From positions 128,970 through 192,969 of the forward strand of contig JAXMOL010000007.1 of the NCBI GenBank assembly GCA_034669905.1: 64,000 bases of DNA, read 5' to 3'. The number at the start of each line of letters is the position of its first letter. Within the stretch, counting starts at the first letter, position 1. The position numbers and the translations under genes are program-made. The notes under the pieces were generated by a model. The model saw nothing but the letters and a program-made list of their open reading frames with translations, had not been told where the DNA came from and ran no database searches. Shown here piece by piece: positions 1-64,000 of the stretch. This stretch comes from Candidatus Hydrogenedentota bacterium. Its GTDB lineage: Bacteria; Hydrogenedentota; Hydrogenedentia; Hydrogenedentales; JAEUWI01.

Positions 1-97
1 AGACCAGCCCAATGACCCCGAAGCCGACCAACATAGTCAGGCCAAACTTTCGGCGGGCGGTCGTGTCGGGTTTCCAATCGATTGTAACGAGAGACAT
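1..97 (-). CDS. SxtJ-like small membrane protein, partial (N-terminal 32 aa; runs off window start)
   Basis: Minus-strand ATG at 95-97 gives MSLVTIDWKPDTTARRKFGLTMLVGFGVIGLV. This is the protein typically paired with a carbamoyltransferase and a DUF5989 protein. Confidence 0.45.
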   Translation of the reverse strand, partial: MSLVTIDWKPDTTARRKFGLTMLVGFGVIGLV

Positions 98-125
98 GGT
101 GGCGTGCTCCTGAAGGGCTGTCGGC

Positions 126-287
126 CTAAAACAGCGTATAAATAAAGGGTGCCGCTGCGGTGCCCCCAAAGAGGACCAACAGGGTCAGGGCAAGCACCAC
201 GATAAGGATAGGCACCATCCAATACACCTTGTTGGTTCTTATATAGAGAATAAACTCACTCAGGATTCCCGGTCGCTTCGTGGCCAT
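126..287 (-). CDS. DUF5989-family small membrane protein (53 aa)
   Basis: MATKRPGILSEFILYIRTNKVYWMVPILIVVLALTLL is hydrophobic. The gene lies immediately downstream of the carbamoyltransferase, the conserved position for this family. The track ORF is longer; the ATG at 287 fits the known short family. Confidence 0.55.
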   Translation of the reverse strand: MATKRPGILSEFILYIRTNKVYWMVPILIVVLALTLLVLFGGTAAAPFIYTLF

Positions 288-371
288 GGGGTCCGCTCTC
301 CTAACGCGTTTTGTCGTGTCTTGTGTTCCGGTGCTGACGCTCGGCGGTGTACCGCAGTGCACCGTCCCGCA

Positions 372-2321
372 TTAATCCAGCTTAAACTGTTTCTTGTAGG
401 CTTCCGCACCCTCCATTGGCGCTTGTTCCGACTTGATGCAAAGGCAATTTTCCAATATCAACACATCCATATCGGAAAACATGAAGCACCGATAGGCTTC
501 TTCCGGTGTGCCGACAATGGGTTCCCCCCGGATATTGAAGGAGGTGTTGATCACCATCGGACAACCCGTGCGCGATTCAAAGGCCTTGATAAGACGATAA
601 TACCGTGGGGACTGGTCTTCGTTCACGGTCTGAATGCGGGCGGAATAGTCGACGTGCGTGACCGCAGGGATGTCTGAGCGGGCCTCGTTGACCAGGTCAA
701 TACCAAACAAGCCACCCTTTCCCGGTGGCAGGCGGCGGGCCTCGGCCACGGGTGCGACGATCAGCATATAGGGGCTTTCGCCCTCGAGCTCGAAATAATC
801 GGCGGCCCGTTCTTCCAGACAGCTCGGCGCAAACGGCCGAAAGGACTCACGAAATTTGATCTTTCGATTCATCGTGGATTGAAGGGTCGGGTTCCGCGGG
901 TCTCCGAGTATACTGCGTCCACCCAACGCCCGGGGACCGAACTCCATTCGTCCTGCGAAATGTCCCACGATCTGACCCGCTTCCAGGTGGGTGGCCACGG
1001 TATCCAGCAATTCCGCTTCGGATTCGAAATGGATGTAGCGCGCACCCATGCGATCGAGCTGCGCTCGGATTTCTTCATCAGAATACGAAGGGCCCAGATA
1101 GCTGCCCTGTTGTTGGTCCGTAGTCGTAACGTACCGTTCGTGGCCCATAATCTGGTGCCATGCGAAGCATGCCGCACCCAACGCACCCCCGGCATCGCCT
1201 GCGGCCGGTTGAATCCAGATCTTCTTGAAGGGCCCGTCGCGCAGCAGCGCTCCATTGGCGACGCAGTTGAGGGCGACCCCGCCGGCGAGGCACAGATGGT
1301 CCAGCCCGGTTTTCTGGTGGACGTGGGTTGCGATTCGGAGCACCACTTCTTCCAATACCACCTGAATGCTTCGGGCCAGATCCATTTCCCGCTGGGTGAT
1401 GGGGGACTCAGGCTTCCGCGGTTCCCCCCCGAAGAGCCGGTGAAAATGTTTGCTCGTCATGGTGAGGCCACTGCAGTAGTTGAAATAGCGTTGGTCTAAC
1501 CAGAAGGAACCGTCATCGTGCACCGAAATAAGATGTTCCCGGATGAGATCGGCATAGCGGGGTTCACCATAGGGCGCGAGTCCCATGAGTTTGTATTCGC
1601 CCGAATTCACCCGGAATCCCGTGTAGTAGGTAAAGGCGCTGTAAAGGAGGCCCAACGAGTGGGGGAAGTGTATTTCCTTTTCAAGGCGGAGGTGATTGCC
1701 CCGTCCCACGCCCCAGCTGGTTGTGGTCCATTCCCCGACGCCATCCAGCGTGATGACGGCCGCCTCTTCAAAGGGCGAAGGGAAAAAAGCGCTGGCGCCG
1801 TGGGACTCGTGGTGCTCGGTAAAGTAGATCGGTCCCGAATACTGGTTCCTGAGGCCCCCGTCGATTTCGCGCGGCAGAAATAGTTTTTCACGGACCCACA
1901 GGGGCAAGGCCATCATGAAAGAGCGGAGCCCGAAGGGAGCGGTGGCCAAATAGGTCTCAAGAATGCGTTCAAATTTCAGTAGGGGCTTGTCGTAAAAAAC
2001 GACGGCATCCAGGGATTCGGGGCCGATGCCTGCGGATTCCAGGCAGTAGGCTACGGCATGGGTGGGGAAGGCCGCATCGTGCTTGATGCGGGTAAAACGT
2101 TCTTCCTGTGCCGCGGCGAGGATTACACCATCGCCCAACAGGGCCGCGGCGCTGTCGTGGTAAAAGGCCGATATGCCAAGTACGTAGATAATGACTCTAT
2201 ATCTCCAACAGGAATCAGGGGGAAACAGGGATGGGGCAGCGTGAAGTGTGGTCCCTGTGCGGAGGCGCGACTCAGGCCTTTCGCACCTTGCCGTCCGGGT
2301 CGGGCAAACCGCCCAGGGCAT
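372..2321 (-). CDS. NodU/CmcH-family carbamoyltransferase
   Basis: GISAFYHDSAAALLGDGVILAAAQEERFTRIKHD N-terminal signature. The C-terminal carbamoyltransferase domain is conserved. The ATG at 2321 adds a 42-aa Arg-rich non-conserved leader and overlaps the upstream gene by 50 nt. The true start may be non-canonical near 2195. Confidence 0.85.
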   Translation of the reverse strand: MPWAVCPTRTARCERPESRLRTGTTLHAAPSLFPPDSCWRYRVIIYVLGISAFYHDSAAALLGDGVILAAAQEERFTRIKHDAAFPTHAVAYCLESAGIGPESLDAVVFYDKPLLKFERILETYLATAPFGLRSFMMALPLWVREKLFLPREIDGGLRNQYSGPIYFTEHHESHGASAFFPSPFEEAAVITLDGVGEWTTTSWGVGRGNHLRLEKEIHFPHSLGLLYSAFTYYTGFRVNSGEYKLMGLAPYGEPRYADLIREHLISVHDDGSFWLDQRYFNYCSGLTMTSKHFHRLFGGEPRKPESPITQREMDLARSIQVVLEEVVLRIATHVHQKTGLDHLCLAGGVALNCVANGALLRDGPFKKIWIQPAAGDAGGALGAACFAWHQIMGHERYVTTTDQQQGSYLGPSYSDEEIRAQLDRMGARYIHFESEAELLDTVATHLEAGQIVGHFAGRMEFGPRALGGRSILGDPRNPTLQSTMNRKIKFRESFRPFAPSCLEERAADYFELEGESPYMLIVAPVAEARRLPPGKGGLFGIDLVNEARSDIPAVTHVDYSARIQTVNEDQSPRYYRLIKAFESRTGCPMVINTSFNIRGEPIVGTPEEAYRCFMFSDMDVLILENCLCIKSEQAPMEGAEAYKKQFKLD

Positions 2322-3594
2322 TGCGGGTGTCCATAATCAGCGCCGCGTGCTTCAGGATAAAGGGGTAATCGTAGTCGCTGTGATCCGTGACCACCAGGAT
2401 GCAGTCCTGCGAGGCGAGAAAGCGTTCGGTCAAGGGCTGACTCTCCATCGCGGGAATATCGGGCCAACGCCGCATCTTCGGGAGGACGGCGATATGGGGG
2501 TCGTTGTAGGTGACGTTTACCCCCTTTTTTAACAGACGCCGGATAAGCTCAAAGGTGGGGCTTTCCCGCGGGTCATCCACGTCCTTTTTGTAGGCCGCTC
2601 CCAGAATACAAATGCGACTTCCCCGCAAGGCCTGGCCCTGGTCATTCAGGGCGTCTGCAAGGCGGGAAACGACGTAGTTTGGCATGCTGGTGTTGATTTC
2701 GCCCGCCAGTTCAATGAAGCGGGTAGTCAGGCCGGCCTGTCGTGCAATCCAACTCAGATAGAAGGGGTCAATGGGGATGCAATGGCCCCCCAGGCCCGGC
2801 CCCGGGTAGAACGCCTGGAAACCAAAGGGCTTGGTCTTTGCCGCATCAATGACTTCCCACACATCGATGTCGAGCCGGTCGAAGATGACTTTGAGTTCAT
2901 TTGCCATCGCGATATTCACCGCGCGGTAGGTGTTCTCCACAATTTTCGCGGCCTCCGCCACGTCGCAGGACGAAACCTGTACGATCTTGACGATGGCCTC
3001 CTGATACAGGGCGACGGTCAGTTCCGTAGAGGCATCATCGTAGCCACCGACCAGCTTGGGAATGCCGTCGGCCGAGTAATCCGAGTTGCCGGGATCTTCC
3101 CGTTCGGGGCTGTAGGCCAGGAAGAAATCCTTTCCGACCGTCAGTCCGCTGCGTTCGAGGATGGGCAACATGACGTTGCGGGTGGTGCCGGGGTAGGTCG
3201 TGCTCTCCAGCACCACCAACTGGCCCGGGCGAAGTCGCTTCGCAATGGCCGCGCAGGTGGACTCCACATAGCTCAGGTCCGGCTCCCGGCCCTGACCCAG
3301 GGGGGTAGGCACACAAATGAGCAAGACGTCAGCCTCATCGAGCCGCCCCATGTCATCCGTCGCCGTGAACTTACCACTGGCAATCCAGTCCTGGAGCCAC
3401 GCCGAGGGCACATGCTTGATGTAACTGTTTCCCGCCCGAAGCGACTCCACTTTGTGGTTGTCGGTGTCGTAACCAATGACGGAATAGCCCGCATTGATAA
3501 AGGCGCGAATCAGGGGAAGGCCCACATAGCCGAGTCCGATAATACCGACGGAGACCGATTTTCGCTGAATTCGATCAAGCAATTGCTCGTGCAT
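2272..3594 (-). CDS. UDP-sugar dehydrogenase (UDP-GlcNAc/UDP-ManNAc 6-dehydrogenase, TviB/WbpA/WecC-like)
   Basis: N-terminal Rossmann motif VGIIGLGYVGLP. Length of 440 aa and overall pattern match the UDP-glucose/GDP-mannose dehydrogenase family. Confidence 0.85.
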   Translation of the reverse strand: MHEQLLDRIQRKSVSVGIIGLGYVGLPLIRAFINAGYSVIGYDTDNHKVESLRAGNSYIKHVPSAWLQDWIASGKFTATDDMGRLDEADVLLICVPTPLGQGREPDLSYVESTCAAIAKRLRPGQLVVLESTTYPGTTRNVMLPILERSGLTVGKDFFLAYSPEREDPGNSDYSADGIPKLVGGYDDASTELTVALYQEAIVKIVQVSSCDVAEAAKIVENTYRAVNIAMANELKVIFDRLDIDVWEVIDAAKTKPFGFQAFYPGPGLGGHCIPIDPFYLSWIARQAGLTTRFIELAGEINTSMPNYVVSRLADALNDQGQALRGSRICILGAAYKKDVDDPRESPTFELIRRLLKKGVNVTYNDPHIAVLPKMRRWPDIPAMESQPLTERFLASQDCILVVTDHSDYDYPFILKHAALIMDTRNALGGLPDPDGKVRKA

Positions 3595-3680
3595 AACTAT
3601 CGATTTCCGTAGGCCACCCTTCGGAAAGGGCGGCTGCCTGTGTCAAAACGGGGATTTCGGTTGCTCGGGAGTTGCCCGCC

Positions 3681-5549
3681 CTAATCCGCTTCACGAACAA
3701 ATTTTGCGCCGCAAACGAGTACACTACATACCAGGAAGGCCCCTACCATGGCCATCAATACCAGTTTGCTTCGCGACGGGGCCACTTTGTTGGGATTGGC
3801 CTGCGCCTGATAAAGGATAGCCGTGCCTGTTTGCGTGGCATTCTCCGTCGAAAACTCGAGCAGGGCTACTTCTTCCGCCTTGGAGGCGAGGGCCGTCCGC
3901 ACGTTCTTGGTCTTGTCCGATTCCCGGGTCAGCGCGTCAATCTGGAGTTCGAAATCCGAGATACTCCTATCCAGTGCGTTGGCTTCTTCCGTCAATCGAT
4001 CACGCAATTCGCTGCGGGTTTTCCGGTCCGCCTGACTGCGAAGGTTTTTGAGGGTTAACTCTTCGACGACCTTGGCCTCTTCAAGATAGTCATCTCGAAG
4101 CAGGGCAAGTGAAGTCTTCGTAGCCTCCAGTGCGGTGGTTCGGCGGTCCAGCTCCTCGGTTATCATGTCGATCTCGCTCTCCAGTTCTTCGGTGAGCTGC
4201 ATGACCGCCTCTTCGCTGCGTTCCAACTGGACCGTACTCCCACGCAGTGTCTCGGCTTTGGAGGTCAATTCGACGATGGTTTCCCGCGTCGATTGATAGA
4301 GGGGATTCAATGTTTCAGACTTGAGAGGGACCAACATGTCGGGGTTGGGTCCGTCTTCCTTGTCCCGGTTGAGATAGAGATCCCACAAGGCGTCATCGGT
4401 TATGGCCTTATTGAGCGTGATGGTCTCCGTAATGTCTTTGAGCTGCTCGGTGAGGGCCGAGAGGGCGGTTTCCACCGCAGGAAGCTCATCGTCCACCTTG
4501 GCTTTTTCCGCCAGAATACGCTCCATGTCGATTTGGCTGTGCTCAAATCGTTTCTCTTTTCCCAGAAGATTCTGTTCCCGCCGGAATTTTCGCAGGGCTT
4601 CCGTCTGGCGCACCTTCTGCTCCGATAGATCCAGTACTTTCTTCGCCTGATCGGAAAGATTTTCCAGGGGGAAGGGGTAGGGTTCGTTCTTCAGCAGCGC
4701 GTCTTCCGCCACGGTGCCAATCCACTCGTTGTCTACCCGCTGCTCTTTAATACGGGCCTCTCCCTCTTCGATGGCGACTTCATTGACCGCGAGTTCAATG
4801 TCGATGTCGAGGATTTCGTCTTCCAGCATACTGATCTTTTTCGTCAGCGTGGCCAGGCGGGCTTTCTTTAAGGTCAGGCTCGCTTCCAGTTCCTTCTCCG
4901 CCAGGGTGCTCTCCAACTCCTCCAGGGACTCGTTCGACTTCTTATACATGTCGCCGATGAAGGCTCCCAGCGCTTCGACGCCCTTGGTGTAAATTTCGCT
5001 GCTTCGGGTCTCCACCAGCGATGCCCACTCATTGGCGATACGTTCGGCATCGGTAGCCGATTCGGCACGGGCCTTGAGAATGAGGATGGGCAGAATGTCG
5101 GAGCCACCCGCCGCACGGGATTGCTGCTTCTTAATTTCCGTTCGCAGGGTGCCCTGAAACTCCCGAAAACGGCCATCTTTACTCTGATTCTTTTCGGCAT
5201 CGAGCACCAGGATGCCCTTTTCCAGCAGGGTTTCAAAGAGGGTCCAGGTAATCTCCGTGGACTCCGTCAGGGCCTGCAGCGTCTCCACCGTGAGGGTTGG
5301 GACGTCCCGAGGGGCCGGATTTTCTTCGGCGCGGTCAATGGGACGGGGGGGCTCGCGTACGATGAGGGCCGCAGAAGACTCGTACAGATTCGGCTTGGTC
5401 AGGCTATAGGCCGCCGCCAGTATGCCCACCAGCAGCGTGGTACCGATTAACGTCCATTTCCATCGGAAGAGCTCGCGGAGGATTTCGCCCAAATCCAATT
5501 CATCATACTGTTCGTGCTCTTCGACTGCCTTGGCCATGCATTGCTCCAA
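3681..5549 (-). CDS. Polysaccharide co-polymerase (Wzz/GumC-like chain-length determinant, no kinase domain)
   Basis: N-terminal Wzz-like segment with a TM (WKWTLIGTTLLVGILAAAY). Long coiled-coil periplasmic region. C-terminal TM (VLMAMVGAFLVCSVLVCG). No Walker motifs. Confidence 0.75.
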   Translation of the reverse strand: MEQCMAKAVEEHEQYDELDLGEILRELFRWKWTLIGTTLLVGILAAAYSLTKPNLYESSAALIVREPPRPIDRAEENPAPRDVPTLTVETLQALTESTEITWTLFETLLEKGILVLDAEKNQSKDGRFREFQGTLRTEIKKQQSRAAGGSDILPILILKARAESATDAERIANEWASLVETRSSEIYTKGVEALGAFIGDMYKKSNESLEELESTLAEKELEASLTLKKARLATLTKKISMLEDEILDIDIELAVNEVAIEEGEARIKEQRVDNEWIGTVAEDALLKNEPYPFPLENLSDQAKKVLDLSEQKVRQTEALRKFRREQNLLGKEKRFEHSQIDMERILAEKAKVDDELPAVETALSALTEQLKDITETITLNKAITDDALWDLYLNRDKEDGPNPDMLVPLKSETLNPLYQSTRETIVELTSKAETLRGSTVQLERSEEAVMQLTEELESEIDMITEELDRRTTALEATKTSLALLRDDYLEEAKVVEELTLKNLRSQADRKTRSELRDRLTEEANALDRSISDFELQIDALTRESDKTKNVRTALASKAEEVALLEFSTENATQTGTAILYQAQANPNKVAPSRSKLVLMAMVGAFLVCSVLVCGAKFVREAD

Positions 5550-5779
5550 TAATCTGCGCGGGTGTCGGGGCGGTGACGTGTCACAAGGGCCGCATCCGAT
5601 ACCGAGTTAAATTTTCTCACGGGGCACGAGACGGAAATCACCCGTTCCCATGGGTTTGGACGTTTTCACCGGGCCGCAATTTACGGCCCCGTTCGTATGG
5701 ACCCGATTCTATCACGCCCGTTCCAAACACTTCCAAACCGGGGATTTGCCGTTGATCGATTGGTAAGCTGCCGACTATA

Positions 5780-7447
5780 ATGGCGCGGCAAGGGAGTCCC
5801 TTTGATCCCGATCCCTATTTTTTTCTGAAAAAACGTCGGAAAGGCCCCCAGGTGACCGAAATCTTGCTGCTGAAAATAGTTGCTGGACTCTTTTTTGGCT
5901 GCCTGGTCGCCACGGTGATCTTGATTCCACTGGTCATGCGCCTGGCCCGAAAGGTCGGTGCGGTGGATCAGGGCGGGTACCGGAAGGTATTCGAGGGGGC
6001 CATGCCCCTGCTGGGTGGGCTCGGTATCGCGTTGCCACTGTTGGTGGCCGGCACGTTGGCGAGCGCTGCTGGATACCTGCTGCTTTGGGGCAACAACTGG
6101 AAGTGGCTCCTTCAGCATTACCCCGACCACTTCGACTTTCTCTACAGCCTCGCCTCCTACAACCGGAACGACCTGCTGCTCCTCGTGCTGGGCGGTATTG
6201 CCATTCTGGTTCTGGGGCTCGTCGACGATACCCGCGGTATGCGGGCCCGGTGGAAGCTTCTGGGGCAAGTAGGCGTGGCCGCTTTCGTTTGTCTCGCCGG
6301 TTATGGGCTGAATACGGTAGCCCTTCCTTTTGTCGGGACCATCGAATTGGGCTTTCTGTTGGGAAGCCTGCTGACCATGTTCTGGATTGTGGGCATGATC
6401 AACGCCTTTAATCTCATTGACGGTGTGGATGGGCTTGCGTCCGGAATCGCACTCGTGGGCGTAATCGCCCTGGTAACCCTGGGCTTTCTCCAGGAAAACA
6501 CCTACGTGACCTTCGTCGGTGCGGCGATGGCGGGGTGTTTGCTCGGTTTCCTGATCTACAATTTCCCGCCCGCCCGCATCTTTATGGGCGATACAGGCAG
6601 CATGTTTATCGGATTCACCCTGGCTGCCATGTCGCTCATGGGCTCCCAGAAGTCGGAAACGGCGGTCATTCTGCTCACGCCGACCCTGGCCCTCAGCTTT
6701 CCTATTTTCGAAACCCTGATCTCTATCGTGCGGCGCTATTTGCGAGGGGTCCCCATCTTTGCGGGGGACAACCACCATACCCACCATCGACTGCTGGGCA
6801 AAGGATACTCCCAGCCCCGCGTGGTCTTGACCCTCTATGGGGTCGCTGCGTGCCTGGCCACAGCCGCCGTGCTGTCGGCCCTGATTCCCATCAACTCCCC
6901 CTGGAGCGGCGTGCCCTACGCCCTCTACGCCGGGGCCCTGGTATATATCGCCTGGTTGGCCGGGTATCTTCGGCCCACCGCCTTCCGCACCATTTTTGAG
7001 CGGCGTCAGAAAAACCGTTTGTACCATGCGCTTGCGGCCTACGCCAAGCTCTGCCTCGACAATCATGGCGGGTGTGTGGAACGGCGCCTCTTGTTGGAGC
7101 TCTGCCGGCACGAGCTGGGACTCCGCTACCTGGAGGTGCAGTTGGAGGGCGGCGCACGCCTGATGGCGTCGGAGGGCGTGCCGGCACACGTGGCCACCCT
7201 GGCGTCGGCGGAGAAGCTTCGTGTGAAGTCATCCGATGATAAGGATGTCTTCCTCTACTATGCCTTCGTGGAAGTGCCTTCCGACAATCATCGCCAGGAC
7301 GTGATAGCCTGTCTTGCGGGCATATTCGACCAGTGTATCACTGATCATGCGGGGAATCAGGGGGAAATCGAGTTGGCAGGGATTGAGGACGATGCCCCAG
7401 ACCGGTCAACCGAAATATTGCCCGTCTCCGAGCCCGGGTCTTCCTGA
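5780..7447 (+). CDS. MraY/WecA-family (GT4) polyprenyl-phosphate HexNAc-1-phosphate transferase with C-terminal extension
   Basis: Motifs LGLVDDTRGM and NAFNLIDGVDGLASG. Multiple TM segments. About 190 extra C-terminal residues after the last TM. Confidence 0.8.
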   Translation: MARQGSPFDPDPYFFLKKRRKGPQVTEILLLKIVAGLFFGCLVATVILIPLVMRLARKVGAVDQGGYRKVFEGAMPLLGGLGIALPLLVAGTLASAAGYLLLWGNNWKWLLQHYPDHFDFLYSLASYNRNDLLLLVLGGIAILVLGLVDDTRGMRARWKLLGQVGVAAFVCLAGYGLNTVALPFVGTIELGFLLGSLLTMFWIVGMINAFNLIDGVDGLASGIALVGVIALVTLGFLQENTYVTFVGAAMAGCLLGFLIYNFPPARIFMGDTGSMFIGFTLAAMSLMGSQKSETAVILLTPTLALSFPIFETLISIVRRYLRGVPIFAGDNHHTHHRLLGKGYSQPRVVLTLYGVAACLATAAVLSALIPINSPWSGVPYALYAGALVYIAWLAGYLRPTAFRTIFERRQKNRLYHALAAYAKLCLDNHGGCVERRLLLELCRHELGLRYLEVQLEGGARLMASEGVPAHVATLASAEKLRVKSSDDKDVFLYYAFVEVPSDNHRQDVIACLAGIFDQCITDHAGNQGEIELAGIEDDAPDRSTEILPVSEPGSS

Positions 7448-7474
7448 GCTTTCGGGGAGGGCGCGGTCATCTGC

Positions 7475-7681
7475 CTAGTGAAGGCAGGGGATTTGGCCAT
7501 CACCGGTGCTGCGGCGGTACTCTTCCGCCACCGTCATCAACGACCCCAGCACCACGTGCTCCAGTGAAACACCGAGTTCGTCCGCGTAACGTTTCAGCGT
7601 GGATTCCAAGGTCGGCTGGGCTTCCAGGATTTTTTGGGCGGCGCTCTTTACCTCTTCGCTGATCATAAGGGGTGCGGACAT
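7475..7681 (-). CDS. hypothetical small protein (68 aa)
   Basis: ORF starting MSAPLMISEEVKSAAQKILE. The track ORF extends further upstream into the eda 3' end, so a trimmed start was chosen. Confidence 0.3.
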   Translation of the reverse strand: MSAPLMISEEVKSAAQKILEAQPTLESTLKRYADELGVSLEHVVLGSLMTVAEEYRRSTGDGQIPCLH

Positions 7682-7745
7682 CGTTACGGGCCTTTCCAAG
7701 GTTGTTTGCGTTACTACTCCCTTATCGACCTGAGCGAGAATTTCT

Positions 7746-8402
7746 TTAATGGCCCGACCGGGCACGTGCCACGGCCTCGGAGAAGCGCACGGCCCGCGTT
7801 CGTATTTCGTCGAACTTGCCAGCTCCAATAAGGGCATTCGACACCAGGGCCGACCCGACCCCTACGGCAGCAACGCCGGCCTGAATGAAGGTGTGGACAT
7901 TGTCGGCGTCGATGCCACCTGTTGGCACCATCGGGATTTGGGGCATGGGCGCGCTCACCGCCTTGATATAGTCCAGCCCACCCAGTGTTGCTGGAAACAC
8001 CTTGATCAAATCGCCGCCCAATTCCCACGCCCGCAGGATTTCCGTCGGAGTAAAGGCACCCGGTAAGACCGGGGTTCCATAACGCCTCCCGGTTCGAATG
8101 GTTTCCTCATCCGTAATCGGACAGACCAGGTATTCTGCCCCGGCACCGATCGCCAGGCGGGCCGTTTCTCGATCCAACACACTTCCAGCGCCGAGAAGAA
8201 CATCCGCCCCGGCCAGTTCCTTGCGGGCCGCAGCGATAGCGTCCAGCGCTCCCGGCGTGGTCATGGTAACTTCCACACAGTGTATGCCCCCTTCGACCAG
8301 CGCCATGACCGTGCGCACCAGCGCGTCTCCGCCTTGGTCGGCCCGAATGATGGCGATTACACCCTTTTGTTTCAGATACATTACACGGTCGTGGTGGTCC
8401 AA
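7746..8402 (-). CDS. eda: KDPG / 4-hydroxy-2-oxoglutarate aldolase
   Basis: GVIAIIR...VEVTMTTPGALDAI...GAGSVL...LVCPITDEE...KVFPA pattern typical of Eda. Length 218 aa. Confidence 0.85.
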   Translation of the reverse strand: MDHHDRVMYLKQKGVIAIIRADQGGDALVRTVMALVEGGIHCVEVTMTTPGALDAIAAARKELAGADVLLGAGSVLDRETARLAIGAGAEYLVCPITDEETIRTGRRYGTPVLPGAFTPTEILRAWELGGDLIKVFPATLGGLDYIKAVSAPMPQIPMVPTGGIDADNVHTFIQAGVAAVGVGSALVSNALIGAGKFDEIRTRAVRFSEAVARARSGH

Positions 8403-8518
8403 TGGAGGGCTCCTTTGCCTGGGAAAGTGCGTTGCCGGATGAAACGCGGGATATGCTATGCTCGCTTCTCAATGTGCATTAGCAAGGATTATGACAAACT
8501 CCGAGAAAGGACTGCACC

Positions 8519-9709
8519 ATGTGCTTCCCGACCGCCTTCCCGACCTCCCATAAAGCCAACCCGTTGCCTGTCCTGGGAGCGGTTCTTTTTCTCCTCGTCG
8601 GCACCCTGGCCACGGCCCAGGCCGACCCCGCGCCGGGTTACACCATTCCCATTGTAGACATATCCGCGCAGACGGAGCGTCAGGTCGTGGTGGATCGGGA
8701 AGAAGGGCAATATCTTGGACATCCGACCACCGTCTTGCTGGAAGACAACACCACCATGATCGCGGTTTACCCCAAAGGCCATGGGCGTGGCCCCATCGTG
8801 ATGAAGCGCAGCACGGACGCCGGTTTGACGTGGAGCGATCGATTGCCGGTCCCTGAAAACTGGGCAAGCTCCAAGGAAGTTCCGACCATCCACCGCGTCA
8901 TTGACCCCCAGGGCGTCAAGCGATTGATCATGTTCTCCGGTCTGTATCCCATTCGTATGGCCGTTTCCGAAGACGACGGCGCCACCTGGTCGCCCCTGAA
9001 ATCTATTGGAGACTTCGGTGGCATCGTGGCCATGGGCTGTGTGGAGCGTCTGAAAAATGGCAACTATATCGCACTCTTTCACGACGATGGTCGTTTCATC
9101 AGTGGCAGTGGATCGAAGGCCGCCCCGCCCGAAGGGGGCCCTGTATTTAAGGTCTATCAGATCGAGTCCAAAGATGGTGGGCTGACCTGGGGCGGGCTTC
9201 GCGTTATCGCGACCCATCCCGAAGCCCATCTGTGCGAACCGGGTATTTTTCGTTCCCCCGATGGCAATCAATTGGCCGTTCTCCTGCGCGAGAACAGCCG
9301 GAAGTTCAATTCGTTTCTGATCACCTCCGAAGATGAAGGGGCTACCTGGTCGGAGCCCCGTCAGGTCCCGGCCTCCCTCACCGGCGATCGACACACGGGC
9401 AAATATGCCCCCGACGGCCGTCTCTTCATCTCGTTCCGGGATACCACGCGTCAGAGTCCGACCAAAGGGGATTGGGTCGGCTGGGTTGGCACCTATGACG
9501 ATATCGTCAACGGACGGGACGGCCAATACCGTGTCCGGATTATGGACAATCACAAAGGGGCGGACTGCGCCTATCCTGGCGTAGAGGTGCTCCCCGATGG
9601 AACCTTCGTGACGACGACCTATGGGCACTTTGCACCCGATGCGAAGCCCTATGTGGTCAGCGTGCGTTTCACCCTCGAAGAGTTGGATACCTTGCTGGCT
9701 ACACAGTAG
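8519..9709 (+). CDS. Secreted BNR/Asp-box repeat glycoside hydrolase (sialidase-like)
   Basis: Signal peptide. Four Asp-box motifs: STDAGLTWS, SEDDGATWS, SKDGGLTWG, SEDEGATWS. Confidence 0.8.
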   Translation: MCFPTAFPTSHKANPLPVLGAVLFLLVGTLATAQADPAPGYTIPIVDISAQTERQVVVDREEGQYLGHPTTVLLEDNTTMIAVYPKGHGRGPIVMKRSTDAGLTWSDRLPVPENWASSKEVPTIHRVIDPQGVKRLIMFSGLYPIRMAVSEDDGATWSPLKSIGDFGGIVAMGCVERLKNGNYIALFHDDGRFISGSGSKAAPPEGGPVFKVYQIESKDGGLTWGGLRVIATHPEAHLCEPGIFRSPDGNQLAVLLRENSRKFNSFLITSEDEGATWSEPRQVPASLTGDRHTGKYAPDGRLFISFRDTTRQSPTKGDWVGWVGTYDDIVNGRDGQYRVRIMDNHKGADCAYPGVEVLPDGTFVTTTYGHFAPDAKPYVVSVRFTLEELDTLLATQ

Positions 9710-9799
9710 CGGCGCGCTGCCGAATGTATCGGGCAGCCAGGAGGCCGTGTCCGCAGCCGGACACCCAACGTACACACCAAGATTACAGGCGTTAATTCC

Positions 9800-12130
9800 A
9801 TGAAATTCAGATTGATTGTATGCACGTTTTTGCTCGCCCTGGGGTCAGGAGGCGTTTCCGCAACCGAGTTGGGGGACGTCGCATTCCGACAGGCGCTCCT
9901 CGATGTCGAAACAGACCTGCGCCTCATGTGTGTTGCAGCCCATCCGGATGACGAAGACGGAGCGACCCTGTCCTATTACCGAATGCTTCACGGCATCGAA
10001 ACCCACGCGGTAATTGCGACGCGGGGGGAAGGTGGTCAAAACGAAAAGGGGCCCGAGCTCTACAATGCGCTTGGCGTGATTCGTACCCGCGAGATGCGCG
10101 CCGCTGCCGCCATCGAGGGGGCCCAGCTCCATTTCTTGAATCTGCCGGAATTCGGGTATTCCAAGACGGCCGAAGAGACCCTCGAAATCTGGGGGGAACA
10201 GGTCGCCCTGGAGCGTATGGTGCGGGTCATCCGTGAAACGCGGCCCCACGTCATAATCACCAACCACGGCCGTCTTAAAGACCACGGTCACCACCAGGCC
10301 ATTGGGGCCATTCTTCAGCGCGCCTTCGATGTCGCGGGTGACCCGAGTCAGTTTCCGATCCACCGCAGTCAGGGGCTGGAGCCCTGGCAGCCCTTGCGCC
10401 TCTACATCCGGGATTTCAAGGGCAGCGAAGGGGCGGTGGCCAACGATATCGCCACCCTGGAGCCCATTCGGGGAAAAACGATCGCAGAAATTGCGGCCAG
10501 TGCCCTGGAAGTCCATGAATCCCAGGGGATGCGCTTCTTCATTGACCTCCTCCTGTCGACCCAGCCGCGCTCCTTCTATCAGCTCGTGTTGAACAAGCGC
10601 GTCGGGGACGTGACCGCGAAGCTCACCGGAAGAGGGCCCCTGTTTGAAGGGTTGCCGTGGGTGGAAGATGAGAATCGCCCCCAGTTGGATTCCCGTACCG
10701 TCAGCCGGGAAGCGGCGAAACCGGTCCTCCTGTCCTGGCTCGCCGCGAACGAAGATATGCGCACCGGTTCCTTCGATGAACGGGCCCGTTGGGCGGCGGT
10801 CAATCGGGCCGCCATCCAGGCGGTGGAACTGCGGCTCACGACCTCGTTGAGTGATTCGGTGGCGACACCGGGACAAGATGTAAGCATTTCGGCTTCCTTG
10901 ATTGACTTCGGCGAGCAGGATAGCATCGTCGCGGATATGGAGTTGACCCACCACCATGGTTTGAACGCCCTCGGCCGCCAGAAGGTGGAGGCTCCCCTTC
11001 ATCGCACCGGCACCGCCCAGGGCGAGTTCAAGGTGGCAATCACAGCGGATGCGGACCTGACCTTGCCGCACGCGCCCCGTCTGTTCGACGCCCATTTTCT
11101 GGAGCCACAATTGTCCATTGATGCGGAAGTCATCTGTGGCAATGCCCTGCTCCATCTTACGGCGCCCGTTTATCTCGACGTGGCGGCACCCCTCACCATC
11201 GCATGTCCAGACGCGCCCCTTCTGGTGCGTCCGGCGAATGCCGGGGCCTTCCCGGTTCGACTGCTCGTCACCAACAATACGCCCGACGCATTGGCGGAAT
11301 TCCTGAGTCTCGTCGTACCAGACGGTTGGCAGGTGACGCCGAAGCGGCAATCCCTTTCTCTGGCGCGAGAAGGGGAACAACGCTTTGCCACCTTTTCCGT
11401 CACCCCGCCCGAAGGCGTAGCACCCGGGGATTACCCGTTGGCGGCCCAGGTTGTGGGAGCAACCACATCTACCGAAATTGCGCTGCGTGTAGTCGATGTG
11501 GCGGTGCCGGAGGCGATTCGCGTCGGCGTAATCCAGAGTTACGACGATACCTTCGTGACGACCCTGGAGAAGCTGGGTGTGCCCCACGAGACGCTCCAGA
11601 TCGAGGATTATGTGGAAGAGCGGCTGGATGCCTTCACGGCCATCATTGTGGACATTCGCGCCTACCAGTACCGACCTGATCTGGTGGCCAACAATGCGTC
11701 GTTGCTCGACTATGTGGCCCGCGGGGGCACCCTGCTTGTCATGTACCAGAAGACCTTCGACTGGAATGATTCCTACGCGCCCTATCCCATTACCTTGTCG
11801 CGTAACCGTGTGACCCGTGAGGATGCGCCGATCACGATGCTCGAACCCGCGCATCGGCTCTTTACGACGCCCAACCAAATCGGAGCGGGCGATTGGTCAG
11901 GCTGGCTACAGGAACGGGGACTCTATTTTCCGGTGACCTGGTCCGCAGAGTATACACCGCTGATCGCCACGGCCGATCCGGGAGAAGAGTTGCCTCCCGG
12001 CTCCTATCTCGTGGCCACCCATGGTAAAGGGCAGTATGTGTATACCGCGCTCGGCTGGTATCGTCAACTGCGGATGCTTCATCCCGGTGCCCTGCGCTGT
12101 TTTGCCAATATGCTCACGCCTGCCCCCTGA
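9800..12130 (+). CDS. Secreted multidomain PIG-L (LmbE) family deacetylase
   Basis: Signal peptide. AAHPDDEDG and HGHHQA PIG-L motifs. Central NEW3-like beta domains. C-terminal glutamine-amidotransferase-like/ThuA-like domain. Confidence 0.75.
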   Translation: MKFRLIVCTFLLALGSGGVSATELGDVAFRQALLDVETDLRLMCVAAHPDDEDGATLSYYRMLHGIETHAVIATRGEGGQNEKGPELYNALGVIRTREMRAAAAIEGAQLHFLNLPEFGYSKTAEETLEIWGEQVALERMVRVIRETRPHVIITNHGRLKDHGHHQAIGAILQRAFDVAGDPSQFPIHRSQGLEPWQPLRLYIRDFKGSEGAVANDIATLEPIRGKTIAEIAASALEVHESQGMRFFIDLLLSTQPRSFYQLVLNKRVGDVTAKLTGRGPLFEGLPWVEDENRPQLDSRTVSREAAKPVLLSWLAANEDMRTGSFDERARWAAVNRAAIQAVELRLTTSLSDSVATPGQDVSISASLIDFGEQDSIVADMELTHHHGLNALGRQKVEAPLHRTGTAQGEFKVAITADADLTLPHAPRLFDAHFLEPQLSIDAEVICGNALLHLTAPVYLDVAAPLTIACPDAPLLVRPANAGAFPVRLLVTNNTPDALAEFLSLVVPDGWQVTPKRQSLSLAREGEQRFATFSVTPPEGVAPGDYPLAAQVVGATTSTEIALRVVDVAVPEAIRVGVIQSYDDTFVTTLEKLGVPHETLQIEDYVEERLDAFTAIIVDIRAYQYRPDLVANNASLLDYVARGGTLLVMYQKTFDWNDSYAPYPITLSRNRVTREDAPITMLEPAHRLFTTPNQIGAGDWSGWLQERGLYFPVTWSAEYTPLIATADPGEELPPGSYLVATHGKGQYVYTALGWYRQLRMLHPGALRCFANMLTPAP

Positions 12131-12212
12131 GTCTTGGTTGATACGGGGTATTCGACCGAGAGAATCCAGAATTACTTGTCCGTCGGCGCGGAAATCCTGT
12201 GCTATAGTGTAA

Positions 12213-13673
12213 GTGGCCGGGCAGGTTCGCAGTGAGACGGAAGCCACTGTCCAGGGAATTTCAGGTGGAAGGGTCGTATCATTGAGGCATAACATTCTCA
12301 TCGTAGACGATGCGGAAATGAACGTAAAGATACTCGATCGCATGCTATCCGAGCTGGGCCATTGCATTGTGCCCGCCTACTCGGGCGAAGAGGCGCTTGC
12401 GCTTGCTGACAAGCATGACTTTTCGGTCGTGCTGCTCGACGTCAAGATGCCCGGGATGGACGGATACGAAGTGGCCCGGCGTCTCCGTGAAAAAACGGCA
12501 CCGAATTATCTTCCCATCCTCTTCGTAACCGCCTCGGCCGACCAGGAGGTCGAAGTAACCGATGGGTATACGTCCGGCGGTGTGGATTATCTGATCAAGC
12601 CGGTTAAGCCCGCGATCGTGCGCCGAAAGGTAGAGATTTTCTGCCAACTCCAGGAGAAGGAAAAGCAGATTGGTGCCCAGTTAACCCGTATCGAAGCGCA
12701 GAAAGCCCAGCTGGAAACCCAGTTGGATGAAATGCGCCTGCTGGAATCGGCCCGCGTAGAGAGTGAAATTCGTTATCGCTCGCTGGTGAGCCTCTCTCCC
12801 CAGCCCATCATCGTACAAGTCGGTGGAGAGTTGGTTTTTTACAATACGTCGGCCATGCACCTGTTCGGGGTCTTCGAAGATTCTGCGATGACGGGGCGAC
12901 CATTTCATAGCTTCGTTGTTGAGGAAGACCGACACGGCGTACAGCAGTGGATCGAGGAGATAGAGCGACGAGGAGGGCGCAGCGAGCCTATCGAGTGCAC
13001 CTTAGAGTCCCATGATCCCACCCGGGAAAAGCGGCAGGTGGAACTGCACGCCTGTTGCATCCTCTATGATGATAAAGAGGGGGTGCAGATGGCCATTCAA
13101 GATGTTACCGAGCACAAAATCATGGCCGAGAAGTTGCGCACGTTATCACAGGTGGACGGGCTGACCGGCGTCTGGAATCGGCGCAGTTTTGATGAGCAGA
13201 TTGAAAAAGAGATCCGGCGCCACATTCGCAGCGAAAAGTCGTTGGGGCTCATCATGATCGATCTTGATCAGTTTAAGAAATTCAACGACAATTATGGCCA
13301 TCATGAAGGGGATGGTTGTCTCAAAGGGACTGCGGATGCCATGCAGAAGGTGTGCGCCCGACCCGCCGACATGGTATCCCGTTACGGCGGGGAAGAGTTC
13401 GTTGTGCTACTTCCAGAAACCGGTGCGGAAGGGGCCAAACACCTGGCCTCCAGGCTGGTGGCCGAGGTCCATGCATTGGGGATCCGCCACGAACACAACC
13501 GTGGTCACGGGGTGGTGACCATCAGTTGTGGCGTGACGTCTCAGGTTCCCGGTCGCGATGCGACGCCCGCGCAATTCATCGAAGCGGCGGACGGCGCCCT
13601 TTATTTTACGAAGCAGAATGGCGGCAATGGCGCGTATCTGGACACCGAGGCCAATACTTCGGTGGATTCGTAA
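12213..13673 (+). CDS. Response regulator receiver-PAS-GGDEF diguanylate cyclase
   Basis: REC domain (ILIVDD...LLDVKMPGMDG). Coiled coil and PAS. GGDEF domain (RYGGEEFVVLL). Confidence 0.85.
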   Translation: MAGQVRSETEATVQGISGGRVVSLRHNILIVDDAEMNVKILDRMLSELGHCIVPAYSGEEALALADKHDFSVVLLDVKMPGMDGYEVARRLREKTAPNYLPILFVTASADQEVEVTDGYTSGGVDYLIKPVKPAIVRRKVEIFCQLQEKEKQIGAQLTRIEAQKAQLETQLDEMRLLESARVESEIRYRSLVSLSPQPIIVQVGGELVFYNTSAMHLFGVFEDSAMTGRPFHSFVVEEDRHGVQQWIEEIERRGGRSEPIECTLESHDPTREKRQVELHACCILYDDKEGVQMAIQDVTEHKIMAEKLRTLSQVDGLTGVWNRRSFDEQIEKEIRRHIRSEKSLGLIMIDLDQFKKFNDNYGHHEGDGCLKGTADAMQKVCARPADMVSRYGGEEFVVLLPETGAEGAKHLASRLVAEVHALGIRHEHNRGHGVVTISCGVTSQVPGRDATPAQFIEAADGALYFTKQNGGNGAYLDTEANTSVDS

Positions 13674-13685
13674 GAGGTGTTTCCC

Positions 13686-15338
13686 CTAGGCGGGGGCAAC
13701 GACCCGGATTATCCGGTGCGCCCGAAATACCTGCCCAAACATGTCGGTCGTTTCGACCTCGATGAGGTGATAGCCGACCTTCATGTTTGCCGGTAGATTG
13801 GCCTTCCAGAGGTGGGCGGTTTCGCGGGGCCCGGGGGTGCTGCGACCCACCAGGTGGGCCCGCTTGTTAAAGCTCTTCTTCAGTGCCTTCGTGTCGGGCG
13901 TTTCCACGCCATCCAGTTGGGCGAATTCGGCCGCGATGGCCATTTCCCGTTCATGATTTGCCACCACATAGGGGTCTTTTCCGTCAAAGCGCGTCATGGG
14001 GCGCCACGCTTCCTCACCCTGAAGGCGCATACGGGCTGTAGAGCGCTCGGACCCAGCGAATATGTTGGCAATGACCTCCGTATTGCCCGATTCTGCCGGC
14101 GTCACCGATTCGGGGGCCGCGATGTGCATTTGGTAATCTGCCGGGCGGCGGGCCGCTTTGTAGCGAATGCTGTAATCGGCCCCATCAAAGGTAATAATGG
14201 CGTAGCCATTGGGCGTGCCATCCGACATGGTTGTATGAGGGATGCCCAATTCATCGAAGCTGCCGGTCCACCAGGCGCCGCAGGCGGTGCCCTGTACCAG
14301 ATGATGGTGTTTGTCTTCACGGGGCCAGTCTTCCGCGGCTCCGAGGAAGAAGTGGCCCTGGCGATGCCAATGGGCCGCGATCGTAAAGTTCTTGGGGAAG
14401 GGCTTGAGTAACTCAAACAACTGCGCCCGGTCCACCACATCCTGCAGCGGGATGTGCATGACTGCCACGACCAGATGATCCTTGGGCACCAACGCCAGGT
14501 CCGCTTCAATGAATGCGAGTTGGTCGGCACCCAGTTCCCCATGATAGCGGCGGTTTTCGACTTCCCAGTAGATGTCGTTTAAGACCAGGAAATGGACCTT
14601 GCCATGATTAAAACTGTAGTAGGGCGGGCCGAATACGCGGGTGTACGTTTCCGCCTCATGGGCGTAGTCCGGGGTGTCGTAATTGATGTCGTGGTTGCCG
14701 ATAACATGGTGCCAGGGCATGCCCAGGAGGCCCACGCTCTGTGCAATCTCCGGTTGCATGGCCAGGTTATCAAATACCAGATCGCCCAGGGTGAGACCAA
14801 AGGCCGCGTCGACCCCGATCAGTTCTTCCAGGACGTCATGGGATATGAAATCCACTTCCTGTTGATTACGCGGCTGCGTATCGCCAAAACACACCACGTC
14901 GAAACTCCCCGACTCGGACTGGGGGGTCAGGGGGAAGTCAATGGCCTCTGGCAGATCGCCGGTTGGGGCGATCCCGGGAAACTTGTAGTCCGGCGACCCG
15001 GTTGGCCGGTGCACGTAGAAGTGGCGGGGCAGCGAGGTGACCGGATCGAGCGCCACCTGCCACTGGGAGGGTTTGATGACGAACACGATGCCTTCATCGC
15101 CGATCTCCAGCGTGTAGCGGCCCGCCGCGTCTGTCGCGACGACCGCCGTGCCATTGGATACGCCCACATTGGCGATACCAGGTTCCGAGGCATCACGGGT
15201 GCCATTGTGGTTCTGGTCGTGGAAAACCTGCCCGGAGATGGTAGCGGCCGTTGCGCTGCTCGCACAGAGCAGGGCGGCCAAATAGCGGGAAGGGGCTACC
15301 AATGAACGAAAGGGTATCAGCATGTTGAGGAACTCCAA
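13686..15338 (-). CDS. Secreted calcineurin-like metallophosphoesterase with N-terminal Ig-like/SdrD-B-like domain
   Basis: Signal peptide. Motifs GDTQ, GDLVFD, GNHD and HxH-type motifs. Confidence 0.75.
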   Translation of the reverse strand: MEFLNMLIPFRSLVAPSRYLAALLCASSATAATISGQVFHDQNHNGTRDASEPGIANVGVSNGTAVVATDAAGRYTLEIGDEGIVFVIKPSQWQVALDPVTSLPRHFYVHRPTGSPDYKFPGIAPTGDLPEAIDFPLTPQSESGSFDVVCFGDTQPRNQQEVDFISHDVLEELIGVDAAFGLTLGDLVFDNLAMQPEIAQSVGLLGMPWHHVIGNHDINYDTPDYAHEAETYTRVFGPPYYSFNHGKVHFLVLNDIYWEVENRRYHGELGADQLAFIEADLALVPKDHLVVAVMHIPLQDVVDRAQLFELLKPFPKNFTIAAHWHRQGHFFLGAAEDWPREDKHHHLVQGTACGAWWTGSFDELGIPHTTMSDGTPNGYAIITFDGADYSIRYKAARRPADYQMHIAAPESVTPAESGNTEVIANIFAGSERSTARMRLQGEEAWRPMTRFDGKDPYVVANHEREMAIAAEFAQLDGVETPDTKALKKSFNKRAHLVGRSTPGPRETAHLWKANLPANMKVGYHLIEVETTDMFGQVFRAHRIIRVVAPA

Positions 15339-15373
15339 GTTGGAATAGAATAGAACGTCAGGGTGTTAGCCCG

Positions 15374-15406
15374 TTGAACCTACCCCAGCAGGTGTAGTAG
15401 GTTCAA
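15374..15406. promoter_or_regulatory. perfect 10-bp inverted repeat TTGAACCTAC-N13-GTAGGTTCAA in divergent promoter region
   Basis: Lies between the metallophosphoesterase start (15338, minus strand) and the tpx start (15479, plus strand). Confidence 0.35.
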
Positions 15407-15478
15407 GACGGAAAAACTAACCACTACAGCAAAGTCCGCCCGGAAGGGGGGCTGATGCTAACCCAGGAGAAACCTACC

Positions 15479-15994
15479 ATGAGCGAACGTACCGGTGAAT
15501 TGACCTTCAAAGGTGGCCCTTTGACCCTCCTTGGAAGTCGTGTGTCTGTGGGGGCTCCCGCGCCGGAGTTCACCTTGCTGGCCAACGATCTCTCCCCTGT
15601 GACGTTGGCAGACTCTGCCGGAAAGGTGCGACTGCTCAGTGTGGTGCCCTCCCTCGACACCGGTGTTTGTGATGCCCAGACCCGTCGTTTCAACGAAGCG
15701 GCCGCCGAATTGGGCGACAACGTGGTGGTCTTGACCATCAGTGCTGACCTGCCCTTTGCCCAGGCCCGTTGGTGTGGTGCCGCCGGAGTGGATCAGGTGC
15801 AGACCCTCTCTGACCATTTCGACCTTAATTTCGGAGACAGCTATGGCGTCCACATCAAAGAACTGCGCCTGGATACGCGGGCAATTTTCGTGGTGGATTC
15901 CAGTGGCACCATCGTCCATGCGGAATACGTACCTGAAATGACCGATCATCCCGACTACGACGCTGCGCTGGCCGCTGCCAAGGCCGCGAGCTAG
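15479..15994 (+). CDS. tpx: Thiol peroxidase (atypical 2-Cys peroxiredoxin Tpx)
   Basis: [15 protein letters not shown] active-site context. About 171 aa. The start at [10 protein letters not shown] was chosen over the longer track ORF. Confidence 0.85.
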
Positions 15995-16018
15995 TCGATA
16001 TTTCAACCGAAATTGGTT

Positions 16019-16068
16019 TCGGGGGCCCCTGCAACGCCTGGCGTTCGGGGGCCCCCGATCTGTATTTA
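16019..16068 (+). terminator. rho-independent terminator after tpx
   Basis: Long GC hairpin CGGGGGCCCCTGCAACGCC..GGCGTTCGGGGGCCCCCG followed by a T-rich tract. Confidence 0.45.
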
Positions 16069-16255
16069 ATGATATTTTCCCTTCCCAGACACGCTAACCC
16101 CGTGTATAATAAGGTCTTTCATTGTATGTCGTGTCGGATTAAGTGACATCGGCCCCCTGATCGGGCGGCAAAACAGGGGCAGAAGGGGCGTGTTTGACGC
16201 GTGTGACCGTGAATAGGCATTATATAGGCCCCAACTGTTGGAGTGAAAAGGCTGC

Positions 16256-16996
16256 ATGAATATGGATTATCAGGCGGGCGATGCCCATCAAGAAAAGCTC
16301 GACGCAGATGCCGTCTGTATTCAATGTGGCACCGTAAACTCCGAGGGCACCCTGCTTTGCAAGGTTTGTGGTAACAACCTTCGTGATCAGCGTGTTCGTC
16401 GTCTCGCCTCGGATCAGGCCCTCGAATCGGCTACCGCCGGGCCCCGCCGCAAGGTTTGGGCTTCCGCGCTACTCTTCGTGCTGGCGGTGGCGTTAATTAT
16501 TTCGACCCTCTTCAATCAGGACATGATTGTAAGCTGGCTTATGGATGTTCAGGCAGGTACCCACCTGGGACCTGCCGATCTCTGGAATGGTGCGCCGAGT
16601 ACGGCACTGGACGAGCTTGCCGATGGGCTTGGCGCCGAACTGCCCCCCGAAGAGTTGGCGCTTCAGACACGCGAAGCACCCAGTCCGGGGGACTCTATGA
16701 GTGGTAAGTATGTATTGTTTTCAAACGAGCGCTATGTGGGGGTGGCCAACGTTCGCGAAACAGGAAATTCCCTTCAATTAGTTGCGGTACTGGGTACCGG
16801 GGAGGAGCTGCGGGGGCTGGCTACCCTGCAGGGGGACTATTACGTGATGGTGCCAGAGTCGGGGGGCATCGAATTGGGACGTCGAATTATTGCCGTTCAA
16901 GGCGTTGCGTCCCCCGTGGCCAGTGGTGTCGTAGAATGTGTGGGAGACGACAGCCGAAGCCGCTATACGTGTATGGCCTATCGGCTCCCCGCCTGA
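16256..16996 (+). CDS. hypothetical membrane-anchored protein with N-terminal zinc-ribbon
   Basis: CIQCG...CKVCG pair, then a TM (ALLFVLAVALIISTLF), then a soluble domain. Confidence 0.6.
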   Translation: MNMDYQAGDAHQEKLDADAVCIQCGTVNSEGTLLCKVCGNNLRDQRVRRLASDQALESATAGPRRKVWASALLFVLAVALIISTLFNQDMIVSWLMDVQAGTHLGPADLWNGAPSTALDELADGLGAELPPEELALQTREAPSPGDSMSGKYVLFSNERYVGVANVRETGNSLQLVAVLGTGEELRGLATLQGDYYVMVPESGGIELGRRIIAVQGVASPVASGVVECVGDDSRSRYTCMAYRLPA

Positions 16997-17114
16997 CCCC
17001 TCCTTAATTAGCAAAGCCCCAGTCCGGGGACCATGGTGCAACACCGACGGCTCGTTGCACCGTATCCCGTTACCCTCGAAAAACCCTGGTGGTTTTTCCG
17101 GAGTCTGAAAACCC

Positions 17115-18035
17115 ATGTCAAAACCCGGATTCATGAATCGGCTCAAGAGCAAGCTGGAGAAGACGCGCACCAATCTGGTGGGCAACGTCAAGCGCGCGAT
17201 GGGTCGGCCCCACATCGACGAAGAGGCCTTTACCGCCCTGGAAGAAACCCTGATCGCAGCCGACGTTGGCGTGAGTACGACCCTCCAGATTGTGGAGGAC
17301 ATGCGCGCCGCCGTCACGGAAAAAAATCTGCAGGATGGGGAGGCCCTTATTGCCCAGCTGAAGGAAGAGCTCAAGACCCTGCTGGCACCGGGCGATCACG
17401 AACTCCATTGGTCGACATCCGAAGGGCCCCATGTGACCCTGGTGATGGGCGTAAATGGCTCCGGCAAGACAACGACCACCGGTAAACTGGCGGCAAAGCT
17501 CACTTCGGAGGGCAAGAATGTACTGCTGGGTGCGGCGGACACCTTTCGGGCCGCTGCCGCGGAACAGTTGCAGATTTGGGGCGAGCGGAGTGGTGCGACC
17601 GTCATCAGCCACCAGGAGGGTGCCGACCCGGCTTCCGTCGCCTTTGACGCCGCCGATGCCGCCGTGGCCCGCTCCGTCGACAACCTGCTTATTGATACGG
17701 CCGGCCGCCTGCACAACAAAGTAAACCTCATGGAAGAACTCAAGAAGATTCAGCGGGTCATCCAGCGTCGGATTCCGGCGGCTCCCCACGAAGTCTTGCT
17801 GGTGCTCGATGCCACTACGGGCCAGAACGGTCTCGAACAGGCCCGTCAGTTTACCGAGGCCATCGCGGTGACAGGTATCATCCTGACCAAGCTGGATGGC
17901 ACCGCCAAAGGTGGCATGTTGATTGCCATTCAGCGAGAGCTTGGTATTCCCATCAAGATGATCGGTATCGGCGAGGGGGTGGATGATCTGGATGTCTTCG
18001 ACGCCGAAGAATTTGTTGAGGCATTGTTCTCCTGA
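17115..18035 (+). CDS. ftsY: Signal recognition particle receptor FtsY
   Basis: NG domain with GVNGSGKTTT and DTAGR motifs. The 652-aa antisense ORF 17118-19076 is an artefact. Confidence 0.9.
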   Translation: MSKPGFMNRLKSKLEKTRTNLVGNVKRAMGRPHIDEEAFTALEETLIAADVGVSTTLQIVEDMRAAVTEKNLQDGEALIAQLKEELKTLLAPGDHELHWSTSEGPHVTLVMGVNGSGKTTTTGKLAAKLTSEGKNVLLGAADTFRAAAAEQLQIWGERSGATVISHQEGADPASVAFDAADAAVARSVDNLLIDTAGRLHNKVNLMEELKKIQRVIQRRIPAAPHEVLLVLDATTGQNGLEQARQFTEAIAVTGIILTKLDGTAKGGMLIAIQRELGIPIKMIGIGEGVDDLDVFDAEEFVEALFS

Positions 18036-18158
18036 CCCGGTGACCTGCCGTACCCCAATGCGCCCCGGCGGTTTGCATCGTTTCGTAACCGGCGGTAGAA
18101 TACCCCACGCTGTCCCCCCCAAGCATACCCGTTTCCGCGCCAGGAAGGAGTAGAATCT

Positions 18159-19559
18159 ATGGCCCTGTGTTTTTACGACACACTTTCCCGAAAAAAAGAA
18201 GTCTTTGAACCCCTCGAATCCGGGAAGGTGGGTCTCTACACCTGTGGGCCCACGATCTACAACTATGCCCACATTGGCAATTTCCGGGCCTACATGTTTG
18301 AAGATCTGCTGAGCCGCTACCTCCAGTTTCGGGGGTATCAGGTGCGACACATCATGAACCTGACCGACGTGGAAGACAAGCTCATCCGCACCTGTCGCGA
18401 GACGGGGGAGTCGCTTCAAACCCTCACCACGCGCTATGCCAATGCCTTCTTCGAAGACCTGGATACCTTGGGCATCCAGCGTGCCGAAGCCTATCCCGCG
18501 GCCACTGATCACATCGATGAGATGGTGGCTATGATCAAAACCCTGCGGGAAAAGGGCCATACCTATGAGGTCGACGGGAGCATCTATTTTCGCCTGAGCT
18601 CCTACGAAGACTATGGCAAGCTCAGTCACATGGATTTGGAAGAACTGCGTGACGGTGCCAGTGGCCGGGTGGACAATGACGAATATGAGGCCGATTCGGC
18701 CCGCGATTTCGTCTTGTGGAAGGCCTATGTCGAAGAAGACGGCGACGTGTTCTGGGAAACGGAACTGGGGAAAGGCCGTCCCGGGTGGCACATTGAGTGT
18801 TCTGCCATGAGCGTCAAATACCTGGGCGAGCACTTCGATATCCACTGTGGTGGCGTGGACAATATCTTCCCGCACCACGAAAATGAAATTGCCCAGTCCT
18901 GCTGTGCGACGGGGGCGCAGTTCGTCAATTACTGGCTTCACTGTGCGCACCTCGTCGTCGACGGGAAAAAAATGTCCAAGTCGCTGGGGAATTTCTATAC
19001 CCTGCGCGATCTGGTGGAGAAGGGGATCGACCCCGTGGCGATACGCTGGGTATTGATTTCCACCCACTATCGTCAACCCAATAACTTCGCCTTTGATGCC
19101 GTGGACGCCGCGAAGCAGGCCCTGCAGCGCATCCGTGACTTTCGCCGTCGCCTGACCGAGTGTCAGGGGGCCGGGGAAGCGCTCCAGCCTGAGTGCACGG
19201 CGTGCGAAGAAGAATTCATCAAGGCGATGGATGACGATCTGAATATTTCTGGTGCCCTCGGGGCCGTATTCGAATTTGTACGGGCCGTGAATAAGGCGCT
19301 GGACGAGGGACGTGCCGGTGCGGAGGGGGCAAAGAATGCCCTGGCCCTCCTGGATCGGCTTAATGAGGTCACGGGGCTCTTTGGCGACGCCGATGGCGCA
19401 GAGGAGGCCCCCGAAGCGATTATCGCGCTGGTCAATCAGCGGCAGCAGGCGCGTCGGGACAAGGATTTCGCCCTGGCGGATGAGATTCGTGATCGACTCG
19501 CGGCAGAAGGCTGGGTTATCGAAGATACGCCTGATGGCGCCCGCGTAAAGCGGATATAG
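18159..19559 (+). CDS. cysS: Cysteine--tRNA ligase
   Basis: HIGN and KMSKS motifs. 466 aa. Confidence 0.92.
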
Positions 19560-19623
19560 GCGACCGGCGCGGGAACAGGTGAATCCCGGCGGGGAACCTT
19601 TGCTGTCGCTTCGGGTTTAAGCA

Positions 19624-20214
19624 GTGGACGATGAGGTTCGCCCCGGTATGAGCGAAATCGAAGATTGGGCGTTGGTAGCCCGCGCGCAGGGGGGCGATAT
19701 GGACGCCTTCCACGTGCTGATTGTGCGCTATCAACGGCCAGTTGTTCATTTCTGTTTTCGCATGCTCCAATCGGAGCAGGACGCGGAAGACGTGGCCCAG
19801 GAAGTCTTTGTCCGGGTCTATCGTTATCTGGGTCGCCTCACGCCACAGGCAAAGTTCTCGACGGTACTCTTCGGTATTGCCCGAAATCTCTGCCTGAATT
19901 TTATCCGGGATATGAAACGTCGTGGACGCGGTATGGGCCAGCCCCTGGATTCCCAGCCTGAGCTGGAGTCCAGCGTGCGCTCGCCGTCTCAGGAAGTCCA
20001 CCTGAGAGAAGTAGAGGCCTGTATCGCAGCGGCGATGTCCGAGTTGTCCGATGACCATCGTATGGTGCTGTACCTTCGCGACGTGGAGGGCCTGGATTAT
20101 GATGGCATCGCCCAGGTTATGAAGTGTCGTAAGGGCACGGTTCGAAGTCGCTTGGCCCGGGCCCGTGAGCAATTGCGCCAACACCTGATTCACTATGGAG
20201 ACGACCTGCTATGA
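19624..20214 (+). CDS. ECF (sigma-70 family) RNA polymerase sigma factor
   Basis: Region 2 and region 4 ECF pattern. 4-nt overlap with the downstream anti-sigma gene. Confidence 0.85.
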   Translation: MDDEVRPGMSEIEDWALVARAQGGDMDAFHVLIVRYQRPVVHFCFRMLQSEQDAEDVAQEVFVRVYRYLGRLTPQAKFSTVLFGIARNLCLNFIRDMKRRGRGMGQPLDSQPELESSVRSPSQEVHLREVEACIAAAMSELSDDHRMVLYLRDVEGLDYDGIAQVMKCRKGTVRSRLARAREQLRQHLIHYGDDLL

Positions 20215-20855
20215 GCACGCCCCATGTGCTGGACGAGTTGTCCGCCTATATCGACGGTGAGAGCCGGAATGCACCGGCGATCGCCCGCCATCTTCAGTCT
20301 TGTCCGGAGTGCGCCCGGCGGCATGTGGAATTGTCCAAACTCACCCGACACGTCCATGCCCTGCCCGCACCGGAAGTGCTCCCCTCGTTTGCGGCCCGCG
20401 TCGTGGCACGTCTTGACCAGGCCGACGCCCCACCCCGATGGCATGATCGTTTCCTCGTTCAGCATGCCCTCCCCACGGCCTGGGCCCTGGCCGCCGTGTT
20501 GCTCATCGTGGGCACGGCCTATGTCGTCATTCAGGAGGTGGAATCCCGTTCCGACCTGCCCTCAGTCGCGGAATCATCCCCGGCGCCCGTCGAACCCGAC
20601 CCGGAAGTCCTCGCCCGTATCCTGGATATGGGAATTTGGGAAGGGCCCTTCGGTGAAGACGAAGCGGAGGTCGCCGAGGAATCGGTGGATCTCAGCGTGG
20701 AACTGCTGATTGATTCCCTGGCCGCCATCGCGGGGGACGCCGAGACGGGCGAGTGGTACGAAGAGGAAGACCTGATGGCCGTTATGGAGGCCCTGGCCCA
20801 GGAAGATGTCCAGGTGTTGAGTGAACTGGCCCGGAACCACTGGGACGAAGGATAA
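20211..20855 (+). CDS. Zinc-finger anti-sigma factor (membrane)
   Basis: HLQSCPECARRH motif, a single TM, and coupling to the ECF sigma gene. Confidence 0.7.
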   Translation: MSTPHVLDELSAYIDGESRNAPAIARHLQSCPECARRHVELSKLTRHVHALPAPEVLPSFAARVVARLDQADAPPRWHDRFLVQHALPTAWALAAVLLIVGTAYVVIQEVESRSDLPSVAESSPAPVEPDPEVLARILDMGIWEGPFGEDEAEVAEESVDLSVELLIDSLAAIAGDAETGEWYEEEDLMAVMEALAQEDVQVLSELARNHWDEG

Positions 20856-21485
20856 GTGATGAAACGATTGGTAATCACCCTGTTGGTACTGAGCGGCTGG
20901 GCAGGTGGTGTGTGGGCGGCGCCCGAATCGCCTTCCCCGGGCACCCCTTCTGGCAGCAAAGGAAATGCGGAAAGCCGTCAATTGCTCGAGGAAATCCTCA
21001 TGGCGCGATTGACCCGCGAATTGGCCCTGGAAGATGAGCAGGCTGTGCTTCTGGTTCGCCATATGACCGAGTTCCGGGATCGTATGGCGGCGCTGCGTCG
21101 GGAGCGGGGCGAAAAAATGCGGGCCCTTCGACAGGTCGTGCGGGAAAGTAATGACGAATCCCGTATACAGCAGCTGATGGACGAAGTGCGGGCAGTCAAT
21201 GAAAAGAGCATGGCGGCCCGTAATGACGTGCTCGACTTTGACGGCTTCGAAATGACTACCTGGCAAAAGGCCCGACTCCTTGTATTTCTCAACGACTTTG
21301 AGGCCGACATGCGGCGTCTGTTGCGTCGGGCACAGGAACATCGTGCCAAAGAAACGGGCCGCCCCGCGCGGGGAGGCGGCGAAGGGCTTGCCGGGGGGCA
21401 TCGCGAAGACAAAAGGGGCCCCGCTGCAGGTTCGAAAGAACCCAACGAAAAGGAAGGCTCGAACGCCCCCGCACCATCCGGTTGA
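20856..21485 (+). CDS. periplasmic coiled-coil protein (Spy/CpxP-like?) of the ECF operon
   Basis: Signal peptide, helical repeats, low-complexity basic tail. Confidence 0.5.
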   Translation: MMKRLVITLLVLSGWAGGVWAAPESPSPGTPSGSKGNAESRQLLEEILMARLTRELALEDEQAVLLVRHMTEFRDRMAALRRERGEKMRALRQVVRESNDESRIQQLMDEVRAVNEKSMAARNDVLDFDGFEMTTWQKARLLVFLNDFEADMRRLLRRAQEHRAKETGRPARGGGEGLAGGHREDKRGPAAGSKEPNEKEGSNAPAPSG

Positions 21486-21551
21486 TGTCGCCATCCAATG
21501 CTGTGATACCATGCCCATCGACGCGCCCACGGAAGTTTTAAGGAGTAATCG

Positions 21552-22352
21552 GTGGAATATCTAAACGCAATCCTGTTGGCGGTGGTGGAGGGGATCACAG
21601 AATTCTTGCCGGTCAGTAGTACAGGCCATCTGATTCTCGCCGAATCACTCCTTCAACTCGGCGAAGACAAAGCCTTCACGAACGCCTTTATCGTAATCAT
21701 TCAGTTGCCCGCGATTCTGTCGGTGTGCATTTATTTCTGGGCAAAACTGTGGCCCATGAAAGGCGGCACCCTCGATTCAAAAACGGTGGTCCTGTGGGTG
21801 AAGGTCATCGTGGCCTTTCTGCCAGCCGTTGTCTTGGGACTGCTGTTTGACGACGTCATCGAGGCGCTCTTCAACGACACCGCAGTGGCTATCGCGCTGA
21901 TTGTGGGTGGGATCATCATTCTCCTCGTGGAACGACGTACTTATGAGGGAGCAACCGACTCCATTCATGACTTGACGTACAAACAGGCTATCTCCATCGG
22001 GTTCTGTCAGTGCCTGGCTATGATTCCGGGCACTTCCCGTTCTGGTGCCACCATTGTTGGGGGGCTTCTTCTGGGGGCGAGCCGGTCCGTGGCGGCAGAG
22101 TTTTCGTTTTTCCTCGCCATTCCCACCATGGTGGGTGCGACGACCTACACGATGTACAAGATCACGAAGAACGGATTGGAGTTTACGACCCATCAGTGGA
22201 CGCTCATTGCCATTGGTTCGATCGTGGCCTTCCTCGTGGCCTATGCCGTGGTCGCCTTCCTGATGGCATTTATCCAGAAACACTCCTTTAATGTTTTTGG
22301 CGTGTATCGAATCGTCATTGGCGTGATCGTGTTGTTGTTGGTGGCCACCTGA
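21552..22352 (+). CDS. uppP: Undecaprenyl-diphosphate phosphatase
   Basis: MEYLNAILLAVVEGITEFLPVSSTGHL start is canonical BacA/UppP. 266 aa. Confidence 0.92.
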   Translation: MEYLNAILLAVVEGITEFLPVSSTGHLILAESLLQLGEDKAFTNAFIVIIQLPAILSVCIYFWAKLWPMKGGTLDSKTVVLWVKVIVAFLPAVVLGLLFDDVIEALFNDTAVAIALIVGGIIILLVERRTYEGATDSIHDLTYKQAISIGFCQCLAMIPGTSRSGATIVGGLLLGASRSVAAEFSFFLAIPTMVGATTYTMYKITKNGLEFTTHQWTLIAIGSIVAFLVAYAVVAFLMAFIQKHSFNVFGVYRIVIGVIVLLLVAT

Positions 22353-22363
22353 CGGGTCCCTGA

Positions 22364-22831
22364 TTGATAAGGAAATGTGCTATGACCGCCCCGGAAACAG
22401 AAGAAGCCTCAGCGGCGTCACAACAGTTGGTGCTGGCCGGCATTCTCGTGATGCCCCTGGCCTACGTCGTCGCGGCCTACATCCTCCATGCCATTGACGT
22501 GCTGCCAACAGAGGGCTTCGCAGCATTGGACTCCCAGACCACCCTGCTGCTGGCAGGTGTGTTCCTGCTCTCCTGCATCCTGAGCGCCGTGGTCTCGCCC
22601 GTGCTCAAGAAAAAAATCCTGCAGGCCGGCGAAGTGGAGGGGAGCTTGGATCGTCAGACCCGCTTCAAAGCCTCTATGCTTGCCATGGCGACCTCCGAAT
22701 CGGGCGCCGCTCTCGGGCTTGTGCTGATCTTGCTGACCGGCAACTTACTTTATGGCACCCTCTTGTGCGCCCTGTCTTTTGCGGTAACCTGCTTCCACTT
22801 TCCACGCCGTCGTTGGTTGGAAGAAGGATAG
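22364..22831 (+). CDS. hypothetical membrane protein
   Basis: Four predicted TM helices. No recognisable motifs. Confidence 0.5.
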   Translation: MIRKCAMTAPETEEASAASQQLVLAGILVMPLAYVVAAYILHAIDVLPTEGFAALDSQTTLLLAGVFLLSCILSAVVSPVLKKKILQAGEVEGSLDRQTRFKASMLAMATSESGAALGLVLILLTGNLLYGTLLCALSFAVTCFHFPRRRWLEEG

Positions 22832-22891
22832 GTGCTTCGTTGGTGCTTCCTGCGTGGACCGCGCTGAGGTGGGGAGTGCATAGGTATTTTG

Positions 22892-22921
22892 TTGACAGTG
22901 AGCGTCCGAAAACGCTACAGT
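22892..22921 (+). promoter_or_regulatory. putative sigma-70 promoter for the downstream glycan cluster
   Basis: TTGACA followed by an 18-nt spacer and TACAGT. Confidence 0.25.
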
Positions 22922-23055
22922 TAGGCTGATTGTGTGTCAGTATTCGTATAATCATGCGCATGGACCTCGGGGGTTGTTTGGCGCCCTTTGGGTCCGCTGT
23001 CGAATCACCGTAGGACGTTATCTCTGTATGCCGTCGCACCACCAGGAAAACTGAC

Positions 23056-24240
23056 GTGGCCGTCTTGTCTAAACGACACGAAATTCTCAACGCTGCCTTG
23101 CGCGTCTTTCTCGATCTCAGTTGTATCGTGGGCGTGTACTGCGCCACCGTGTGGCTTGTGATTGGCGAAGAGACCGGTTACGTGCACCAGCTTCAAAACG
23201 GTTTGCCCTATGTGGAAGCCATGGTCGTGGTCTGGTTTCTCGTCGCCGCCGATCAGCGCTTGTTCTTGTCCCGCCGGAGTGAAGCCCTGGTGGCCTTGCT
23301 CTTCTCGGTTGCCAAGGCCTTTTTTACCGCGTTCTTGTTTACCGTATTCATTGTGGCCCTGTTTCTTCAGGAAGATCTTAACCGTACCTTCCTCTTCCTC
23401 TTCGGTTTCTTTGTGCTCTTTGGACTGTTAGCATTTCGCTTGATCCTCGGTCTGAGCCTGTGGAATCTGCGCCGACGTGGCTTTAACTCCCGTCGCATCC
23501 TGATTATCGGGAGCAACGAACGGACCCAAAAACTCGTGGGTATCCTCCATGCCAACGAGCACTACGGCTACCACGTGGAGGGCTTCCTGGAACATGACCA
23601 AGACCGGCGTCACCATCTGGAGTCCCTCGATGTACCCTACCTGGGCGACATTGAAGAATTGGACAAAGTGCTGATCAACCGGGTGATCGACGCGGTCTAC
23701 ATCGCGCTGCCCGTCCGCTCCCACTATGAAATGATCCAAAGCGCGGCCCACCTCTGCGAAGGGGTTGGCGTTTCGGTCCGATTCATGGCCGATCTCTTTC
23801 CCCTGCGAATGGCAACGAGTGATTTGTCCCGCGTCGGCGATGTGCCACTCCTGACCCTCTCCACCGAGTCCGAAGTGCAGCCGCCTTTCGCCCTTCACCG
23901 GGCCATCGACATGGGGGTGTCCCTGCTGTTGCTGGTTTTTCTTTCACCGATTTGTCTCCTGGTGGCACTCGCCATTAAAATTGATTCACGGGGACCGGTG
24001 TTAGTGCGTCGTCCCCGTCTGGGTCCGGGAGGTCATGCCTTCCAGGATATTGTATTTCGCACGACCGTCGGGGCATCATGGGGGGATAGCGATGCCACGC
24101 TGACGCGGGTGGGGAGAATCCTGCGCCGCTACGGCATCGACGAATTGCCCCAATTGCTAAATGTATTATCCGGTGACATCAGCCTTGCAGGCCCCACGCA
24201 CTCCGGTGCCCAGGGTGGCAAGGTGGATAGCCCGGTCTGA
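23056..24240 (+). CDS. Polyprenyl glycosylphosphotransferase paralog, C-terminally truncated/degenerate (likely inactive)
   Basis: Aligns with the next gene through the membrane and linker region. The KFRSM motif is VFRTT, GDISLAGPTH replaces [10 protein letters not shown], and the ORF then stops, so the PGxTGxWQ catalytic tail is missing. Confidence 0.7.
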   Translation: MAVLSKRHEILNAALRVFLDLSCIVGVYCATVWLVIGEETGYVHQLQNGLPYVEAMVVVWFLVAADQRLFLSRRSEALVALLFSVAKAFFTAFLFTVFIVALFLQEDLNRTFLFLFGFFVLFGLLAFRLILGLSLWNLRRRGFNSRRILIIGSNERTQKLVGILHANEHYGYHVEGFLEHDQDRRHHLESLDVPYLGDIEELDKVLINRVIDAVYIALPVRSHYEMIQSAAHLCEGVGVSVRFMADLFPLRMATSDLSRVGDVPLLTLSTESEVQPPFALHRAIDMGVSLLLLVFLSPICLLVALAIKIDSRGPVLVRRPRLGPGGHAFQDIVFRTTVGASWGDSDATLTRVGRILRRYGIDELPQLLNVLSGDISLAGPTHSGAQGGKVDSPV

Positions 24241-24312
24241 TACGGCGTGGGGCGCGCAGATGCGTTCCAGAAAGGGCATTGGGGCGGGGCCCACAACGTG
24301 TAGTACAGGGAT

Positions 24313-25788
24313 TTGAGGAGACCATACGGGCCTGTGTCTGAGAGTAAACCAAGAAAAAGGGTCGTGCCGCCATTCGTACTGGCGCTACTGGACACCTGCT
24401 GCATTGTAGGCGCTTTCGCTACGGCCATACACTGGTCCACGGAGCTCTACGAGCCGCTCCTGCCCGCCGTCAAATCGAACCTGCTCTACCTCCTCGTCGT
24501 TATTCTCGTCTGGTTTGCCGCCGCCCTGGAGCGCCATTTGTGGAGCCCCACCCGGCGACAGGATGTGGTGCACTACCTGGCCACGGTGACCAAGGCCGTC
24601 GGCGACGCCTGTGTCTTTTGTGTATTCGTCATGGTCCTTTTCACCCGTAGTGGCGTGAACGAAGAGGGTCAAAGCTACGGCGGCCTGGACCATACCTTTC
24701 TCGTCGTTTTTTGCGCAACCACCCTCATCTATTTGCTGGTGTTCCGTCTCAGCCTACGGCTGATTGTACGAGAGCTTCGCAACCTCGGTATTAATACCCA
24801 TCGGGTCCTTATCGTGGGGGCCAACGAGCGCACCGTCCACTTGATTCAGGTGTTGAAGATGCAAACGGGTCTCGGGTATACCCTCGAAGGTGTACTGGAC
24901 GATGAAGCCGGTCGCTGTGAGGAAACCGATGCAACCGGCGTACCCTATCAGGGAAAGATCGCTACACTGAAGGATCGGCTTGTACAGGGTGAAATCGACG
25001 AGGTCTACATCAGCCTTCCGGTTCGCTCGCGCTATGAAGAGATCCAGGAAATCGCCCACCTCTGTGAAGGTGCGGGCGTGCCCGTCCATCTGGTCGCCGA
25101 TCTGTTTCCCATGCGAGTCGCCACGAGCCGCCTGATGCACCTGGAAGATATTCCCCTGCTGAACCTCTCGACCATTCCCGAGGCGCACGGGAAGGTCTTT
25201 ATGAAGCGGGCAATGGATTTCGTGGGGTCGACACTCCTGTTGATTGCACTCGCTGTTCCCCTGACCGTCCTTGCCATCCTCGTGAAGCTGGATTCCAAAG
25301 GGCCCGTCTTCTTCCTCCAGGAACGGGTCGGACAGAACCAACGCCGCTTCAAGATGATCAAGTTTCGTTCCATGATTGTGAATGCCGAAGAGGTTCAGGC
25401 GGCGCTCCTCGATCAAAATGAAATGGACGGTCCGGTCTTCAAAATAAAGAACGATCCCCGCATTACCCGGCTGGGTCGCTTTATCCGGAAGTACAGTCTG
25501 GATGAGTTTCCCCAACTCTTCAATGTCTGGCGCGGTGAAATGAGTCTGGTGGGCCCACGGCCCCCCATTCCTTCGGAGGTGGAGCAATACACCTGGAGCC
25601 AGCGACGTCGCCTGAGCATTAAGCCCGGCATGACCGGCTCCTGGCAGGTCAGTGGCCGCAATGAGGTGGGCTTTGAGGAGTGGGTCGAGATGGATCTGGA
25701 CTATATCGATTCCTGGTCCATTGGTCTTGATATTCTGATCCTGCTCAAGACCTTTCGGGCGGTCGTAGCGGGCCGCGGCGCCTCGTAG
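24313..25788 (+). CDS. Polyprenyl glycosylphosphotransferase (WbaP/EpsB-like bacterial sugar transferase)
   Basis: [25 protein letters not shown] and [10 protein letters not shown] motifs. Confidence 0.88.
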
Positions 25789-26154
25789 CTACCGACTGGG
25801 CTTTCGGGTCGGCGCGCACGTGCGGCAGCTCTTCGACGTGTTATTCCCCCTTCGGGCCGCGTCTGTCATGACGTGGGAAACCGGCACTTGTGCACGGGGC
25901 ATTTCGTCTGGCAGGATTAGGTAGCTAAGAGCGCTATACCCGCCAAAATGGGCAAGAACACGTTGGGGTAGCAGGTGCTAATTTCGGGGCGTACGAAGGC
26001 AGACCCGTTGGGGTGCGGAAGCGCACTGACGCGGGCGTGGCGGCAGCGAGATGAAATCGGCGAAAGGCACCGGCGACAGCGGGTTGCCCTCTCCGGGGTT
26101 GTATACTCCGACGGGTAGTGTGCTATGGTTTTATCGCATCACGAGGAGTGTATA

Positions 26155-28000
26155 CGTGTATCAAATTACCGCGAAATCGGGCAATTCCAAGGGGACTTCC
26201 TGGGTTGTGGAGCACGCACCTCTTGTCTTCGGGCGGGATATGAATTGCGATATCAAGGTGAGTGATCCGCTCGTTTCCAGGCGCCATTGTGAAGTGGCGC
26301 TGGCGGATGGAAAAGTAACCCTTCGGGATCTGGGTAGCAGCAATGCCACATTCGTCAATGGCGAGCCCATCTCAGAGGCGGATCTGGCCGCTGGCGATGA
26401 AGTGGCCGTCGGAAGTGCTGTTTTTCTGGTCACGCGGGTCCGTGAAGTTGGTACCCAGACACCGCCGCCCTCCCAGGGGAATTCGCCCACTTCTTCCCTG
26501 ATCATCGGCGAGCCGGTCTATATGAAACGGGATAGCGAGACCTTGTTCTCTCAGGCCCGCCCCCGCACGGGGGAGGATCTGGCCGATCTGTTCACACTCA
26601 GTCGCGCCCTGAGTGAGGCAAGTACGACCTCGGGATTGATCACGGCATTAATCCAGCGGGTCGCGGAACGCTTTGAGCCCGAAGCGGTATGCGTCGCCCT
26701 CCATCATGCGACGGACGGTACGATGACCTGCTTCCCCCCCGGCAGCGAAAACAACTTTTTGTCCAAGACGTCTCCAGCGGAGATGGTAAACACCGTATCC
26801 ACCCGGCAGCGTGGGATGCTGATACCAGAGAGTTGTCGGAGCCAGGGCGAGGCCGGTATGCGGACCACCGCTGCCGCGCCCATAATTCTGGGAAATGATG
26901 TTATCGGGGCATTGCTCGTGCAGGCGACTTCCCCGGCAAAGATCTATGATGAGACCGACCTCGAATTCCTCATGGCCCAGGCCCTGACTACGGCACCGTA
27001 TTTCCGCGCAATCGAACGGATGGAACTACTGGAGCGAGAAAACCGACGCCTGGTGACCAGCGCGGCCGAAGGGCTGGCCATTATTGGCAAGAGTGACGTT
27101 ATTAACAGGGTCCGTACCCTGGCAAAAGACTGCGCCCGCTCCGATATGAATGCGCTGATTCTCGGCGAGACGGGAACCGGAAAAGAGCTGGTGGTCAGCA
27201 TGATTCACCGCCTGTCTGATCGCTCCGACCATCCCCTGACCATCATTAACTGTGCCGCCATTCCGGCGGAATTGTTGGAAAGTGAATTGTTCGGGTATGA
27301 ACGTGGTGCCTTCACCGGTGCCCATGGGCAAAAGAAGGGCACCTTCGAAGAGAGCGATGGCGGTACCCTGTTCCTCGACGAACTTTGCGATCTGAGCCTG
27401 CCCAATCAGGCACGCCTTCTGCGCGTGATTGAGACCGGCGTGTTTCGACGTCTCGGCGGTCAGGCAGACATTACCGTGAACGTGCGGGTGATTGCCGCAA
27501 CCAATAAGTCCATTTCCGACGAAGTAGATGCAGGGCGTTTCCGACGGGACCTGTATCACCGGCTCAATACCTTCGAGATCGTGATACCGCCCCTCCGAGA
27601 GCGGCGTTCCGACATTGCTGTTCTGGCGGAGCACTTTCATCGCGTGGCGCAAGAGCGCCTGGGCTATCGCACCATGGGTTTTTCTGCGGAAGCCATCGAA
27701 TACCTCAACAATCAGCCGTGGCCGGGCAACGTCCGGGAGCTGCGCAACGTGGTCGAGCGTGCCATGGTGGTCGCGCCTTATGATGCGATTCGACCAGAAG
27801 ACCTGCAGCGAGATGTGGTGTACCGGGCCGAACGCAAGACCGACACCGAGCCCATACTCACGTTGGCGGAAATGGAAAAGCGCCAGATCATCAAGGCGCT
27901 GAACCGCCATGACGGTAATGTGAAGGCGGCTGCAGAGACCTTGGATATCGGACGAAGCACCCTCTATCGCAAAATTGGCGAGTACGATCTGCCCAGTTAA
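26155..28000 (+). CDS. FHA-GAF-sigma-54 activator (AAA+)-Fis HTH transcriptional regulator
   Basis: FHA domain (VFGRDMNCDIKVSDPLVSRRHC). GAF domain. GETGTGKE Walker A. GAFTGA sigma-54 contact motif. C-terminal HTH. The GTG at 26155 is preferred because of an AGGAG Shine-Dalgarno 7 nt upstream. Alternative ATG at 26051. Confidence 0.88.
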
Positions 28001-28269
28001 TGGTCACTTTCCATGGGCGGAGGGGGCTTCCCCTGCAAGCATTTTCCCTGGCTGGGCGTTTTCGGACGTGGCGGCAAAAAAAGATGTGGTGTCGAAAAAA
28101 TTCGTAAGTCATTTTATATCAGTGGTTTGTCGGGTGTTTTCGCTTACGTGCCGGTTTTCAGCATCTTTCCAAGAAGTAGGGGCCTTCGACAAGGTAGGTG
28201 CCCAATTCTTGACGATGGGGCCCCCCTTCCCCTGCGCGCCCCGTGCCTTTCGGCTTTTCTGCGGGACTT

Positions 28270-28284
28270 TTCTCAAAATGAGAA
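28270..28284 (+). promoter_or_regulatory. candidate enhancer (UAS) palindrome TTCTCAAAATGAGAA
   Basis: Perfect 6-bp inverted repeat with a 3-bp spacer, about 105 bp upstream of the sigma-54 -24 element. Confidence 0.35.
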
Positions 28285-28380
28285 CGCATCTGTCTCGAAT
28301 CGGATTTCGCCCCCTCCCCCGTTACCGATAACCTGAGGGACTTTCGGCCTTCCTTCTCAAAAAGTACGCGATAGCGTACT

Positions 28381-28396
28381 TGGCATCCTAATTGCA
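28381..28396 (+). promoter_or_regulatory. sigma-54 (-24/-12) promoter TGGCATCCTAATTGCA
   Basis: GG and GC dinucleotides with exact consensus spacing (TGGCAC-N5-TTGCA). Immediately preceded by the palindrome AGTACGCGATAGCGTACT at 28363-28380. Confidence 0.6.
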
Positions 28397-28497
28397 TAGG
28401 CTCTATCAGGTCCACAGTAGGCTGGTGTGTCAGCAGAAGTCTGTGGATCTGAGAGACTTTCCCATCCCGGGAGGGGCGTAGTCAGGAGTTCCCCAGT

Positions 28498-28674
28498 ATG
28501 TTTACCATCGAGTCAGAAAAACCCAGTGATGAGTACACGACCTCGCGTATGAAAAAATGGTACATGGTCCAGTTCAAAGGCTATGAGGTCGTGGATGAGC
28601 GCGAGGTGCCCAAAGTGACCTCCCAGGGACGGTTGACCTATGAGTGTCGTTGGTATCTCCGCCAGGTATCGTGA
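28498..28674 (+). CDS. small ORF (58 aa) downstream of the sigma-54 promoter
   Basis: AGGAG 9 nt upstream of the ATG. Encodes MFTIESEKPSDEYTTSRMKKWYMVQFKGYEVVDEREVPKVTSQGRLTYECRWYLRQVS. Below the 60-aa track cutoff. Confidence 0.4.
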   Translation: MFTIESEKPSDEYTTSRMKKWYMVQFKGYEVVDEREVPKVTSQGRLTYECRWYLRQVS

Positions 28675-28724
28675 GGCGCACCGCCGATTAACCCGTCTTC
28701 ACTGCGCAGGGTCAGGCGCACCCC

Positions 28725-31658
28725 TCAGTCGGCGGGGGGGAGTGCGGCCATCTCCGCGCGCAGCCGCGCCCGTCCTTCGTCGCTCAGGCCTTCGGATTGC
28801 AGCAGTGTGTCATACTTGGCACGGGCCTCTGCGTTGCGCCCGGATTGGGCCAGTGCTTTCGCCAGGGCCCACTGGGTGTCTACGTGCTGGGGGAAACTGA
28901 TTTCACTCGCTTCGAGCAGCGTCACCGCCTCCTTTACCCGCCCCGTTCGAATCATGGTGTCGGCCCAGTGAACCGCGGTGATGGCCTTGCGCTCGTCCGC
29001 GAGGCACACGTGGGCAACCTGAAAAAGTCGGTCGGCCACGCCATATTCCTGGATACCCGCCGAAACGATGCCCAGATTCAGCGCACTTTCACAGGGCGCA
29101 TTACCGGCATCGGCAGCCCCCTGATAGGTTTCATGCAGCATCCGCGCGGCCCAGCCGTAGACTTCCTGGGGTTTCAGCGGGTTATCCACAGGGTGGGTAC
29201 GTACGCCTGCAAGCAAAACCCGGCTGGCCTGATCGAGCTGCTCCACACCACCGGTCAATACGGCGTGTACGGCCGCGACCTGGGGGAGGGGCTCGATGTC
29301 CAAGCCAGCCAGCGTGTCACAGACCGCCAGAATGGTTTCTTTTAACCGGGGTACCTGGTTCTGCTCGTAGGCGAAGCCGGCAAAACGACTCCAGGTCGCC
29401 GGACGCATGGGGCCTGCATTCAAGGAGGCGACGTAGGCATCCCCTGCACTGGTGACGTCCTGATAGCCTTCAAGGTGTACGGTGGCAAGCCAATCGAATG
29501 CGATGGCCAACCCTTCATCGGCACCCGTGTCGTCGCCACTCCGCTGGGCGAGCTGGAGTTCGTCAATCATACGATAGAGGGCGTCCCGCATGGGGCCGAA
29601 GTCGCCGCTTTCCCGGGCGAAGGTCAGGAAGAGTTCCCAGGAGCGGTTGTCCCGTCCCTGATCGGCCTGCACCGCACCGAGGAGCGCCCGCTCAGTGGCC
29701 GCCGGGTCGCCGAGACTGGATTCAATACGGGCAATCATACGGTAGAGATCGCCGGCATTCTCAGCACCATGATCGATGGCCTGTTTCAGGTAGTTCCGCG
29801 CTTCCAACCAATGGGCATTCGCGACCGCCGGATCGGCGTTGGGGGTAAAGCTCCGCTCAATGATAGCGGCAATGGATTCGACCCGCCCAAGCGTTTCTTC
29901 GGCAATAGGGAAGCGGGGCGCGGCTTCCAGGACGTGTTGGGCATGCATCCGCGCTTCGTCCAGATAGCCCTTGGCTTCCGTAGCCCCGGCCGCCCCTTGC
30001 TGCATGGCCTGCTGGGCGAGGAGAAGGCTGGCCCGGGCCATGGGAAGGCGGGTCAGCAGGTAGTAGGGGTTCTGCTCCAGGGAACGGTTGAAATGGGGAC
30101 GGCTTTCGCCGAGTTTGCCCTCATCTACGAGGGTCATGCCAATACGCCGTGAGGCGTGCCAGTTCCAGGGGGCAGCTGCTTCCGCGCGGGCGTAGGCTTC
30201 CCGTGCCGTGGCCAGCTCCCCGTCGGCGTGGGCCCGCATGCCCGTGTAGAAATGATATTCGCCCGCGAAGTCTTTGGTTATCTGTCGGGTGCTTAGTACC
30301 AGCAGCAGGATGAAGGCCACGCGGGCACCATGGCGCTGCCACGCCGGAGCCTGCTTTTCTGCGGCCGCTTCCGATGCCCAGAGCCCGTCCAGTATTCCCA
30401 GTAACAAGAAGAAGACGGCCGCCGTTACGGGAACCCGCAGGTTAAACCCGAAGAGTCCGTCGATAGCAAAGGCGGTAAAGAGGGCCGCCAGGGTGAAGCC
30501 CATGCGGCGTTGCCCGGGGGTGCTGTTTCGTGCGACGTAGAGGAGGCTGTAGCTGATACCCAGCAACAGGGTGGCCAGGTAGAGGCCGGCGGCCGCAAGC
30601 CCGCCGTCGATACCCATCTCGATGAGGTCATTGTGGACGTGGCCATTCATCCGTATTTCCTGGGCGAACCAATCCTGTTCGAAGGGCGTCCAATAGGGGG
30701 CATAGGCCAGTCCGTAGACCGCCGGCCCATGGCCCAGCAGGGGCGCGTCCAGCAGCATGTTGGTGGCACTGACGTAAGATTGATAGCGGAGGAGGAGGGA
30801 GAGGTCCAGGGGAAAGGCGTAGCCGGTTCGGGTGTAGGTCCAATACATGGCGCCTGCCAGGGCGGTTATTCCCAGCACGGCCACGAGGGATACGGTCGTC
30901 ACCACGGCGCCCGTGGGGCGTTTCGGGTGGCGAAGCAGGGCATAGCCCACGGCGACCAGCACCGCGGCGCCGGCCAGGGCAATCCAACCGGCCCGTTGAT
31001 CGGTGCGGTAAAGATGAAACAAGAGGAAGGGGAGGAGCCACGGCGTCCAGCGGTAGCCCATACGGTAGAGCCCAATCACCATGATGACCGCCAGAATGAG
31101 GGCATGGGCGGCGTAGTTGGGGTTACCGAAGGTGGCGGGCAAATTGGTGTAGGTGTCGCTGGTGGTGTCTTCCCAGGGGAAGGGATCGAGCCCGGAGAAT
31201 TGCATCACCGCATAGAGGGCAGCCACGGTCATGGCCACGCAAAAGATCGCAAAAAAACGGGTGACCTGTGCCGTGGTGTGAAAGACCTGACTGGCAAGCC
31301 AATAGAGGGCGAAGAGGGAGAAGAAGCGCCCCGTCTCCAGCAGGCTGATAGCACGGAATTCCGAAAACAAGGCGCTGACCAGGAAGAATCCCAGCAGGCA
31401 GAGGAGCACTTCCCGGAAGACGGGTGGACGACGCAAGGGGATGCGGGTAATCCACGTCAGTACGACATAGCTTCCTGTCAGGATAAGAGCGGCCCAACCG
31501 GTGAGGAGTTCCTTGATGTGAATGGTGGGATCGTTGGTGCCAAAATACATAATGAGCACGAGGGTAAACAGGAAGACGCCCAGCGCGGCGCGGTAGCCGG
31601 TGGCCAGCTTGGAAGACGATTCGGTCACGAAGTTCTCCTGGGGAGTTTGTATCGGCAC
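28725..31658 (-). CDS. O-antigen ligase/Wzy-like polymerase domain protein fused to a long TPR-repeat region
   Basis: N-terminal half has about 12 TM helices with Wzy_C-like loop. C-terminal half (about 450 aa) is TPR/helical repeats. Confidence 0.8.
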   Translation of the reverse strand: MPIQTPQENFVTESSSKLATGYRAALGVFLFTLVLIMYFGTNDPTIHIKELLTGWAALILTGSYVVLTWITRIPLRRPPVFREVLLCLLGFFLVSALFSEFRAISLLETGRFFSLFALYWLASQVFHTTAQVTRFFAIFCVAMTVAALYAVMQFSGLDPFPWEDTTSDTYTNLPATFGNPNYAAHALILAVIMVIGLYRMGYRWTPWLLPFLLFHLYRTDQRAGWIALAGAAVLVAVGYALLRHPKRPTGAVVTTVSLVAVLGITALAGAMYWTYTRTGYAFPLDLSLLLRYQSYVSATNMLLDAPLLGHGPAVYGLAYAPYWTPFEQDWFAQEIRMNGHVHNDLIEMGIDGGLAAAGLYLATLLLGISYSLLYVARNSTPGQRRMGFTLAALFTAFAIDGLFGFNLRVPVTAAVFFLLLGILDGLWASEAAAEKQAPAWQRHGARVAFILLLVLSTRQITKDFAGEYHFYTGMRAHADGELATAREAYARAEAAAPWNWHASRRIGMTLVDEGKLGESRPHFNRSLEQNPYYLLTRLPMARASLLLAQQAMQQGAAGATEAKGYLDEARMHAQHVLEAAPRFPIAEETLGRVESIAAIIERSFTPNADPAVANAHWLEARNYLKQAIDHGAENAGDLYRMIARIESSLGDPAATERALLGAVQADQGRDNRSWELFLTFARESGDFGPMRDALYRMIDELQLAQRSGDDTGADEGLAIAFDWLATVHLEGYQDVTSAGDAYVASLNAGPMRPATWSRFAGFAYEQNQVPRLKETILAVCDTLAGLDIEPLPQVAAVHAVLTGGVEQLDQASRVLLAGVRTHPVDNPLKPQEVYGWAARMLHETYQGAADAGNAPCESALNLGIVSAGIQEYGVADRLFQVAHVCLADERKAITAVHWADTMIRTGRVKEAVTLLEASEISFPQHVDTQWALAKALAQSGRNAEARAKYDTLLQSEGLSDEGRARLRAEMAALPPAD

Positions 31659-31857
31659 GCCCCTGGATTGCTATGGGGGCGGAAGGTATGGGTTTCAATA
31701 CGGTGAGGGGAATGCTAGCACTGCCCTTGCGGACTTCGCAATGATCCCAGGTGCAGCCGGGGCGCCCCGGGGCCTTCTCTTCCCCGGCACGGGGCCAATC
31801 TGATACCATGTCGCGACATACCCCATTGATCCATCACGTGCCAGGAAAGCCTCTGAA

Positions 31858-32631
31858 ATGACCACGGATAGTATCCAGATTGTCGAAGAAACGGTCCCGA
31901 CCATTCCGCAGGGAGCCCACCAGTATTTTCTGGGCCTGAGCGGTGCTGGATTCATCGTGTTGATGGCGGCCCTTGTCGGCTATGGGGTCTACGGTGAGCG
32001 CATTACCTCGGGTCTCGACGAGGCCTGCGCGGAAGCCTTTCTTGATGCAGGTCAGAAGCTGGAGGCTGTGGGCAATCACACCCAGGCCATTCAGAAATAC
32101 CGTCAGGCTCTGGCCGGCAATATTCATGATGACGCCCTCCGCCATCGCTGTGGACGCTCTATCGGTGACCTGTTACTTCGTGAAAAGCGCTATGGCGAGG
32201 CCGTCGCGGCCTATCAGGTGCTGCCCCCGGAAGCCTTTCAAGAGGCTGGTTCCTATACGGGCTATGTGACAGCCCTGTGGAGCCTCGGCAATACGGCAGA
32301 GGCCATACAGCTCGGAACCCTGTGGTTGAACAGGGCTATCGAGGAAGCAAACACGGAGCAGGAGCTCTGGGCACGGGACATCCTCATGCGCGCCGCCGAT
32401 CAATCGGGCGACCCCGCTACGGCCCTGGAGCATGGGCGACGTATCATCGCCTTGGACCCGGGTAGCGATGCCGGGCTCTACACGGCGCAGGTGATGCAGC
32501 GGCAAGGCGACCTGCCCGGTGCCCGCGCCCAGTTGGAAGCCTTCCTGGCAGTGTGCGAAAAACCCGCCCTTCAAAAGGCGGCCCGCGAGGTTCTCGCCAC
32601 CGTCAACGCGGCGTCCGAACCGTCGAGTTAG
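31858..32631 (+). CDS. membrane-anchored TPR repeat protein
   Basis: One TM followed by TPR repeats. Confidence 0.65.
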   Translation: MTTDSIQIVEETVPTIPQGAHQYFLGLSGAGFIVLMAALVGYGVYGERITSGLDEACAEAFLDAGQKLEAVGNHTQAIQKYRQALAGNIHDDALRHRCGRSIGDLLLREKRYGEAVAAYQVLPPEAFQEAGSYTGYVTALWSLGNTAEAIQLGTLWLNRAIEEANTEQELWARDILMRAADQSGDPATALEHGRRIIALDPGSDAGLYTAQVMQRQGDLPGARAQLEAFLAVCEKPALQKAAREVLATVNAASEPSS

Positions 32632-32634
32632 TAC

Positions 32635-33825
32635 GTGTCTGAGCCCCGGAGAAGCGTCCCTGTGAAGCCCCAACGGCCCATCCGCATTGCCTTTTGCCAC
32701 TATACTGCCGACGTTTGTGGGGGCTCGGACCGCTCCCTCTTTGACCTGGTTACCCACCTGGATCGCAGTGCCTTTACGCCCTATGTAATTCTTAAGACCG
32801 GCGATCCCCTGGCCGACGCGTATCGGGAGGCGGGCTGCACCGTCGCCGAAATTCCCTTCGTACCCCCCCGGCGCGCACTCGAGTGGGGGAAGTTGCTGGC
32901 ATTCTTCGGACTGTTCTGGCCCCATGTCTTGCGCGTGGTCTGGACCCTCCTTCGCTGGCGGATTGATGTGGTGCACGTAAACACCATCAATAACCTTCAG
33001 GGGGCTGTGGCGGCGCGGCTCGCATTCCGTCCCCTGGTGTGGCACGTGCGCGAACTGGTGCCCCAATCCCGTGCTGACGCCATGCTGCGAAAGGCGGTTG
33101 CCTTACTTGCCACCCGTGTCGTGGCCAATTCCCCGGCGGTGGCGGCTACCTTGACGGCCAGTGGGGAGCGGGTGCAGACCATTCTCAATGGCATCGATCT
33201 CACGGAGTACCCGGAAACGCTTCCCGACACACGATCGCGCTTTACGGAGCAGCCCCTTATCGTGTGTGTAGGGCGACAGGAGCCCTGGAAAGGCCAACAT
33301 GTCCTCGTGGAGGCCCTGCCGGCCATCCTTGCCGCCCACCCCGAGGCCCGGTGTTGGTTTGTCGGGGGCGGCGCTGTGAACAAACCCGAGTATGCCCCGG
33401 GCCTGGCGACACGCTGTGAAGCCCTGGGGATTTCCGCGCAGGTAACCTTTACCGGGATTCGTCATGATATCCCCGCGATTTTGGGTCAGGCCGCCGTGCT
33501 GGTTCTGCCTTCGGTTACGCCCGAGCCCTTTGGTCGCACCCTGGTAGAAGGGATGGCGGCGGGTTGTGCCGTGGTGGCGACGGCTGCAGGGGGGCCACTC
33601 GATATTGTGGAGAATAACGTGTCGGGCGTGCTGGTATCGCCCGATGAGTCCGAGGCCCTCGCTCGCGCCATTAATGCGTTGTTGGATGACCCCCAGGGCG
33701 CACAGGCGATGGGCGTTGCGGGACAGATTCGGGCCCGGCGCCACTTTTCGCTGGACCGTCTCGTGGCCGAAATGGCAGAACTTTTCAGCAATGTGTATAC
33801 TAGGTCCTTTCCAAAGTCCCCGTGA
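32635..33825 (+). CDS. GT4-family glycosyltransferase
   Basis: EPFGRTLVEGMAAGCAVVAT EX7E-type motif. GT-B fold. Confidence 0.85.
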   Translation: MSEPRRSVPVKPQRPIRIAFCHYTADVCGGSDRSLFDLVTHLDRSAFTPYVILKTGDPLADAYREAGCTVAEIPFVPPRRALEWGKLLAFFGLFWPHVLRVVWTLLRWRIDVVHVNTINNLQGAVAARLAFRPLVWHVRELVPQSRADAMLRKAVALLATRVVANSPAVAATLTASGERVQTILNGIDLTEYPETLPDTRSRFTEQPLIVCVGRQEPWKGQHVLVEALPAILAAHPEARCWFVGGGAVNKPEYAPGLATRCEALGISAQVTFTGIRHDIPAILGQAAVLVLPSVTPEPFGRTLVEGMAAGCAVVATAAGGPLDIVENNVSGVLVSPDESEALARAINALLDDPQGAQAMGVAGQIRARRHFSLDRLVAEMAELFSNVYTRSFPKSP

Positions 33826-33891
33826 ATCAGCGGGGTTTAAAATTGTCGATGGAATGGTGCAACGCACCAATCCCATATGAAGGAGTGAAAC

Positions 33892-34818
33892 ATGGCAAAG
33901 ATTCTCGTAACGGGCGGTGCTGGATTCATCGGGTCGCACATAGTCGACACCTATATAGCGGCCGGCCACGATGTGGCTATTATCGATGACCTGAGCACGG
34001 GCACCCGGGAAAACCTGAATCCGGCGGCCTCGTTTCACGAACTGGATATTCGCTCGGAAAAAGTGGCAGAAGTGTTCGCCGCAGAGAAACCCGAGATCGT
34101 CAATCACCTGGCCGCCCATATCGATGTGCGCCGCAGTGTGGAAGAGCCCCTTTTTGATGCGGACATCAATATCCGTGGTGGCCTGAATATCCTCGAAAAT
34201 TGTGTGAAGCACGGCGTCAAGAAAGTGCTGTTTTCCTCCACAGGCGGTGCAATCTACGGCGTGCAGAAAAACCTGCCCGCCTCCGAGTCGGCGAATCCCG
34301 AGCCGGAATGCCACTATGCAACCAGCAAATTGAGCTTTGAGCACTACCTGGGGCTTTATAACCGCCTCTATAAACTGGACTACACGGTCCTGCGTTTCCC
34401 CAACGTCTATGGACCCCGCCAGCGTCCTGATGGCGAAGCGGGCGTGTGCTCCATCCTGGCGGGACTCATGCTCGACGGAAAGACCCCTACCTTGTTTGGC
34501 CACGGTACGCCCCTCCGCGACTACATCTACGTGGGTGATATTGCCCGGGGCAACCTCCTCGCGCTGGAAAAGGGCTCGGGCCAGATTATTAACCTGGGTT
34601 CGGGAAAAGGCACCTCGGTACTGGAGCTTTTCAATGTCTTGAAGGACGCCCTTGGTTTCGATCAGGACCCGATTCTGGCCGACTTGCGTCCCGGAGAAGT
34701 TCAGGAAAGCTATATTACCGGCGATTTGGCCAAGGAAGTGCTTGGCTGGACCCCCGAGATGCCCCTGGAAACGGGACTGCGCGAGACGGCCGAGTACATT
34801 CGCAAGCAGCGCGGGTAA
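33892..34818 (+). CDS. NAD-dependent nucleotide-sugar epimerase/dehydratase (GalE-like)
   Basis: VTGGAGFIGSH Rossmann motif. YxxxK motif present. 308 aa. Confidence 0.85.
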   Translation: MAKILVTGGAGFIGSHIVDTYIAAGHDVAIIDDLSTGTRENLNPAASFHELDIRSEKVAEVFAAEKPEIVNHLAAHIDVRRSVEEPLFDADINIRGGLNILENCVKHGVKKVLFSSTGGAIYGVQKNLPASESANPEPECHYATSKLSFEHYLGLYNRLYKLDYTVLRFPNVYGPRQRPDGEAGVCSILAGLMLDGKTPTLFGHGTPLRDYIYVGDIARGNLLALEKGSGQIINLGSGKGTSVLELFNVLKDALGFDQDPILADLRPGEVQESYITGDLAKEVLGWTPEMPLETGLRETAEYIRKQRG

Positions 34819-34968
34819 TCCGGACACCAGGAATTGCCGCAACCTGTTGACTGCCAGTATATTGCGCGATTGATCCGCCCTCTGGTAAACTATTGTCACG
34901 CGGTGTCGGTGCGGTATGCCGACCCGTAATGCCCCAAACTCCGTCTGAAGAGACGCGGGTGGGGGCGT

Positions 34969-36357
34969 GTGTCCGGTCAACAGGAGGAAGCGTGCGTGGT
35001 AGGCCTTCGGGAACAGCAAGGGGTCCGTGCCCTTTCACTGGCGACCGATCTGTTGCTTTACTATGCGGCCCTCAGTGTGGCGACTTTGTCACGCTGGGAT
35101 ATCTTGACCCAGGTGGATTTCGTGCTCCTGCAGCGCGACCGGCTCATCTGTGTGGTCATTTTCCTGCTCGCATCCATCATGTTGGGCCGACTCAATCTGG
35201 CCCGACTGACCGACCGCTTTGACCTGATTTACCACACCCTGGTGGCCCTGGCCGTCACGGGCGTGGTAACCCTCGTGCTGGTGACCCTGCTGCCGGCCGA
35301 GCTTCGCATGATTTCCCGCCGTGAGTTGGTACTGAGTGTGCCGATTGCCGCCTGCTTTCTCGGGGTCTGGCAATACGCGTCGGCGGGCATGATTTCCCGC
35401 TTCACCAGTCTGCACCGCCTGTTTTATGTGGTGGGTGATGGCGATGAGGCCCGACGTATCGCGGCAGAAATTGCCAACGATCCTTCGGCCTTTTCCGATG
35501 CCGTCTGTGTGAGTTTTGAAGGGTTGCGGGTCGAGTGCGCCCGTCTGGATACCACCCTGGGCCCCGATCATGCCAGCGTCAAGAGCGTTATCATCTGCAC
35601 GGGAGATGCCCAGGAAAGCGTGCTCCACGAGCTGCTCGAGTTCTGTGAACAGCGTTTCCGGGATACCTTCGTTCACCCGACCCTGACCAACGCCTTGCTC
35701 TTGCACCACGGCAATCTGATGCCCGTCGCAGGGATTCCCCTCGTGCGTGTGGCGGGCGAGCAGTCCTCCAGCCCCTATCTCTACGCCAAGCGGACGACCG
35801 ACGTGCTCGTGTCGTTGATTGGGCTGACCCTGGCGTCGCCCATTTGTCTGGTGACGGCCATCGCCGTGAAATTGACCTCTCCCGGGCCCGTGTTTTACGC
35901 CCAGCAGCGGCTGACCAAGGGCGGGCGTCCCTTCACCATCTACAAGTTTCGCTCGATGCGGGCCGATATGGAGTTGAAGGATGCCTCCGGTCACGTGTTG
36001 GCCCAGCCCGATGACCCCCGCATTACGCCCGTGGGCCGCTTCATTCGCAAGCACCGTATCGACGAAATTCCCCAGCTCTATAACGTGCTTGTAGGCGATA
36101 TGAGTTTGGTGGGGCCCCGGCCGGTCTGGAAGGAATTCTACGACCAGCAGCGGGAAGAATTGCCCCTGTTCGACCGTCGATTGGTGGTACGCCCCGGCTT
36201 GGCCAGTCTTTCCCATGTGCTGGGTTCCTACTCCTCTACACCGGAAGATCGCCTGCGCTATGATCTGGTCTATATCAACACCCTCTCTTTCGATGTGGAT
36301 TTGCGGGTGCTGCTGTCGACCGTGCGCGTGGTCCTGAGCGGGCGGGGAGCCCAATAA
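34969..36357 (+). CDS. Polyprenyl glycosylphosphotransferase (third paralog)
   Basis: IYKFRSM, DEIPQL and [10 protein letters not shown] motifs. Confidence 0.85.
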   Translation: MSGQQEEACVVGLREQQGVRALSLATDLLLYYAALSVATLSRWDILTQVDFVLLQRDRLICVVIFLLASIMLGRLNLARLTDRFDLIYHTLVALAVTGVVTLVLVTLLPAELRMISRRELVLSVPIAACFLGVWQYASAGMISRFTSLHRLFYVVGDGDEARRIAAEIANDPSAFSDAVCVSFEGLRVECARLDTTLGPDHASVKSVIICTGDAQESVLHELLEFCEQRFRDTFVHPTLTNALLLHHGNLMPVAGIPLVRVAGEQSSSPYLYAKRTTDVLVSLIGLTLASPICLVTAIAVKLTSPGPVFYAQQRLTKGGRPFTIYKFRSMRADMELKDASGHVLAQPDDPRITPVGRFIRKHRIDEIPQLYNVLVGDMSLVGPRPVWKEFYDQQREELPLFDRRLVVRPGLASLSHVLGSYSSTPEDRLRYDLVYINTLSFDVDLRVLLSTVRVVLSGRGAQ

Positions 36358-36358
36358 G

Positions 36359-37030
36359 ATGAGTCGGGCTTCCTTTCGAAAACCCGGTCGCGTGCTGACT
36401 ATCTGGGGCATCTGCTGTGTAGCTTTCGCCAGTCTTCTGGGTGTCTACGATGTGGTCCTGGCGCGCTATGCCGATGAACTCCGCGAAAACGATTACCGCA
36501 CCTATCTCGGTTTGGCGGCCGTGCACCTGGAAGACAAGGATTATCTGGCCGCGTTGAAACAGGTCGATCAGGCCCTCGTCCTGGCGCCGGAAAACCCCGA
36601 GCCCTATGCCTACGCCGGCGGCATTCATTACCGCCTGAAACATTGGGAGCGCGCTATCGAGCATCTTCAGGCGGCCATTGCCCACGGGGATAGCTCCCGT
36701 GGTCCCCGTATGGATATCGTCTGGTCTCTCATTGAGTTGGGGCGCTTCGAAGAGGCCGCCGCGTTGGGCGAGACCTACGCCGAAGAAGTGGACGACAACA
36801 CAGCCTTGCTTCAGTATGTCGCCGAGGCCTACCTCCGCGCAGAGCAACCGGCGAAGGCCATTCCCGTCCTGGAGCGGGCGCTGGAGGCCTCTCCGGACAA
36901 TCTCTATCAGCTCAGCCGCCTCGCGACAGCCTACGGCGATGTGGGGAATGCGGCGGGCAAGGCCGAGATGCAAGCGCGCATCGACGCCATCCACGATGCC
37001 ATTGGCCAGATGGGCACACGGGTCCAATGA
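36359..37030 (+). CDS. membrane-anchored TPR repeat protein
   Basis: N-terminal TM followed by TPR repeats. Confidence 0.65.
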   Translation: MSRASFRKPGRVLTIWGICCVAFASLLGVYDVVLARYADELRENDYRTYLGLAAVHLEDKDYLAALKQVDQALVLAPENPEPYAYAGGIHYRLKHWERAIEHLQAAIAHGDSSRGPRMDIVWSLIELGRFEEAAALGETYAEEVDDNTALLQYVAEAYLRAEQPAKAIPVLERALEASPDNLYQLSRLATAYGDVGNAAGKAEMQARIDAIHDAIGQMGTRVQ

Positions 37031-37992
37031 GCATGTCGACCGAGGGTGCCACCAGGGCGCCCGGTGTTTCCCTGCTTTGCGTCGTGAAAAACGGGGCACC
37101 CTACCTAGAGCGGGGCCTTCCCCTTCTCCGTGCCCAGGTCTATGACGGCCCCGTGGAAATCATTTGTGTCGATTCCGGGTCCACCGATGAGACCCTCGCG
37201 CTTATGAAAGAACACGGCGCCCACATCCACGAAATAGCACCCGAAGCATTTCACCACGGTCGGACCCGCAACCTGGCCGCTTCGCTGGCCTCCCACGAAA
37301 TCCTGGTGTGTCTCTCGCAGGACGCTATCCCCACCGACACCGACTGGCTGCGCCATCTCGTCGCCCCTTTCGAAGATCCCCGCGTCGGTGCGGTCTATGG
37401 AAAGCAGACCGCGCCACCCGACATGGGATTACGTCGTCGCCAGGGATTGGCCAGTGAATATCCCGACGTGCGCCAGGTGCGTGACCCCGAGGCCATCACC
37501 GCCTACACGCCCGGCCATTTTCGATTCTCCAATGCCAACGCGGCCGTGCGCAAATCCTGCTGGGAGCGTTTCCCCTGGGATGAATCCGTCTTGCTGGCGG
37601 AAGACCAGGGCTTCTGTCGCGACGTGCTCTACGATGGCAGGGTCGTCATTTATGAACCGAAGGCCGAAGTGATTCATGGACATGACCGCAGCCTGCTCGG
37701 GGAATTTAAATACGCCTTCGACAACGGGGTGTCCCTGTCTCGTCTGGGGATCTTGAATAATCCCGACGTGGGGGGAGAACTGGGTTATGGCCTGCGGCGG
37801 ATGAAGACAGACCTGGGCTACTTTGCGCGCAAGGGCCGAATCGACTGTGTGGCGATCTCTTTGCTTTCCTTCGCCCTGCGCTACGTGGCCGTGCAGTTGG
37901 GGAAGCGAGAAGGGCAATTGCCTGCGTGGTTCTTACGCCGCTTTTCCGAGATGCACCAGAAGATGGGGACTGCACCGACGTCACGTAGGTGA
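37027..37992 (+). CDS. GT2-family glycosyltransferase
   Basis: SLLCVVKNGAPYL...DSGSTDET...QDA GT-A signature. Confidence 0.82.
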   Translation: MSMSTEGATRAPGVSLLCVVKNGAPYLERGLPLLRAQVYDGPVEIICVDSGSTDETLALMKEHGAHIHEIAPEAFHHGRTRNLAASLASHEILVCLSQDAIPTDTDWLRHLVAPFEDPRVGAVYGKQTAPPDMGLRRRQGLASEYPDVRQVRDPEAITAYTPGHFRFSNANAAVRKSCWERFPWDESVLLAEDQGFCRDVLYDGRVVIYEPKAEVIHGHDRSLLGEFKYAFDNGVSLSRLGILNNPDVGGELGYGLRRMKTDLGYFARKGRIDCVAISLLSFALRYVAVQLGKREGQLPAWFLRRFSEMHQKMGTAPTSRR

Positions 37993-38054
37993 CACAACGA
38001 CGCAATCGTTTGGGCGGAACAGGTGACGGTGGTCGGGGACAGAATATCAGCCAG

Positions 38055-38208
38055 TCGGGGCTGTCCCCCTCTTACACAGCCACGCGACATGCACCCCGTA
38101 CCCATTCAGCATTTCCTAGACCTTGAAGCCTTGCCCGGATACGCCCCTTCAGCTTGTCGACCAGCCGGGGTTAGTGCGCGTGTCGTTTGAGAGGGGGACA
38201 GCCCCGAC
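38055..38208. repeat. MITE/REP-like unit bounded by perfect 18-bp inverted repeats (GTCGGGGCTGTCCCCCTC / GAGGGGGACAGCCCCGAC)
   Basis: The two arms are exact reverse complements, 118 bp apart. Confidence 0.55.
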
Positions 38209-38401
38209 GTCCGGGTGAATGGGTGTTTTCCGAGTAGCCCGTTTTCGCCCATGGGCGTATATGGCTTCGGCCAGATCGTAGCGTCGGTGCAGTCCCCGGG
38301 GACAGCCCCGACGTCCGGGTGAATGGGTGTTTTCCGAGTAGCCCGTTTTCGCCCATGGGCGTATATGGCTTCGGCCAGATCGTAGCGTCGGTGCAGTCCC
38401 C
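38191..38401 (+). repeat. tandem duplication (2 x ~104 bp) of a palindromic intergenic repeat unit
   Basis: Units 38194-38297 and 38298-38401 are near-identical. Each starts GGGGACAGCCCCGAC and ends CGTCGGTGCAGTCCCC. Confidence 0.8.
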
Positions 38402-38405
38402 GCGC

Positions 38406-39272
38406 CTACGCGGTGGCGGCGAGGTAGGCCTTCAGGGCGTCGCGCCAGGGGGGCATGATGTCGAGGTTCTGTGCCTGGGCATGGCGGTTCTCAAGGACCG
38501 AATAGGCCGGCCGCCGGACGGGGGACTGAAACTCTGCCGACGTCGTGGCCGTGAGCTGGACCTGCGTGTTGGTTTCCTCAAAGATTGCCTGCGCAAACTC
38601 ATACCACGAGCATGCGCCCTGACACGTGGCGTGGTAGAGTCCTGGCTCGCCCTTTTCCGCCAGGAGCCGCATCTGTTTGGCGAGGGCACCGGTAAAGGTG
38701 GGCGTGGTGATTTCGTCGGTGACCACCTTAACCTCCGGACGGGTGGCGGCGAGGTGGAGCATAGTGCCGATAAAGTTTCGGCCCCCCTTGGCCCGACAGG
38801 CCGCCTCCCCATAGATGGCTGCCGTGCGCACGATGAGGTGGTCGTCCAACACCGAAGCGATGAGGTGTTCGCCCGCCAATTTACTCGCCGCATAGACACT
38901 CAGCGGTTGGGGGCGGTCCGTCTCGACGAAGGGCTCGGTGGCGCCATCGCCGAAGACATAATCGGTGCTCACGTGGAGCATGCGTGCGCCAATGGCCTTA
39001 CAGGTGACGGCGAGATTCCGCGCGCCCGTCGCGTTGACGCCAAAGGCCAGGGCCGGGTCTTGCTCGCAGAGGGCCACGTTGTGGGCGGCGGCCGTATTGA
39101 CGACGATATCGGGGCGGATTTCTTCCAGGAGGGCCGTGACTGCCGGTCCGTCGGTCACATCGAGGATATGGCCCTCTCCATCCAGGTCGGCACGGTGCAA
39201 TTCGGTGTCGGAAAACACCGCACAAAGGTCATGCCCCAATTGGCCTTCTGAACCTACGATTAAGACCCGCAT
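38406..39272 (-). CDS. rmlD: dTDP-4-dehydrorhamnose reductase
   Basis: MRVLIVGSEGQLG start. RmlD substrate-binding domain pattern. 289 aa. The ORF extension to 39425 was not used. Confidence 0.85.
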   Translation of the reverse strand: MRVLIVGSEGQLGHDLCAVFSDTELHRADLDGEGHILDVTDGPAVTALLEEIRPDIVVNTAAAHNVALCEQDPALAFGVNATGARNLAVTCKAIGARMLHVSTDYVFGDGATEPFVETDRPQPLSVYAASKLAGEHLIASVLDDHLIVRTAAIYGEAACRAKGGRNFIGTMLHLAATRPEVKVVTDEITTPTFTGALAKQMRLLAEKGEPGLYHATCQGACSWYEFAQAIFEETNTQVQLTATTSAEFQSPVRRPAYSVLENRHAQAQNLDIMPPWRDALKAYLAATA

Positions 39273-39644
39273 CGTGCTGCTCCTTCTGTGGGGGAGTGGT
39301 GCCCGCCGTTGGGGAAGGGGTACATCTCGCCCGTCCCAATGCCTGAAGCCAGTATGGCACAGGATTTCGAGAGGGGGCAACCACTGCGGGGGGAGAATCT
39401 CCCTATCGTGTATCTCAAACGGCAACCTATCTCAGGGACTGTCTCGCCCCTGGTGATGACGCCTTGGCGACGTAGGCGATGGACGGCTATTGTCATAGCG
39501 ACAGGGAAGAACACGGGATAGGGCGTGGCCGTCCCGTCGTTAGCGAAGTTTGCGGCGGGTCAGTCCTCGTCACGACAGGACACCCACCGCCGTCAGCGTT
39601 TTACGGCGCAGGATATGCCGACCTCTCGCCCACCTCCAGTGAAA

Positions 39645-40226
39645 TTACACTTCGGATGTTCTGATGGTCAGGTAGGTATCGTCGTCCATGGCCGACAGGA
39701 CGATTACGCGCGCGTTATCGGTCCAGAATTTACAAAGCTGAGCCAGGTTGATTTCCAGCAGATCAAAAGGGGCACAGCGTGTCACCACAAAAAAGTTCTG
39801 TTGAAATGTTGCGGGCCAAATGAAATTTTTAACTAAGCTGCGCTCTTCACTTGTATGGCAGGTATAGACATAGTCGAAGGAGCGCACTGTTTTCTTTGAC
39901 CTACCATGGGTATTCATCTTTGCTGTCCGAACGAGCCGTTCGACTCCAACCAAACAACAATCTTTGTCGTTGTCCAGAAAGTCGATGAGAAAACAAGATA
40001 TCCCATCCAGGAGCAGGGCTTCATCCCATCCACGTGATTGGGAGAGGTCTAGATGGAGCGGGGTTTCGCCATCGAAATTTTCGGGAGTCAATAGGCGTAC
40101 TTCCCGATGGCCCAGTTCGAGATTGTCATACAGCAGTTCGAACAGGTTGCTGAAATTCTGGTTGTATACGACTTCGACGCGCTCCTGCGCAGATTGCACG
40201 CTTAACTCCATAAATTTAGTGCTCAT
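39645..40226 (-). CDS. hypothetical protein, low-GC orphan (possible immunity/SUKH-like)
   Basis: About 48% GC against 62% in the flanks. No recognisable catalytic motifs. Confidence 0.5.
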   Translation of the reverse strand: MSTKFMELSVQSAQERVEVVYNQNFSNLFELLYDNLELGHREVRLLTPENFDGETPLHLDLSQSRGWDEALLLDGISCFLIDFLDNDKDCCLVGVERLVRTAKMNTHGRSKKTVRSFDYVYTCHTSEERSLVKNFIWPATFQQNFFVVTRCAPFDLLEINLAQLCKFWTDNARVIVLSAMDDDTYLTIRTSEV

Positions 40227-40455
40227 GAATCAAACTCCCTATGCCCGCTATTTCGACTCTCCGCGAGGCCCCGTATCAACCCTTCACCAACCTCCATCGT
40301 TTCGCGCGACCACTCCACAATAACCAATGGGTAGCCTGCAGGCCAACGGAAATATCCCACACCACAACCCCTAACCTGACGGACCAGAAAGCCCCATGCT
40401 ATACTTGCGCCTTCGTCGTGGTTCATTCTTTCCTCGTGCAAAAAGGTGTTGGTTC

Positions 40456-41617
40456 CGTGTCCCCTATCGCTGTTGCGGCCGATTTAAGTTGTCTGATTTC
40501 CCGCCCCATGACGGGCGTGGGCTACTACACCCGCAATATCTTTCAGGAACTGGACCGCAGCGCCGTGGACCTGCGTCCTATCGCGGCATCGGCCCAACCC
40601 CGTCCCGATGATTTGGACGGCTGTCTCGGGGCCGACCAGGCGTTGCCAACCTACCGCTTTCCCACCCGGTGGAAAAACACCCTGTGGACCCGTGCCGAAT
40701 GGCCGCCCATCGAATGGCTCACCGGAAAGTGCGATATCGTCCATGGCGGCTTCCATCTCCTGCCCCCGTCCCGAAAGGCCAAGCGGGTGGTCACCGTTTT
40801 CGATTTGGCCGGTATGCGGCGGGAAGCCATTCACGACGACGCAGACCAGGCCATGCACCGCCGCCTGCTGGCCCATGCCATCCCCCGGGCCGATGGTATC
40901 TTCGCCATTTCGCAGAGTTGTCGCCAGGATGTCATCGAACTATTGGGGGCCGACCCCGCCAAGGTCTACGTAGTCCCCGGTGGGGTCTTCCTCGATGAAT
41001 TCGAAGCAGCCCCCGACGGTGCCCGTATGAAGGCCCTGCGCGCGACCCACGGTATCCGGGGTGACTTTCTCATCCACCTTGGTACCCTGGAGCCGCGCAA
41101 GAATCTCGCCCGCCTCGTGACGGTCTACGCTCGGCTGGCCGAACGCCATGGGGACCTGCCCCAACTGGTCCTGGCGGGGGGGAAGGGCTGGATGTATGAG
41201 CCCATCTTCGAGGCCATCGAATCCCACGGCCTGACGGACCAGGTCATCTGCACGGGCTACCTTTCCCGCGAAGATGCCGTGACCCTTCTGCACCATGCCC
41301 AGGCCTGTGTCTATCCCTCGCTGTACGAAGGCTTCGGATTGCCCGTGCTGGAGGCCATGGCGGCCCGGACGCCGGTGCTGACCTCCAACGTGTCCTCCCT
41401 CCCCGAAGTCATCGGCGATACGGGGATTCTCGTGGAGCCCGAAGACGAAGCCAGTCTGGAAGTCGGATTGACCCGCCTCCTCTTCGAGCGAGACGACGAA
41501 GGCGACCGGATTGCCGCCGCGTCGGAACGGGCCCAGGGGATGACCTGGCGGCACAGCGCACAGCGCCTCCTTCAGTCCTACCGTGATGTGTTGGACGGCG
41601 TGGGGTATGCCCCATGA
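40456..41617 (+). CDS. GT4-family glycosyltransferase
   Basis: GT-B pattern with EX7E (YEGFGLPVLEAMAARTPVL). The GTG at 40456 with an upstream AAAGG is preferred over the track ATG at 40241, which would abut the divergent gene. Confidence 0.78.
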
Positions 41618-43104
41618 CGGAAACTTCGGAGAAACGGCTCGCCCGGGAAACAGCGAAGGTCGGGGTGAACGTCGGCCTGCTATTGGCCGCCCGCATCGCC
41701 GGACTTGCCATGAGCCTCGTCCAACTCGGAATTATCTTTCGCTCCCTGGGGCTTTCCGCTCAGGGCGAATACCAAGCGGCCTTTAATTTTGCATCCCTCT
41801 TCACCGTCTTTGCGACCCTGGGCATTCAGCGCCTCCTGGTCCGCGATATTGCCCGGGACCCCAAGGTGGCGTGGTCCTATGTGTGGACCGCCCTGTCGGT
41901 CGTAACAGTCCTTTCCACGCTATGCATGACGGCCATGTATTTCCTCAAGCGGGATTCAGGGAGTGCCGACCTCGTGTTGTGGGCGGGGGCCTATGTGGTG
42001 GTGACCTGGGCCTTGCAGCAGCCTTTCGAAGCCCTCTTGATAGCCCGGGAGCGGATGGGGCTGGTGGCCCTGCTCAATGGGGTGGCTGCTGCCCTGAAGC
42101 TTGGCGCCGTGTGGGCCTGCTTTGACCCACCCATCCCGCCGAGCGACTATGTCTATGACCCCGTTTCGGTGCACCAGGTGGTCGCCGTGGCCAATGGGGT
42201 CGGGTTGCTCTGTTTCATCGCGGTGGCCATGACCCTGGGCGGGGTGACGTGGCCCCGCTTGCGCCTTCGGGCGGCCCTTTCGCAGGTAAGGGAATGTTTC
42301 CCTTTCGCCCTGGCCATGCTCTGCAGTTGGGTCTATTTCAAATCCGACATGGAACTGTTGCATCATTTTCGCGGCAGCAGCGATGCGGGAATCTATGCCC
42401 CCGTACAAAAGCTCATGGAACCCCTCCTCATGGTGGCGGGACTCTGGGGTACGGCCATCTTTCCCGCCTTGTGTCGCCTTTCCCACACGGATGCGGAAGG
42501 CTTCGCCCATATCAAGGCGACCTCCGTGCGACTTGCCCTGTTGCTGGCCTGTCCCATGGCCGTCGGACTCGGATTGTTAGCGCGCCCCATCTTACTCTTG
42601 CTGACCGGGGGCGAGACGGACTTGTTGGAGTCCATTTACGTATTGCAGATTGTGGCCATTATCCTGCCGCTTTTTTATCTTAATGGGATTGGACAGGAGT
42701 TTCTCTATGCCGCCCATCGCAACGCCTTCGTGGTCATTGCCTATCTGGTGGCCGGCATCGTGAGTGTAGGGCTCAACCTGTGGGCCATTCCCCAATACGG
42801 CGTGGTGGGCCTGGCGTGGGTGGCGGTCGTCGCAAATGGCGTCGTGAGCCTGTTTTTCTGCGTCGGTATGCGGCAGGAGATCGACTTTGGCGGGCTCGTC
42901 GTTCTGCTCGTCAAGACCGCCATCGCCTGTGGCTTCATGTGGGTGGTGGCCTGGTACGGCGCGGCACTCCATCTCCTCGTCGGGATTGCGGCGGGCGCGG
43001 TGTGTTACGGGCTTGTCCAGTGGTTTCTGGGCACGCTCAATAAACAGGAGCGGGCCCTGGTTCTTCATGCGGCGGAAGGACTTCGGGCTAAGTTGGGGCG
43101 TTGA
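41614..43104 (+). CDS. Wzx-like polysaccharide flippase (MOP superfamily)
   Basis: About 12-14 TM helices. Polysacc_synt-like N-terminus. Confidence 0.8.
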   Translation: MTETSEKRLARETAKVGVNVGLLLAARIAGLAMSLVQLGIIFRSLGLSAQGEYQAAFNFASLFTVFATLGIQRLLVRDIARDPKVAWSYVWTALSVVTVLSTLCMTAMYFLKRDSGSADLVLWAGAYVVVTWALQQPFEALLIARERMGLVALLNGVAAALKLGAVWACFDPPIPPSDYVYDPVSVHQVVAVANGVGLLCFIAVAMTLGGVTWPRLRLRAALSQVRECFPFALAMLCSWVYFKSDMELLHHFRGSSDAGIYAPVQKLMEPLLMVAGLWGTAIFPALCRLSHTDAEGFAHIKATSVRLALLLACPMAVGLGLLARPILLLLTGGETDLLESIYVLQIVAIILPLFYLNGIGQEFLYAAHRNAFVVIAYLVAGIVSVGLNLWAIPQYGVVGLAWVAVVANGVVSLFFCVGMRQEIDFGGLVVLLVKTAIACGFMWVVAWYGAALHLLVGIAAGAVCYGLVQWFLGTLNKQERALVLHAAEGLRAKLGR

Positions 43105-43115
43105 TTCAAAGCCGG

Positions 43116-43222
43116 GAGGGGGACAGCCCCGACTATCGAATACGCTACCCCCTATTGACGTCACCTATTCCGCCCACACGGTAGACTCGCACGACGTGAG
43201 ACACAACGTCGGTGCAGTCCCC
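43116..43222 (+). repeat. third copy of the GGGGACAGCCCCGAC ... CGTCGGTGCAGTCCCC palindromic repeat
   Basis: Same terminal motifs as the 38.2 kb units with a different internal sequence. Located 12 bp after the flippase stop. Confidence 0.65.
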
Positions 43223-43264
43223 GGCATCGCGTGGCACGACGTAATCTTTCCAGTCTTGCCAATA

Positions 43265-44434
43265 TTATTTCGGCGGCCGTTGGGGCGTCTTTCGTTTCTC
43301 TGTGCTCCGCGTGCCGGTGGGAAAGTCCGGGAACGTGGGGAAGGTGGGCCCCGTCGATTTTTCCGTACCTTGCTTCGATTCGGGCCGGGGGAACTCGGGG
43401 AAGGCAGGGGCCACGGGCCGCTGGGGAATGGTCATGTTGGGGCGGGCGGCAGCGCCGGGTGATTCCACCTCGGGTCGGGCCATACGCTGCTGCATCCGCA
43501 GTGCAGGGTGACTCATATCGAGGGGCGGCAAGGTGGGCGGTTTCATTTTCGGTGGCCAGGGTTCCGCATCGGCGGCCTGGAGATCCTGCAGGGTGGCCAG
43601 ATGCTGTCGTAACTGCTCGGGATCCTGCAGCAGCTGGTTGATGAAGGGCCCATATTCCTGGGCCAGCAGCGGGTCCCGATGAATGAGTCGATTCCAGTAG
43701 CGTATCCAGGGGCGTGTCTCATCGTTGCGTGCCCGGTTGATATTCCGCAAGTGCCAGAGCCAGAGTTCCCGGGGATGCTGGTAGAGCTCCGTGGGCAGGG
43801 CTGCACCCGAATCCAACGTGGCGGCCCCCAGTTTTTCCAGTTGCTCCCACCAGGGGAGCACGGACTCGTAGGCCTCCGGGGTGTCGAGTACCGCCTGAAA
43901 AGCCGTGCGCAGGGAAGCCATCCACTCCGGGGCCTCCAGGAAAGCATCGTAGGCCCCCTGCAGGGCTTCGGGCAGGGGGCGGACCTGGCTGGGGTTGGTG
44001 AGAAAGCGCATGGCCACATCGGGGTGGCCCCGCAGATACTGGACCGCCCGGGTCATCTCGGGGCTGGCCTTGGCCTTGTCGAGCTCCGTGCGGACCAGGT
44101 TCTCCACGGCGTTACGGAGGGCGGGGTTTTCCCGCAACTGGGCATAAAACGTATCGAACCGGGATTGGGCCTCGGGGCTTTCACCCAGGACCTCGTCAAA
44201 CTGGGTGTCCAGATTACGCAAGGACGGCTGAGAACGTGCCCGCCACCAGGCCGTCTCGGTAGCCGCCAGTTCCGGCAGGCGGGCGAGTTCTTTCAAGTAG
44301 CCCACGTGATTGGGCAGGGCCGCAGGCTCCTCCTGCAGGAAAGCACGGAGGGCAGGGGGAAAGGGGGCGGCAGGCCTGGGCGGGACCGGTCCGTCCGCCG
44401 CCAACAGCCAACAGAAGACCCCGACCCACATCAT
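43265..44434 (-). CDS. hypothetical secreted helical-repeat protein with Pro-rich C-terminus
   Basis: Signal peptide. Repeated helical motifs. PEFP/PTFP low-complexity tail. Confidence 0.55.
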   Translation of the reverse strand: MMWVGVFCWLLAADGPVPPRPAAPFPPALRAFLQEEPAALPNHVGYLKELARLPELAATETAWWRARSQPSLRNLDTQFDEVLGESPEAQSRFDTFYAQLRENPALRNAVENLVRTELDKAKASPEMTRAVQYLRGHPDVAMRFLTNPSQVRPLPEALQGAYDAFLEAPEWMASLRTAFQAVLDTPEAYESVLPWWEQLEKLGAATLDSGAALPTELYQHPRELWLWHLRNINRARNDETRPWIRYWNRLIHRDPLLAQEYGPFINQLLQDPEQLRQHLATLQDLQAADAEPWPPKMKPPTLPPLDMSHPALRMQQRMARPEVESPGAAARPNMTIPQRPVAPAFPEFPRPESKQGTEKSTGPTFPTFPDFPTGTRSTEKRKTPQRPPK

Positions 44435-45738
44435 GCCAAATCAAGCTCCGCTGCCAGATCGAGTACGGTAAAGCGATTGCGGAGGAACCGCGCCCGGGCC
44501 TGGCCGTTGTGGTATTCGGCTGTGCTCACGCTCAGTGCTTCGGGCGTGATGGGGCCACCGGCCGCCTGGATGCAGGCCGCCACGGTCGCAGCGGGTTGGA
44601 GCTCCTTGCGGGCTTCTTCCCGAAGTCGGGGCAGCTGATATTTGAGGGCTTCGATTTCGGCCAGGAAGGCCTCGTGGCCCAGCCGTTTCTCATGCCATTG
44701 GGCGCGCACTTCCGCACCCACCGTCTCGCCCCAGTCGGAGGCGATGGCGGCTTCAATGTGGGCCTCATCGGTCTGGGCCCGCCAGAGGGCTTCTCCATCG
44801 AGGCGCTCGGGATCCTGCTTGAGGATTTTCTCCCAGAGTCCCAAGGTGTAAATGGTGGCCACCCCCACCTGCGCGCCGTGCAGATCCTGGCCCGTGTTAT
44901 ACAGGGCATGTTTCATGTCGAGATAGTGGGAGATGAGGTGTTCCCCGCCCGAAGCGGGTGCGGAGGAACCGGCGATGACCATGCCGAAGCCGCTGAGGAG
45001 GAGGGCCTCCAGCACGAGGTGGATACCTGCCGGATCGCCCGTGCCAATGGACGTGGCTTCGCGAAAGAGCCGCTCCTGGATGCCGTCATTGAATTCCCGG
45101 GGGCGATCGCAGTAATAGCCGCCTCGGAGTAAGTGGCAGGCCCGCCAGTCGGCCGCCGAAGAACACTTGGAAAGGAAATCGGCCACACCGGCAGCGGCCA
45201 TGGGTTGTGGCGCCGTCGCCACCACGTCGGGGTCGGCAAAGACCCCTAAGGCCGGGGTGCACGGCAGGGTGCGCTTCAGACCACGGACCTTGAGTGCCAC
45301 AATGGCGGAGGTGTAGCCATTCATGGAGGCTGCCGTGGGGTAGAGGAGCACGGGCTTCCGCTGTCTGCTGCCCGCGTCTTTCGCGAGGTCGCACAAGGTG
45401 CCGGAGCCGATGGCAATGTAGCCGTCTGCGTCCTGGCCCGCTGCGGCCACTTCGTCGGCCCGCTCCTGGGTCGCTTCAAAGGCTTCTGCGGGGTAGGTCG
45501 AGGAGAGGATGGAAATACCCATATCGGCCAGGGCCTCGTGAACCCGATTTTGCGCTGCCGCCAGGGTATTTTCATCGGCGACGACCAGGCAGGTCTTCAG
45601 CCCCTTGTCGCGGGCGAAGGTTGCGAGGGCCACGGCTGCGTCGGACCCGATGGAGCAGCGTTCAATGGGGAGTTCGTGGCGTTGACCGCATTCGCAGTCA
45701 AAGGCGGTGCCGAGGGTATGCCATCCCAGGGTTTTCAT
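44431..45738 (-). CDS. Iron-containing alcohol dehydrogenase / DHQS-like family protein (glycerol-1-phosphate dehydrogenase-like)
   Basis: GSGTLCDLAK glycine-rich NAD motif. Conserved metal-binding His in the C-terminal half. 4-nt overlap with the downstream gene. Confidence 0.65.
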   Translation of the reverse strand: MKTLGWHTLGTAFDCECGQRHELPIERCSIGSDAAVALATFARDKGLKTCLVVADENTLAAAQNRVHEALADMGISILSSTYPAEAFEATQERADEVAAAGQDADGYIAIGSGTLCDLAKDAGSRQRKPVLLYPTAASMNGYTSAIVALKVRGLKRTLPCTPALGVFADPDVVATAPQPMAAAGVADFLSKCSSAADWRACHLLRGGYYCDRPREFNDGIQERLFREATSIGTGDPAGIHLVLEALLLSGFGMVIAGSSAPASGGEHLISHYLDMKHALYNTGQDLHGAQVGVATIYTLGLWEKILKQDPERLDGEALWRAQTDEAHIEAAIASDWGETVGAEVRAQWHEKRLGHEAFLAEIEALKYQLPRLREEARKELQPAATVAACIQAAGGPITPEALSVSTAEYHNGQARARFLRNRFTVLDLAAELDLA

Positions 45739-45918
45739 GGGGTGTGCTTTCTAAAGTCGGTTGCGAGACAAGGAGCCAGAGGTAGGGGGCCCCGGTACCT
45801 TCAGTATAGCAAAGAAGCCGGGGAGGGCGGAAAGTAAACCTGCCGACAGTCGCCAAGGAACCGTCGATTGGGGGGGCGTCATTCCATGGTGCGCCGGGCG
45901 CAGGAAGCACACGCGGGT

Positions 45919-46434
45919 TCAGGAGGTGGAAACGTCTGGCCGGTTGACCCGTTGTACCGTCTCAATTTTTTTGAGCTTCCGCCACAGGGTGTTCCGTCCA
46001 ATCCCCAGGACCCGCGCCGTCTTCGCCTGGTTGTTCTTGCACCGACGGAGCGTCTCAAGGATATGCTCGGCCTCTACGTCTTCCAGGGTGCGGAAGGATT
46101 CTTCCCGGTGGGAGGCAATCGGGCTATTGCCCTTCTGTTGCTCCAGGGCACGCTGGACCATGAGCCCGGCTTCACCGGGTTGGAAGGGGAGAAAGATATA
46201 GCCGTAGACGCCGGCTCGCATGGCGCGCAGGGTGGCGGGCAGGCGCTCCGCATTGGAAAGCAGCAGGACCGTTGTGTCGGGGCCTACTTGCTCCGTCGCC
46301 CAAACGGGATCATCGGAAATGAGCAGCGAAAGGCCCGCCTCCCCATCCACGATTTGATGGCCCTCGGCCTCCAACATGACCTTGAGGGTCATGCGGATCG
46401 CCGGGTCCGCTATATGAAATCCTACCTGTCCCAT
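45919..46434 (-). CDS. atypical receiver-like domain + Fis-type HTH regulator (NtrC-like lacking AAA+ domain)
   Basis: C-terminal AKTARVLGIGRNTLWRKLKK HTH_8. N-terminal CheY-like fold without the canonical DD pair. Confidence 0.55.
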   Translation of the reverse strand: MGQVGFHIADPAIRMTLKVMLEAEGHQIVDGEAGLSLLISDDPVWATEQVGPDTTVLLLSNAERLPATLRAMRAGVYGYIFLPFQPGEAGLMVQRALEQQKGNSPIASHREESFRTLEDVEAEHILETLRRCKNNQAKTARVLGIGRNTLWRKLKKIETVQRVNRPDVSTS

Positions 46435-46629
46435 ACCTTGAGGTTATACCGAAATGGCGCCAATGTCTACCCCAAAATGGAATTAATTGGGCAATGGGGG
46501 GGAAGGTACGGCCTTTCGTGTCAAGTAATTATGGCCGAAGGAGATGGACCGCCGGTTCCGGGGCGTCTGATGCCATTTTTGTGCCGAAATTGACACCATA
46601 ATGCCGAAAGGTGGAATATAGTCAGTACT

Positions 46630-47244
46630 ATGGATGATTTTATGGAACAAATCGAACGGTACCGGGACGAGTTCTACCGGTACACCCTGCGCACCTTATG
46701 GGACTCGGGCATGGCGGATGATGTCTTCTCCTCGGCAGTTCTGGCCGCGTGGGAGAATCAGCATAAGTTTACGCCCGGGACCAATTTCCGGGCGTGGATG
46801 TATCGCATCATCACCAACAAGTGCTATGTGGCCAACCGGCACACGGGCCGCACACCGGCGCCCATCGATGATGTGCCCGAGTCGGCCTTCCTCGATTTGT
46901 CGGACGACCGGGGCTACTACGATGTCCTCCATCGGCCCGACGAAGTGTTGGAGGAGTGTGGTGAAGAAGTACACCGCGCCATGGCCAATCTCTCCCCCTC
47001 CCAACGAAAATGTCTGATGCTCCGCGGCGTGGAGAAATTCTCCTACAAAGAGATCGCGGAGATTATGGACATTCCCGTTGGAACGGTGATGACCCACCTT
47101 TCCCGGGGGCGCGCGAAAATGCGCAAGGAATTATTGGATTACGCCCAGCAGCAGGGCATCGTAAGAAACATGCCTCGGCTTATTCCGAAGCAGGGCCGCG
47201 ATGATGAACGTCGGGCCAACGTAAGTGGCGGTAACGCATCATGA
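46630..47244 (+). CDS. ECF RNA polymerase sigma factor
   Basis: Region 2 (WMYRIITNK) and region 4 (YKEIAEIMDIPVGTVMTHLSRGR). Confidence 0.82.
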   Translation: MDDFMEQIERYRDEFYRYTLRTLWDSGMADDVFSSAVLAAWENQHKFTPGTNFRAWMYRIITNKCYVANRHTGRTPAPIDDVPESAFLDLSDDRGYYDVLHRPDEVLEECGEEVHRAMANLSPSQRKCLMLRGVEKFSYKEIAEIMDIPVGTVMTHLSRGRAKMRKELLDYAQQQGIVRNMPRLIPKQGRDDERRANVSGGNAS

Positions 47245-48005
47245 CTATGGACGAACGTGGAAAGCGATGGATGGCCTACATGGATGGCCAGATGAGCGCG
47301 TCGGAATCCCTGGAATTTGAGCGCTCCCTCTCCTCCGAAGACAAAAAACGCCTGGCCGAAGAAGTACGCCTCGAATCGGAAATCTGTGATCGCCTGGCAG
47401 GCCAGGAATGTTGCCCCAAAGCCCTCTGGAATTCACTGGCCCTGAAGATGAATAACCAGGAACCTCCTGCACGGGAACGTATCACCGGCTGGCAACGTTG
47501 GGTGGTGGCGGCGGCTTCGATTGCAACGATTATCACCACCAGCGTGGTGCTCTATCAGGACATGGAAACGCCGCCCCAGAACCTCTCCGGCCTGGAGATT
47601 TCCGAAGCGACCCTCACGGAATTTGCGAGCCAGATCGAGGTGCCCGGCACCCGGGAGGCCACCCAGCGTTTTCTGGATGACCACAACCTGCAGTTGCGGA
47701 TGGTCGGTCTCGATTCACCCGAATTGAAGACCCAGCATCCGATCAAGCTGCTCGGCGCCTGCATGGGGAAATGTCCCGATGGGGCGGTTATCGAAGTGCG
47801 GCTGACCTGTTGCGATGAACCCATTAAACTGCTCATCGCCAAAGAAGGCACCAGTGGAGCCCGCCTGATCGAAAAGGCCATCAAATGTGGCACCGTCCAA
47901 GCCAGCCGCGTTTCCGATGGCGTCGTGACGGCCCTGGTAGGTGACATTCACGGCAATGTGGATCTCCTCAACCTGCTCCAGCCCCGCGCCGGAAATATCG
48001 TGTAG
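47241..48005 (+). CDS. putative membrane anti-sigma factor
   Basis: 4-nt overlap with the sigma gene. N-terminal anti-sigma-like helix. One TM. Confidence 0.6.
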   Translation: MTMDERGKRWMAYMDGQMSASESLEFERSLSSEDKKRLAEEVRLESEICDRLAGQECCPKALWNSLALKMNNQEPPARERITGWQRWVVAAASIATIITTSVVLYQDMETPPQNLSGLEISEATLTEFASQIEVPGTREATQRFLDDHNLQLRMVGLDSPELKTQHPIKLLGACMGKCPDGAVIEVRLTCCDEPIKLLIAKEGTSGARLIEKAIKCGTVQASRVSDGVVTALVGDIHGNVDLLNLLQPRAGNIV

Positions 48006-48178
48006 CAAGCACCGGAAAATATTCCATACATTGCGCGCCCCGAAGGCTCTTCTTCGGGGCGTTTTTCATTGCGCCCGGCAAGGGTTTGAGGCATCCACAG
48101 GCCGAGGGCTATGATGGCCCACCGCGCACCCAGGCGCCATGACCATTCATACACCGCACCAAACCGGGGAGTTCTCCA

Positions 48179-49315
48179 ATGTCCATACGCCGTTTTCTTG
48201 TTACCATCACCCTGCTCGCCCTTTGCGCCGTCGGGACCGCCCGCGCAGACGAAGCCCTCACCCAGGCGGAGGAACAACGGACCGATGCCTATGCCCTCCA
48301 GCTGGAAGACTATCTGAGTGAATTGCTGGTGGAGGGCTATGATGCCCGGGCCGACGCCGCCTGGAACCGGGACTACACCAGCGAGGCGGCCTTCCTCCAG
48401 AGCGTCGCACCCAACCGGGAGCGGTGGCGTGACCTCCTCAGTCCCTTGCCCCTGGAGGCAACCGGCCCGCTGGAATCGACCCCCTACCAACCCCTCGCCG
48501 AGCTACAGGCCCAATGGTTGCGCGTGCCCCTCGGCGGACTCTACGCCGAGGCCCTACTCGTGGTGCCCACCACGGGCGAAGGCCCCTTCCCCCTCGTCAT
48601 CGCCCAGCACGGCATCGGCAGCTACCCCGAACTCATCTTTGGCCTCAACGACAAGAGCGGCAACTACCACGCCTATGGCAGCGAGCTGGTGAAAGCCGGC
48701 TTTGCCGTCCTCGCGCCCCTGAACCTCCGGAGCATGGCCCGGCGCAACCGCGTCGAACGGCTTTGCCGCCTCGCCGACACCACCCTGCCCGGCATTGAAT
48801 TCACCCGTGTGCAGCGCCTCCTCGACGAAGTGCTTCAGGACCCCCGCATCGACGCCGACCGCGTGGGCATGTGGGGCCTCTCCCTCGGCGGCCTGGCCAC
48901 CATGTTTTGGACGCCCCTCGAACCCCGCATCAAGGCCAGCGTAGTCGCCGGCTGGTTTAACCACCGCCGCAACAAAATGGTGCACACCGACAAGCGCTAC
49001 TCCTGCTTCCTCGACACCACCGAAGAACACGCCTTCTTTCGCGGTTGGCTCACCGAATTTACCGACCACGACGTGGTCAGCCTTATCTGTCCCCGACCCC
49101 TCCTCATCCAGACCGGAAAGAAAGATGGCATCGCCTGGTGGCCCATGGTGGAAGAAGAGTTCGCCATCGCCAAAACCCACTATGAAAAGCTCGGAATCGC
49201 CGAGCGCGCCGAGCTTGACCTCCAGGATGTGGGACACGAGGCCCACGTGGAAAGCGGCGTACGTTTTCTACGCCACTGGCTGGTCGAAAATTTTACGGCG
49301 TTGGACAAAAAATAG
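48179..49315 (+). CDS. Secreted alpha/beta hydrolase (dienelactone hydrolase/acetylxylan esterase-like)
   Basis: Signal peptide. GLSLGG nucleophile elbow. Confidence 0.72.
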   Translation: MSIRRFLVTITLLALCAVGTARADEALTQAEEQRTDAYALQLEDYLSELLVEGYDARADAAWNRDYTSEAAFLQSVAPNRERWRDLLSPLPLEATGPLESTPYQPLAELQAQWLRVPLGGLYAEALLVVPTTGEGPFPLVIAQHGIGSYPELIFGLNDKSGNYHAYGSELVKAGFAVLAPLNLRSMARRNRVERLCRLADTTLPGIEFTRVQRLLDEVLQDPRIDADRVGMWGLSLGGLATMFWTPLEPRIKASVVAGWFNHRRNKMVHTDKRYSCFLDTTEEHAFFRGWLTEFTDHDVVSLICPRPLLIQTGKKDGIAWWPMVEEEFAIAKTHYEKLGIAERAELDLQDVGHEAHVESGVRFLRHWLVENFTALDKK

Positions 49316-49334
49316 CGATTCCAACTTGACATCA

Positions 49335-49362
49335 CTGCCGATACTTTAATAAACTACGCGTC
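49335..49362 (+). promoter_or_regulatory. putative sigma-70 promoter for the tRNA pair
   Basis: Perfect TTGACA followed by a 15-16 nt spacer and TAATAA. Confidence 0.35.
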
Positions 49363-49367
49363 CCGGT

Positions 49368-49443
<76 letters not shown>

Positions 49444-49460
49444 TTATTTTACCTCTTTGC

Positions 49461-49536
49461 GCTGGAATAGCTCAGTCGGTAGAGCGCTTCACTCGTAATG
49501 AAGAGGTCCGGGGTTCGATTCCCCGTTCCAGCCCCA
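49461..49536 (+). tRNA. tRNA-Thr (CGU)
   Basis: Acceptor GCTGGAA/TTCCAGC. Anticodon loop CTCGTAA. GGTTCGATTCC T-arm. Encoded CCA. Confidence 0.88.
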
Positions 49537-50824
49537 GTAAATGCCTGCCACGAAACGACTTACATAGATAGTTGTTTTGTGGTTTTTATTTGTCTGGCCT
49601 TCGTTATCGCCCCGTTATCTTTGATTTCCGGGATTAGCCCCCTTCCTGAACTATTCCTCGCGGGTGTTTTTGCCATCTTCGACTGCTGACTTGTCTCTCT
49701 ATTCCCGACTGATTCCCTTTCCCTCCTTGGGGTGCCTGAAGGGCTTCATTCCGTCCGCTCCACTTCCTGAGACTTCCCGAGTCGACCGCCACATTCGGCC
49801 ACGAGCCGGGCAGTCATTTACCCTTCCTGGGTCGTCACGGTAGATCGTCGACCACTCCTCCTGCGGTCGTATTGAACGACAGACTATCAATCGCCCGGAT
49901 ACCGACGCAGAGAATCACCATGGCACGACTACCTGGGTCGCCTGTAAGCCCCTACAGTGAAATGTCTTAGGTATGGTTGTTTAGGTCGAGAAAACGCGTT
50001 ACGGGGCATCCTGGGGCTTCTGAGAGGGTGTGAGTTCCATTGTCAGGCGGTCTATTGCTGCGGGATTGTCTCGGGCACTTGGGTTGTGTGCTCTTGCACA
50101 TCTGCCGGAACGGATTGATGGCCCTGAAGTGGAACATGCATTTCGGAAACGTTCCTTCTTGGCCTGGACAACGCCTGGGCCCCGGAATTCATCCCAGAGA
50201 GCCTCCGTCCACAGGCCCGAACTGCCCCATGTTGCCCGTTTTTCACTGGCTGCGTGCCCCAAATGCCCGTAATTACCCTGATTTTTCGTTCCAGAGACTC
50301 CGATTTCCTTCCTGCACGTCCAATGGCACGCTTTGCCATCCTTCGAAGGGCTCAAACGGGGGTGGAGAGGAAGGCGAACCAACACAAACCGACATTTCTG
50401 AGAGAAAGGAAGCTCGCTACGCTCACGCAAGATTGGTCCAACGGGACGCTGCGGACTGGCTGCGCCAATCCTCGCTTTAGGAGATCAACCTACCGCTGCG
50501 GCACGTCTCCGCTTCGCTGCGACACGCCTCGCCTTCGGCAGGGTTAAAAGGTGTCAACAAGTTGACCGGGGGTAGGGGGGGCAGCTGCGCTTACCGGCAT
50601 AGTCAGCACCTGGATTACAAAATCTGGCAATTTTTAAGATGGGGTTTGCTGCTCGGGGTCTTCCAGTACGGAAACAGTGTGCGCACACGGGGAGTCCGTG
50701 TGCGCTCAAAGTAGCCACACCTTCCACTCCTCCTGTGGCATTCCGGCTGCGTTGACAGTCTGGGGCGGAACCCTTATCATGGCGCGATATTCTTGATTCA
50801 GGTTACGACGTAAAGGGGGAATCG

Positions 50825-51592
50825 ATGAGCGACCACAGCGAAGCACCAACAAACGAGGAACACAGTCCGTGGTTTACACAACTCTGGGTTGTCTTGGTCA
50901 TTATCGCTGTCGTCCTATTTATTCAGTGGGGTGCATGGTGTTGGATTGAGGGGCGATATCCAACAGGCGAAGAACGTGCATTCTTTGGGGATATGTTCGG
51001 GGCCGTGAACACGCTGTTCTCGGGGCTTGCCTTCTCCATTCTTGCTTGGACCATGCTCTTGCAGCGGGAAGAACTGAAGCTCCAGCGTCGTGAGCTCCAG
51101 GAAAATCGCACCGAGTTGAAACGGACGGCAGATTCCCAACGCGACATGTTGAAAATCGCAAAACAGGAACAGGCAGACCGAGAGGCCCGAGAGTACAGGG
51201 CGGCCACACTACTCTTAAGTCGTTGGAAGAGAGATGGCAATACGCTCAATAGCGATGGCGGCTTCGAGAGCTGGCGTTTTTCCGCAACGAACCTCGGCGA
51301 GGTAGTGTCCAACGTCGAACTCTCGATGGTCAGTATGTCCGGAGTTGGGAACTATGAATTCGATTGTGACCTGATAGTACCGAAAGGGGGGAAATTGGAC
51401 CTGTTGATTTGGGTGGAGCACAGCAACTCTTCGAAAGGGATTGAGAATTGGCTCTCACTGGAGTTTTTGATTAACTACGTGGATGGCAATGGCCGCAATC
51501 GGCAGCAAAAGTACGTATTGAATACTGGAGAAGAATCAATATCCTGTACACATCTGGGAATTGATGAAGAAGAAGACGTCTTTTCCGGGTAA
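50825..51592 (+). CDS. hypothetical 2-TM coiled-coil membrane protein (paralog A)
   Basis: TM1, then GDMFGAVNTLFSGLAFSIL TM2, then a coiled coil and a C-terminal beta-rich domain. About 50% GC. Confidence 0.6.
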   Translation: MSDHSEAPTNEEHSPWFTQLWVVLVIIAVVLFIQWGAWCWIEGRYPTGEERAFFGDMFGAVNTLFSGLAFSILAWTMLLQREELKLQRRELQENRTELKRTADSQRDMLKIAKQEQADREAREYRAATLLLSRWKRDGNTLNSDGGFESWRFSATNLGEVVSNVELSMVSMSGVGNYEFDCDLIVPKGGKLDLLIWVEHSNSSKGIENWLSLEFLINYVDGNGRNRQQKYVLNTGEESISCTHLGIDEEEDVFSG

Positions 51593-51660
51593 CACCCAGC
51601 TTGTGAAAGCTCTAGAGAAGACGTTGAAACAACGTTTCCGACCAAGGGGAAGAATTAACT

Positions 51661-52362
51661 ATGAAATCGAATGGGCAGCATGAGGGATTCACGCTAACCT
51701 CCAAAAAATTGGACGGATACATCGCAGCAATTGTTACGATTTGGCTCGTCGCCACGATTGGAATACCGGTCTTTTCCTGGTTGTCGCCAGACATTGAGCT
51801 TGGAGATTTCGCGTTGCTGGGGGATAGTCTTGGCACCATTAACGCCTTTTTCTCTGCGCTGGCCGTGATTGTGGTGGTGCTGAGCCTTCGACTTCAACAA
51901 AGGGAGATCGAAGAGACCTTGGCGTTGATGCGCGCCGAGCGTTCGGAAGAGAAGGACCGCCAGTTTCGTGCGGCAACACCAATCTTGATCTCCGGGAACT
52001 TTAGACATTTGAGTGAAACGGGAGGTGGTTCCGCAATGCACTGCCTGTTGACCAATAATGGCCAGACAATATTTGATCCGACGATGACCGTTTCGAACGC
52101 CGAGGACCTAGAGCATATATCGGTAGAAACCAAGGCAGATACGATCTTGCCTAACAATTCCCATATCCAGGTTATCGTAAAGCCGATGGTAGCGTCTCAA
52201 AGCCTTCCGAAACACCTCACGATTTGTTTGACCTTGCAATGTTTTGATATCGATGGGCGCAAGCGAACGCTGCACTTTGAAGGTCGGCCCGTCGTTACGG
52301 AAAAGCTGAAGCTGACTGCCTACGATTTTCTTCCTGACTGGGGTGGTGATCGAAGCGCTTAG
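51661..52362 (+). CDS. hypothetical 2-TM coiled-coil membrane protein (paralog B)
   Basis: Same architecture and shared motifs (GDSLGTINAFFSALAV, LQQREIEE, RQFRAAT) as paralog A. Confidence 0.6.
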   Translation: MKSNGQHEGFTLTSKKLDGYIAAIVTIWLVATIGIPVFSWLSPDIELGDFALLGDSLGTINAFFSALAVIVVVLSLRLQQREIEETLALMRAERSEEKDRQFRAATPILISGNFRHLSETGGGSAMHCLLTNNGQTIFDPTMTVSNAEDLEHISVETKADTILPNNSHIQVIVKPMVASQSLPKHLTICLTLQCFDIDGRKRTLHFEGRPVVTEKLKLTAYDFLPDWGGDRSA

Positions 52363-52593
52363 TCCCCATGTAAACGACCAATCCACGGGCGTAAGCAGGG
52401 GCTATCGGTGGCTGTCTTTTCCCCCGCAGGCGATGGTATCATCGCAGGCGGTTTTTATATTCGGTTGGCCGGTGTCTTTCTGGCATGTTTGTATCGGGTG
52501 AGGCGAGGGTGAGGGTGTGTGCAAGGCCTGTGCCTCTTGCGTGGGGTGGATACCGGCGGCGTGTCGGGTGTGGGCCGGTTTTTGGGAGAGCGC

Positions 52594-54147
52594 ATGAATA
52601 CGAATGGTAATGAAATTGAATCCCGCCTGTGGGCGGCGGCGGATGAGCTGCGGGCGAATTCGAAGCTGAAGTCGTCGGAGTATGCCGCCCCGGTGTTGGG
52701 GCTGGTCTTCCTCCGCTTTGCAGACCACAAGTTCCAGGTGGCGGCGAAGGAATTGGAAGGCCAAGGCGGCGGACGGCGCAAGATTGGCCCGACGGATTAT
52801 CAGGCTCAGGGCGTGCTCTATCTGCCCGAGGCGGCCCGCTTTTCCACCCTCATCCAGATGCCCGAAGGCGGCAACATCGGCGCGGCCATCAACGACGCCA
52901 TGCGCGCCATTGAGACGGAGAATTCCGACCTCAAAGATGTCCTCCCCAAGACCTACAACCGCTTTGAGAACACCCTCCTCAAAGAACTCCTCAAGACCAT
53001 GAACTCCATCCCCATGGACATCCAGGGGGACGCCTTCGGTAAGATTTATGAGTATTTCCTGGGCCACTTCGCCATGAGCGAGGGCCAGAAGGGCGGCGAG
53101 TTCTTCACGCCCACGGCCATCGTCCAGTTGATTGTCGCCATCATCGAGCCCTTCCACGGGCGCATCTACGACCCCGCCTGCGGCTCCGGCGGCATGTTTG
53201 TCCAGTGCGCACGCTTCGTCACCGAGCACCAGCAGAACCCCAGCGCGGAATTGAGCGTCTTCGGCCAGGAAAAGACGGACGAAACCGTCCGCCTCGGCAA
53301 GATGAACCTCGCCGTCCACGGCCTCAGCGGCGACATCCGCGAGGGCAACACCTACTACGAAGACCTCCACCAGGCCCCCGGCAAGTTCGACTTCGTCATG
53401 GCCAATCCCCCGTTCAACGTGGACCGGGTGGACAAAGACCGCCTTAAGGACGACCCCCGCTTCCCCTTTGGTATGCCGCGCACGGACAATGCCAACTACC
53501 TCTGGATTCAGATGTTCTACAGTGCCCTGAGCGCCACGGGCCGGGCGGGCTTTGTCATGGCCAATTCCGCCTCCGATGCGCGCGGTTCCGAGCTGGACAT
53601 CCGCCAGCAGTTGATCCAGGCCCGCGCCGTCGATGTGATGGTAGCCGTGGGCTCAAATTTCTTCTACACCGTCACCCTGCCCTGCACCCTGTGGTTCTTC
53701 GACAAGGGCAAGGCGAAGACGCCCCGCGCCGACCAGGTCCTCTTCCTCGATGCCCGCCACCTCTACCGGCAGATCGACCGCGCCCACCGCGACTGGACAC
53801 CCGACCAAATCGAATACCTCGCCAACATCGCCCGCCTCTATCGCGGCGAGGCCGTGGAAAACCTCCACGGCGGCGCCGACTTGTTGGAAGAGCACTTTGG
53901 CAAAAATCCGAAATACACCGACGTGCCCGGCCTCTGTAAGGTCGCCACGCTGGACGAAATCGAGGCCCAGGGCTGGAGCCTCAACCCCGGTCGCTACGTG
54001 GGCGTCACCGCCCGTGAGGAGGACGACTTCGACTTTCTGGAGCGCCTGGAGGAGCAGAACGAGGAGCTGGAACTTCTAAACGTCGAGGCGCGGGAACTGG
54101 AAGAGCGGATCGCGGAAAATGTGGTGCAGTTGTTGGAGGCGGACTGA
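52594..54147 (+). CDS. hsdM: Type I restriction-modification methyltransferase subunit
   Basis: HsdM_N-like start ([13 protein letters not shown]). N6-MTase NPPF motif (MANPPFN). The ATG at 52594 with a GGGAGAG Shine-Dalgarno is preferred over the track ATG at 52519. Confidence 0.9.
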
Positions 54148-55970
54148 TGACGAGAGAAGTCCAATGGACACGTAAAACGGTGCTTGACTTGCTAGAAAAC
54201 GTTATCGATTACCGTGGAAGGACGCCACCAAAATCGGATACTGGCATACCATGTCTCTCAGCCGCCAACGTCAAGGGGGGCGTCGTCACAATAAAGGACA
54301 AGTTTGTTTCCCAAGAAGTATACGAGAAATGGACAACGAGGGGTTATGTTCGTCCGGGAGATGTTTTAATAACGACTGAAGCCCCGGTAGCTGAGGTCGC
54401 TCTGCTACCTGGGGATCAGACTTATCTCATTACCCGTCGAGTTATGGCCCTCCAAGTCAACCGTTCTGTGGCAGACAACAAGTTTCTCATGTACAGTCTG
54501 CTGCTGGACGATAACAAGAAACAGCTTGAGGGACTCTCCCACGGAGCCACGGTGCCAAGGTTATTCAAGGAAGACATCTTGGACTTCAAGTTACTGGTTC
54601 CGCCCCTGGCGACGCAGCGGAAGATCGCGGCGGTCCTCTCGGCCTACGACGACTTGATCGAGAACAACCTGCGGCGGATCAAGATTCTGGAGGCGATGGC
54701 GCAGAACCTCTACCGCGAGTGGTTCGTCAAGTTCCGCTTCCCCGGCCACCAGCACGCCCGCTTCGTGGACTCCCCCCTGGGGCCCATTCCCGAGGGCTGG
54801 GAGGTGAAGACGCTGGGGGAAATCGCGACTATAACTATGGGCCTTTCCCCGAAAGGTGATACCTATAACAACGAAGGCGACGGTACGCCGTTGGTAAATG
54901 GTCCAGTTGAATTCGGCGAACGATTTACGAAACGGGTCAAATGGACAACTTCACCAAAGAAACTTTGTAGTGAAGGTGACCTTGTTGTTTGTGTAAGAGG
55001 ATCGACAACGGGAAAATACGTAAAGAGCGATGGCGTGTATTGTTTGGGTCGTGGTGTTTGCGGACTAAGCAGTGAATATCAGTGTTTCCTAGACCAACTC
55101 TTCGAGAGCGAATTGTATACTCTCCTCGGCATGACAAGTGGTTCTACGTTTCCGAGCTGGACCGGACCACAATTAAAATCTCATAAGGTGCTTGTCCCTC
55201 ATGTAAATTTGCGTGCAGAATTCGACAAAGCAATTCAACCTATGAACGCAGCGGTCTTCAAATACACGCGGAAAAATGCGGTCCTCCGCCAAACCCGCGA
55301 TCTCCTCTTGCCCAAGCTCATCTCTGGCGAACTGGACGTATCCGAGCTGAACATCACCGTCCCCGAGGAGCTGGCCGCCAGCCCCGCCCCTTTGGAAGAC
55401 ACCGGTAGCCCGGCGCAGGTAACGGCACCCAAAGCGAGCCCCGCCCCCGCCCCGAAGGCCGCCGAGGAACCGGAAGCCTACAGAGAAGGCGACACGGAAG
55501 CCCCCACGGCCCCGCGCCCCATTGAGGACTGGGACACCGACGACGTGATGGCGGCCTTCCGCCAGGCCGCCCGGAAGACGGGCCAGACGGACCGCGCCAC
55601 CCTCCTCAAGGCCGTGTCCCGTGAACTGGGCTATGGCCGACTGGGTCCGAAGATGAAGACCGTATTGAAAGGGCACCTCAAGGCCGCCATCCGCCGTCAC
55701 ATCATCGGCACCGACGGCGGTGCCACGGTGTGGCCCGAAACGGTCACCATGGACGAATTCGAGCGCGACGAGCTCGTGGCCACCTTCCGTTCCGTCATGA
55801 AGAAGGGCCCCCGCTACGACCGGGAGGACATCCACCGCGCCGTCGCCAACTACCTCGGCTTCCGCCGCCTCACCGAAAGCGTAAAAGCCCCCATCAAGTC
55901 CGCCATCAACGGAGCGATAAGGCGGGGTGTGCTGGGTTATGAGGGAGATGTGTTGTGGCGGGAAGAGTGA
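54147..55970 (+). CDS. hsdS: Type I R-M specificity subunit with ~200-aa C-terminal extension
   Basis: Two target-recognition domains flank conserved LPPL..Q..I...L and central repeat helices. Residues from about 405 form a Pro/Ala-rich linker plus a basic helical domain of unknown function. Confidence 0.85.
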   Translation: MTREVQWTRKTVLDLLENVIDYRGRTPPKSDTGIPCLSAANVKGGVVTIKDKFVSQEVYEKWTTRGYVRPGDVLITTEAPVAEVALLPGDQTYLITRRVMALQVNRSVADNKFLMYSLLLDDNKKQLEGLSHGATVPRLFKEDILDFKLLVPPLATQRKIAAVLSAYDDLIENNLRRIKILEAMAQNLYREWFVKFRFPGHQHARFVDSPLGPIPEGWEVKTLGEIATITMGLSPKGDTYNNEGDGTPLVNGPVEFGERFTKRVKWTTSPKKLCSEGDLVVCVRGSTTGKYVKSDGVYCLGRGVCGLSSEYQCFLDQLFESELYTLLGMTSGSTFPSWTGPQLKSHKVLVPHVNLRAEFDKAIQPMNAAVFKYTRKNAVLRQTRDLLLPKLISGELDVSELNITVPEELAASPAPLEDTGSPAQVTAPKASPAPAPKAAEEPEAYREGDTEAPTAPRPIEDWDTDDVMAAFRQAARKTGQTDRATLLKAVSRELGYGRLGPKMKTVLKGHLKAAIRRHIIGTDGGATVWPETVTMDEFERDELVATFRSVMKKGPRYDREDIHRAVANYLGFRRLTESVKAPIKSAINGAIRRGVLGYEGDVLWREE

Positions 55971-56131
55971 TGTGGCGACTCTTGCTCTTTCAATACCTAG
56001 AGCCGTTAGCCAATTAACCCTAGAAATGAGAGTAGAGTTCAATGCTCAAGGGAAAGTGTAAAGAGTCTCGGAGTAGGCTACGTGAAGACACTCCGGATGC
56101 GACAGGCTCAGTTTAGGCCCAAAACGATCTT

Positions 56132-56920
56132 ATGTACGGAGGCACAATGGTTCCATTTGAAGATGACAATACAAAGGCCTATGTTTATCTCTTGCGAATC
56201 GAAATTGCCCTACGAGAGCTTCTTCGAGCTTCGCTCGAATCCGAATTCGGGCAATCCTGGAGAAAAAGGCTCCCTGGCGAACTGTTGAAAAAGATCAAAT
56301 CTTCGCAGTCAGAAGAGCATCGTCCCCAGTTTGATTTCGTCCGTTTGGGGCCGCTCTACTACTTGACATTTGGAGAATTACTTATCCTTCTTAAACAAAA
56401 ATCGGGGCAATCCGTAGCTCAACGTTTGGGTGGAGATGGAATCCTTAAGCAACTAGAATGTGTCTTCTCGCCACGCAATGCGATTTGCCACTCGCGACCT
56501 GTATCGTCGGTAGGGTTACAAGCAATAAGCTTGCTCTATGTTGAGATAGAGACAGCACTTTCAAAGGAGGTCTTGGTCCAGCTCGTATCGCAACCAGATA
56601 CGGGGCTCACTCAAGTCGATGTTGCCAAGGGCCTCGTTCCCGCCCTCAAAAACTTCATGGCCGATTTGCCAAATCTACCGTCCACACTCCCGGTTCCTGA
56701 AGCGTTTGTAACTGCGAAGAATCAGTTCTGGTGGGCGGACGATGAGCTTGCTGGATTCGATCGTTCACGAGTCGAAGCCGTGATTGGCCTGGTTCGTGAC
56801 TACAACAACCTTCCTGTTGGTGTTGGATCTGCTGGAACACGACTCACATTCTGCGAGCGGAATGCCCTCAAAGAACGGATTAAAGACGCAATAGCCGAGT
56901 TGGAGAGTACGACACTATGA
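56132..56920 (+). CDS. Swt1-like HEPN domain protein (predicted RNase)
   Basis: FGQSWRKRLPGELLKKIK...FGELLILLK...LKQLECVFSPRNAICHSRPV matches the Swt1-HEPN layout with an R-x4-H motif. About 48% GC. Confidence 0.6.
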   Translation: MYGGTMVPFEDDNTKAYVYLLRIEIALRELLRASLESEFGQSWRKRLPGELLKKIKSSQSEEHRPQFDFVRLGPLYYLTFGELLILLKQKSGQSVAQRLGGDGILKQLECVFSPRNAICHSRPVSSVGLQAISLLYVEIETALSKEVLVQLVSQPDTGLTQVDVAKGLVPALKNFMADLPNLPSTLPVPEAFVTAKNQFWWADDELAGFDRSRVEAVIGLVRDYNNLPVGVGSAGTRLTFCERNALKERIKDAIAELESTTL

Positions 56921-59196
56921 GTCAGCAAAAAAAACAAAAACTCCCTCCAAACCCATTCAAACTCAAACCAATCAGAAATCTTGAGGACTTGGCAGGGCGT
57001 TCACAGGAGCGAAAGAAGATACGATATTACCTAAATCTTACTGCCTCGGGGGATAGTCCGCACTTGGCCTTGATCGGGCAGAGAGGTGTGGGCAAGACGA
57101 GTTTACTCAACGGGGCAGAGTCTATCGCAAGAGAGTTGAAACTACATCCAGTACGCTTGGACATGAACGAGCTGAAGGCAGAATCTCCAGGGAGGTTTTG
57201 GCAGGACTTGTACCAGGGTTTGGCCTTGTCAATGGCCAAAGTAGGATGTTGGGGTGGTGAGCAGGGAAAACTCTATGGTGAACTCTTAAGAATGATTCAC
57301 TCTCGACAACCAGGAGATATCGAGAATGCAGTAATACAGATTCCGTACCTATTTTCATGCCACCAAGGAGACATAGACAGTTTTGAATGTCCGGATGCTC
57401 TCGTGGTCAACGATATTAATATCTGTTTAACGGAGTTGAAGACTAAAGGGTTTGCCGGCATCGCTTTGCTAATTGATGAAGCCGATTGCTTGGGTAAGAA
57501 CGTTGCGCTAATTCAGATGTTCCGTAATATCTTTCAAGCCGTCGAGGGCTGCTCTCTGGTCCTGGCGGGAACCGAGGCTGTGTTCCCGTCACTATCGGAA
57601 GTTTTTTCGCCGATTCCGCGACAGTTTCATCGAATTGATGTGAAGCCATTTGCCGACATGTCGGATACGATGGAACTAGCTACCAGACCTCTTCGGGAGG
57701 CGGACAGTCGAATTCTTCCAGATTTCGAGTCATGCAAAGAGTTACACGCGCTGTGCGGGGGGGCACCTGATGAAATCCAACTCTATTGCCATCACATGTA
57801 TCGTAGCGTAGAGGATGACTCCTCCGAGTCAATGACTCTGTCGCCACAGGTTTTTCGCGAAGTGCTTTGCGCGTACCGTGCGAACACTCCAGAAAACCTC
57901 GACTCAGTCCTAAACGCAATTGAACGATTGCCGGACAGACTGCTATTTCGCTCAAGGTGGGTGTCACGAAGGGAACTGACGCTTGAAGAGAATATTCAGG
58001 TTACAACGCTAATTGCCGAACTTGATGATAGTGAAGAACTACTAGAGGAAAAAAAGAAGCAAATTTCCGAAGAGATTTCCGAGGGGTATCAAATCCTTTT
58101 TAATGCTGGGATTACCAGTGCTAGCAACCGTATTCGGCTTGCGGGAACCCCCCTAACTTCGGGGTTCTGGAAGTCATTTGTTAAGGCGGAAAGAAATGCG
58201 AAGTGGTCTTGGAACGACAATTCCTTCGCAGAGAACTTGGAACGCATATTTGCTCGTGCGATAAACAAGACCTGCGGACAACTACCTATTATCAATATTC
58301 CCCAAAAGGATGATGCTATCAGGAAATTGGCCAAACTTCGCGAGGGAAAATCTGTCAGTGAGATTGATGATGCTTTTGGGGCGCTCCTATTCACTTGCCT
58401 TATCGCCCGAGAAACCAATGCTACAACGGCTGTTGACTTGGGCCTTGAAATGGAATCTTGCTTCGGTCGCCGAAACTTTGTGGTGCGATTACTTGAGACG
58501 AAGGGAACAAAACTCCAAAAGGACGCGGTCATCCGATGGCTAGATACTCGAAAGTCGATGCTTGACGACTACCGAATCTCTCTATCACTCACACAATTTG
58601 AGCATTGGACAGTTCCTACGAATGAAGAATTGCATAGACTCGGGAGACTTTCGGGACATCAGTTTTTTCTAGACGAATTCGGACCGTCAGAAATGGAGAT
58701 TGCGGTCGATAAGTTTGGGTCTGGAGACGTCCAAGGTTGTATCGATCTGTTCGAACGAATGCTTGCAGACAAGGAAGATCCCCACATCCGAAATAACTTG
58801 GCTTTCTGTCAAATAGTCACCGGGAATATTCAGGATGGACTAGAAAATGCCGACCGAGCACTTCAAGTCGATAATCTTCCACTTTTTGAATTGAATAAGG
58901 GAGTCGCAGAGATCCTTTTGGGCGATTCTGAGTCGGGGCTTGAATCTCTACGTCACGCACTTGAGCGACTCCGTTCGTTAGATGATCCGGACGCTTTCGA
59001 AGCTAGTTACAATATGGTTATTTCGGAGAATGGCGTCGAAGTAAGTTGTCATGAGAATCTGCCTGTTGACGCTGCGCTCCTACTAAATCTCTATCGAATT
59101 GGTGAGCTATCGGAATCAGAACTACAGGAGGAATTGAGCAGAAGGAATCCCGACAGTGTTTCTGATTGGATGGCCATCGTGCTCGGGCCTAAGTAG
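56917..59196 (+). CDS. AAA_16/STAND-type P-loop NTPase with C-terminal TPR-like repeats
   Basis: LAGRSQERKKIRYYL then Walker A GQRGVGKTS. Walker B ALLIDEADCL. C-terminal helical/TPR repeats. 4-nt overlap with the HEPN gene. About 47% GC. Confidence 0.7.
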   Translation: MSQQKKQKLPPNPFKLKPIRNLEDLAGRSQERKKIRYYLNLTASGDSPHLALIGQRGVGKTSLLNGAESIARELKLHPVRLDMNELKAESPGRFWQDLYQGLALSMAKVGCWGGEQGKLYGELLRMIHSRQPGDIENAVIQIPYLFSCHQGDIDSFECPDALVVNDINICLTELKTKGFAGIALLIDEADCLGKNVALIQMFRNIFQAVEGCSLVLAGTEAVFPSLSEVFSPIPRQFHRIDVKPFADMSDTMELATRPLREADSRILPDFESCKELHALCGGAPDEIQLYCHHMYRSVEDDSSESMTLSPQVFREVLCAYRANTPENLDSVLNAIERLPDRLLFRSRWVSRRELTLEENIQVTTLIAELDDSEELLEEKKKQISEEISEGYQILFNAGITSASNRIRLAGTPLTSGFWKSFVKAERNAKWSWNDNSFAENLERIFARAINKTCGQLPIINIPQKDDAIRKLAKLREGKSVSEIDDAFGALLFTCLIARETNATTAVDLGLEMESCFGRRNFVVRLLETKGTKLQKDAVIRWLDTRKSMLDDYRISLSLTQFEHWTVPTNEELHRLGRLSGHQFFLDEFGPSEMEIAVDKFGSGDVQGCIDLFERMLADKEDPHIRNNLAFCQIVTGNIQDGLENADRALQVDNLPLFELNKGVAEILLGDSESGLESLRHALERLRSLDDPDAFEASYNMVISENGVEVSCHENLPVDAALLLNLYRIGELSESELQEELSRRNPDSVSDWMAIVLGPK

Positions 59197-59223
59197 ACAA
59201 ACGATTCAAGGGCAGCATTCAAT

Positions 59224-62200
59224 ATGTCTTATACTTACAGCGAAGACGCCCTGGTGGAACAACCGGCGATTGCCCTGCTCGGGGAACTGGGTTGGGAGAC
59301 GATGAACGCCTATCAGGAGTTTGCCCATGGGGCGAGCGTGCTGGGCCGGGAAACCCGGAATGAAGTCATCCTGACACAACGGTTGCGTCCGGCGTTGGAG
59401 CAGTTAAACCCGGAGTTGCCCCCGGCGGCCATCGATGAAGCCGTGACGGCCCTGCAACGGGACCGCTCGCGCATGAGCCGGGTGGCGGCCAACAAGGAAA
59501 TTTACCACGCCCTCAAGAATGGGGTCCGTGTCACGGTTCCGGACCCCGAGGGGGACGGCGAGATGGTGGCCTTGGTGCGGGTGGTGGACTGGGACATCCC
59601 GGAAAACAATGACTTTCTGCTTTGCTCTCAACTTTGGGTCGCAGGCGAGATGTATACCCGTCGCCCGGACCTCGTGGGCTTCGTCAATGGCCTGCCCCTG
59701 CTCTTTATCGAGCTGAAGGCGGCGCACAAGGGGCTGGAATCGGCCTATAAGGGCAATCTGCGGGATTACAAGGACACTATCCCCCACCTCTTCTGGGCGA
59801 ACGCCCTGATTATCCTTTCCAACGGCAGCGAAAGCCGCCTGGGGAGTGTCTCGGCGGGTTGGGAACACTTTGCCGACTGGAAGAAGATTGGCAGCGAGGA
59901 AGAGACCGCGACGATTTCCCTGGAGACCATGTTGCGGGGAACCTGCGCGCCGGAGCGCTTTCTGGATATTGTGGAGAACTTCACCCTCTTCCAGGATGTG
60001 CCGGGCGGTCAGGTGAAGCTGGTCTCGAAGAACCACCAGTATCTCGGTGTGAACAGCGCCCTGGAAGCCTTGGCGAACGTGCAGGAGCGGGGCGGGCGTC
60101 TGGGCATATTCTGGCACACCCAAGGCAGCGGCAAGAGTGTGTCCATGGTCTTTTTTGCCCAGAAGGTACTCCGCCGGGTTCCCGGCAACTGGACCTTTGT
60201 CGTGGTGACCGACCGCAAGGAACTGGATACCCAGATTTACAAGAATTTCGTCTCGTCGGGCGTGGTCACCGAGGAAGGTGCCCAGGCCACGAGCAGCGCA
60301 GGCTTGCGGCAACTCCTCGCGGAAGACCACCGCTATGTCTTCACCCTGATTCATAAATTTCGGACGGAGCCGGGCACGGCGCACCCCGTGCTCTCTACGC
60401 GTAGCGATATTATCGTCATTGCCGACGAGGCCCACCGGAGCCAATATGACACGATGGCGCTGAACATGCGCACGGCGCTGCCCAATGCCGCCTTTCTGGC
60501 CTTCACCGGCACCCCCCTGATTGTGGGCGAGGAAAAGACGCGGGATGTCTTTGGGGACTATGTCAGCGTCTACGACTTCCGCCAGTCGGTGGAAGACCGG
60601 GCCACGGTTCCGCTGTATTACGAGAATCGCATTCCCGAGCTCCAGTTGGTGAATGAGCATATCAATGAAGACATGGAACGCCTGCTGGAAGACGCGGAGC
60701 TCGACGAGGAGCAGGAGAAGAAGCTGGAGCGGGAGTTTGCGCGGGAATATCACCTGATTACGCGGGACGAGCGTCTGGAGGCCGTGGCCAAGGACCTCGT
60801 GGACCACTTCATTGCGCGGGGATTCCAGGGCAAGGCCATGATGATCTGCATCGACAAGGCCACGGCGGTGCGGATGTATGACAAGGTACAGCGGGCGTGG
60901 GCGGAGCGGCTGGCGGAGGCGGAGGCCGATTTTGACGCGTGGTGTGAGCTGCCCGGCTACGTGATGGGCCCGGAGGAGGAGCCCCCCGAATTGCAGCATG
61001 AGCAGGCGCTGAAGGACCGGATACGTTCGCTCAAGGAGATCGACATGGCGGTGGTGGTGTCGCAGGCCCAGAATGAGATTCGGGATATGAAGGCGAAGGG
61101 GCTGGATATCCTCCCCCACCGGAAGCGCATGGTGGAGGATGACCTGGAAACGAAGTTCAAAGACCCGAAGGATGATCTCCAACTGGTTTTTGTCTGCGCC
61201 ATGTGGATAACGGGCTTTGACGTGCCGAGTTGTTCCACGCTCTATCTGGACAAGCCTATGCGGAACCACACGCTCATGCAGACGATAGCGCGGGCCAACC
61301 GCGTCTTTGCGGGCAAGGTCAACGGGTTGATTGTGGACTATGCGGGGGTGTTCCGAAACCTGGAGAAGGCCCTGGCCATCTATGGCGGAGGTGGTGCCAC
61401 GGAGGGCGGCGAGGACGCAGGTGGTGGGAATCCGGTGGCCGATAAGGGCGTGCTGGTCACGGCGCTGACAGAGGTGATTGCGGAGACCCGCGCCTTGTGC
61501 GAAGAACACGCGGTGGACCTTTTGGCCATCCATGAAGCCGAGGGCTTTGACCGTATCAAGTTAATGGAGGATGCTGTCGAGGCGCTGTTGGTAACTGAAG
61601 CTGTAAAGCGGCGCTACCTGGACCTTTCAAACGGCGTGAAACGGCTCTATAAGGCCATCTTGCCCGATGATTCGGCGGAGGCCTTCGCGGGGGATGTGTT
61701 TGCTATTCAATACGTCGCCGAAAAGATTCGGGCCAAGACCGAAGCGCCGGACATTTCGAGTGTGATGCAGGATGTGGAGGAGCTGCTGGACCAATCCATT
61801 GCCACGGAAGGCTATGTGATTCGCGAAGGCAAGGCGGACTACGGCGAAGAACACTGGATCGACCTGAGCAATGTGGACTTCGACGCGCTTGCTGCCCGGT
61901 TCAAAATCGGGCGCAAGCGAACGATGAGCGAGCAGCTCAAGGTAAGCGTCGCGCAGAAGGTTATCGACATGGTGCGGCAAAACCGGACCCGCATCGATTT
62001 CATGGAGCGTTTCCAGGCGATGATTGATGCCTACAACGCGGGCAGTCTGAATGTCGAAGAATTCTTTAGCCAGTTGGTGGCCTTTGCCCGGAGCCTGGAT
62101 GAGGAAGAACAACGGGGCGTAAGCGAAAACCTGACTGAAGAAGAACTGGTCATCTTTGACCTGTTGACGAAGCCTGCTATTGAGCTGTCGGAAAAGGAAC

Positions 62201-62445
62201 GGGAGAAGGTGCGGTCGGCGGCCCGGGAAATGCTGGAAACGCTCAAGGCGGGCAAGCTGGTCCTTGATTGGCGCAAGCGGCAACAATCACGGGCCGAAGT
62301 ACGCGTGGCCATTGAGACCGTACTGGATGCGCACCTGCCGAGAGCCTACACGCCGGAGCTTTTCGAGCAGAAAGCCACGGAAGTCTTTCAGCACGTCTAC
62401 GAAGCGTACTACGGGGCGGGGCGCGGTGTGTATTTTGGCGCGTAG
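59224..62445 (+). CDS. hsdR: Type I restriction endonuclease subunit
   Basis: HsdR_N (FIELKAAHKG). SF2 helicase motifs (WHTQGSGKS, DEAHRSQ). C-terminal DUF3387-like region. 1073 aa. The 709-aa antisense ORF 59404-61533 is an artefact. Confidence 0.92.
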   Translation: MSYTYSEDALVEQPAIALLGELGWETMNAYQEFAHGASVLGRETRNEVILTQRLRPALEQLNPELPPAAIDEAVTALQRDRSRMSRVAANKEIYHALKNGVRVTVPDPEGDGEMVALVRVVDWDIPENNDFLLCSQLWVAGEMYTRRPDLVGFVNGLPLLFIELKAAHKGLESAYKGNLRDYKDTIPHLFWANALIILSNGSESRLGSVSAGWEHFADWKKIGSEEETATISLETMLRGTCAPERFLDIVENFTLFQDVPGGQVKLVSKNHQYLGVNSALEALANVQERGGRLGIFWHTQGSGKSVSMVFFAQKVLRRVPGNWTFVVVTDRKELDTQIYKNFVSSGVVTEEGAQATSSAGLRQLLAEDHRYVFTLIHKFRTEPGTAHPVLSTRSDIIVIADEAHRSQYDTMALNMRTALPNAAFLAFTGTPLIVGEEKTRDVFGDYVSVYDFRQSVEDRATVPLYYENRIPELQLVNEHINEDMERLLEDAELDEEQEKKLEREFAREYHLITRDERLEAVAKDLVDHFIARGFQGKAMMICIDKATAVRMYDKVQRAWAERLAEAEADFDAWCELPGYVMGPEEEPPELQHEQALKDRIRSLKEIDMAVVVSQAQNEIRDMKAKGLDILPHRKRMVEDDLETKFKDPKDDLQLVFVCAMWITGFDVPSCSTLYLDKPMRNHTLMQTIARANRVFAGKVNGLIVDYAGVFRNLEKALAIYGGGGATEGGEDAGGGNPVADKGVLVTALTEVIAETRALCEEHAVDLLAIHEAEGFDRIKLMEDAVEALLVTEAVKRRYLDLSNGVKRLYKAILPDDSAEAFAGDVFAIQYVAEKIRAKTEAPDISSVMQDVEELLDQSIATEGYVIREGKADYGEEHWIDLSNVDFDALAARFKIGRKRTMSEQLKVSVAQKVIDMVRQNRTRIDFMERFQAMIDAYNAGSLNVEEFFSQLVAFARSLDEEEQRGVSENLTEEELVIFDLLTKPAIELSEKEREKVRSAAREMLETLKAGKLVLDWRKRQQSRAEVRVAIETVLDAHLPRAYTPELFEQKATEVFQHVYEAYYGAGRGVYFGA

Positions 62446-62485
62446 TGGATTGTATAAAGAAAAGAACATTCTGGGAGTTTAGTGC

Positions 62486-62665
62486 GTGTCGATAATTCTG
62501 ATGCTCAATATGAAGGGTGGCGTGGCAAAGACGACCAACGCCGTGGCGATTGCGGAGTGCCTGGCGGACCAAGGGCGAAAGGTGCTGGTGATTGACGCCG
62601 ACCATCAGTGCATGGCGAGTGAGCTCTTAATTGGGGAAGACCGGCTTCTTCGGTGTGAGAAGTGA
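62486..62665 (+). pseudogene. truncated ParA/MinD-like ATPase (N-terminal 59 aa only)
   Basis: Deviant Walker A MKGGVAKTT...VLVIDADHQ followed by an early stop. Confidence 0.5.
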
Positions 62666-63186
62666 AGAGGATCGCTCTGTTTGTGTCATCCGCCTCTACA
62701 CGGGTCAAAACTGCCGATAGTCCCTGCCTGAGAACTGTCCACTGCACTTGAGTAAACCTTATCCGTAAACCTTAGCATTAGTAGTTCAGAGCTTTTCAGG
62801 TATCCGTAGGTAATAGAGAAGGGGGGAAGTGGAGTCGCGTATTTATGTACTTCAAGTGCCATAAGCCTCCGAAACTTGGTCCCCATGGGTTGTCTTGCGG
62901 CTTTTGCGTAGTCTTCAGGTCTTGAGCAAGTAAAACGGTAGCCTATCTAGAGTAATGATTTATCGGAGTTATAAGTCGAGTGGTGAATGCTTGAGAATAT
63001 TTTCAGGACCTTCCCCAATAAATCGTAGTCTTTTTCTGTAAGTTCCTTTCCCCCAGTCACCTACCGGTGTGGAGAAGTGGAACGGGCATTTTTTGGGTAA
63101 TGTTTATAAGATTTGAAGCGGACTCCTCTTTGGGTCAGAATTTGGTTGTCAAAGGCCTAAGTCTAACCCTACCAAGGAGCCCGCCC

Positions 63187-63711
63187 ATGAATAGTAGCAA
63201 GATTGCCTTCAATTTGCGCAAGCGTATCGGTCGTTTTTCGGGTAATGTCTCTAAGAGCCTTTGTTTACCGGCCCAACACTTCGTCGGTGATATGGTTTAC
63301 GGGATTCAGGCGTCGCAGTCGGTGATGCTCTCGGAAGTGGGAAGGGCGTTGGAGGAAGATATCGCGATGATTAAGACGGAGGAGCGTCTTTCACGCAATC
63401 TACAGCGCCCTGACCTGGAAGATACGGTTCAGGACAATGTAATGGCCATGGCAGCAGGGCATATCGGCCAGGACACCCTACTCATTATTGACCCAAGTGA
63501 TATCACCAAAAAGTACGCCAAAAAGATGGAGTATCTGTCGACCGTTCGTGATGGGAGCGCGCACGATTTTGGTCAGGGTTACTGGACGTTGCATATTGTG
63601 GGAACCGACCTGGATTCCAAGAAGATCGTGCCCTTGTATCAACGGTTAAGAAGTGGACCCCGAAAACTGGACAGTGCGTTAAGTGTATCTCCTGACGTAT
63701 TCTTTCAATGA
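63187..63711 (+). mobile_element. IS4-family (IS10-like) transposase N-terminal fragment
   Basis: LLIIDPSDITKK...DGSAHDFGQGYWTLH matches the IS10 LVVDWSDIREK first-Asp region. The rest of the DDE domain is absent. Confidence 0.5.
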
Positions 63712-63724
63712 AGGAGATAGAAAT

Positions 63725-64000
63725 ATGCGACGTAAACGACGGAATCATGCCCCGGCATTTAAGGCAAAAGTAGCGTTGGCGGCTTTGTCCGAAGAAGGCA
63801 CCTTGGCAGAGTTGGCGGAACGCTTTGATGTACACCCGAACCAGGTGAAGCAGTGGAAACAGCAGCTTTCTGAGCAAGCGGTTGGTGTCTTTGACTCGAC
63901 GGATGACACTCGTCGGTTGAACGAGGCCGACACGGAAAAGCTCCACGCCAAGATTGGACAGCTGACGCTTGAAAATGATTTTTTAGCCAAAGCGCTCGGG
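63725..64000 (+). mobile_element. IS3-family transposase orfA (HTH), partial at window end
   Basis: AAGGAG Shine-Dalgarno. Encodes [48 protein letters not shown]...[15 protein letters not shown] (Transposase_8/IS3 OrfA pattern). Confidence 0.7.

Follow-up and report, generated by a model that had tools for sequence, protein, structure and literature searches.

HEPN genes embedded in restriction-modification (R-M) operons are an established theme, as are HEPN RNases regulated by an NTPase (PMC3710099, PMC12839542). In the prr locus of Escherichia coli, the EcoprrI genes are ordered hsdM-hsdS-prrC-hsdR, and PrrC is an anticodon nuclease (PMC3710099). The VPI-2 island of Vibrio cholerae has a five-gene Type I R-M operon that includes the two-gene defence module TgvAB (PMC11411939), and in the Ronin system HsdMS restrains a toxin (bioRxiv 10.1101/2023.04.06.535777). 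The locus described here lies in a stretch of 64,000 nt from a Candidatus Hydrogenedentota bacterium (GCA_034669905.1, JAXMOL010000007.1:128970-192969), referred to as the window. R-M operons with embedded cargo are a known theme; the gene pair carried by this one, a predicted HEPN protein and an AAA+ ATPase, has not been described before.

The Type I operon and its extended HsdS

The locus holds hsdM, hsdS and hsdR of an intact Type I R-M operon, with two cargo genes between hsdS and hsdR. Its features are listed below, with approximate limits for the four segments of the HsdS core.

49368 to 49536, plus strand: tRNA-Phe(GAA) and tRNA-Thr(CGT) (ARAGORN), about 3 kb upstream of hsdM, a possible island boundary
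52594 to 54147, plus strand: hsdM, Type I methyltransferase subunit, with an NPPF motif and 517 aa when read from this ATG
54147 to 55376, plus strand: hsdS core, aa 1-410 (PADLOC Specificity_I, Pfam Methylase_S)
54147 to 54596, plus strand: target-recognition domain 1 (TRD1)
54597 to 54761, plus strand: central conserved region of HsdS
54762 to 55211, plus strand: TRD2
55212 to 55376, plus strand: distal conserved region of HsdS
55377 to 55970, plus strand: HsdS C-terminal add-on (linker and repeats), in frame with hsdS
55971 to 56146, plus strand: spacer between hsdS and cargo1, 176 nt, GC 0.48, with a composition like that of the cargo
56147 to 56920, plus strand: cargo1, predicted Swt1-like HEPN RNase, 257 aa (motifs and transitive homology)
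56917 to 59196, plus strand: cargo2, predicted ORC/Cdc6-STAND-like AAA+ ATPase, 759 aa (Walker motifs, Foldseek)
59224 to 62445, plus strand: hsdR, Type I restriction subunit, 1073 aa (TIGR00348 and Pfam domains)
62486 to 62665, plus strand: truncated ParA-like ORF, 59 aa (Pfam AAA_31 and CbiA), just downstream of hsdR

The gene order and coordinates of the original prediction were correct on recheck, and the single base that it placed at the hsdM-hsdS junction (54147) is an overlap of the hsdM stop with the hsdS start (gacTGATGacg). The two cargo genes overlap by ATGA (56917-56920), and a gap of 27 nt separates cargo2 from hsdR. GGGAGAG precedes the hsdM ATG at 52594; an ORF extended to a GTG would begin at 52519, but alignments with homologues start at residue 2-8 of the protein counted from the ATG. 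The cargo1 ORF was called at 56132-56920, but the start shared by the family corresponds to the ATG at 56147, from which the protein has 257 aa. The 176-nt spacer of the window, in which no relic of hsdS was detectable, contrasts with a 4-nt overlap of hsdS and cargo1 in other loci. Promoter or terminator signals around this spacer and the operon did not exceed chance.

All three R-M subunits have the domain content of Type I enzymes. HsdM matches Pfam N6_Mtase (1e-84) and HsdM_N (5e-22) as well as PADLOC MTase_I (2e-227), and its translation contains MANPPFN. HsdS matches PADLOC Specificity_I (6e-69, aa 8-400), with two Pfam Methylase_S stretches, in keeping with two TRDs separated by conserved regions. 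HsdR passes the cut-off of the TIGR00348 hsdR model (1.5e-148), has the Pfam domains HSDR_N, SWI2_SNF2, T1R_D3-like and T1RH-like_C, and shows GSGKS and DEAH motifs. The operon is therefore complete and its R-M genes carry their motifs, with restriction and methylation as predicted functions. The window hsdM and hsdR are 63-67% and 54-56% identical, respectively, to those of other cargo-bearing loci, and HsdR is 55% identical to that of an Allocoleopsis plasmid; HsdS shares only 30-35% identity with the HsdS of related loci.

The whole hsdS gene (54147-55970) encodes 607 aa, versus the usual ~410, and the original prediction was silent on the GC-rich C-terminal add-on of 197 aa (residues 411-607) that accounts for the excess. 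The add-on continues the hsdS reading frame with no stop between, and consists of a Pro/Ala-rich linker (55377-55541) and two tandem DUF3320-like repeats of ~65 aa (55542-55970). Its homologues (E down to 2e-53) are proteins of ~139 aa and C-terminal add-ons, and the two internal repeats were seen in the alignment of this family. Sub-threshold matches to DUF3320 (PF11784) were found in five of 16 family members (best E = 0.00097), and none in the segment of the window itself, which matches the C-end of PADLOC PDC-S37 (5.8e-8) in two stretches. The add-on is absent from all other cargo-bearing loci; elsewhere, its relatives are found after methyltransferases of the MmeI-like and DISARM-like kinds. 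DUF3320 overlaps with tandem wHTH units described earlier (PMC3710099), and the tail of the DUF3320/MTES_1575 type likewise has two repeats of ~65 aa at the extreme C-terminus; however, that tail sits on a giant helicase-nuclease protein, whereas the repeats of the window sit on HsdS and stay under the Pfam thresholds.

The predicted HEPN and AAA+ cargo genes

None of the 168 homologues of cargo1 is named or has a Pfam domain. HEPN signatures consist of Rx4-6H with a polar residue after the arginine and Ex3[KR] in the first helix (PMC3710099). The pattern of the Swt1/Abi2 clade was found in cargo1 as E19-x3-R23 (56201-56215) and R110-N111-x3-H115 (56474-56491), and E19, R23, E24, R110, N111, H115 and R117 are among the residues invariant in two alignments, A1 and A5, the latter with distant relatives. 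Searching 1.84 billion representatives with the family profile gave 403 relatives. All ten distant relatives sampled, retrieved by the family profile at E ≤ 4e-14, match Pfam HEPN_Swt1 (PF18731) over the corresponding N-terminal region, seven of them reaching its gathering score of 27.5 bits. Close homologues showed sub-threshold matches to HEPN_Swt1 (3/25) and Abi_2 (6/25), and the cargo1 protein of the window had no Pfam HEPN match of its own. The AF2 model is all-helical (pLDDT 89.8), and a conserved C-terminal helical domain is also present. Motifs and transitive homology thus point to cargo1 as a divergent protein of the predicted Swt1-like HEPN type whose RNase-type active-site signature is intact. 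In PADLOC, cargo1 had only a weak match to PDC-M34B (1.4e-6, 26 bits) over the HEPN region; the candidate system PDC-M34 was not assigned, as PDC-M34B alone was matched and cargo2 matches nothing.

The cargo2 protein has a Walker A motif, GQRGVGKTS (57076-57102), and a Walker B motif, D187-E188 (57475-57480), and the corresponding GxxGxGK[ST] and DE are invariant; 175 homologues of cargo2 were found. Its matches to Pfam AAA_16 (27.9 bits, cut-off 32.6), AAA_22 and BrxC_BrxD (8e-4) are all under the gathering cut-offs, TPR matches are marginal only, and no PADLOC match was found. The AF2 model (pLDDT 88.5) gave as best Foldseek matches the archaeal AAA+ ATPase 2fna, the STAND-TPR structure 6mfv, Orc1/Cdc6, RADAR RdrA and NLR resistosomes, with a probability of 1.00 and low TM-scores. 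Mean pairwise identity within the family is 61% in the AAA+ core and 28-35% in the variable C-terminal half, which is beta-rich and TPR-like. On the basis of the model and the motifs, cargo2, sub-threshold in Pfam, is predicted to be an AAA+ ATPase of the ORC/STAND-like kind whose C-terminal half evolves fast.

The weak similarity of cargo2 to BrxC_BrxD, which also appears as precomputed matches in some homologues, bears on whether the pair is a phage sensor at all. It could instead be a toxin-antitoxin-like addiction module stabilising the island, or a BrxC/BrxD-like ATPase that modulates restriction together with a non-catalytic, RNA- or protein-binding HEPN protein; TA systems do use HEPN domains as toxins, and some HEPN domains lack catalytic activity (PMC3710099). 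The invariance of R110, N111 and H115 in samples of the 403-member family speaks for catalytic activity, a rapidly evolving C-terminal half like that of cargo2 is typical of sensors, and loci where the pair stands alone hold no R-M genes to modulate, so that a non-sensor role is regarded as very improbable.

Composition, distribution and exchange of the cargo

The GC content at third codon positions (GC3) of 27 large ORFs in positions 1-49400 of the window is 0.706 ± 0.045, with a minimum of 0.614. Both cargo genes (cargo1 0.473, cargo2 0.471) are therefore about 5 SD lower. Within the R-M genes, GC3 is 0.844 in hsdM, 0.540 in TRD1, 0.964 in the central conserved region, 0.473 in TRD2, 0.691 in the distal conserved region, 0.78-0.83 in the HsdS tail and 0.762 in hsdR. 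The TRDs and cargo are thus AT-richer (0.47-0.54), as had been predicted, while the claim that hsdM and hsdR are near host-like GC held only in part, with hsdR about 1.2 SD and hsdM about 3 SD above the background. The mosaic is confined almost wholly to third positions; outside the HsdS tail, GC at codon positions 1 and 2 stays at 0.47-0.51 in all five genes, and it is higher in that tail (linker 0.69, repeat domain 0.56). Composition changes abruptly at the hsdS stop and again at the hsdR start. The TRDs and cargo are compositionally unlike hsdM, the HsdS conserved regions and hsdR, which fits the TRD replacement suggested by the original prediction, and the separate compositional class of the cargo fits an independent history. 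The consistently low GC3 of the cargo pair could also reflect something besides mobility.

The whole R-M locus lies in an island-like stretch, with the tRNA genes upstream, the ParA fragment downstream and an hsdM GC3 above that of the host. Between 49.3 and 52.3 kb the GC falls to 0.47-0.57, and no att-like direct repeat was found within the window. The ParA-like ORF, which matches AAA_31 (2e-15) and CbiA (9e-12) over its first 46 aa and then stops, is a mobile-element remnant.

In all fetched loci reaching past cargo1, cargo2 lies directly downstream of it, usually with a 4-nt overlap, and this strict adjacency suggests that the two products may interact. At least 11 distinct loci, belonging to several phyla, show the order hsdM-hsdS-cargo1-cargo2-hsdR; they come from metagenome contigs and from MAGs labelled, among others, Ignavibacteria, Actinomycetota and Verrucomicrobiota (with the labels Verrucomicrobiaceae, Akkermansia and Didemnitutus). 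In locus L026, an EcoEI-type HsdR, from another Type I family, is instead directly upstream of the pair. In about 40% of the informative loci, including Hydrogenedentota, Nitrosospira and several others, the pair has no R-M gene within 5-10 kb, and because of this the module is judged self-contained. The pair was not found in the phage and viral collections searched.

These loci bear on the proposal that a resident R-M system recently received a foreign defence cassette of higher AT content, producing the GC mosaic. The cargo GC3 of 0.47 against a window background of 0.71, the sharp boundaries and the existence of S-R junctions without cargo in this family would agree with it. However, the gene order is identical across phyla, which speaks against a local insertion, and of the two features that together would have refuted the original prediction, a shared arrangement and a uniform composition, only the first was seen in other loci: the cargo GC3 is below that of hsdM and hsdR by 0.09-0.39 in every five-gene locus examined, which makes the mosaic a trait of the cassette family and not the mark of a recent event here. 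The raised hsdM GC3 and island-like setting of the whole locus also count against it, as does the divergence of the window hsdM and hsdR, which are outliers (54-67% identical to other cargo-bearing loci, which share 70-100% among themselves), whereas the window cargo falls in the common range of identity. Recent insertion is hence rated improbable, and any event would be the exchange or acquisition of a pre-formed architecture.

Cargo exchange was directly seen in other loci. Between loci L001 and L012, hsdM, hsdS and hsdR are 89-100% identical in DNA and the cargo pair only 61-83%, with breakpoints ~170 nt before the hsdS stop and ~50 nt into hsdR; at the protein level, the cargo alleles on these nearly identical backbones share only 64-72% identity. 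The contrast identifies the pair as an exchangeable cassette in a cargo hotspot. In sibling Type I loci, the same S-R junction holds Abi_C, PIN/XRE, or Fic plus Schlafen, or is empty, and the junction is thus a site of variable cargo across this Type I family. The pair preferentially rides in Type I operons, swapped between them by recombination through the conserved hsdS 3' end and hsdR 5' end.

Proposed role and relation to known systems

Here it is proposed, with moderate confidence, that the best explanation overall is an intact Type I operon with a self-contained, swappable HEPN/ATPase abortive-infection module. The pair is probably a back-up phage defence of the cell-suicide type inside the operon. 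The cargo2 ATPase would be both sensor and switch, with an infection cue recognised by the variable C-terminal region, and nucleotide-dependent oligomerisation would free or gather the HEPN domains to form a composite Rx4H site. The resulting cleavage of RNA (tRNA, mRNA or rRNA) would arrest translation, as an abortive-infection second line behind restriction.

The pair could also be guarded in the manner of PrrC, with HsdM2S(R2) holding it inactive; the pair would fire only once this complex is disabled by an anti-restriction protein of a phage (Ocr, ArdA or Stp-like). It occupies exactly the place of prrC between hsdS and hsdR, the genes lie close together or overlap, the five-gene order is kept in about 11 distinct loci, another Type I family is linked in L026, and PrrC-EcoprrI (PMC3710099) and Ronin are precedents. 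Such dependence is nevertheless thought unlikely, given the roughly 40% of loci without nearby R-M genes, the divergent cargo proteins on near-identical M/S/R backbones, which argue against tight co-adaptation with Hsd, and the missing homology to PrrC.

The proposed abortive-infection module shares features with several described systems. As in Hma, or "Type-1 BREX-related", systems of the Ava_2192 type, a Swt1/Abi2-clade HEPN and a STAND/ORC-Cdc6-type AAA+ ATPase, both predicted here, occur with an N6-adenine methyltransferase and a helicase-nuclease (PMC3710099, PMC12839542). In Hma, however, the HEPN is fused N-terminally to the DUF499 ATPase and the partners are HmaA and HmaB, whereas in the window it has a gene of its own, which also encodes a C-terminal domain, and the partners are canonical HsdM, HsdS and HsdR; cargo2 has no DUF499 or PADLOC match and was not placed in this group. 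In STAND-type Avs/NLR-like ATPases and RADAR RdrA, as is predicted for cargo2, repeat or sensor domains accompany an AAA+/STAND-like core and the sensor part is variable, although cargo2 scores below the thresholds of STAND-type families in sequence, and the Avs effector is usually fused to the ATPase, while that of the window is a separate, translationally coupled HEPN gene. TgvAB resembles the cargo pair in that its arrangement occurs in several genera and the module is also found outside R-M loci (PMC11411939), but it is a GmrSD-like modification-dependent DNase system, and the cargo has no such domains.

In PrrC, an ABC-type ATPase and the HEPN domain are fused in one polypeptide, in contrast to the two genes of the window, with a Swt1-like HEPN and an ORC/STAND-like AAA+ ATPase that has a large variable C-terminal region; the pair also differs from prr in living without R-M genes. 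The PrrC/RloC anticodon nucleases combine an N-terminal ABC Rad50/SbcC-like ATPase with a C-terminal HEPN ACNase, and the cargo, with separate genes and an AAA+ assignment by Pfam and Foldseek, falls outside them; no PrrC-type match was found in Pfam, NCBIfam or PADLOC. The analogy to prr made in the original prediction therefore does not extend to homology, and it stands in function and placement, as both loci have a (here predicted) NTPase-controlled HEPN-type RNase between hsdS and hsdR as a presumed second line of defence.

Organization and composition of the operon

The five ORFs that occupy 52594-62445 are all encoded in the same direction:

52594-54147, plus strand, hsdM, matching N6_Mtase (1e-84) and HsdM_N in Pfam
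54147-55970, plus strand, hsdS, matching Specificity_I (6e-69) in PADLOC, with a C-terminal tail at 55377-55970
56147-56920, plus strand, cargo1, a predicted Swt1-like HEPN RNase
56917-59196, plus strand, cargo2, a putative ORC/STAND-like AAA+ ATPase
59224-62445, plus strand, hsdR, matching TIGR00348 (1.5e-148), HSDR_N, SWI2_SNF2, T1R_D3-like and T1RH-like_C

Judging by these matches, hsdM, hsdS and hsdR are predicted to form a complete Type I restriction-modification (R-M) system. The junctions are as close as originally predicted or tighter: base 54147 is common to the hsdM stop and the hsdS start (TGATG), cargo1 and cargo2 overlap by ATGA (56917-56920), and cargo2 is followed by hsdR after 27 nt. 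The sole separated junction is the 176 nt between hsdS and cargo1, where comparison by blastn and tblastx with the regions upstream of the pair in 15 loci found no relic of a donor hsdS above chance. A promoter and terminator scan of the operon gave no signal above shuffled expectation.

The GC mosaic noticed in the original prediction is real and is located at synonymous sites. The GC of codon positions 1+2 is 0.47-0.51 in hsdM, the HsdS core, the cargo and hsdR, and is raised only in the HsdS tail (0.56-0.69). Compared with the background of 27 large ORFs elsewhere in the window (GC3 of 0.706 ± 0.045), the cargo genes and both target-recognition domains (TRDs) are far lower, in agreement with the AT-richness first described for them. 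Of the two genes taken as near host-like, hsdR is slightly above the background, and hsdM lies about 3 SD above it and is thus not simply host-like.

Table. GC3 of the operon segments
Segment, GC3
hsdM, 0.844
TRD1, 0.540
HsdS central conserved region, 0.964
TRD2, 0.473
HsdS distal conserved region, 0.691
HsdS tail, 0.78-0.83
cargo1, 0.473
cargo2, 0.471
hsdR, 0.762

The 607-aa HsdS continues after its C-terminal conserved helix with a Pro/Ala-rich linker and two repeats of ~65 aa. The ~140-aa unit within this tail forms a family that comprises both small proteins and C-terminal extensions, whose members (loci L055-L061) are encoded directly after MmeI-like methyltransferase/TRD genes, after a DISARM-like methyltransferase, or as a fusion with the half-size HsdS of a Type I locus that carries different cargo. 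It is weakly DUF3320-like and matches the C-terminal end of PADLOC PDC-S37; tandem wHTH units have been described to overlap DUF3320 (PMC3710099). A PDB sequence search with the profile of the tail family (A4) returned chance matches or none, and the tail was found in none of the other cargo-bearing loci examined. A minus-strand ORF (55173-56042, 289 aa) was considered as an alternative to the tail and rejected, having no family match, while the plus-strand frame has 35 homologues. The unit appears to be an uncharacterised accessory domain of polypeptides that confer R-M specificity or methylation, and the joining of a DUF3320-like tandem domain to such polypeptides of three different R-M classes constitutes a separate lead.

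The window encodes tRNA-Phe and tRNA-Thr (49368-49536), a candidate edge of an island, at about 3 kb before hsdM, and the GC is lowered to 0.47-0.57 from there to hsdM (49537-52500). No att-like direct repeat matching the 3' ends of the tRNA genes was found downstream within the window. Directly upstream of the operon are two adjacent ORFs of similar size (50825-51592, 255 aa; 51661-52362, 233 aa), each with an N-terminal hydrophobic segment, a weak DUF6082 match only and no match in PADLOC. Immediately 3' of hsdR, a ParA-like ORF truncated after 59 aa (62486-62665) is followed by a 214-aa ORF (63067-63711) with no family match; the GC drops to 0.45-0.50 in this stretch, and both ORFs are likely mobile-element debris.

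The predicted HEPN protein and the adjacent putative ATPase

Cargo1 belongs to a tight family of 257 aa, a length that places its start at 56147, with 168 clusters, none of them named and none with a Pfam domain. The family alignment (A1) has E19, R23, E24 and P109-R-N-x3-H-x-R117 as invariant residues, in which the two signatures described for HEPN RNases, Ex3[KR] and Rx4-6H, can be recognised (PMC3710099). The protein of the window has no match in Pfam, and close homologues have sub-threshold matches to Abi_2 (6/25) and HEPN_Swt1 (3/25). Searched with the family profile, 1.84 billion representatives (50% identity) yielded 403 relatives; all 10 of the distant ones sampled match HEPN_Swt1 (PF18731) in the equivalent N-terminal region of ~130 residues, with seven at or above the gathering score, and their HEPN motifs occupy the same alignment columns as in cargo1. 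Cargo1 is therefore classified as a putative HEPN protein of a divergent, Swt1-like type, an assignment based on its motifs and on transitive homology. PDB sequence searches with cargo1 alone and with the A1 profile gave chance matches or none.

Cargo2 is a P-loop protein of 759 aa with a Walker A motif (GQRGVGKTS) and a Walker B motif (DE), with sub-threshold Pfam matches to AAA_16, AAA_22 and BrxC_BrxD. The best structural matches of its AF2 model (pLDDT 88.5) are the archaeal AAA+ ATPase 2fna, the STAND-TPR protein 6mfv, Orc1/Cdc6, RADAR RdrA and NLR resistosomes. The mean pairwise identity of the family is 61% in the ATPase core versus 28-35% in the middle part, which is beta-rich, and in the TPR-like C-terminal part, a conserved core with divergent C-terminal parts that resembles the usual sensor pattern.

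Occurrence and exchange of the pair

Each gene is represented by over 170 clusters at the 90% identity level (168 in the cargo1 count above), and among the first 50 fetched loci cargo2 is directly 3' of cargo1 wherever the contig continues past cargo1. The order hsdM-hsdS-cargo1-cargo2-hsdR is also found in MAGs labelled Ignavibacteria (where the locus adjoins an integrase), Verrucomicrobiaceae, Akkermansia, Didemnitutus and Actinomycetota, and in several contigs from metagenomes. At one locus an EcoEI-type HsdR is encoded immediately upstream of the pair, and another (L021, 6177-9478) has a 138-aa ORF, Fic and Schlafen/AlbA_2-HATPase_c_4 added between cargo2 and hsdR. In about nine informative loci, including those of Hydrogenedentota and Nitrosospira, the pair occurs without a nearby R-M gene. 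With both R-M-embedded and R-M-free loci, the pair is a self-contained module that prefers Type I operons strongly but not obligately. In the five-gene locus of the Verrucomicrobiaceae MAG (L004/L008, 7488-9596), hsdS is broken by or fused with transposase-type DUF772 and DDE_Tnp_1, and the hsdM product has extra DUF559 and MTES_1575 nuclease-like domains. A phage or plasmid origin was rejected, since no contig of the phage and viral collections searched encodes the pair and plasmids gave remote N-terminal ATPase matches only.

In every five-gene locus the GC3 of the pair is lower than that of the flanking hsdM and hsdR, by 0.09-0.39, whatever the GC of the host. The deficit is therefore a family trait and no sign of a recent insertion in this window; incomplete amelioration after frequent transfer, or selection on the expression of a toxic module, are possible causes. 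The recurrence of both the gene order and the deficit likewise argues against a one-off insertion into a resident R-M system. Exchange of the cargo is seen between L001 (Ignavibacteria MAG, 7129-16278) and L012 (Didemnitutus MAG). Their DNA is 89-100% identical over hsdM plus hsdS and over hsdR and 61-83% over the cargo, with one breakpoint about 170 nt 5' of the hsdS stop codon and the other about 50 nt inside hsdR; HsdM and HsdR are 98% and 97% identical, whereas the cargo proteins are 64% and 72% identical. This near-identical backbone with divergent cargo directly demonstrates cassette exchange of the pair between R-M backbones, and provides a natural experiment. That MAGs assigned to two phyla share this backbone implies either its very recent cross-phylum transfer or mis-binning.

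The hsdM and hsdR of the window are outliers among the cargo-bearing loci (54-67% identical versus 70-100% among the rest), and its cargo is within the common identity range. An equally similar HsdR (55%) is encoded on an Allocoleopsis plasmid, but behind an Abi_C gene, the product of which occupies the position of cargo1 and has no relationship to it by hhalign. The same S-R junction, between hsdS and hsdR, contains a 515-aa ORF with XRE and PIN genes on a Sulfuricurvum plasmid (L064, 4255-8001) and is empty on a Sinomonas plasmid. With its varied or absent occupants, this junction is a general cargo hotspot in the Type I family concerned. Other occupants of M/S/R junctions in related Type I loci were ParDE, a nucleotidyltransferase and an Abi_C protein in locus L062 (4883-7983), and two uncharacterised proteins of 225 and 299 aa in locus L059 (3251-4805).

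Proposed function and relation to known systems

A second, suicidal defence layer carried in R-M operons is a recognised design principle, as in PrrC, Ronin and TgvAB; to our knowledge, few such modules have been characterised so far. The locus described here points to a well-conserved gene pair of an uncharacterised family with a clean, testable architecture, which joins an RNase signature to a putative ATPase switch with a hypervariable, sensor-like half. The analysis shows intact R-M genes, an RNase-type HEPN signature, a putative AAA+ switch with its variable sensor-like half, strict and usually overlapping pairing, R-M embedding and cassette exchange. It is proposed that the ATPase would respond to a cue of infection by nucleotide-dependent assembly and so activate the HEPN RNase, whose activity would stop translation and lead to abortive infection behind restriction. 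A PrrC-style arrangement, with the pair held back by the Hsd complex, is less likely, given that the pair also stands alone and that one backbone accepts interchangeable cargo alleles. A further reading seems improbable to us: the pair as a widespread new two-gene defence, a Swt1-like HEPN RNase translationally coupled to an ORC/STAND-like AAA+ sensor, that guards Type I R-M, with the unusual HsdS tail of this window as a docking site or decoy coupling the sensor to the methylase-specificity complex and a DNA-mimic anti-restriction attack releasing the RNase.

The pair is absent from PADLOC v2 save for a weak HEPN-level match, the family is absent from NCBIfam names and cargo1 from Pfam. The arrangement itself is already known from its precedents, which include HEPN genes embedded in R-M operons (PMC3710099), HEPN-DUF499 ATPase fusions in Hma/BREX-related systems (PMC12839542) and TgvAB, which lies in a Type I operon of five genes (PMC11411939). 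By their respective membership criteria, the pair falls outside PrrC, Hma and PDC-M34 (no published work on PDC-M34 was found). If the pair guards R-M, anti-anti-restriction immunity would gain a second model, from outside the enterobacteria.

Follow-up and report, generated by a model that had tools for sequence, protein, structure and literature searches.

Textbooks describe Type I specificity subunits as two-TRD proteins, and we know of no accepted model in which they carry an accessory domain. In the Type Ic enzyme EcoprrI, the slot between hsdS and hsdR is occupied by prrC, and the enzyme holds the PrrC anticodon nuclease latent; the prr region was reportedly treated by Tyndall et al. in 1994. 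Precedents for autoregulation of restriction-modification (RM) systems are provided by C (controller) proteins and by HTH-bearing autoregulatory Type II methyltransferases. The layout of HsdS was given in a 2025 review as TRD1-CR1-TRD2-CR2 (PMC12707154), and the C-terminal repeats of certain giant proteins have been described as tandem wHTH domains of ~65 aa (Anantharaman et al. 2013, PMC3710099).

The window analyzed here is the whole stretch of 64,000 nucleotides taken from a Candidatus Hydrogenedentota bacterium (contig JAXMOL010000007.1). It carries a Type I locus with the following features:

52594..54147, + strand: hsdM, 517 aa, N6-adenine methyltransferase subunit (N6_Mtase, E 1e-84; HsdM_N, E 5e-22; PADLOC MTase_I, E 3e-227)
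54147-55970, + strand: hsdS ORF, an uninterrupted frame of 607 aa
54147..55361, + strand: HsdS core, residues 1-405, with TRD1, central conserved helix, TRD2 and distal conserved helix (LLPKLISGELDV)
55362..55517, + strand: acidic Pro/Ala/Glu low-complexity linker, residues 406-457, a predicted flexible tether
55518..55739, + strand: winged helix 1 (predicted), residues 458-531, with cap motif PIEDWDTDDV upstream of Met468, LGYGRLG turn and basic helix 3 (..HLKAAIRR)
55740..55970, + strand: winged helix 2 (predicted), residues 532-607 plus the stop codon, with LGFRRLT turn, helix 3 ..SAINGAIRRG and wing ..GYEGDVLWREE
56132..59196, + strand: variable slot for cargo genes, after the hsdS tail and before hsdR (context only)
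56132-56920, + strand: ORF262, 262 aa, with an RxxxxH HEPN-like motif
56917-59196, + strand: ORF759, 759 aa, a P-loop ATPase (AAA_16/AAA_22 below cut-off)
59224..62445, + strand: hsdR, 1073 aa, restriction/translocase subunit (Pfam HSDR_N, SWI2_SNF2, T1R_D3-like and T1RH-like_C; PADLOC REase_I, E 1e-182)

The hsdM stop codon overlaps the hsdS start. Ahead of hsdM, a hairpin with a T-run at ~52424-52455 resembles a terminator for the preceding ORF.

The HsdS core has the expected anatomy of a Type I specificity subunit, with two TRDs (Methylase_S) split by conserved helices, and it shares its locus with hsdM and hsdR genes that gave strong Pfam and PADLOC matches. Pfam Methylase_S matched in two stretches (E 1e-20), the PDB entries 3okg/5ybb matched at E 9.5e-28, and PADLOC Specificity_I profiles aligned in their entirety (E 6e-69; in an example alignment, residues 8-400 correspond to profile positions 5-399 of 403). 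All of these, together with PDB 1yf2, end at about residue 400-410, in agreement with the preliminary description, which had placed the end of the canonical protein near residue 405. A specificity subunit of this type should end soon after the distal helix, at ~400 aa, whereas the window protein continues for 212 residues beyond LLPKLISGE. Among the 91 closest HsdS homologues that bear this distal-helix motif (the query counted in), 75 have 15 or fewer residues after it, and only 5, the window protein being one of them, have more than 200. The C-terminal extension of ~200 aa that had been noticed at the outset was thus recovered at the same coordinates (residues ~406-607, nt ~55362-55970).

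The extension consists of two parts of opposite charge. The linker (residues 406-457) is rich in Pro, Ala and Glu, contains 15 Asp and Glu residues vs. 4 Lys and Arg residues, and has a pI of 4.05; its modeled part (residues 441-450) has a mean pLDDT of 51. A/E/P-rich linkers of 54-121 aa (median 74) precede the same module in 25 other fusions. After this ~50-aa linker comes a basic C-terminal part of 150 aa (pI 10.2, against 9.4-11.5 in 13 homologues), with 27 Lys and Arg residues in the span 468-607. A Pro/Ala linker followed by an Arg/Lys-rich domain, as first described, is therefore an accurate outline. The same holds for the high GC content said to set the extension apart from the TRDs: GC3 is 0.80 in the linker and 0.84 in the module vs. 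0.59 in the HsdS core, with values of 0.845 for HsdM and 0.76 for HsdR.

Structure prediction gave a confident fold for the module (AlphaFold, mean pLDDT 96), which consists of two tandem winged helices. The order H1-b1-H2-H3-b2-b3 occurs twice: DSSP assigned H2-11, b14-15, H16-26, H34-49, E53-55 and E60-63 to the first repeat, and H73-83, E89-91, H92-102, H110-125, E129-132 and E135-138 to the second. The first winged helix, with the topology H-b-H-H-b-b, was modeled at pLDDT 93-97, and the N-terminal cap region upstream of Met468, whose motif PI[DE]xx[DE]TD[DE]VM is conserved across homologues, is also structured (pLDDT 71-93). Over 64 aa the repeats share 34% identity (E 8e-12), and the first has a pI of 11.4. 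In 33 homologues, L103, G104, F105, R107, I124, R125, G133 and R138 are invariant (numbered with Met468 as 1), and each repeat has conserved Arg residues at three places: the helix 2 N-cap, the HTH turn (LG[YF]xR) and the helix 3 end. The domain had initially been taken as basic and helical; it is basic, but it is not purely helical, as both repeats carry beta-hairpin wings.

Comparisons with solved structures gave weak matches throughout (E >= 0.01). The best Foldseek match was the cullin WHB domain 3o6b_H (TMt 0.75, rmsd 2.9 A), and other top matches were the tandem-WH proteins Nse1/3, SelB and JetB. A profile search of PDB sequences with the module family found no homologue of solved structure. 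Assignment to the KITE tandem-WH proteins (Nse1/Nse3, ScpB, MukE, JetB) was considered and rejected, as these matched only weakly (E 0.013-0.09, TM 0.3-0.35, rmsd ~15 A); no SMC or kleisin genes adjoin the module at the loci examined.

We considered whether the long frame could be an artefact, in which a sequencing frameshift or lost stop had joined hsdS to a small gene that follows it and no real fusion protein exists. Homologues of the module are often called as separate ORFs of 139-140 aa, and frameshifts visibly break some related loci (L005, L001-L004). Against this, the HsdS-linker-module arrangement is unbroken at the orthologous locus L013, at three further loci (L025, L042 and L043) and, among the 67 long database representatives that bear the module, in 34, and the structured, conserved motif PIExxxTDDV precedes the Met taken as the start of the short ORF. 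Many of the short calls are therefore truncated ones; upstream of the short module ORFs at L001, L005 and L006, either the called start trims off this motif or the upstream gene is split from the ORF by a frame break. In the window, an internal start at Met468 is preceded by no convincing ribosome-binding site, only by a GAGG ~19 nt upstream, and by no promoter-like site. The protein collection contains a single entry identical to the 607-aa protein (NCBI source, 193-kb contig). Since the architecture is continuous in the L013 operon and recurs in no fewer than 34 independent clusters formed at 50% identity, a frameshift or lost stop was excluded, and we regard an artefactual fusion as having next to no likelihood. 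Nor is the extension a frame that merely happens to be open in GC-rich sequence. It is genuine coding sequence, because its homologues reach E = 8e-54, a profile search with the module collected 963 clusters at E <= 1e-3, and its fold was modeled with the confidence given above.

A domain search of the extension found no Pfam family at threshold. DUF3320 (PF11784) did not match the window module even at E <= 10, whereas 8 of 33 module relatives gave sub-threshold matches, at E 9.7e-4 in the best case, and a long representative reached E 3.4e-5. The window module does not reach the gathering threshold and is a distant relative of DUF3320, at the superfamily level only. All 33 family members matched PDC-S37 (best 5e-12), and 18 of the 33 matched the NCBIfam anti-phage profile ProA. 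In the window, the C-terminus of PADLOC PDC-S37 (profile positions 1478-1542 of 1550) aligned with module residues 68-134 at E 2e-7; for ProA, positions 1738-1879 of 1903 were covered, with 16.8 bits vs. a cut-off of 1500. Membership in either group of giants was rejected, as only the last ~65-140 positions of these ~1550- and 1903-position profiles match, which identifies a shared domain. In the literature we found nothing on "ProA", and papers on DUF4011 were not relevant. The family merits a domain model of its own, as kin to DUF3320 that DUF3320 does not capture.

The module occupies the extreme C-terminus of the fusions, with a median of 1 residue following it. Among loci from species-representative genomes (MAGs), it is borne by HsdS at L013 and L025 and by DrmMI-type methyltransferases at 7 loci. 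PADLOC confirmed the order DrmMI-module-DrmA-DrmB of class 1 DISARM. At L006, L009 and L010 it is a separate small ORF directly 3′ of the specificity-bearing gene, and overall the link to the methyltransferase or S protein varies: fused, with one stop between, or with an overlapping start. Between drmMI and the module there is an in-frame stop at L010-L012 and a change of frame at L001-L004 and L006. The module can thus be linked either covalently, at the C-terminus, or through a small gene that follows directly, both to HsdS of Type I RM and to DrmMI of class 1 DISARM, and many 139-aa "hypothetical proteins" beside drmMI or hsdS belong to its family. The suggestion that a formerly separate gene had been fused to hsdS is borne out by these small ORFs and by the many HsdS and DrmMI fusions. 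HsdS-borne modules share a mean of 50% identity among themselves and a mean of 50% with DrmMI-linked ones, some nearest neighbors cross the two contexts, and identity is 50-68% across phyla. The module is also carried by kinases, TIR, ASCH-helicase and Schlafen-type proteins.

Close HsdS relatives mostly lack the module, and the tail is optional: it is missing in ~95% of the closest HsdS homologues, and the same operon lineage occurs without it at L045 and L046. Because the PADLOC DrmMI profile (1347 positions) stops before the module, it is optional on DrmMI too. Where present on HsdS, it is found with two HsdR types (T1RH-like_C and EcoEI_R_C). The preliminary description had allowed that the tail might be a common, known HsdS-associated domain; it is indeed shared, by a minority of HsdS proteins, and it matches no described HsdS-associated domain. 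An HsdS wHTH extension was likewise not described in the literature that we searched. Taken together, these data identify a mobile, partner-independent module that is repeatedly attached to TRD-bearing proteins of adenine-methylation-based immune systems.

Beyond the established anatomy, fold, repeat structure, distribution, fusion/fission pattern and optional nature of the module, we tentatively propose that the tail binds nucleic acid and so anchors the methylation/specificity complex, on a flexible tether and independently of the partner; DNA as the ligand, and the consequence of binding, we infer. The disordered acidic linker of ~50 residues would tether two basic, DUF3320-like wHTH domains to the HsdS core, and the twin wHTH would bind nucleic acid independently of the TRD target sequence. 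As a flexible second DNA anchor, it could raise the local concentration and residence of M2S1, and hence of R2M2S1, on DNA. The tail would be dispensable for the core enzyme, since close relatives work without the module. Nucleic-acid binding is suggested by the pI of the module and by conserved Arg residues at wHTH contact positions, and homology to the wHTH repeats of nucleic-acid-acting giant defense proteins appears to favor it further. That the ligand would be independent of the partner is supported by the equal likeness of HsdS and DrmMI modules, the presence of two HsdR types, and cargo that is unrelated or absent. A regulatory, DNA-binding or interaction module had been suggested at the outset; the extension is a discrete domain whose winged-helix fold and basic charge fit DNA binding or interaction.

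Several observations count against a DNA anchor. Winged helices also act as protein-protein modules, and the cullin WHB, Nse1/Nse3 and JetB fold matches are of the protein-binding kind. Basic charge alone is no proof of DNA binding, and the adjoining acidic linker could mask it. Conservation of 50-68% across phyla exceeds what non-specific backbone binding usually needs, and the ligand may therefore be specific and conserved; occurrence on kinases, TIR, ASCH-helicase and Schlafen-type proteins fits a generic adaptor equally well. The tethered twin winged helix might dock onto a protein and not onto DNA, the candidates being HsdR, DrmA/DrmB, a second methyltransferase complex (oligomerization), a host replisome or nucleoid protein, and the adjoining cargo effectors. 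Both the fold matches to protein-binding tandem-WH proteins and the high conservation would suit a conserved protein ligand, and the fusion/fission pattern implies physical cooperation with the methyltransferase or S protein.

The genes next to the tail bear on the docking of cargo effectors, for which EcoprrI and PrrC would be a model. In this lineage, six Type I loci (window, L005, L013, L023, L042 and L043) have extra sequence after the tail, and in five of the six genes were called there; PIN and HEPN genes follow the module at the DISARM locus L009. In the window, the cargo ORFs have a GC3 of 0.47-0.48, the slot contains a PDC-M34B match (E 1.4e-6), and neither ORF262 nor ORF759 has relatives at any other tail-bearing locus; ORF262 and the 262-aa HEPN_RiboL-PSP protein of L009 have only the RNAIxH motif in common (E 0.001). 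The slot holds unrelated genes at L013, L042 and L043 and also at the tail-less L045, while L025 has a tail without cargo. The orthologous system at L013 (HsdM 83% and HsdR 72% identical to those of the window at the aa level) keeps the tail with different TRDs and neighboring genes: the central conserved region of hsdS (54592-54802) is 90% identical in nucleotide sequence and the TRDs gave no nucleotide match. A tail-cargo link as a rule was rejected, as the cargo is different at each locus, has no relatives elsewhere, accompanies the tail-less HsdS of L045 and is missing at L025. Docking onto a system-encoded partner is also at odds with the occurrence of two HsdR families and DISARM helicases, which leave no single such partner in common, and with the strongly basic module and its Arg residues at classical wHTH DNA-contact positions. 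We consider a protein-docking role possible, though on the unlikely side.

A more specific ligand could be the modification state of DNA. The twin winged helix would then recognize N6-methyladenine-containing, hemimethylated or unmethylated DNA in a sequence-independent manner, and would serve the adenine methyltransferase complex in read-write (maintenance) methylation or in a self/non-self check. The two main partners come from systems of N6-adenine methylation (HsdS with an N6_Mtase HsdM; DrmMI as an Eco57I/MmeI-type methyltransferase), a ligand common to both would explain partner-independent conservation, and winged-helix domains that read m6A are documented in DpnI and EcoKMrr (PMC12707154). 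The module has no detectable sequence similarity or specific fold similarity to those domains, however; proteins without a methyltransferase (kinases, TIR and helicase proteins) bear the module as well, the related DUF3320 repeats are borne by helicase-nucleases, and the argument is drawn purely from context. A reader of this kind seems quite improbable. The broader possibility, that the twin winged helix is a plug-in reader/anchor interchangeable between Type I RM and class 1 DISARM, which recognizes a system-independent feature (DNA methylation state or a host replisome/nucleoid component) and thereby directs maintenance methylation or self/non-self discrimination, is speculative and also improbable, if slightly less so.

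The wHTH is the commonest fold of bacterial transcription factors, tandem repeats could read a direct repeat, and RM systems often need expression control; the pair might therefore bind an operator in the operon promoter and set RM expression. A crude comparison of the sequences ahead of three systems (those of the window, L013 and L025) gave no shared 10-mer and 9-mers at chance level, and upstream of hsdM there is no notable inverted or direct repeat, a short hairpin excepted. Unlike operator-specific regulators, the module hardly changes between unrelated operons and protein types, and its place at the extreme C-terminus of giant enzymes, behind a long linker, is atypical for regulators. 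Autoregulation is very doubtful.

Whether it acts as the DNA anchor that we propose or otherwise, a highly conserved module on a DNA-specificity component, present in hundreds of sequence clusters and common to DISARM DrmMI, points to a layer, so far unstudied, at which methylation-based immunity makes contact with DNA or with partners, with possible roles in target search, maintenance methylation or coupling to other factors. The reader/anchor reading, if true, would describe a prokaryotic read-write module that works fused or in trans. As the module is small, confidently folded and dispensable in relatives, its role is directly testable.

Compared with described systems, residues 1-405 of the window protein share TRD1-CR1-TRD2-CR2 with canonical Type I HsdS (3okg/5ybb and 1yf2; EcoKI and EcoR124I), and the operon order hsdM-hsdS-...-hsdR is the same. 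The additional linker and two winged helices (~200 aa) have no counterpart in solved HsdS structures. As in EcoprrI-PrrC, where an effector gene lies between hsdS and hsdR, the slot in the window holds an unrelated low-GC HEPN-like ORF and a P-loop ATPase; this likeness concerns the neighbors and not the tail, and the cargo varies and also stands beside a tail-less HsdS. DpnI and EcoKMrr likewise place a winged helix on an enzyme of a methylation-based restriction system, a possible analogy for a reader (PMC12707154), but theirs are single domains on nucleases that read defined contexts, whereas the window module is a tandem without sequence match or specific fold match to them. Giants of the DUF3320 type (MTES_1575 type, PDC-S37 and ProA) resemble the window protein in having two wHTH repeats of ~65-70 aa at the extreme C-terminus; their hosts are helicase/REase proteins of >1500 aa, in contrast to HsdS or DrmMI. 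In DrmMI of class 1 DISARM, which belongs to another immune system and has an unrelated TRD/methyltransferase architecture, the same module is either fused or encoded as a small ORF between drmMI and drmA; it is 50-68% identical to that of the window, shares its linker and its PIExxETDDVM motif, and takes the same place as in HsdS, directly after the TRD-bearing protein.

Residues up to ~405 of the HsdS protein form an ordinary core, and the extension that follows breaks the canonical architecture, which a 2025 EcoSal review still gives as TRD1-CR1-TRD2-CR2 (PMC12707154). The genes discussed here are:

49368-49443, tRNA-Phe(GAA)
49461-49536, tRNA-Thr(CGT)
52594-54147, hsdM (Pfam and PADLOC)
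54147..55970, + strand, hsdS ORF of 607 aa, within the Type I RM operon
56132-56920, ORF262, 262 aa, with an RNAICH (RxxxxH, HEPN-like) motif; PADLOC PDC-M34B, E 1.4e-6
56917-59196, ORF759, a P-loop ATPase of 759 aa; AAA_16/AAA_22 below cut-off, weak TPR
59224-62445, hsdR (Pfam and PADLOC)

In every model (Pfam Methylase_S; PDB 3okg/5ybb/1yf2; full-length PADLOC Specificity_I profiles) the HsdS match ends at residue ~400-410. Among the best 120 homologues from a 5.8-billion-protein collection, the distal helix (LLPKLISGE) was recognisable in 91, query included; 75 of these 91 end no more than 15 residues past it, and only 5, the window protein among them, continue for more than 200. Because the models stop at this point and few homologues go on, the extension placed at nt ~55360-55970 by the preliminary description is real, correctly located and unusual for HsdS.

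An orthologue of the system was identified in an FCB-group MAG (L013), with HsdM 83%, HsdR 72% and the basic C-terminal domain of the tail (hereafter the module) 69% identical to those of the window, and with different TRDs and inserted genes. Further hsdM-hsdS(tail) operons are present in L042, together with hsdR, and in L043, whose contig ends before hsdR. The preliminary description had allowed for a frameshift or lost stop; the tail on the orthologous HsdS of L013 shows that the fusion is not an artefact. A sequencing error that merged hsdS with the tail is an extremely improbable source. Prosthecobacter (L045) and Desulfovibrio (L046) have operons of this lineage whose HsdS proteins are >50% identical and lack the tail, and the tail is therefore accessory and not needed by the core enzyme.

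At the nucleotide level the window and L013 hsdS genes form a mosaic, with 90% identity in the central conserved helix region (54592-54802 vs L013 9024-9234; hsdM, 80%) and no detectable similarity in either TRD, a pattern that fits putative recombination between conserved segments that swaps the TRDs. In L013, a second copy of the final ~75 nt of hsdM lies immediately before hsdS (8499-8572 vs 7302-7380), and a 406-aa ORF with no function assigned is inserted between hsdM and hsdS, flanked by the duplicated hsdM ends. This duplication resembles the trace left by an insertion or a recombination.

The composition reported for the tail holds: linker residues 406-457 are acidic (pI 4.05), module residues 468-607 are basic (pI 10.2), and GC3 in both (0.80 and 0.84, respectively) agrees with that of hsdM (0.845) and hsdR (0.76), not with that of the HsdS core (0.59) or cargo genes (0.47). 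An AlphaFold2 model of the module built on 33 homologues (pLDDT 96, pTM 0.86) shows two successive canonical winged helices, each H1-b-H2-H3-b-b, so that the basic helical domain first proposed stands as a discrete, confidently predicted domain, with its fold revised. The halves are homologous to each other (34% identity, E 8e-12). Foldseek returned only generic winged-helix or tandem-WH matches (cullin WHB, TMt 0.75; Nse1/Nse3; SelB; JetB), all at E >= 0.01; viral structures gave no specific match, and a profile search of PDB sequences gave none. In a second model, which took in 27 extra upstream residues, the conserved acidic motif P-I-E-D-W-D-T-D-D-V directly before Met468 belongs to the fold (pLDDT 71-93) as a short turn and N-terminal extension of helix 1, and the chain upstream is disordered (pLDDT ~51), which places the domain boundary at about residue 458 and leaves a linker of about 50 residues. 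Arg residues are conserved in both repeats at the helix 2 N-cap, the HTH turn (LG[YF]xR) and the helix 3 end, the classical nucleic-acid-contact positions of wHTH domains.

A module profile search of 1.84 billion representatives recovered 963 clusters at E <= 1e-3, of which 120 reach E <= 1e-30. In the best 148, the module is nearly always the last element (median 1 residue after) and follows a low-complexity linker of 54-121 aa and a PI[DE]xx[DE]TD[DE]VM motif. Methylase_S (HsdS) was found in 34/67 and MmeI_TRD in 5/67 of their representatives of at least 300 aa, and single representatives carry kinase, ASCH plus helicase, TIR, Schlafen/AlbA_2 or other conflict-system domains. One of the few non-C-terminal cases is a metagenomic protein of 1143 aa (P0095), in which an N-terminal ASCH domain is followed by the module (residues 175-309), a ResIII/DEAD helicase with a TerB-like region and a zinc-ribbon-like C-terminal end. 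Species-representative genomes, all of them MAGs, carry the module as a fusion with HsdS in L013 and L025 and with Eco57I/MmeI-type adenine MTases in L014, L016, L017, L019, L021, L028 and L032; phyla with fusions include Planctomycetota, Acidobacteriota, Gemmatimonadota, Verrucomicrobiota and Firmicutes. These MTases are DrmMI, with DrmA and DrmB as neighbours (PADLOC), and the loci are class 1 DISARM. Positions 19758-19815 of L025, which lie downstream of its HsdS-tail gene at a distance of ~9.5 kb, match the module's 3′ part (79% identity across 58 nt) and could mark another module-bearing gene in that locus.

Many first-search matches were "stand-alone" module proteins of 139-140 aa. In the loci examined these lie directly after drmMI (L001-L004, L006-L012) or hsdS (L005), and the junctions form a continuum from fusion to fission. 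In L001-L004 (L001 ~7700-8060) the module is in frame with the conserved DrmMI C-terminal motif GPSLxxGDDDD and the frame breaks upstream, in a G-run; in L010-L012 (L010 2700-2840), from three different metagenomes, a single in-frame stop parts the two; and in L009 the module start and the DrmMI stop overlap. In L006 (~900-1000) there are stops 17 codons before the called Met, yet the conserved PIDQLDTDDI is still encoded there, upstream of that Met. In L005 an HsdS-tail fusion has been assembled with many frameshifts. The irregular junctions in DISARM loci could reflect fission, errors of assembly or recoding.

In the window's Type I lineage, the gap between hsdS and hsdR serves as a slot for variable cargo. 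ORF262 and ORF759, the two unrelated ORFs that fill it in the window, overlap by 4 nt and are low in GC (GC3 ~0.47); ORF262 has no Pfam match, and neither has relatives in the other loci fetched. The pair looks like embedded abortive-infection-type cargo, and its slot is that of prrC in the EcoprrI locus, between hsdS and hsdR. Elsewhere the slot contains:

L013, 10438-12968, a 366-aa protein and a SLFN_AlbA_2/HATPase_c_4 protein
L042, 7099-8112, a 337-aa protein
L043, 2910-4721, a DUF7380/EMARD_N protein
L045 (tail-less), 9221-10825, a 534-aa protein
L046 (tail-less), empty

Adjacent paralogues with N-terminal hydrophobic segments (50825-51592 and 51661-52362; 23% identity, E 2e-12), both matching phrog_8999 (no assigned function), sit between the tRNA genes and hsdM at GC ~0.51, below the flank. 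The tRNA genes are directly upstream of a lower-GC block with the RM operon (0.544 for 50000-64000 vs 0.594 to the left), consistent with a tRNA-associated genomic island.

The tail is found with T1RH-like_C HsdR, with EcoEI_R_C HsdR and with DISARM helicases, and the downstream cargo of tail loci is variable, unrelated or missing; it follows no system-encoded partner. With no common encoded partner, a role as a protein-docking adaptor, suggested by the fusion/fission logic and by WH analogues that bind protein, appears rather unlikely. HsdS-attached modules have a mean identity of 50% to DrmMI-linked modules and 50% among themselves, and some nearest neighbours cross contexts, which indicates either that the module has been shuffled repeatedly or that it is under a constraint that does not depend on its host protein. 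A methylation-state reader would suit hosts that are both adenine-methylation systems (Type I RM, DISARM), and wH domains reading m6A exist (DpnI, Mrr; PMC12707154), but the module has no specific similarity to the DpnI/Mrr wH and also occurs on proteins without a methyltransferase, making this improbable. Transcriptional autoregulation by the tail is more doubtful still; no shared operator-like k-mers above chance were found in the upstream regions of three systems, and no notable repeats upstream of hsdM. The most economical model, which we favour tentatively in view of the conserved Arg residues, the basic pI, the flexible tether and the relationship to wHTH pairs at the C-termini of helicase-nucleases, is that the tail would anchor the methylation/specificity complex to nucleic acid irrespective of sequence, in cis or in trans.

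Literature searches, incomplete in coverage, found no description of an HsdS or DrmMI winged-helix tail; what is new here is that specificity subunits of two methylation-based defence systems recurrently carry an accessory module that has gone unannotated. The tail is a real, conserved and experimentally tractable feature, and it amounts to an added domain, not to a new system. Domain searches gave it no Pfam family at threshold and did yield local matches. DUF3320 was the commonest sub-threshold Pfam match among module relatives (8/33), 33/33 matched the PADLOC candidate defence protein PDC-S37 over its final ~65 positions (best E 5e-12; window 2e-7), and 18/33 matched the C-terminus of the NCBIfam "anti-phage protein ProA". 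The homology is local only, and the tail domain formally belongs to none of the three. Together with the pair described next, these matches place the tail, as one of its divergent members, in a known wHTH superfamily of defence proteins that is functionally uncharacterised. Giant MTES_1575-type proteins carry a C-terminal pair of ~65-aa wHTH domains "overlapping DUF3320" (Anantharaman et al. 2013, PMC3710099), and the window tail has exactly such a pair, likewise at its C-terminus.

Follow-up and report, generated by a model that had tools for sequence, protein, structure and literature searches.

What are two genes of low GC content, predicted to encode a HEPN protein and a large ATPase, doing between the specificity and restriction subunit genes of a Type I restriction-modification (R-M) operon? 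The genes, here called A and B, were found in a stretch of 64,000 nucleotides (the window) from a Candidatus Hydrogenedentota bacterium (contig JAXMOL010000007.1). They lie at the position of prrC in its Type I locus. The two open reading frames between hsdS and hsdR and their ATGA overlap, as described in the original prediction, are present on the forward strand, the flanking genes were confirmed by Pfam, and the quoted motifs RNAICH, GQRGVGKTS and LLIDEADCL were all found in the translations (Table 1). The first open reading frame (56132-56920) is real, but the gene start read from it, 56132, lies five codons too far upstream; the true start of gene A is almost certainly 56147, since its homologues are 257 aa long and a GGAGG lies 4 nt upstream of that ATG. 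The hsdS of the window carries an unusual C-terminal extension of ~200 aa.

Table 1 Features of the cassette and its host operon in the window.
Feature	Position	Strand	Description	Supporting detail
hsdM	52519-54147	+	Type I methyltransferase, host operon of the cassette	Pfam N6_Mtase 1.1e-84, HsdM_N 5e-22
hsdS	54147-55970	+	Specificity subunit, 607 aa	Pfam Methylase_S; PADLOC Specificity_I 6e-69 (residues 8-400)
Low-GC spacer	55971-56146	+	176 nt, GC 0.477, compositionally part of the cassette	GGAGG at 56138-56142
Gene A	56147-56920	+	257 aa, HEPN domain and helical C-terminal domain	
Rx4H motif	56474-56491	+	Predicted catalytic R110-N-A-I-C-H115 of the HEPN domain	
ATGA overlap	56917-56920	+	Stop/start overlap of genes A and B (translational coupling)	
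Gene B	56917-59196	+	759 aa, AAA+ ATPase, helical region, variable alpha/beta domain and TPR tail	
Walker A	57076-57102	+	G54-QRGVGKT-S62	Invariant G54, G57, G59, K60 and S62
Walker B	57475-57480	+	D187-E188 (LLIDEADCL)	D187 and E188 invariant
Alpha/beta domain	58273-58671	+	aa 453-585, least conserved region of gene B and candidate sensor surface	
TPR region	58672-58992	+	aa ~586-692 of gene B	Profile match to BBS4 TPR and designed TPRs
hsdR	59224-62445	+	Type I restriction subunit, starts 27 nt 3' of gene B	Pfam HSDR_N, SWI2_SNF2, T1RH-like_C

The GC content of gene A is 0.490 and that of gene B 0.474, with a GC3 of 0.47, against 0.621 for hsdM (GC3 0.84) and 0.595 for hsdR (GC3 0.76). The block of low GC content begins precisely at the stop of hsdS, includes the spacer upstream of gene A and ends at the start of hsdR. 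The spacer contains no Rfam family and no terminator-like site, and an Rfam search over positions 49000-64000 returned two tRNAs and no other family. The genes of the operon are co-directional, and terminator-like sites are absent from their junctions.

Sequence comparisons place gene A among the HEPN proteins of the Abi_2/Swt1 clade, with an intact predicted Rx4H site. The HEPN domain comprises residues 1-148, while residues 149-257 form a helical, family-specific domain with the motifs QFWW..LAGF and YN.LP.GVG. The R-x4-H motif named in the original prediction proved to be strictly conserved: R17, I18, E19, R23 and E24 as well as P109, R110, N111, H115 and R117 are invariant in the alignment of 27 sequences (A1), and RNxxxHxR is kept in 123 of 123 full-length homologues. 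In the structure model of gene A the Rx4H motif falls within helix 107-114.

The affiliation of gene A within the clade was addressed by profile comparison. The match of the gene A profile to one AbiF sequence was too weak (E 0.063), and an alignment of 11 bona fide Abi family proteins was therefore built. Comparison of this alignment with the HEPN-only alignment of gene A (A3) using hhalign gave P=4.5e-4 over 102 columns and superposed RIEIALRE, LTFGEL and PRNAICH of gene A, in register, on the Abi_2 motifs (iEiaxR helix, TFGxL and RNxxAH). The three motifs that characterise Abi_2/AbiD/AbiF (PF07751) are thus collinear in gene A, and its R110 and H115 align with the catalytic R202 and H207 of AbiF (PMC12373285). 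Gene A falls short of the threshold of the curated Abi_2 profile; the window protein gave no match to it at E<=0.1, and 8 of 27 homologues matched (best E 0.017). Pfam HEPN_Swt1 (PF18731), the family named in the original prediction, likewise gave no match to the window protein at E<=0.1 and was matched by 2 of 27 homologues (best E 0.051). These are the two most frequent sub-threshold Pfam matches across the homologues, and Abi_2/AbiD/AbiF is the better-supported relative.

The PADLOC PDC-M34B models matched gene A and all 27 homologues tested (best E 9.9e-9), the match being limited to the HEPN domain (profile positions 60-177 of 192). No Pfam or NCBIfam family was matched by the window gene A, a PDB sequence search with the gene A profile gave noise only (E>0.5), and the best Foldseek match of the gene A model in the PDB was no lower than E 0.36. 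An AbiF-type ncRNA antitoxin for gene A was considered and rejected, as only ~20-30 nt are free on each side of the pair in the nested loci described below and no Rfam match was found.

Gene B is an AAA+ ATPase of the ORC/Cdc6 and archaeal ATPase_2 type with intact Walker motifs. Walker A is kept in 107 of 107 full-length homologues, and the protein has the Walker B, polar sensor-1, Arg before beta5 and helical lid that characterise these ATPases; the sensor-1 position is occupied by Thr, and a conserved Arg (PxPRQF) is present where the AAA+ arginine finger sits. The ORC/Cdc6-like AAA_16 P-loop and the C-terminal TPRs that had been proposed are both borne out by Pfam, profile and structure comparisons, the TPR region matching BBS4 TPR at E 2e-5 and TPR Pfam families being seen in homologues. 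The further proposal that gene B is a STAND protein fared less well. Among solved structures, archaeal ATPase_2 proteins and ORC/Cdc6 come closest to it, with MalT, NLRs and Avs5 ranked lower, and the sensor-1 Thr and the PxPRQF Arg point the same way; STAND membership is not established. No PADLOC (v2) model, Avs and PDC-M34A included, was matched by gene B, and no PDC-M34A model by its homologues.

The C-terminal alpha/beta and TPR regions of gene B evolve much faster than the ATPase core; mean column identity is 0.29 in the alpha/beta domain, for which no Pfam match rose above noise, and 0.61 in the core. The idea that close relatives of gene B carry an N-terminal HEPN fusion was rejected. 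Almost all of the 150 best relatives start at residue ~1-13, and the largest N-terminal offset among them, ~80 residues, is too short for a HEPN domain.

Homologue searches returned ~170-180 clusters for each of the two proteins, in near-equal counts, and the HEPN-only profile recovered the same ~180 clusters and nothing beyond. Gene B directly follows gene A in 48 of 52 loci, and the four exceptions are truncated contigs or marginal matches; the A-then-B order is held in every locus that extends far enough, and 39 of 44 loci retain the 4-nt overlap. Given the matching cluster numbers, the fixed order and the overlap, the gene pair is not a product of chance. It is rare (~180 protein clusters in 5.8 billion) and patchily distributed over at least seven phyla. 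Its hosts include MAGs of Verrucomicrobiota, Planctomycetota, Nitrospirota, Ignavibacteria and Hydrogenedentota. A scan of IMG/VR with gene A and tblastn searches of plasmids with gene A and of phages with gene B found no relatives; with gene B, plasmids yielded distant ATPase-domain relatives only, with other neighbours.

Type I R-M surrounds the cassette in about a third to 40% of the informative loci, and the remaining copies are solo. The arrangement hsdS-A-B-hsdR occurs in the window and 13 other loci, and in locus L024 the cassette is nested beside an unrelated, EcoEI-type HsdR, which represents a different hsdR family. In ~60% of the informative loci there are neither defence genes nor hsd genes in the neighbourhood, and the surroundings of solo copies comprise housekeeping genes, smpB, transposases and phage-like genes. 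The original prediction had held that occurrence of the pair outside defence islands would speak against it; such loci are indeed numerous, yet we read them as a sign that the cassette is autonomous rather than as evidence against defence. Nesting in R-M has been validated as a predictor of defence function (10.1101/2024.01.29.577857).

The GC content of the cassette is below that of its neighbours in nearly all loci. The clearest case of movement is provided by loci L008 and L027, where hsdS and hsdR are 90-99% identical while the cassette is just 61-80% identical, with sharp edges, which clearly points to replacement of the cassette as a unit inside a near-identical hsd backbone. Together with the GC contrast, this exchange marks a separately moving cassette and upholds the earlier suggestion of a later insertion. 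In the ATPase tree the deepest branches are solo, and solo copies are intermingled with nested ones. This mixture, the second hsdR family and the cassette swap led us to reject one ancient nesting event as the whole story.

We consider it probable that A and B together are a two-gene anti-phage cassette of the abortive-infection type, self-contained and exchanged horizontally, which is here nested in a Type I R-M operon. The two proteins would be produced at a constant ratio and assemble into a complex, with B keeping the RNase inactive. A phage-derived cue would be recognised by the variable C-terminal half of B, and nucleotide-dependent oligomerisation of B may then gather the HEPN domains into a composite dimeric active site; such sites are typical of HEPN RNases. 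Cleavage of cellular and/or phage RNA (tRNA or mRNA) would halt growth of the infected cell before phage release. Where it is nested, the cassette would back up restriction as a second line, and the R-M enzyme would not be required. We infer RNase activity, toxicity, the A-B interaction and phage protection for the members of the pair; the support for defence is context, namely nesting in two Type I R-M families, mobility and the Abi relatives of gene A.

A bolder and rather unlikely version makes the pair the founding member of an immune architecture that is NLR-like and split, in which an ORC/ATPase_2-type sensor recruits a free-standing HEPN RNase in trans and nested copies also read the state of the Type I enzyme or the products of DNA translocation. 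Recruitment could possibly occur via the invariant N-terminal LPPNPY..P of B and the QFWW/LAGF C-terminal domain of A. If this were true, restriction and abortive infection would be mechanistically coupled, beyond co-location.

The shared position with prrC raises the alternative of a PrrC-like guard, in which HsdMSR holds the pair silent until a phage anti-restriction factor disables restriction. The co-directional operon with its lack of terminator-like junctions, the correlated divergence of hsdR and gene B (r=0.82), and an NTPase and HEPN content analogous to that of PrrC/RloC (PMC3710099) are all consistent with it. A guard of this kind is nevertheless improbable, given that ~60% of informative loci contain no hsd genes at all and that the deepest ATPase branches are solo. 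The exchange of the cassette independently of the hsd backbone and its presence beside an unrelated HsdR family, moreover, make an obligatory protein-protein fit to one HsdMSR unlikely.

We regard as doubtful, too, the reading of the pair as a toxin-antitoxin (TA) or addiction module, in which the ATPase would neutralise a HEPN toxin and so stabilise the island or R-M locus without sensing phage. HEPN toxins are common among TA toxins, the tight translational coupling resembles that of TA operons, and the contexts of the cassette are mobile ones (tRNA, smpB, transposases). An ATPase of 759 aa whose alpha/beta and TPR tail evolves rapidly is, however, far more elaborate than an antitoxin with a neutralising role, and its variation is as expected of a sensor. 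The toxin gene would precede its partner, an order unusual for type II TA operons, and there is no labile small antitoxin or ncRNA, the spacers of nested loci being too short and Rfam giving nothing.

Hma/Type-1 BR systems combine a HEPN-DUF499 ATPase, an N6-MTase and a helicase-nuclease (PMC12839542, PMC3710099), and 18 of 28 gene B homologues show weak Pfam matches to BrxC_BrxD. On these grounds gene B could cooperate with HsdM and HsdR as a scanning ATPase of the BrxC/DUF499 type in a hybrid BREX/Hma-like R-M machine, with the HEPN protein as a back-up effector. This is very improbable. Similarity to BrxC extends over no more than the P-loop region, with a BrxC_BrxD match of the window gene B at residues 27-83 (E 8e-4, below cut-off), and is outranked by that to ATPase_2 and ORC. 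DUF499 is not matched, and the existence of solo loci, together with cassette swapping, speaks against an obligate partnership with hsd genes. That the pair processes RNA for housekeeping or regulation, with the ATPase as chaperone, as the housekeeping genes flanking many solo loci might suggest, is highly improbable in view of its rarity and patchy distribution, its GC content foreign to its neighbours, the cassette exchange, the recurrent nesting in R-M and the Abi proteins as closest relatives of gene A.

The pair is a rare, unnamed and swappable cassette and would most likely be an anti-phage "suicide" module of a familiar general type; an RNase with an NTPase switch nested in R-M is, as a principle, already well known. 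If protective against phage, the pair would add an unnamed two-gene system to the defence catalogue, from host lineages barely sampled by RefSeq-based screens. The L008/L027 pair of loci is a clean example of defence cassette exchange within a conserved Type I R-M scaffold, and supports the idea of the hsdS-hsdR junction as a docking site for interchangeable second-line modules.

How does the cassette compare with known systems? The claim that the pairing is unnamed stands to the extent that no PADLOC v2 system covers it, but the concept has precedents in HEPN-NTPase fusions and PrrC/RloC. Literature searches (PDC-M34; HEPN with AAA_16; hsdS/hsdR/HEPN/ATPase) yielded no description of this pairing, and the HEPN systems of DefensePredictor differ from it. 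The nearest candidate, PDC-M34 of PADLOC, is a two-gene cassette nested in defence systems and defined by guilt-by-embedding. Gene A matches its B component, although in PDC-M34 the B gene lies downstream of its partner and neither gene B nor its homologues match a PDC-M34A model. RADAR (RdrA ATPase and RdrB deaminase) has an adenosine deaminase as effector where the pair has a HEPN RNase, and the PADLOC RdrA models gave no sequence-level match. Avs and NLR-like STAND proteins follow the general logic proposed for the pair, with an NTPase as the switch, C-terminal repeats as the sensor and, as the effector, a nuclease that is switched on by oligomerisation; in Avs, unlike the pair, the effector is fused N-terminally, and gene B has no PADLOC Avs match and is closer to ATPase_2/ORC/Cdc6.

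Abi_2/AbiD/AbiF proteins are the closest sequence and structure relatives of gene A, with three motifs, RNxxxH included, in common. AbiF is a single protein silenced by an ncRNA, whereas the partner of gene A is a large ATPase and there is no room for an ncRNA. The ~80 aa found at the N terminus of Abi_2 are missing from gene A, whose C-terminal domain is its own. Abi_2 proteins are likewise found nested in R-M operons (PMC3710099; locus L058).

PrrC and RloC resemble the pair in placing an NTPase and a HEPN-type RNase between hsdS and hsdR, and the same abortive-infection back-up logic would be expected. In them, however, one polypeptide carries both an ABC-type ATPase and, C-terminal to it, the HEPN domain (PMC3710099), whereas the pair consists of two proteins, with the HEPN protein first, an AAA+/ORC-like ATPase with TPRs and a HEPN domain of the Abi_2/Swt1 clade, and it also occurs without any R-M. 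The PADLOC PrrC and RloC models had no match in the window. Fusions of Swt1-clade HEPN domains to STAND-ATPase and TPRs, and to DUF499 ATPases in R-M-like operons, were catalogued in 2013 (PMC3710099). Such HEPN-DUF499 (HmaC of Hma/Type-1 BR) and HEPN-STAND-TPR(-S1) proteins, e.g. Npun_F6454, are like the pair in their module types (Abi2/Swt1-clade HEPN, ORC/STAND-like ATPase and, in some, TPRs) and in their association with MTase and helicase-nuclease genes (PMC3710099, PMC12839542). They differ in being fusions, while the pair is split, has no DUF499 match and shows no HEPN-sized extension among the 150 best gene B relatives. The pair would represent the HEPN-NTPase fusions (PrrC, HmaC, HEPN-STAND) in a naturally split form, in which sensor and RNase could be studied separately, mixed and titrated.

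Five genes, hsdM, hsdS, A, B and hsdR, were found by ORF and Pfam analysis to lie in one direction at 52519-62445 of the window; gene A encodes a predicted HEPN RNase of 257 aa and gene B a predicted AAA+ ATPase of 759 aa. The two overlap in the ATGA at 56917-56920, gene B ends 27 nt before hsdR, and no terminator-like sites were identified at the gene junctions by a consensus scan. Since the gene A homologues are 257 aa long and the ATG at 56147 has a GGAGG 4 nt before it, gene A almost certainly begins at this codon; the originally predicted start, 56132, is five codons too far upstream. The GC content of genes A and B is 0.490 and 0.474 (GC3 0.47), against 0.621 for hsdM (GC3 0.84) and 0.595 for hsdR (GC3 0.76), and the low-GC block spans the region from the hsdS stop codon to the hsdR start. 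The ORFs, the overlap and these GC values bear out the overlapping, low-GC pair between hsdS and hsdR that had been read from the sequence alone.

Genes of the hsd locus and the A-B pair, in window coordinates
Feature	Coordinates	Strand	Basis	Remark
hsdM	52519-54147	+	Pfam	
hsdS	54147-55970	+	Pfam	
gene A	56132-56920	+	ORF call	longest ORF; start almost certainly 56147
gene B	56917-59196	+	ORF call	
hsdR	59224-62445	+	Pfam	

The gene A protein was recognised by neither Pfam nor NCBIfam searches. Against PADLOC it matched PDC-M34B (E 1.4e-6, residues 15-130), the HEPN component of the candidate two-gene system PDC-M34, as did all 27 aligned homologues (44-69% identity; best E 9.9e-9). In this alignment R17, I18, E19, R23 and E24 of the first helix and P109, R110, N111, H115 and R117 are invariant, and the invariant parts of the middle include LGPLYYL(TFGEL); RNxxxHxR is present in 123/123 full-length homologues retrieved. 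The gene A profile aligned with that of 11 annotated Abi family proteins, including AbiF of C. difficile phage phiC2 (hhalign P=4.5e-4, 102 columns), in a register placing RIEIALRE on the Abi 'iEialR' helix, LTFGEL on 'ltFGxL' and PRNAICH on 'vRNxCAH'. R202 and H207 of phiC2 AbiF align structurally with R210/H215, which are essential in PbAbiF (PMC12373285). The most frequent sub-threshold Pfam families among the 27 homologues were Abi_2 (8/27, best 0.017) and HEPN_Swt1 (2/27, best 0.051). Judged from sequence, the gene A protein begins with a divergent HEPN domain (residues 1-148) that belongs to the Abi2/Swt1 clade of Anantharaman et al. 2013 (PMC3710099) and keeps its predicted catalytic motif intact. 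The invariant Rx4H and the Abi profile match uphold the HEPN part of the predicted Swt1-type HEPN protein, while by the available tests the domain is nearer to Abi_2 than to Swt1. Residues 149-257 (QFWW..LAGF, YN.LP.GVG) form a helical domain specific to this family, for which no relatives could be detected.

Residues 34-287 of gene B matched the Pfam families AAA_16 (4e-6, under the gathering score), AAA_22 and ATPase_2, and weak TPR matches were also obtained. AAA_16 was matched by 28/28 homologues and BrxC_BrxD by 18/28 (P-loop region only), together with several TPR families, and the family profile matched TPR proteins in PDB over residues 595-690 (E 2e-5). Walker A (G54..K60-T-S62), Walker B (D187, E188), T219 and P-x-P-R235-Q-F, right before the fifth strand, are invariant, with a GRxxE motif upstream of the P-loop and a CGGxP motif in the lid. 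Gene B appears to possess all residues needed for ATP binding and hydrolysis, followed by a variable tail. Around CGGxP, residues 277-295 (window ~57745-57801) include invariant H277, C280, G282, P284, E286, Q288, Y290, C291, H292, M294 and Y295, and the H/C/C/H spacing could reflect a metal site or merely lid packing.

Among solved structures, gene B scored highest against the archaeal 'Walker-type ATPases' 2qen (18.4) and 2fna (17.0) and against Cdc6/ORC (15-17), followed by TnsC/MuB (about 14-16), MalT (14.8), ZAR1 (13.9), BrxC (13.5), Avs5 (11.9) and RdrA (11.9). From this ranking gene B is an ORC/Cdc6- and ATPase_2-like AAA+ ATPase at the AAA+/STAND border. The ATPase and TPR parts of the predicted STAND/AAA_16-TPR protein were confirmed; strict STAND membership is unproven, as ATPase_2 and ORC/Cdc6 rank above MalT, ZAR1 and Avs5. 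Column identity is 0.61 in the ATPase core but 0.29 in the alpha/beta domain (aa 453-585); the TPR and C-terminal parts lie at 0.30-0.36. A switch whose recognition surface evolves fast would be expected to show this pattern. When the profile was searched exhaustively, 396 representatives were obtained at E<=1e-30, rising to 2159 at E<=1e-3. Nearly all of the best 150 begin at residue ~1-13, with a largest offset of about 80 residues, so the close relatives are not HEPN fusions. No PADLOC model matched gene B.

At 90% identity each protein accounts for about 170-180 clusters among 5.8 billion; almost all of these are metagenomic and none has a name. Genome and metagenome scans and look-ups revealed 52 further loci with a gene A relative; gene B is immediately downstream in 48, the other four being contig ends or marginal matches, and the 4-nt overlap (A/GTGA) is retained in 39/44. 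The named hosts include Planctomycetota, Verrucomicrobiota (Akkermansia, Didemnitutus, Verrucomicrobiaceae), Hydrogenedentota, Actinomycetota, Nitrosospira, Nitrospira and Ignavibacteria. No gene A relatives were found in IMG/VR or in plasmids, and no gene B relatives in GenBank phages. Copies in which gene B is broken into ORFs of 385 and 382 aa (L010, 8789-11072) or A and/or B is truncated (L043, 8001-10479; L015, 1032-3083; L044) suggest that the cassette is sometimes inactivated.

The order hsdS-A-B-hsdR was seen in 13 loci besides the window, where the hsd genes belong to the window's family (HsdR sharing 52-56% identity with that of the window); hsdS of this family is present in 9/33 loci having at least 700 bp upstream and hsdR in 9/22 having at least 700 bp downstream. 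In L024 (2768-8284) the pair is directly downstream of an unrelated 795-aa EcoEI-type HsdR (ResIII + EcoEI_R_C); the host here is a second Type I family, without relation to the first, and the cassette has another position relative to hsdR. Solo pairs, found with no hsd genes, include those that are flanked by ATP synthase and DUF2130 genes (L006) or a Fic/AbiEi-like gene (L007), adjoin smpB (L036), rve transposases (L054, Nitrospira sp. Nam80) or terminase and Mu-gp27-like genes (L009), or have plain housekeeping genes around them (L003, L011).

Nine other nested loci have a pair whose GC is 5-15 points lower than that of the adjoining hsd genes, and solo copies are also mostly below their flanks. 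HsdR and B divergences correlate across nested loci (r=0.82) and their trees broadly agree, so that this history is in large part one of co-inheritance. In every nested pair not involving the window, B is nevertheless more diverged than HsdR, and the reason is seen in L008 (3800-11400) and L027 (1-7568), where hsdS and hsdR share 90-99% nucleotide identity and the A-B segment only 61-80%. The changes are sharp, at the hsdS end and the hsdR start, the signature of a cassette replaced by a diverged allele when the hsd genes on either side recombine. The cassette thus exchanges independently, as a unit, with the hsdS-hsdR junction acting as a docking site. The prediction of a later insertion was right in spirit, as solo and nested copies are intermixed in the neighbour-joining tree of B and the deepest branches are solo.

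Past tRNA-Phe(GAA) and tRNA-Thr(CGU) (window 49368-49536), GC falls from ~0.63-0.67 to ~0.47-0.57 (49250-52400), and the block containing the entire hsd locus looks like a genomic island inserted at the tRNA genes. Immediately upstream of hsdM are two adjacent paralogous ORFs (50825-51592, 255 aa; 51661-52362, 233 aa; GC ~0.51), each with an N-terminal hydrophobic segment and a coiled-coil-like stretch, which match only DUF6082, weakly (E 0.012 and 0.0011), and no PADLOC model; they may be a further module carried by the island. After hsdR, GC falls again to 0.45-0.50 (62750-64000), and a 214-aa ORF (63067-63711) with no Pfam match may be a mobile-element gene marking the edge of the island. 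The window HsdS has a ~200-aa C-terminal extension of high GC (0.67; 55347-55970, residues ~400-607), absent from hsdS of the other nested loci, with a Pro/Ala-rich linker and, judged by eye, two apparent tandem ~65-aa repeats (…LLKAVSRELGYGRLG… / …IHRAVANYLGFRRLT…). Pfam gave nothing for it, the sole match being a weak NCBIfam one to the C-terminus of anti-phage ProA (E 0.013).

HEPN RNases are generally dimers with a composite active site and are held inactive by partners, RNAs or modifications (10.64898/2026.02.22.705581, PMC3710099). That A is so strictly coupled to B suggests that they form a stoichiometric complex. We favour, with some reserve, an autonomous sensor-ATPase and HEPN abortive-infection cassette; its individual steps, such as trigger, target RNA or oligomer, are far less secure. 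In the simplest model B would be sensor and switch and A the effector: the alpha/beta-TPR region of B would recognise a phage cue, driving nucleotide-dependent assembly of B, HEPN domains would be brought together or released, and RNA would be cut and the infected cell arrest. Like PrrC/RloC, the pair is an NTPase and a HEPN protein nested in Type I R-M and might work alike, but a PrrC-like guard of the R-M enzyme is unlikely, chiefly given the solo loci and the cassette swap. A plain toxin-antitoxin or addiction module is likewise unlikely, mainly because the size of B and the way it varies speak against a simple antitoxin. The solo loci and the swap also make an integrated BREX/Hma-like subunit, for all the BrxC_BrxD matches, very unlikely, and a role outside conflict is about as unlikely.

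The pair was not counted as a member of PrrC/RloC: its ATPase is AAA+, not ABC, its parts are two separate proteins and no model matched. Gene A is homologous to Abi_2/AbiD/AbiF but falls below the Pfam threshold and lacks the ncRNA that AbiF has. A canonical Abi_2 gene between Type I DNA methyltransferase and S-subunit genes of plasmid pT75-VIM (CP113227.1, 72604-74112) shows independently that Type I R-M loci can harbour an Abi_2-clade HEPN. A literature search found no description of the A-B pair; the claim that it has no name apparently holds. Abi2/Swt1-clade HEPN domains and ORC/STAND-type ATPases are already recorded as fusions, namely HEPN-DUF499, now HmaC of Hma/Type-1 BR systems, and HEPN-STAND-TPR proteins (PMC3710099, PMC12839542), and RADAR already pairs an ATPase_2-type protein with an effector encoded by a gene of its own. 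Payne et al. (10.1101/2024.01.29.577857) showed that defences are common among the cassettes nested in Type I R-M, BREX, DISARM and Hma; PDC-M34, a candidate from that work, has the HEPN component alone in common with A-B. Beside these systems A-B is an NTPase-HEPN cassette that is rare, split and exchangeable; it is well suited to experimental validation but brings no conceptual surprise.
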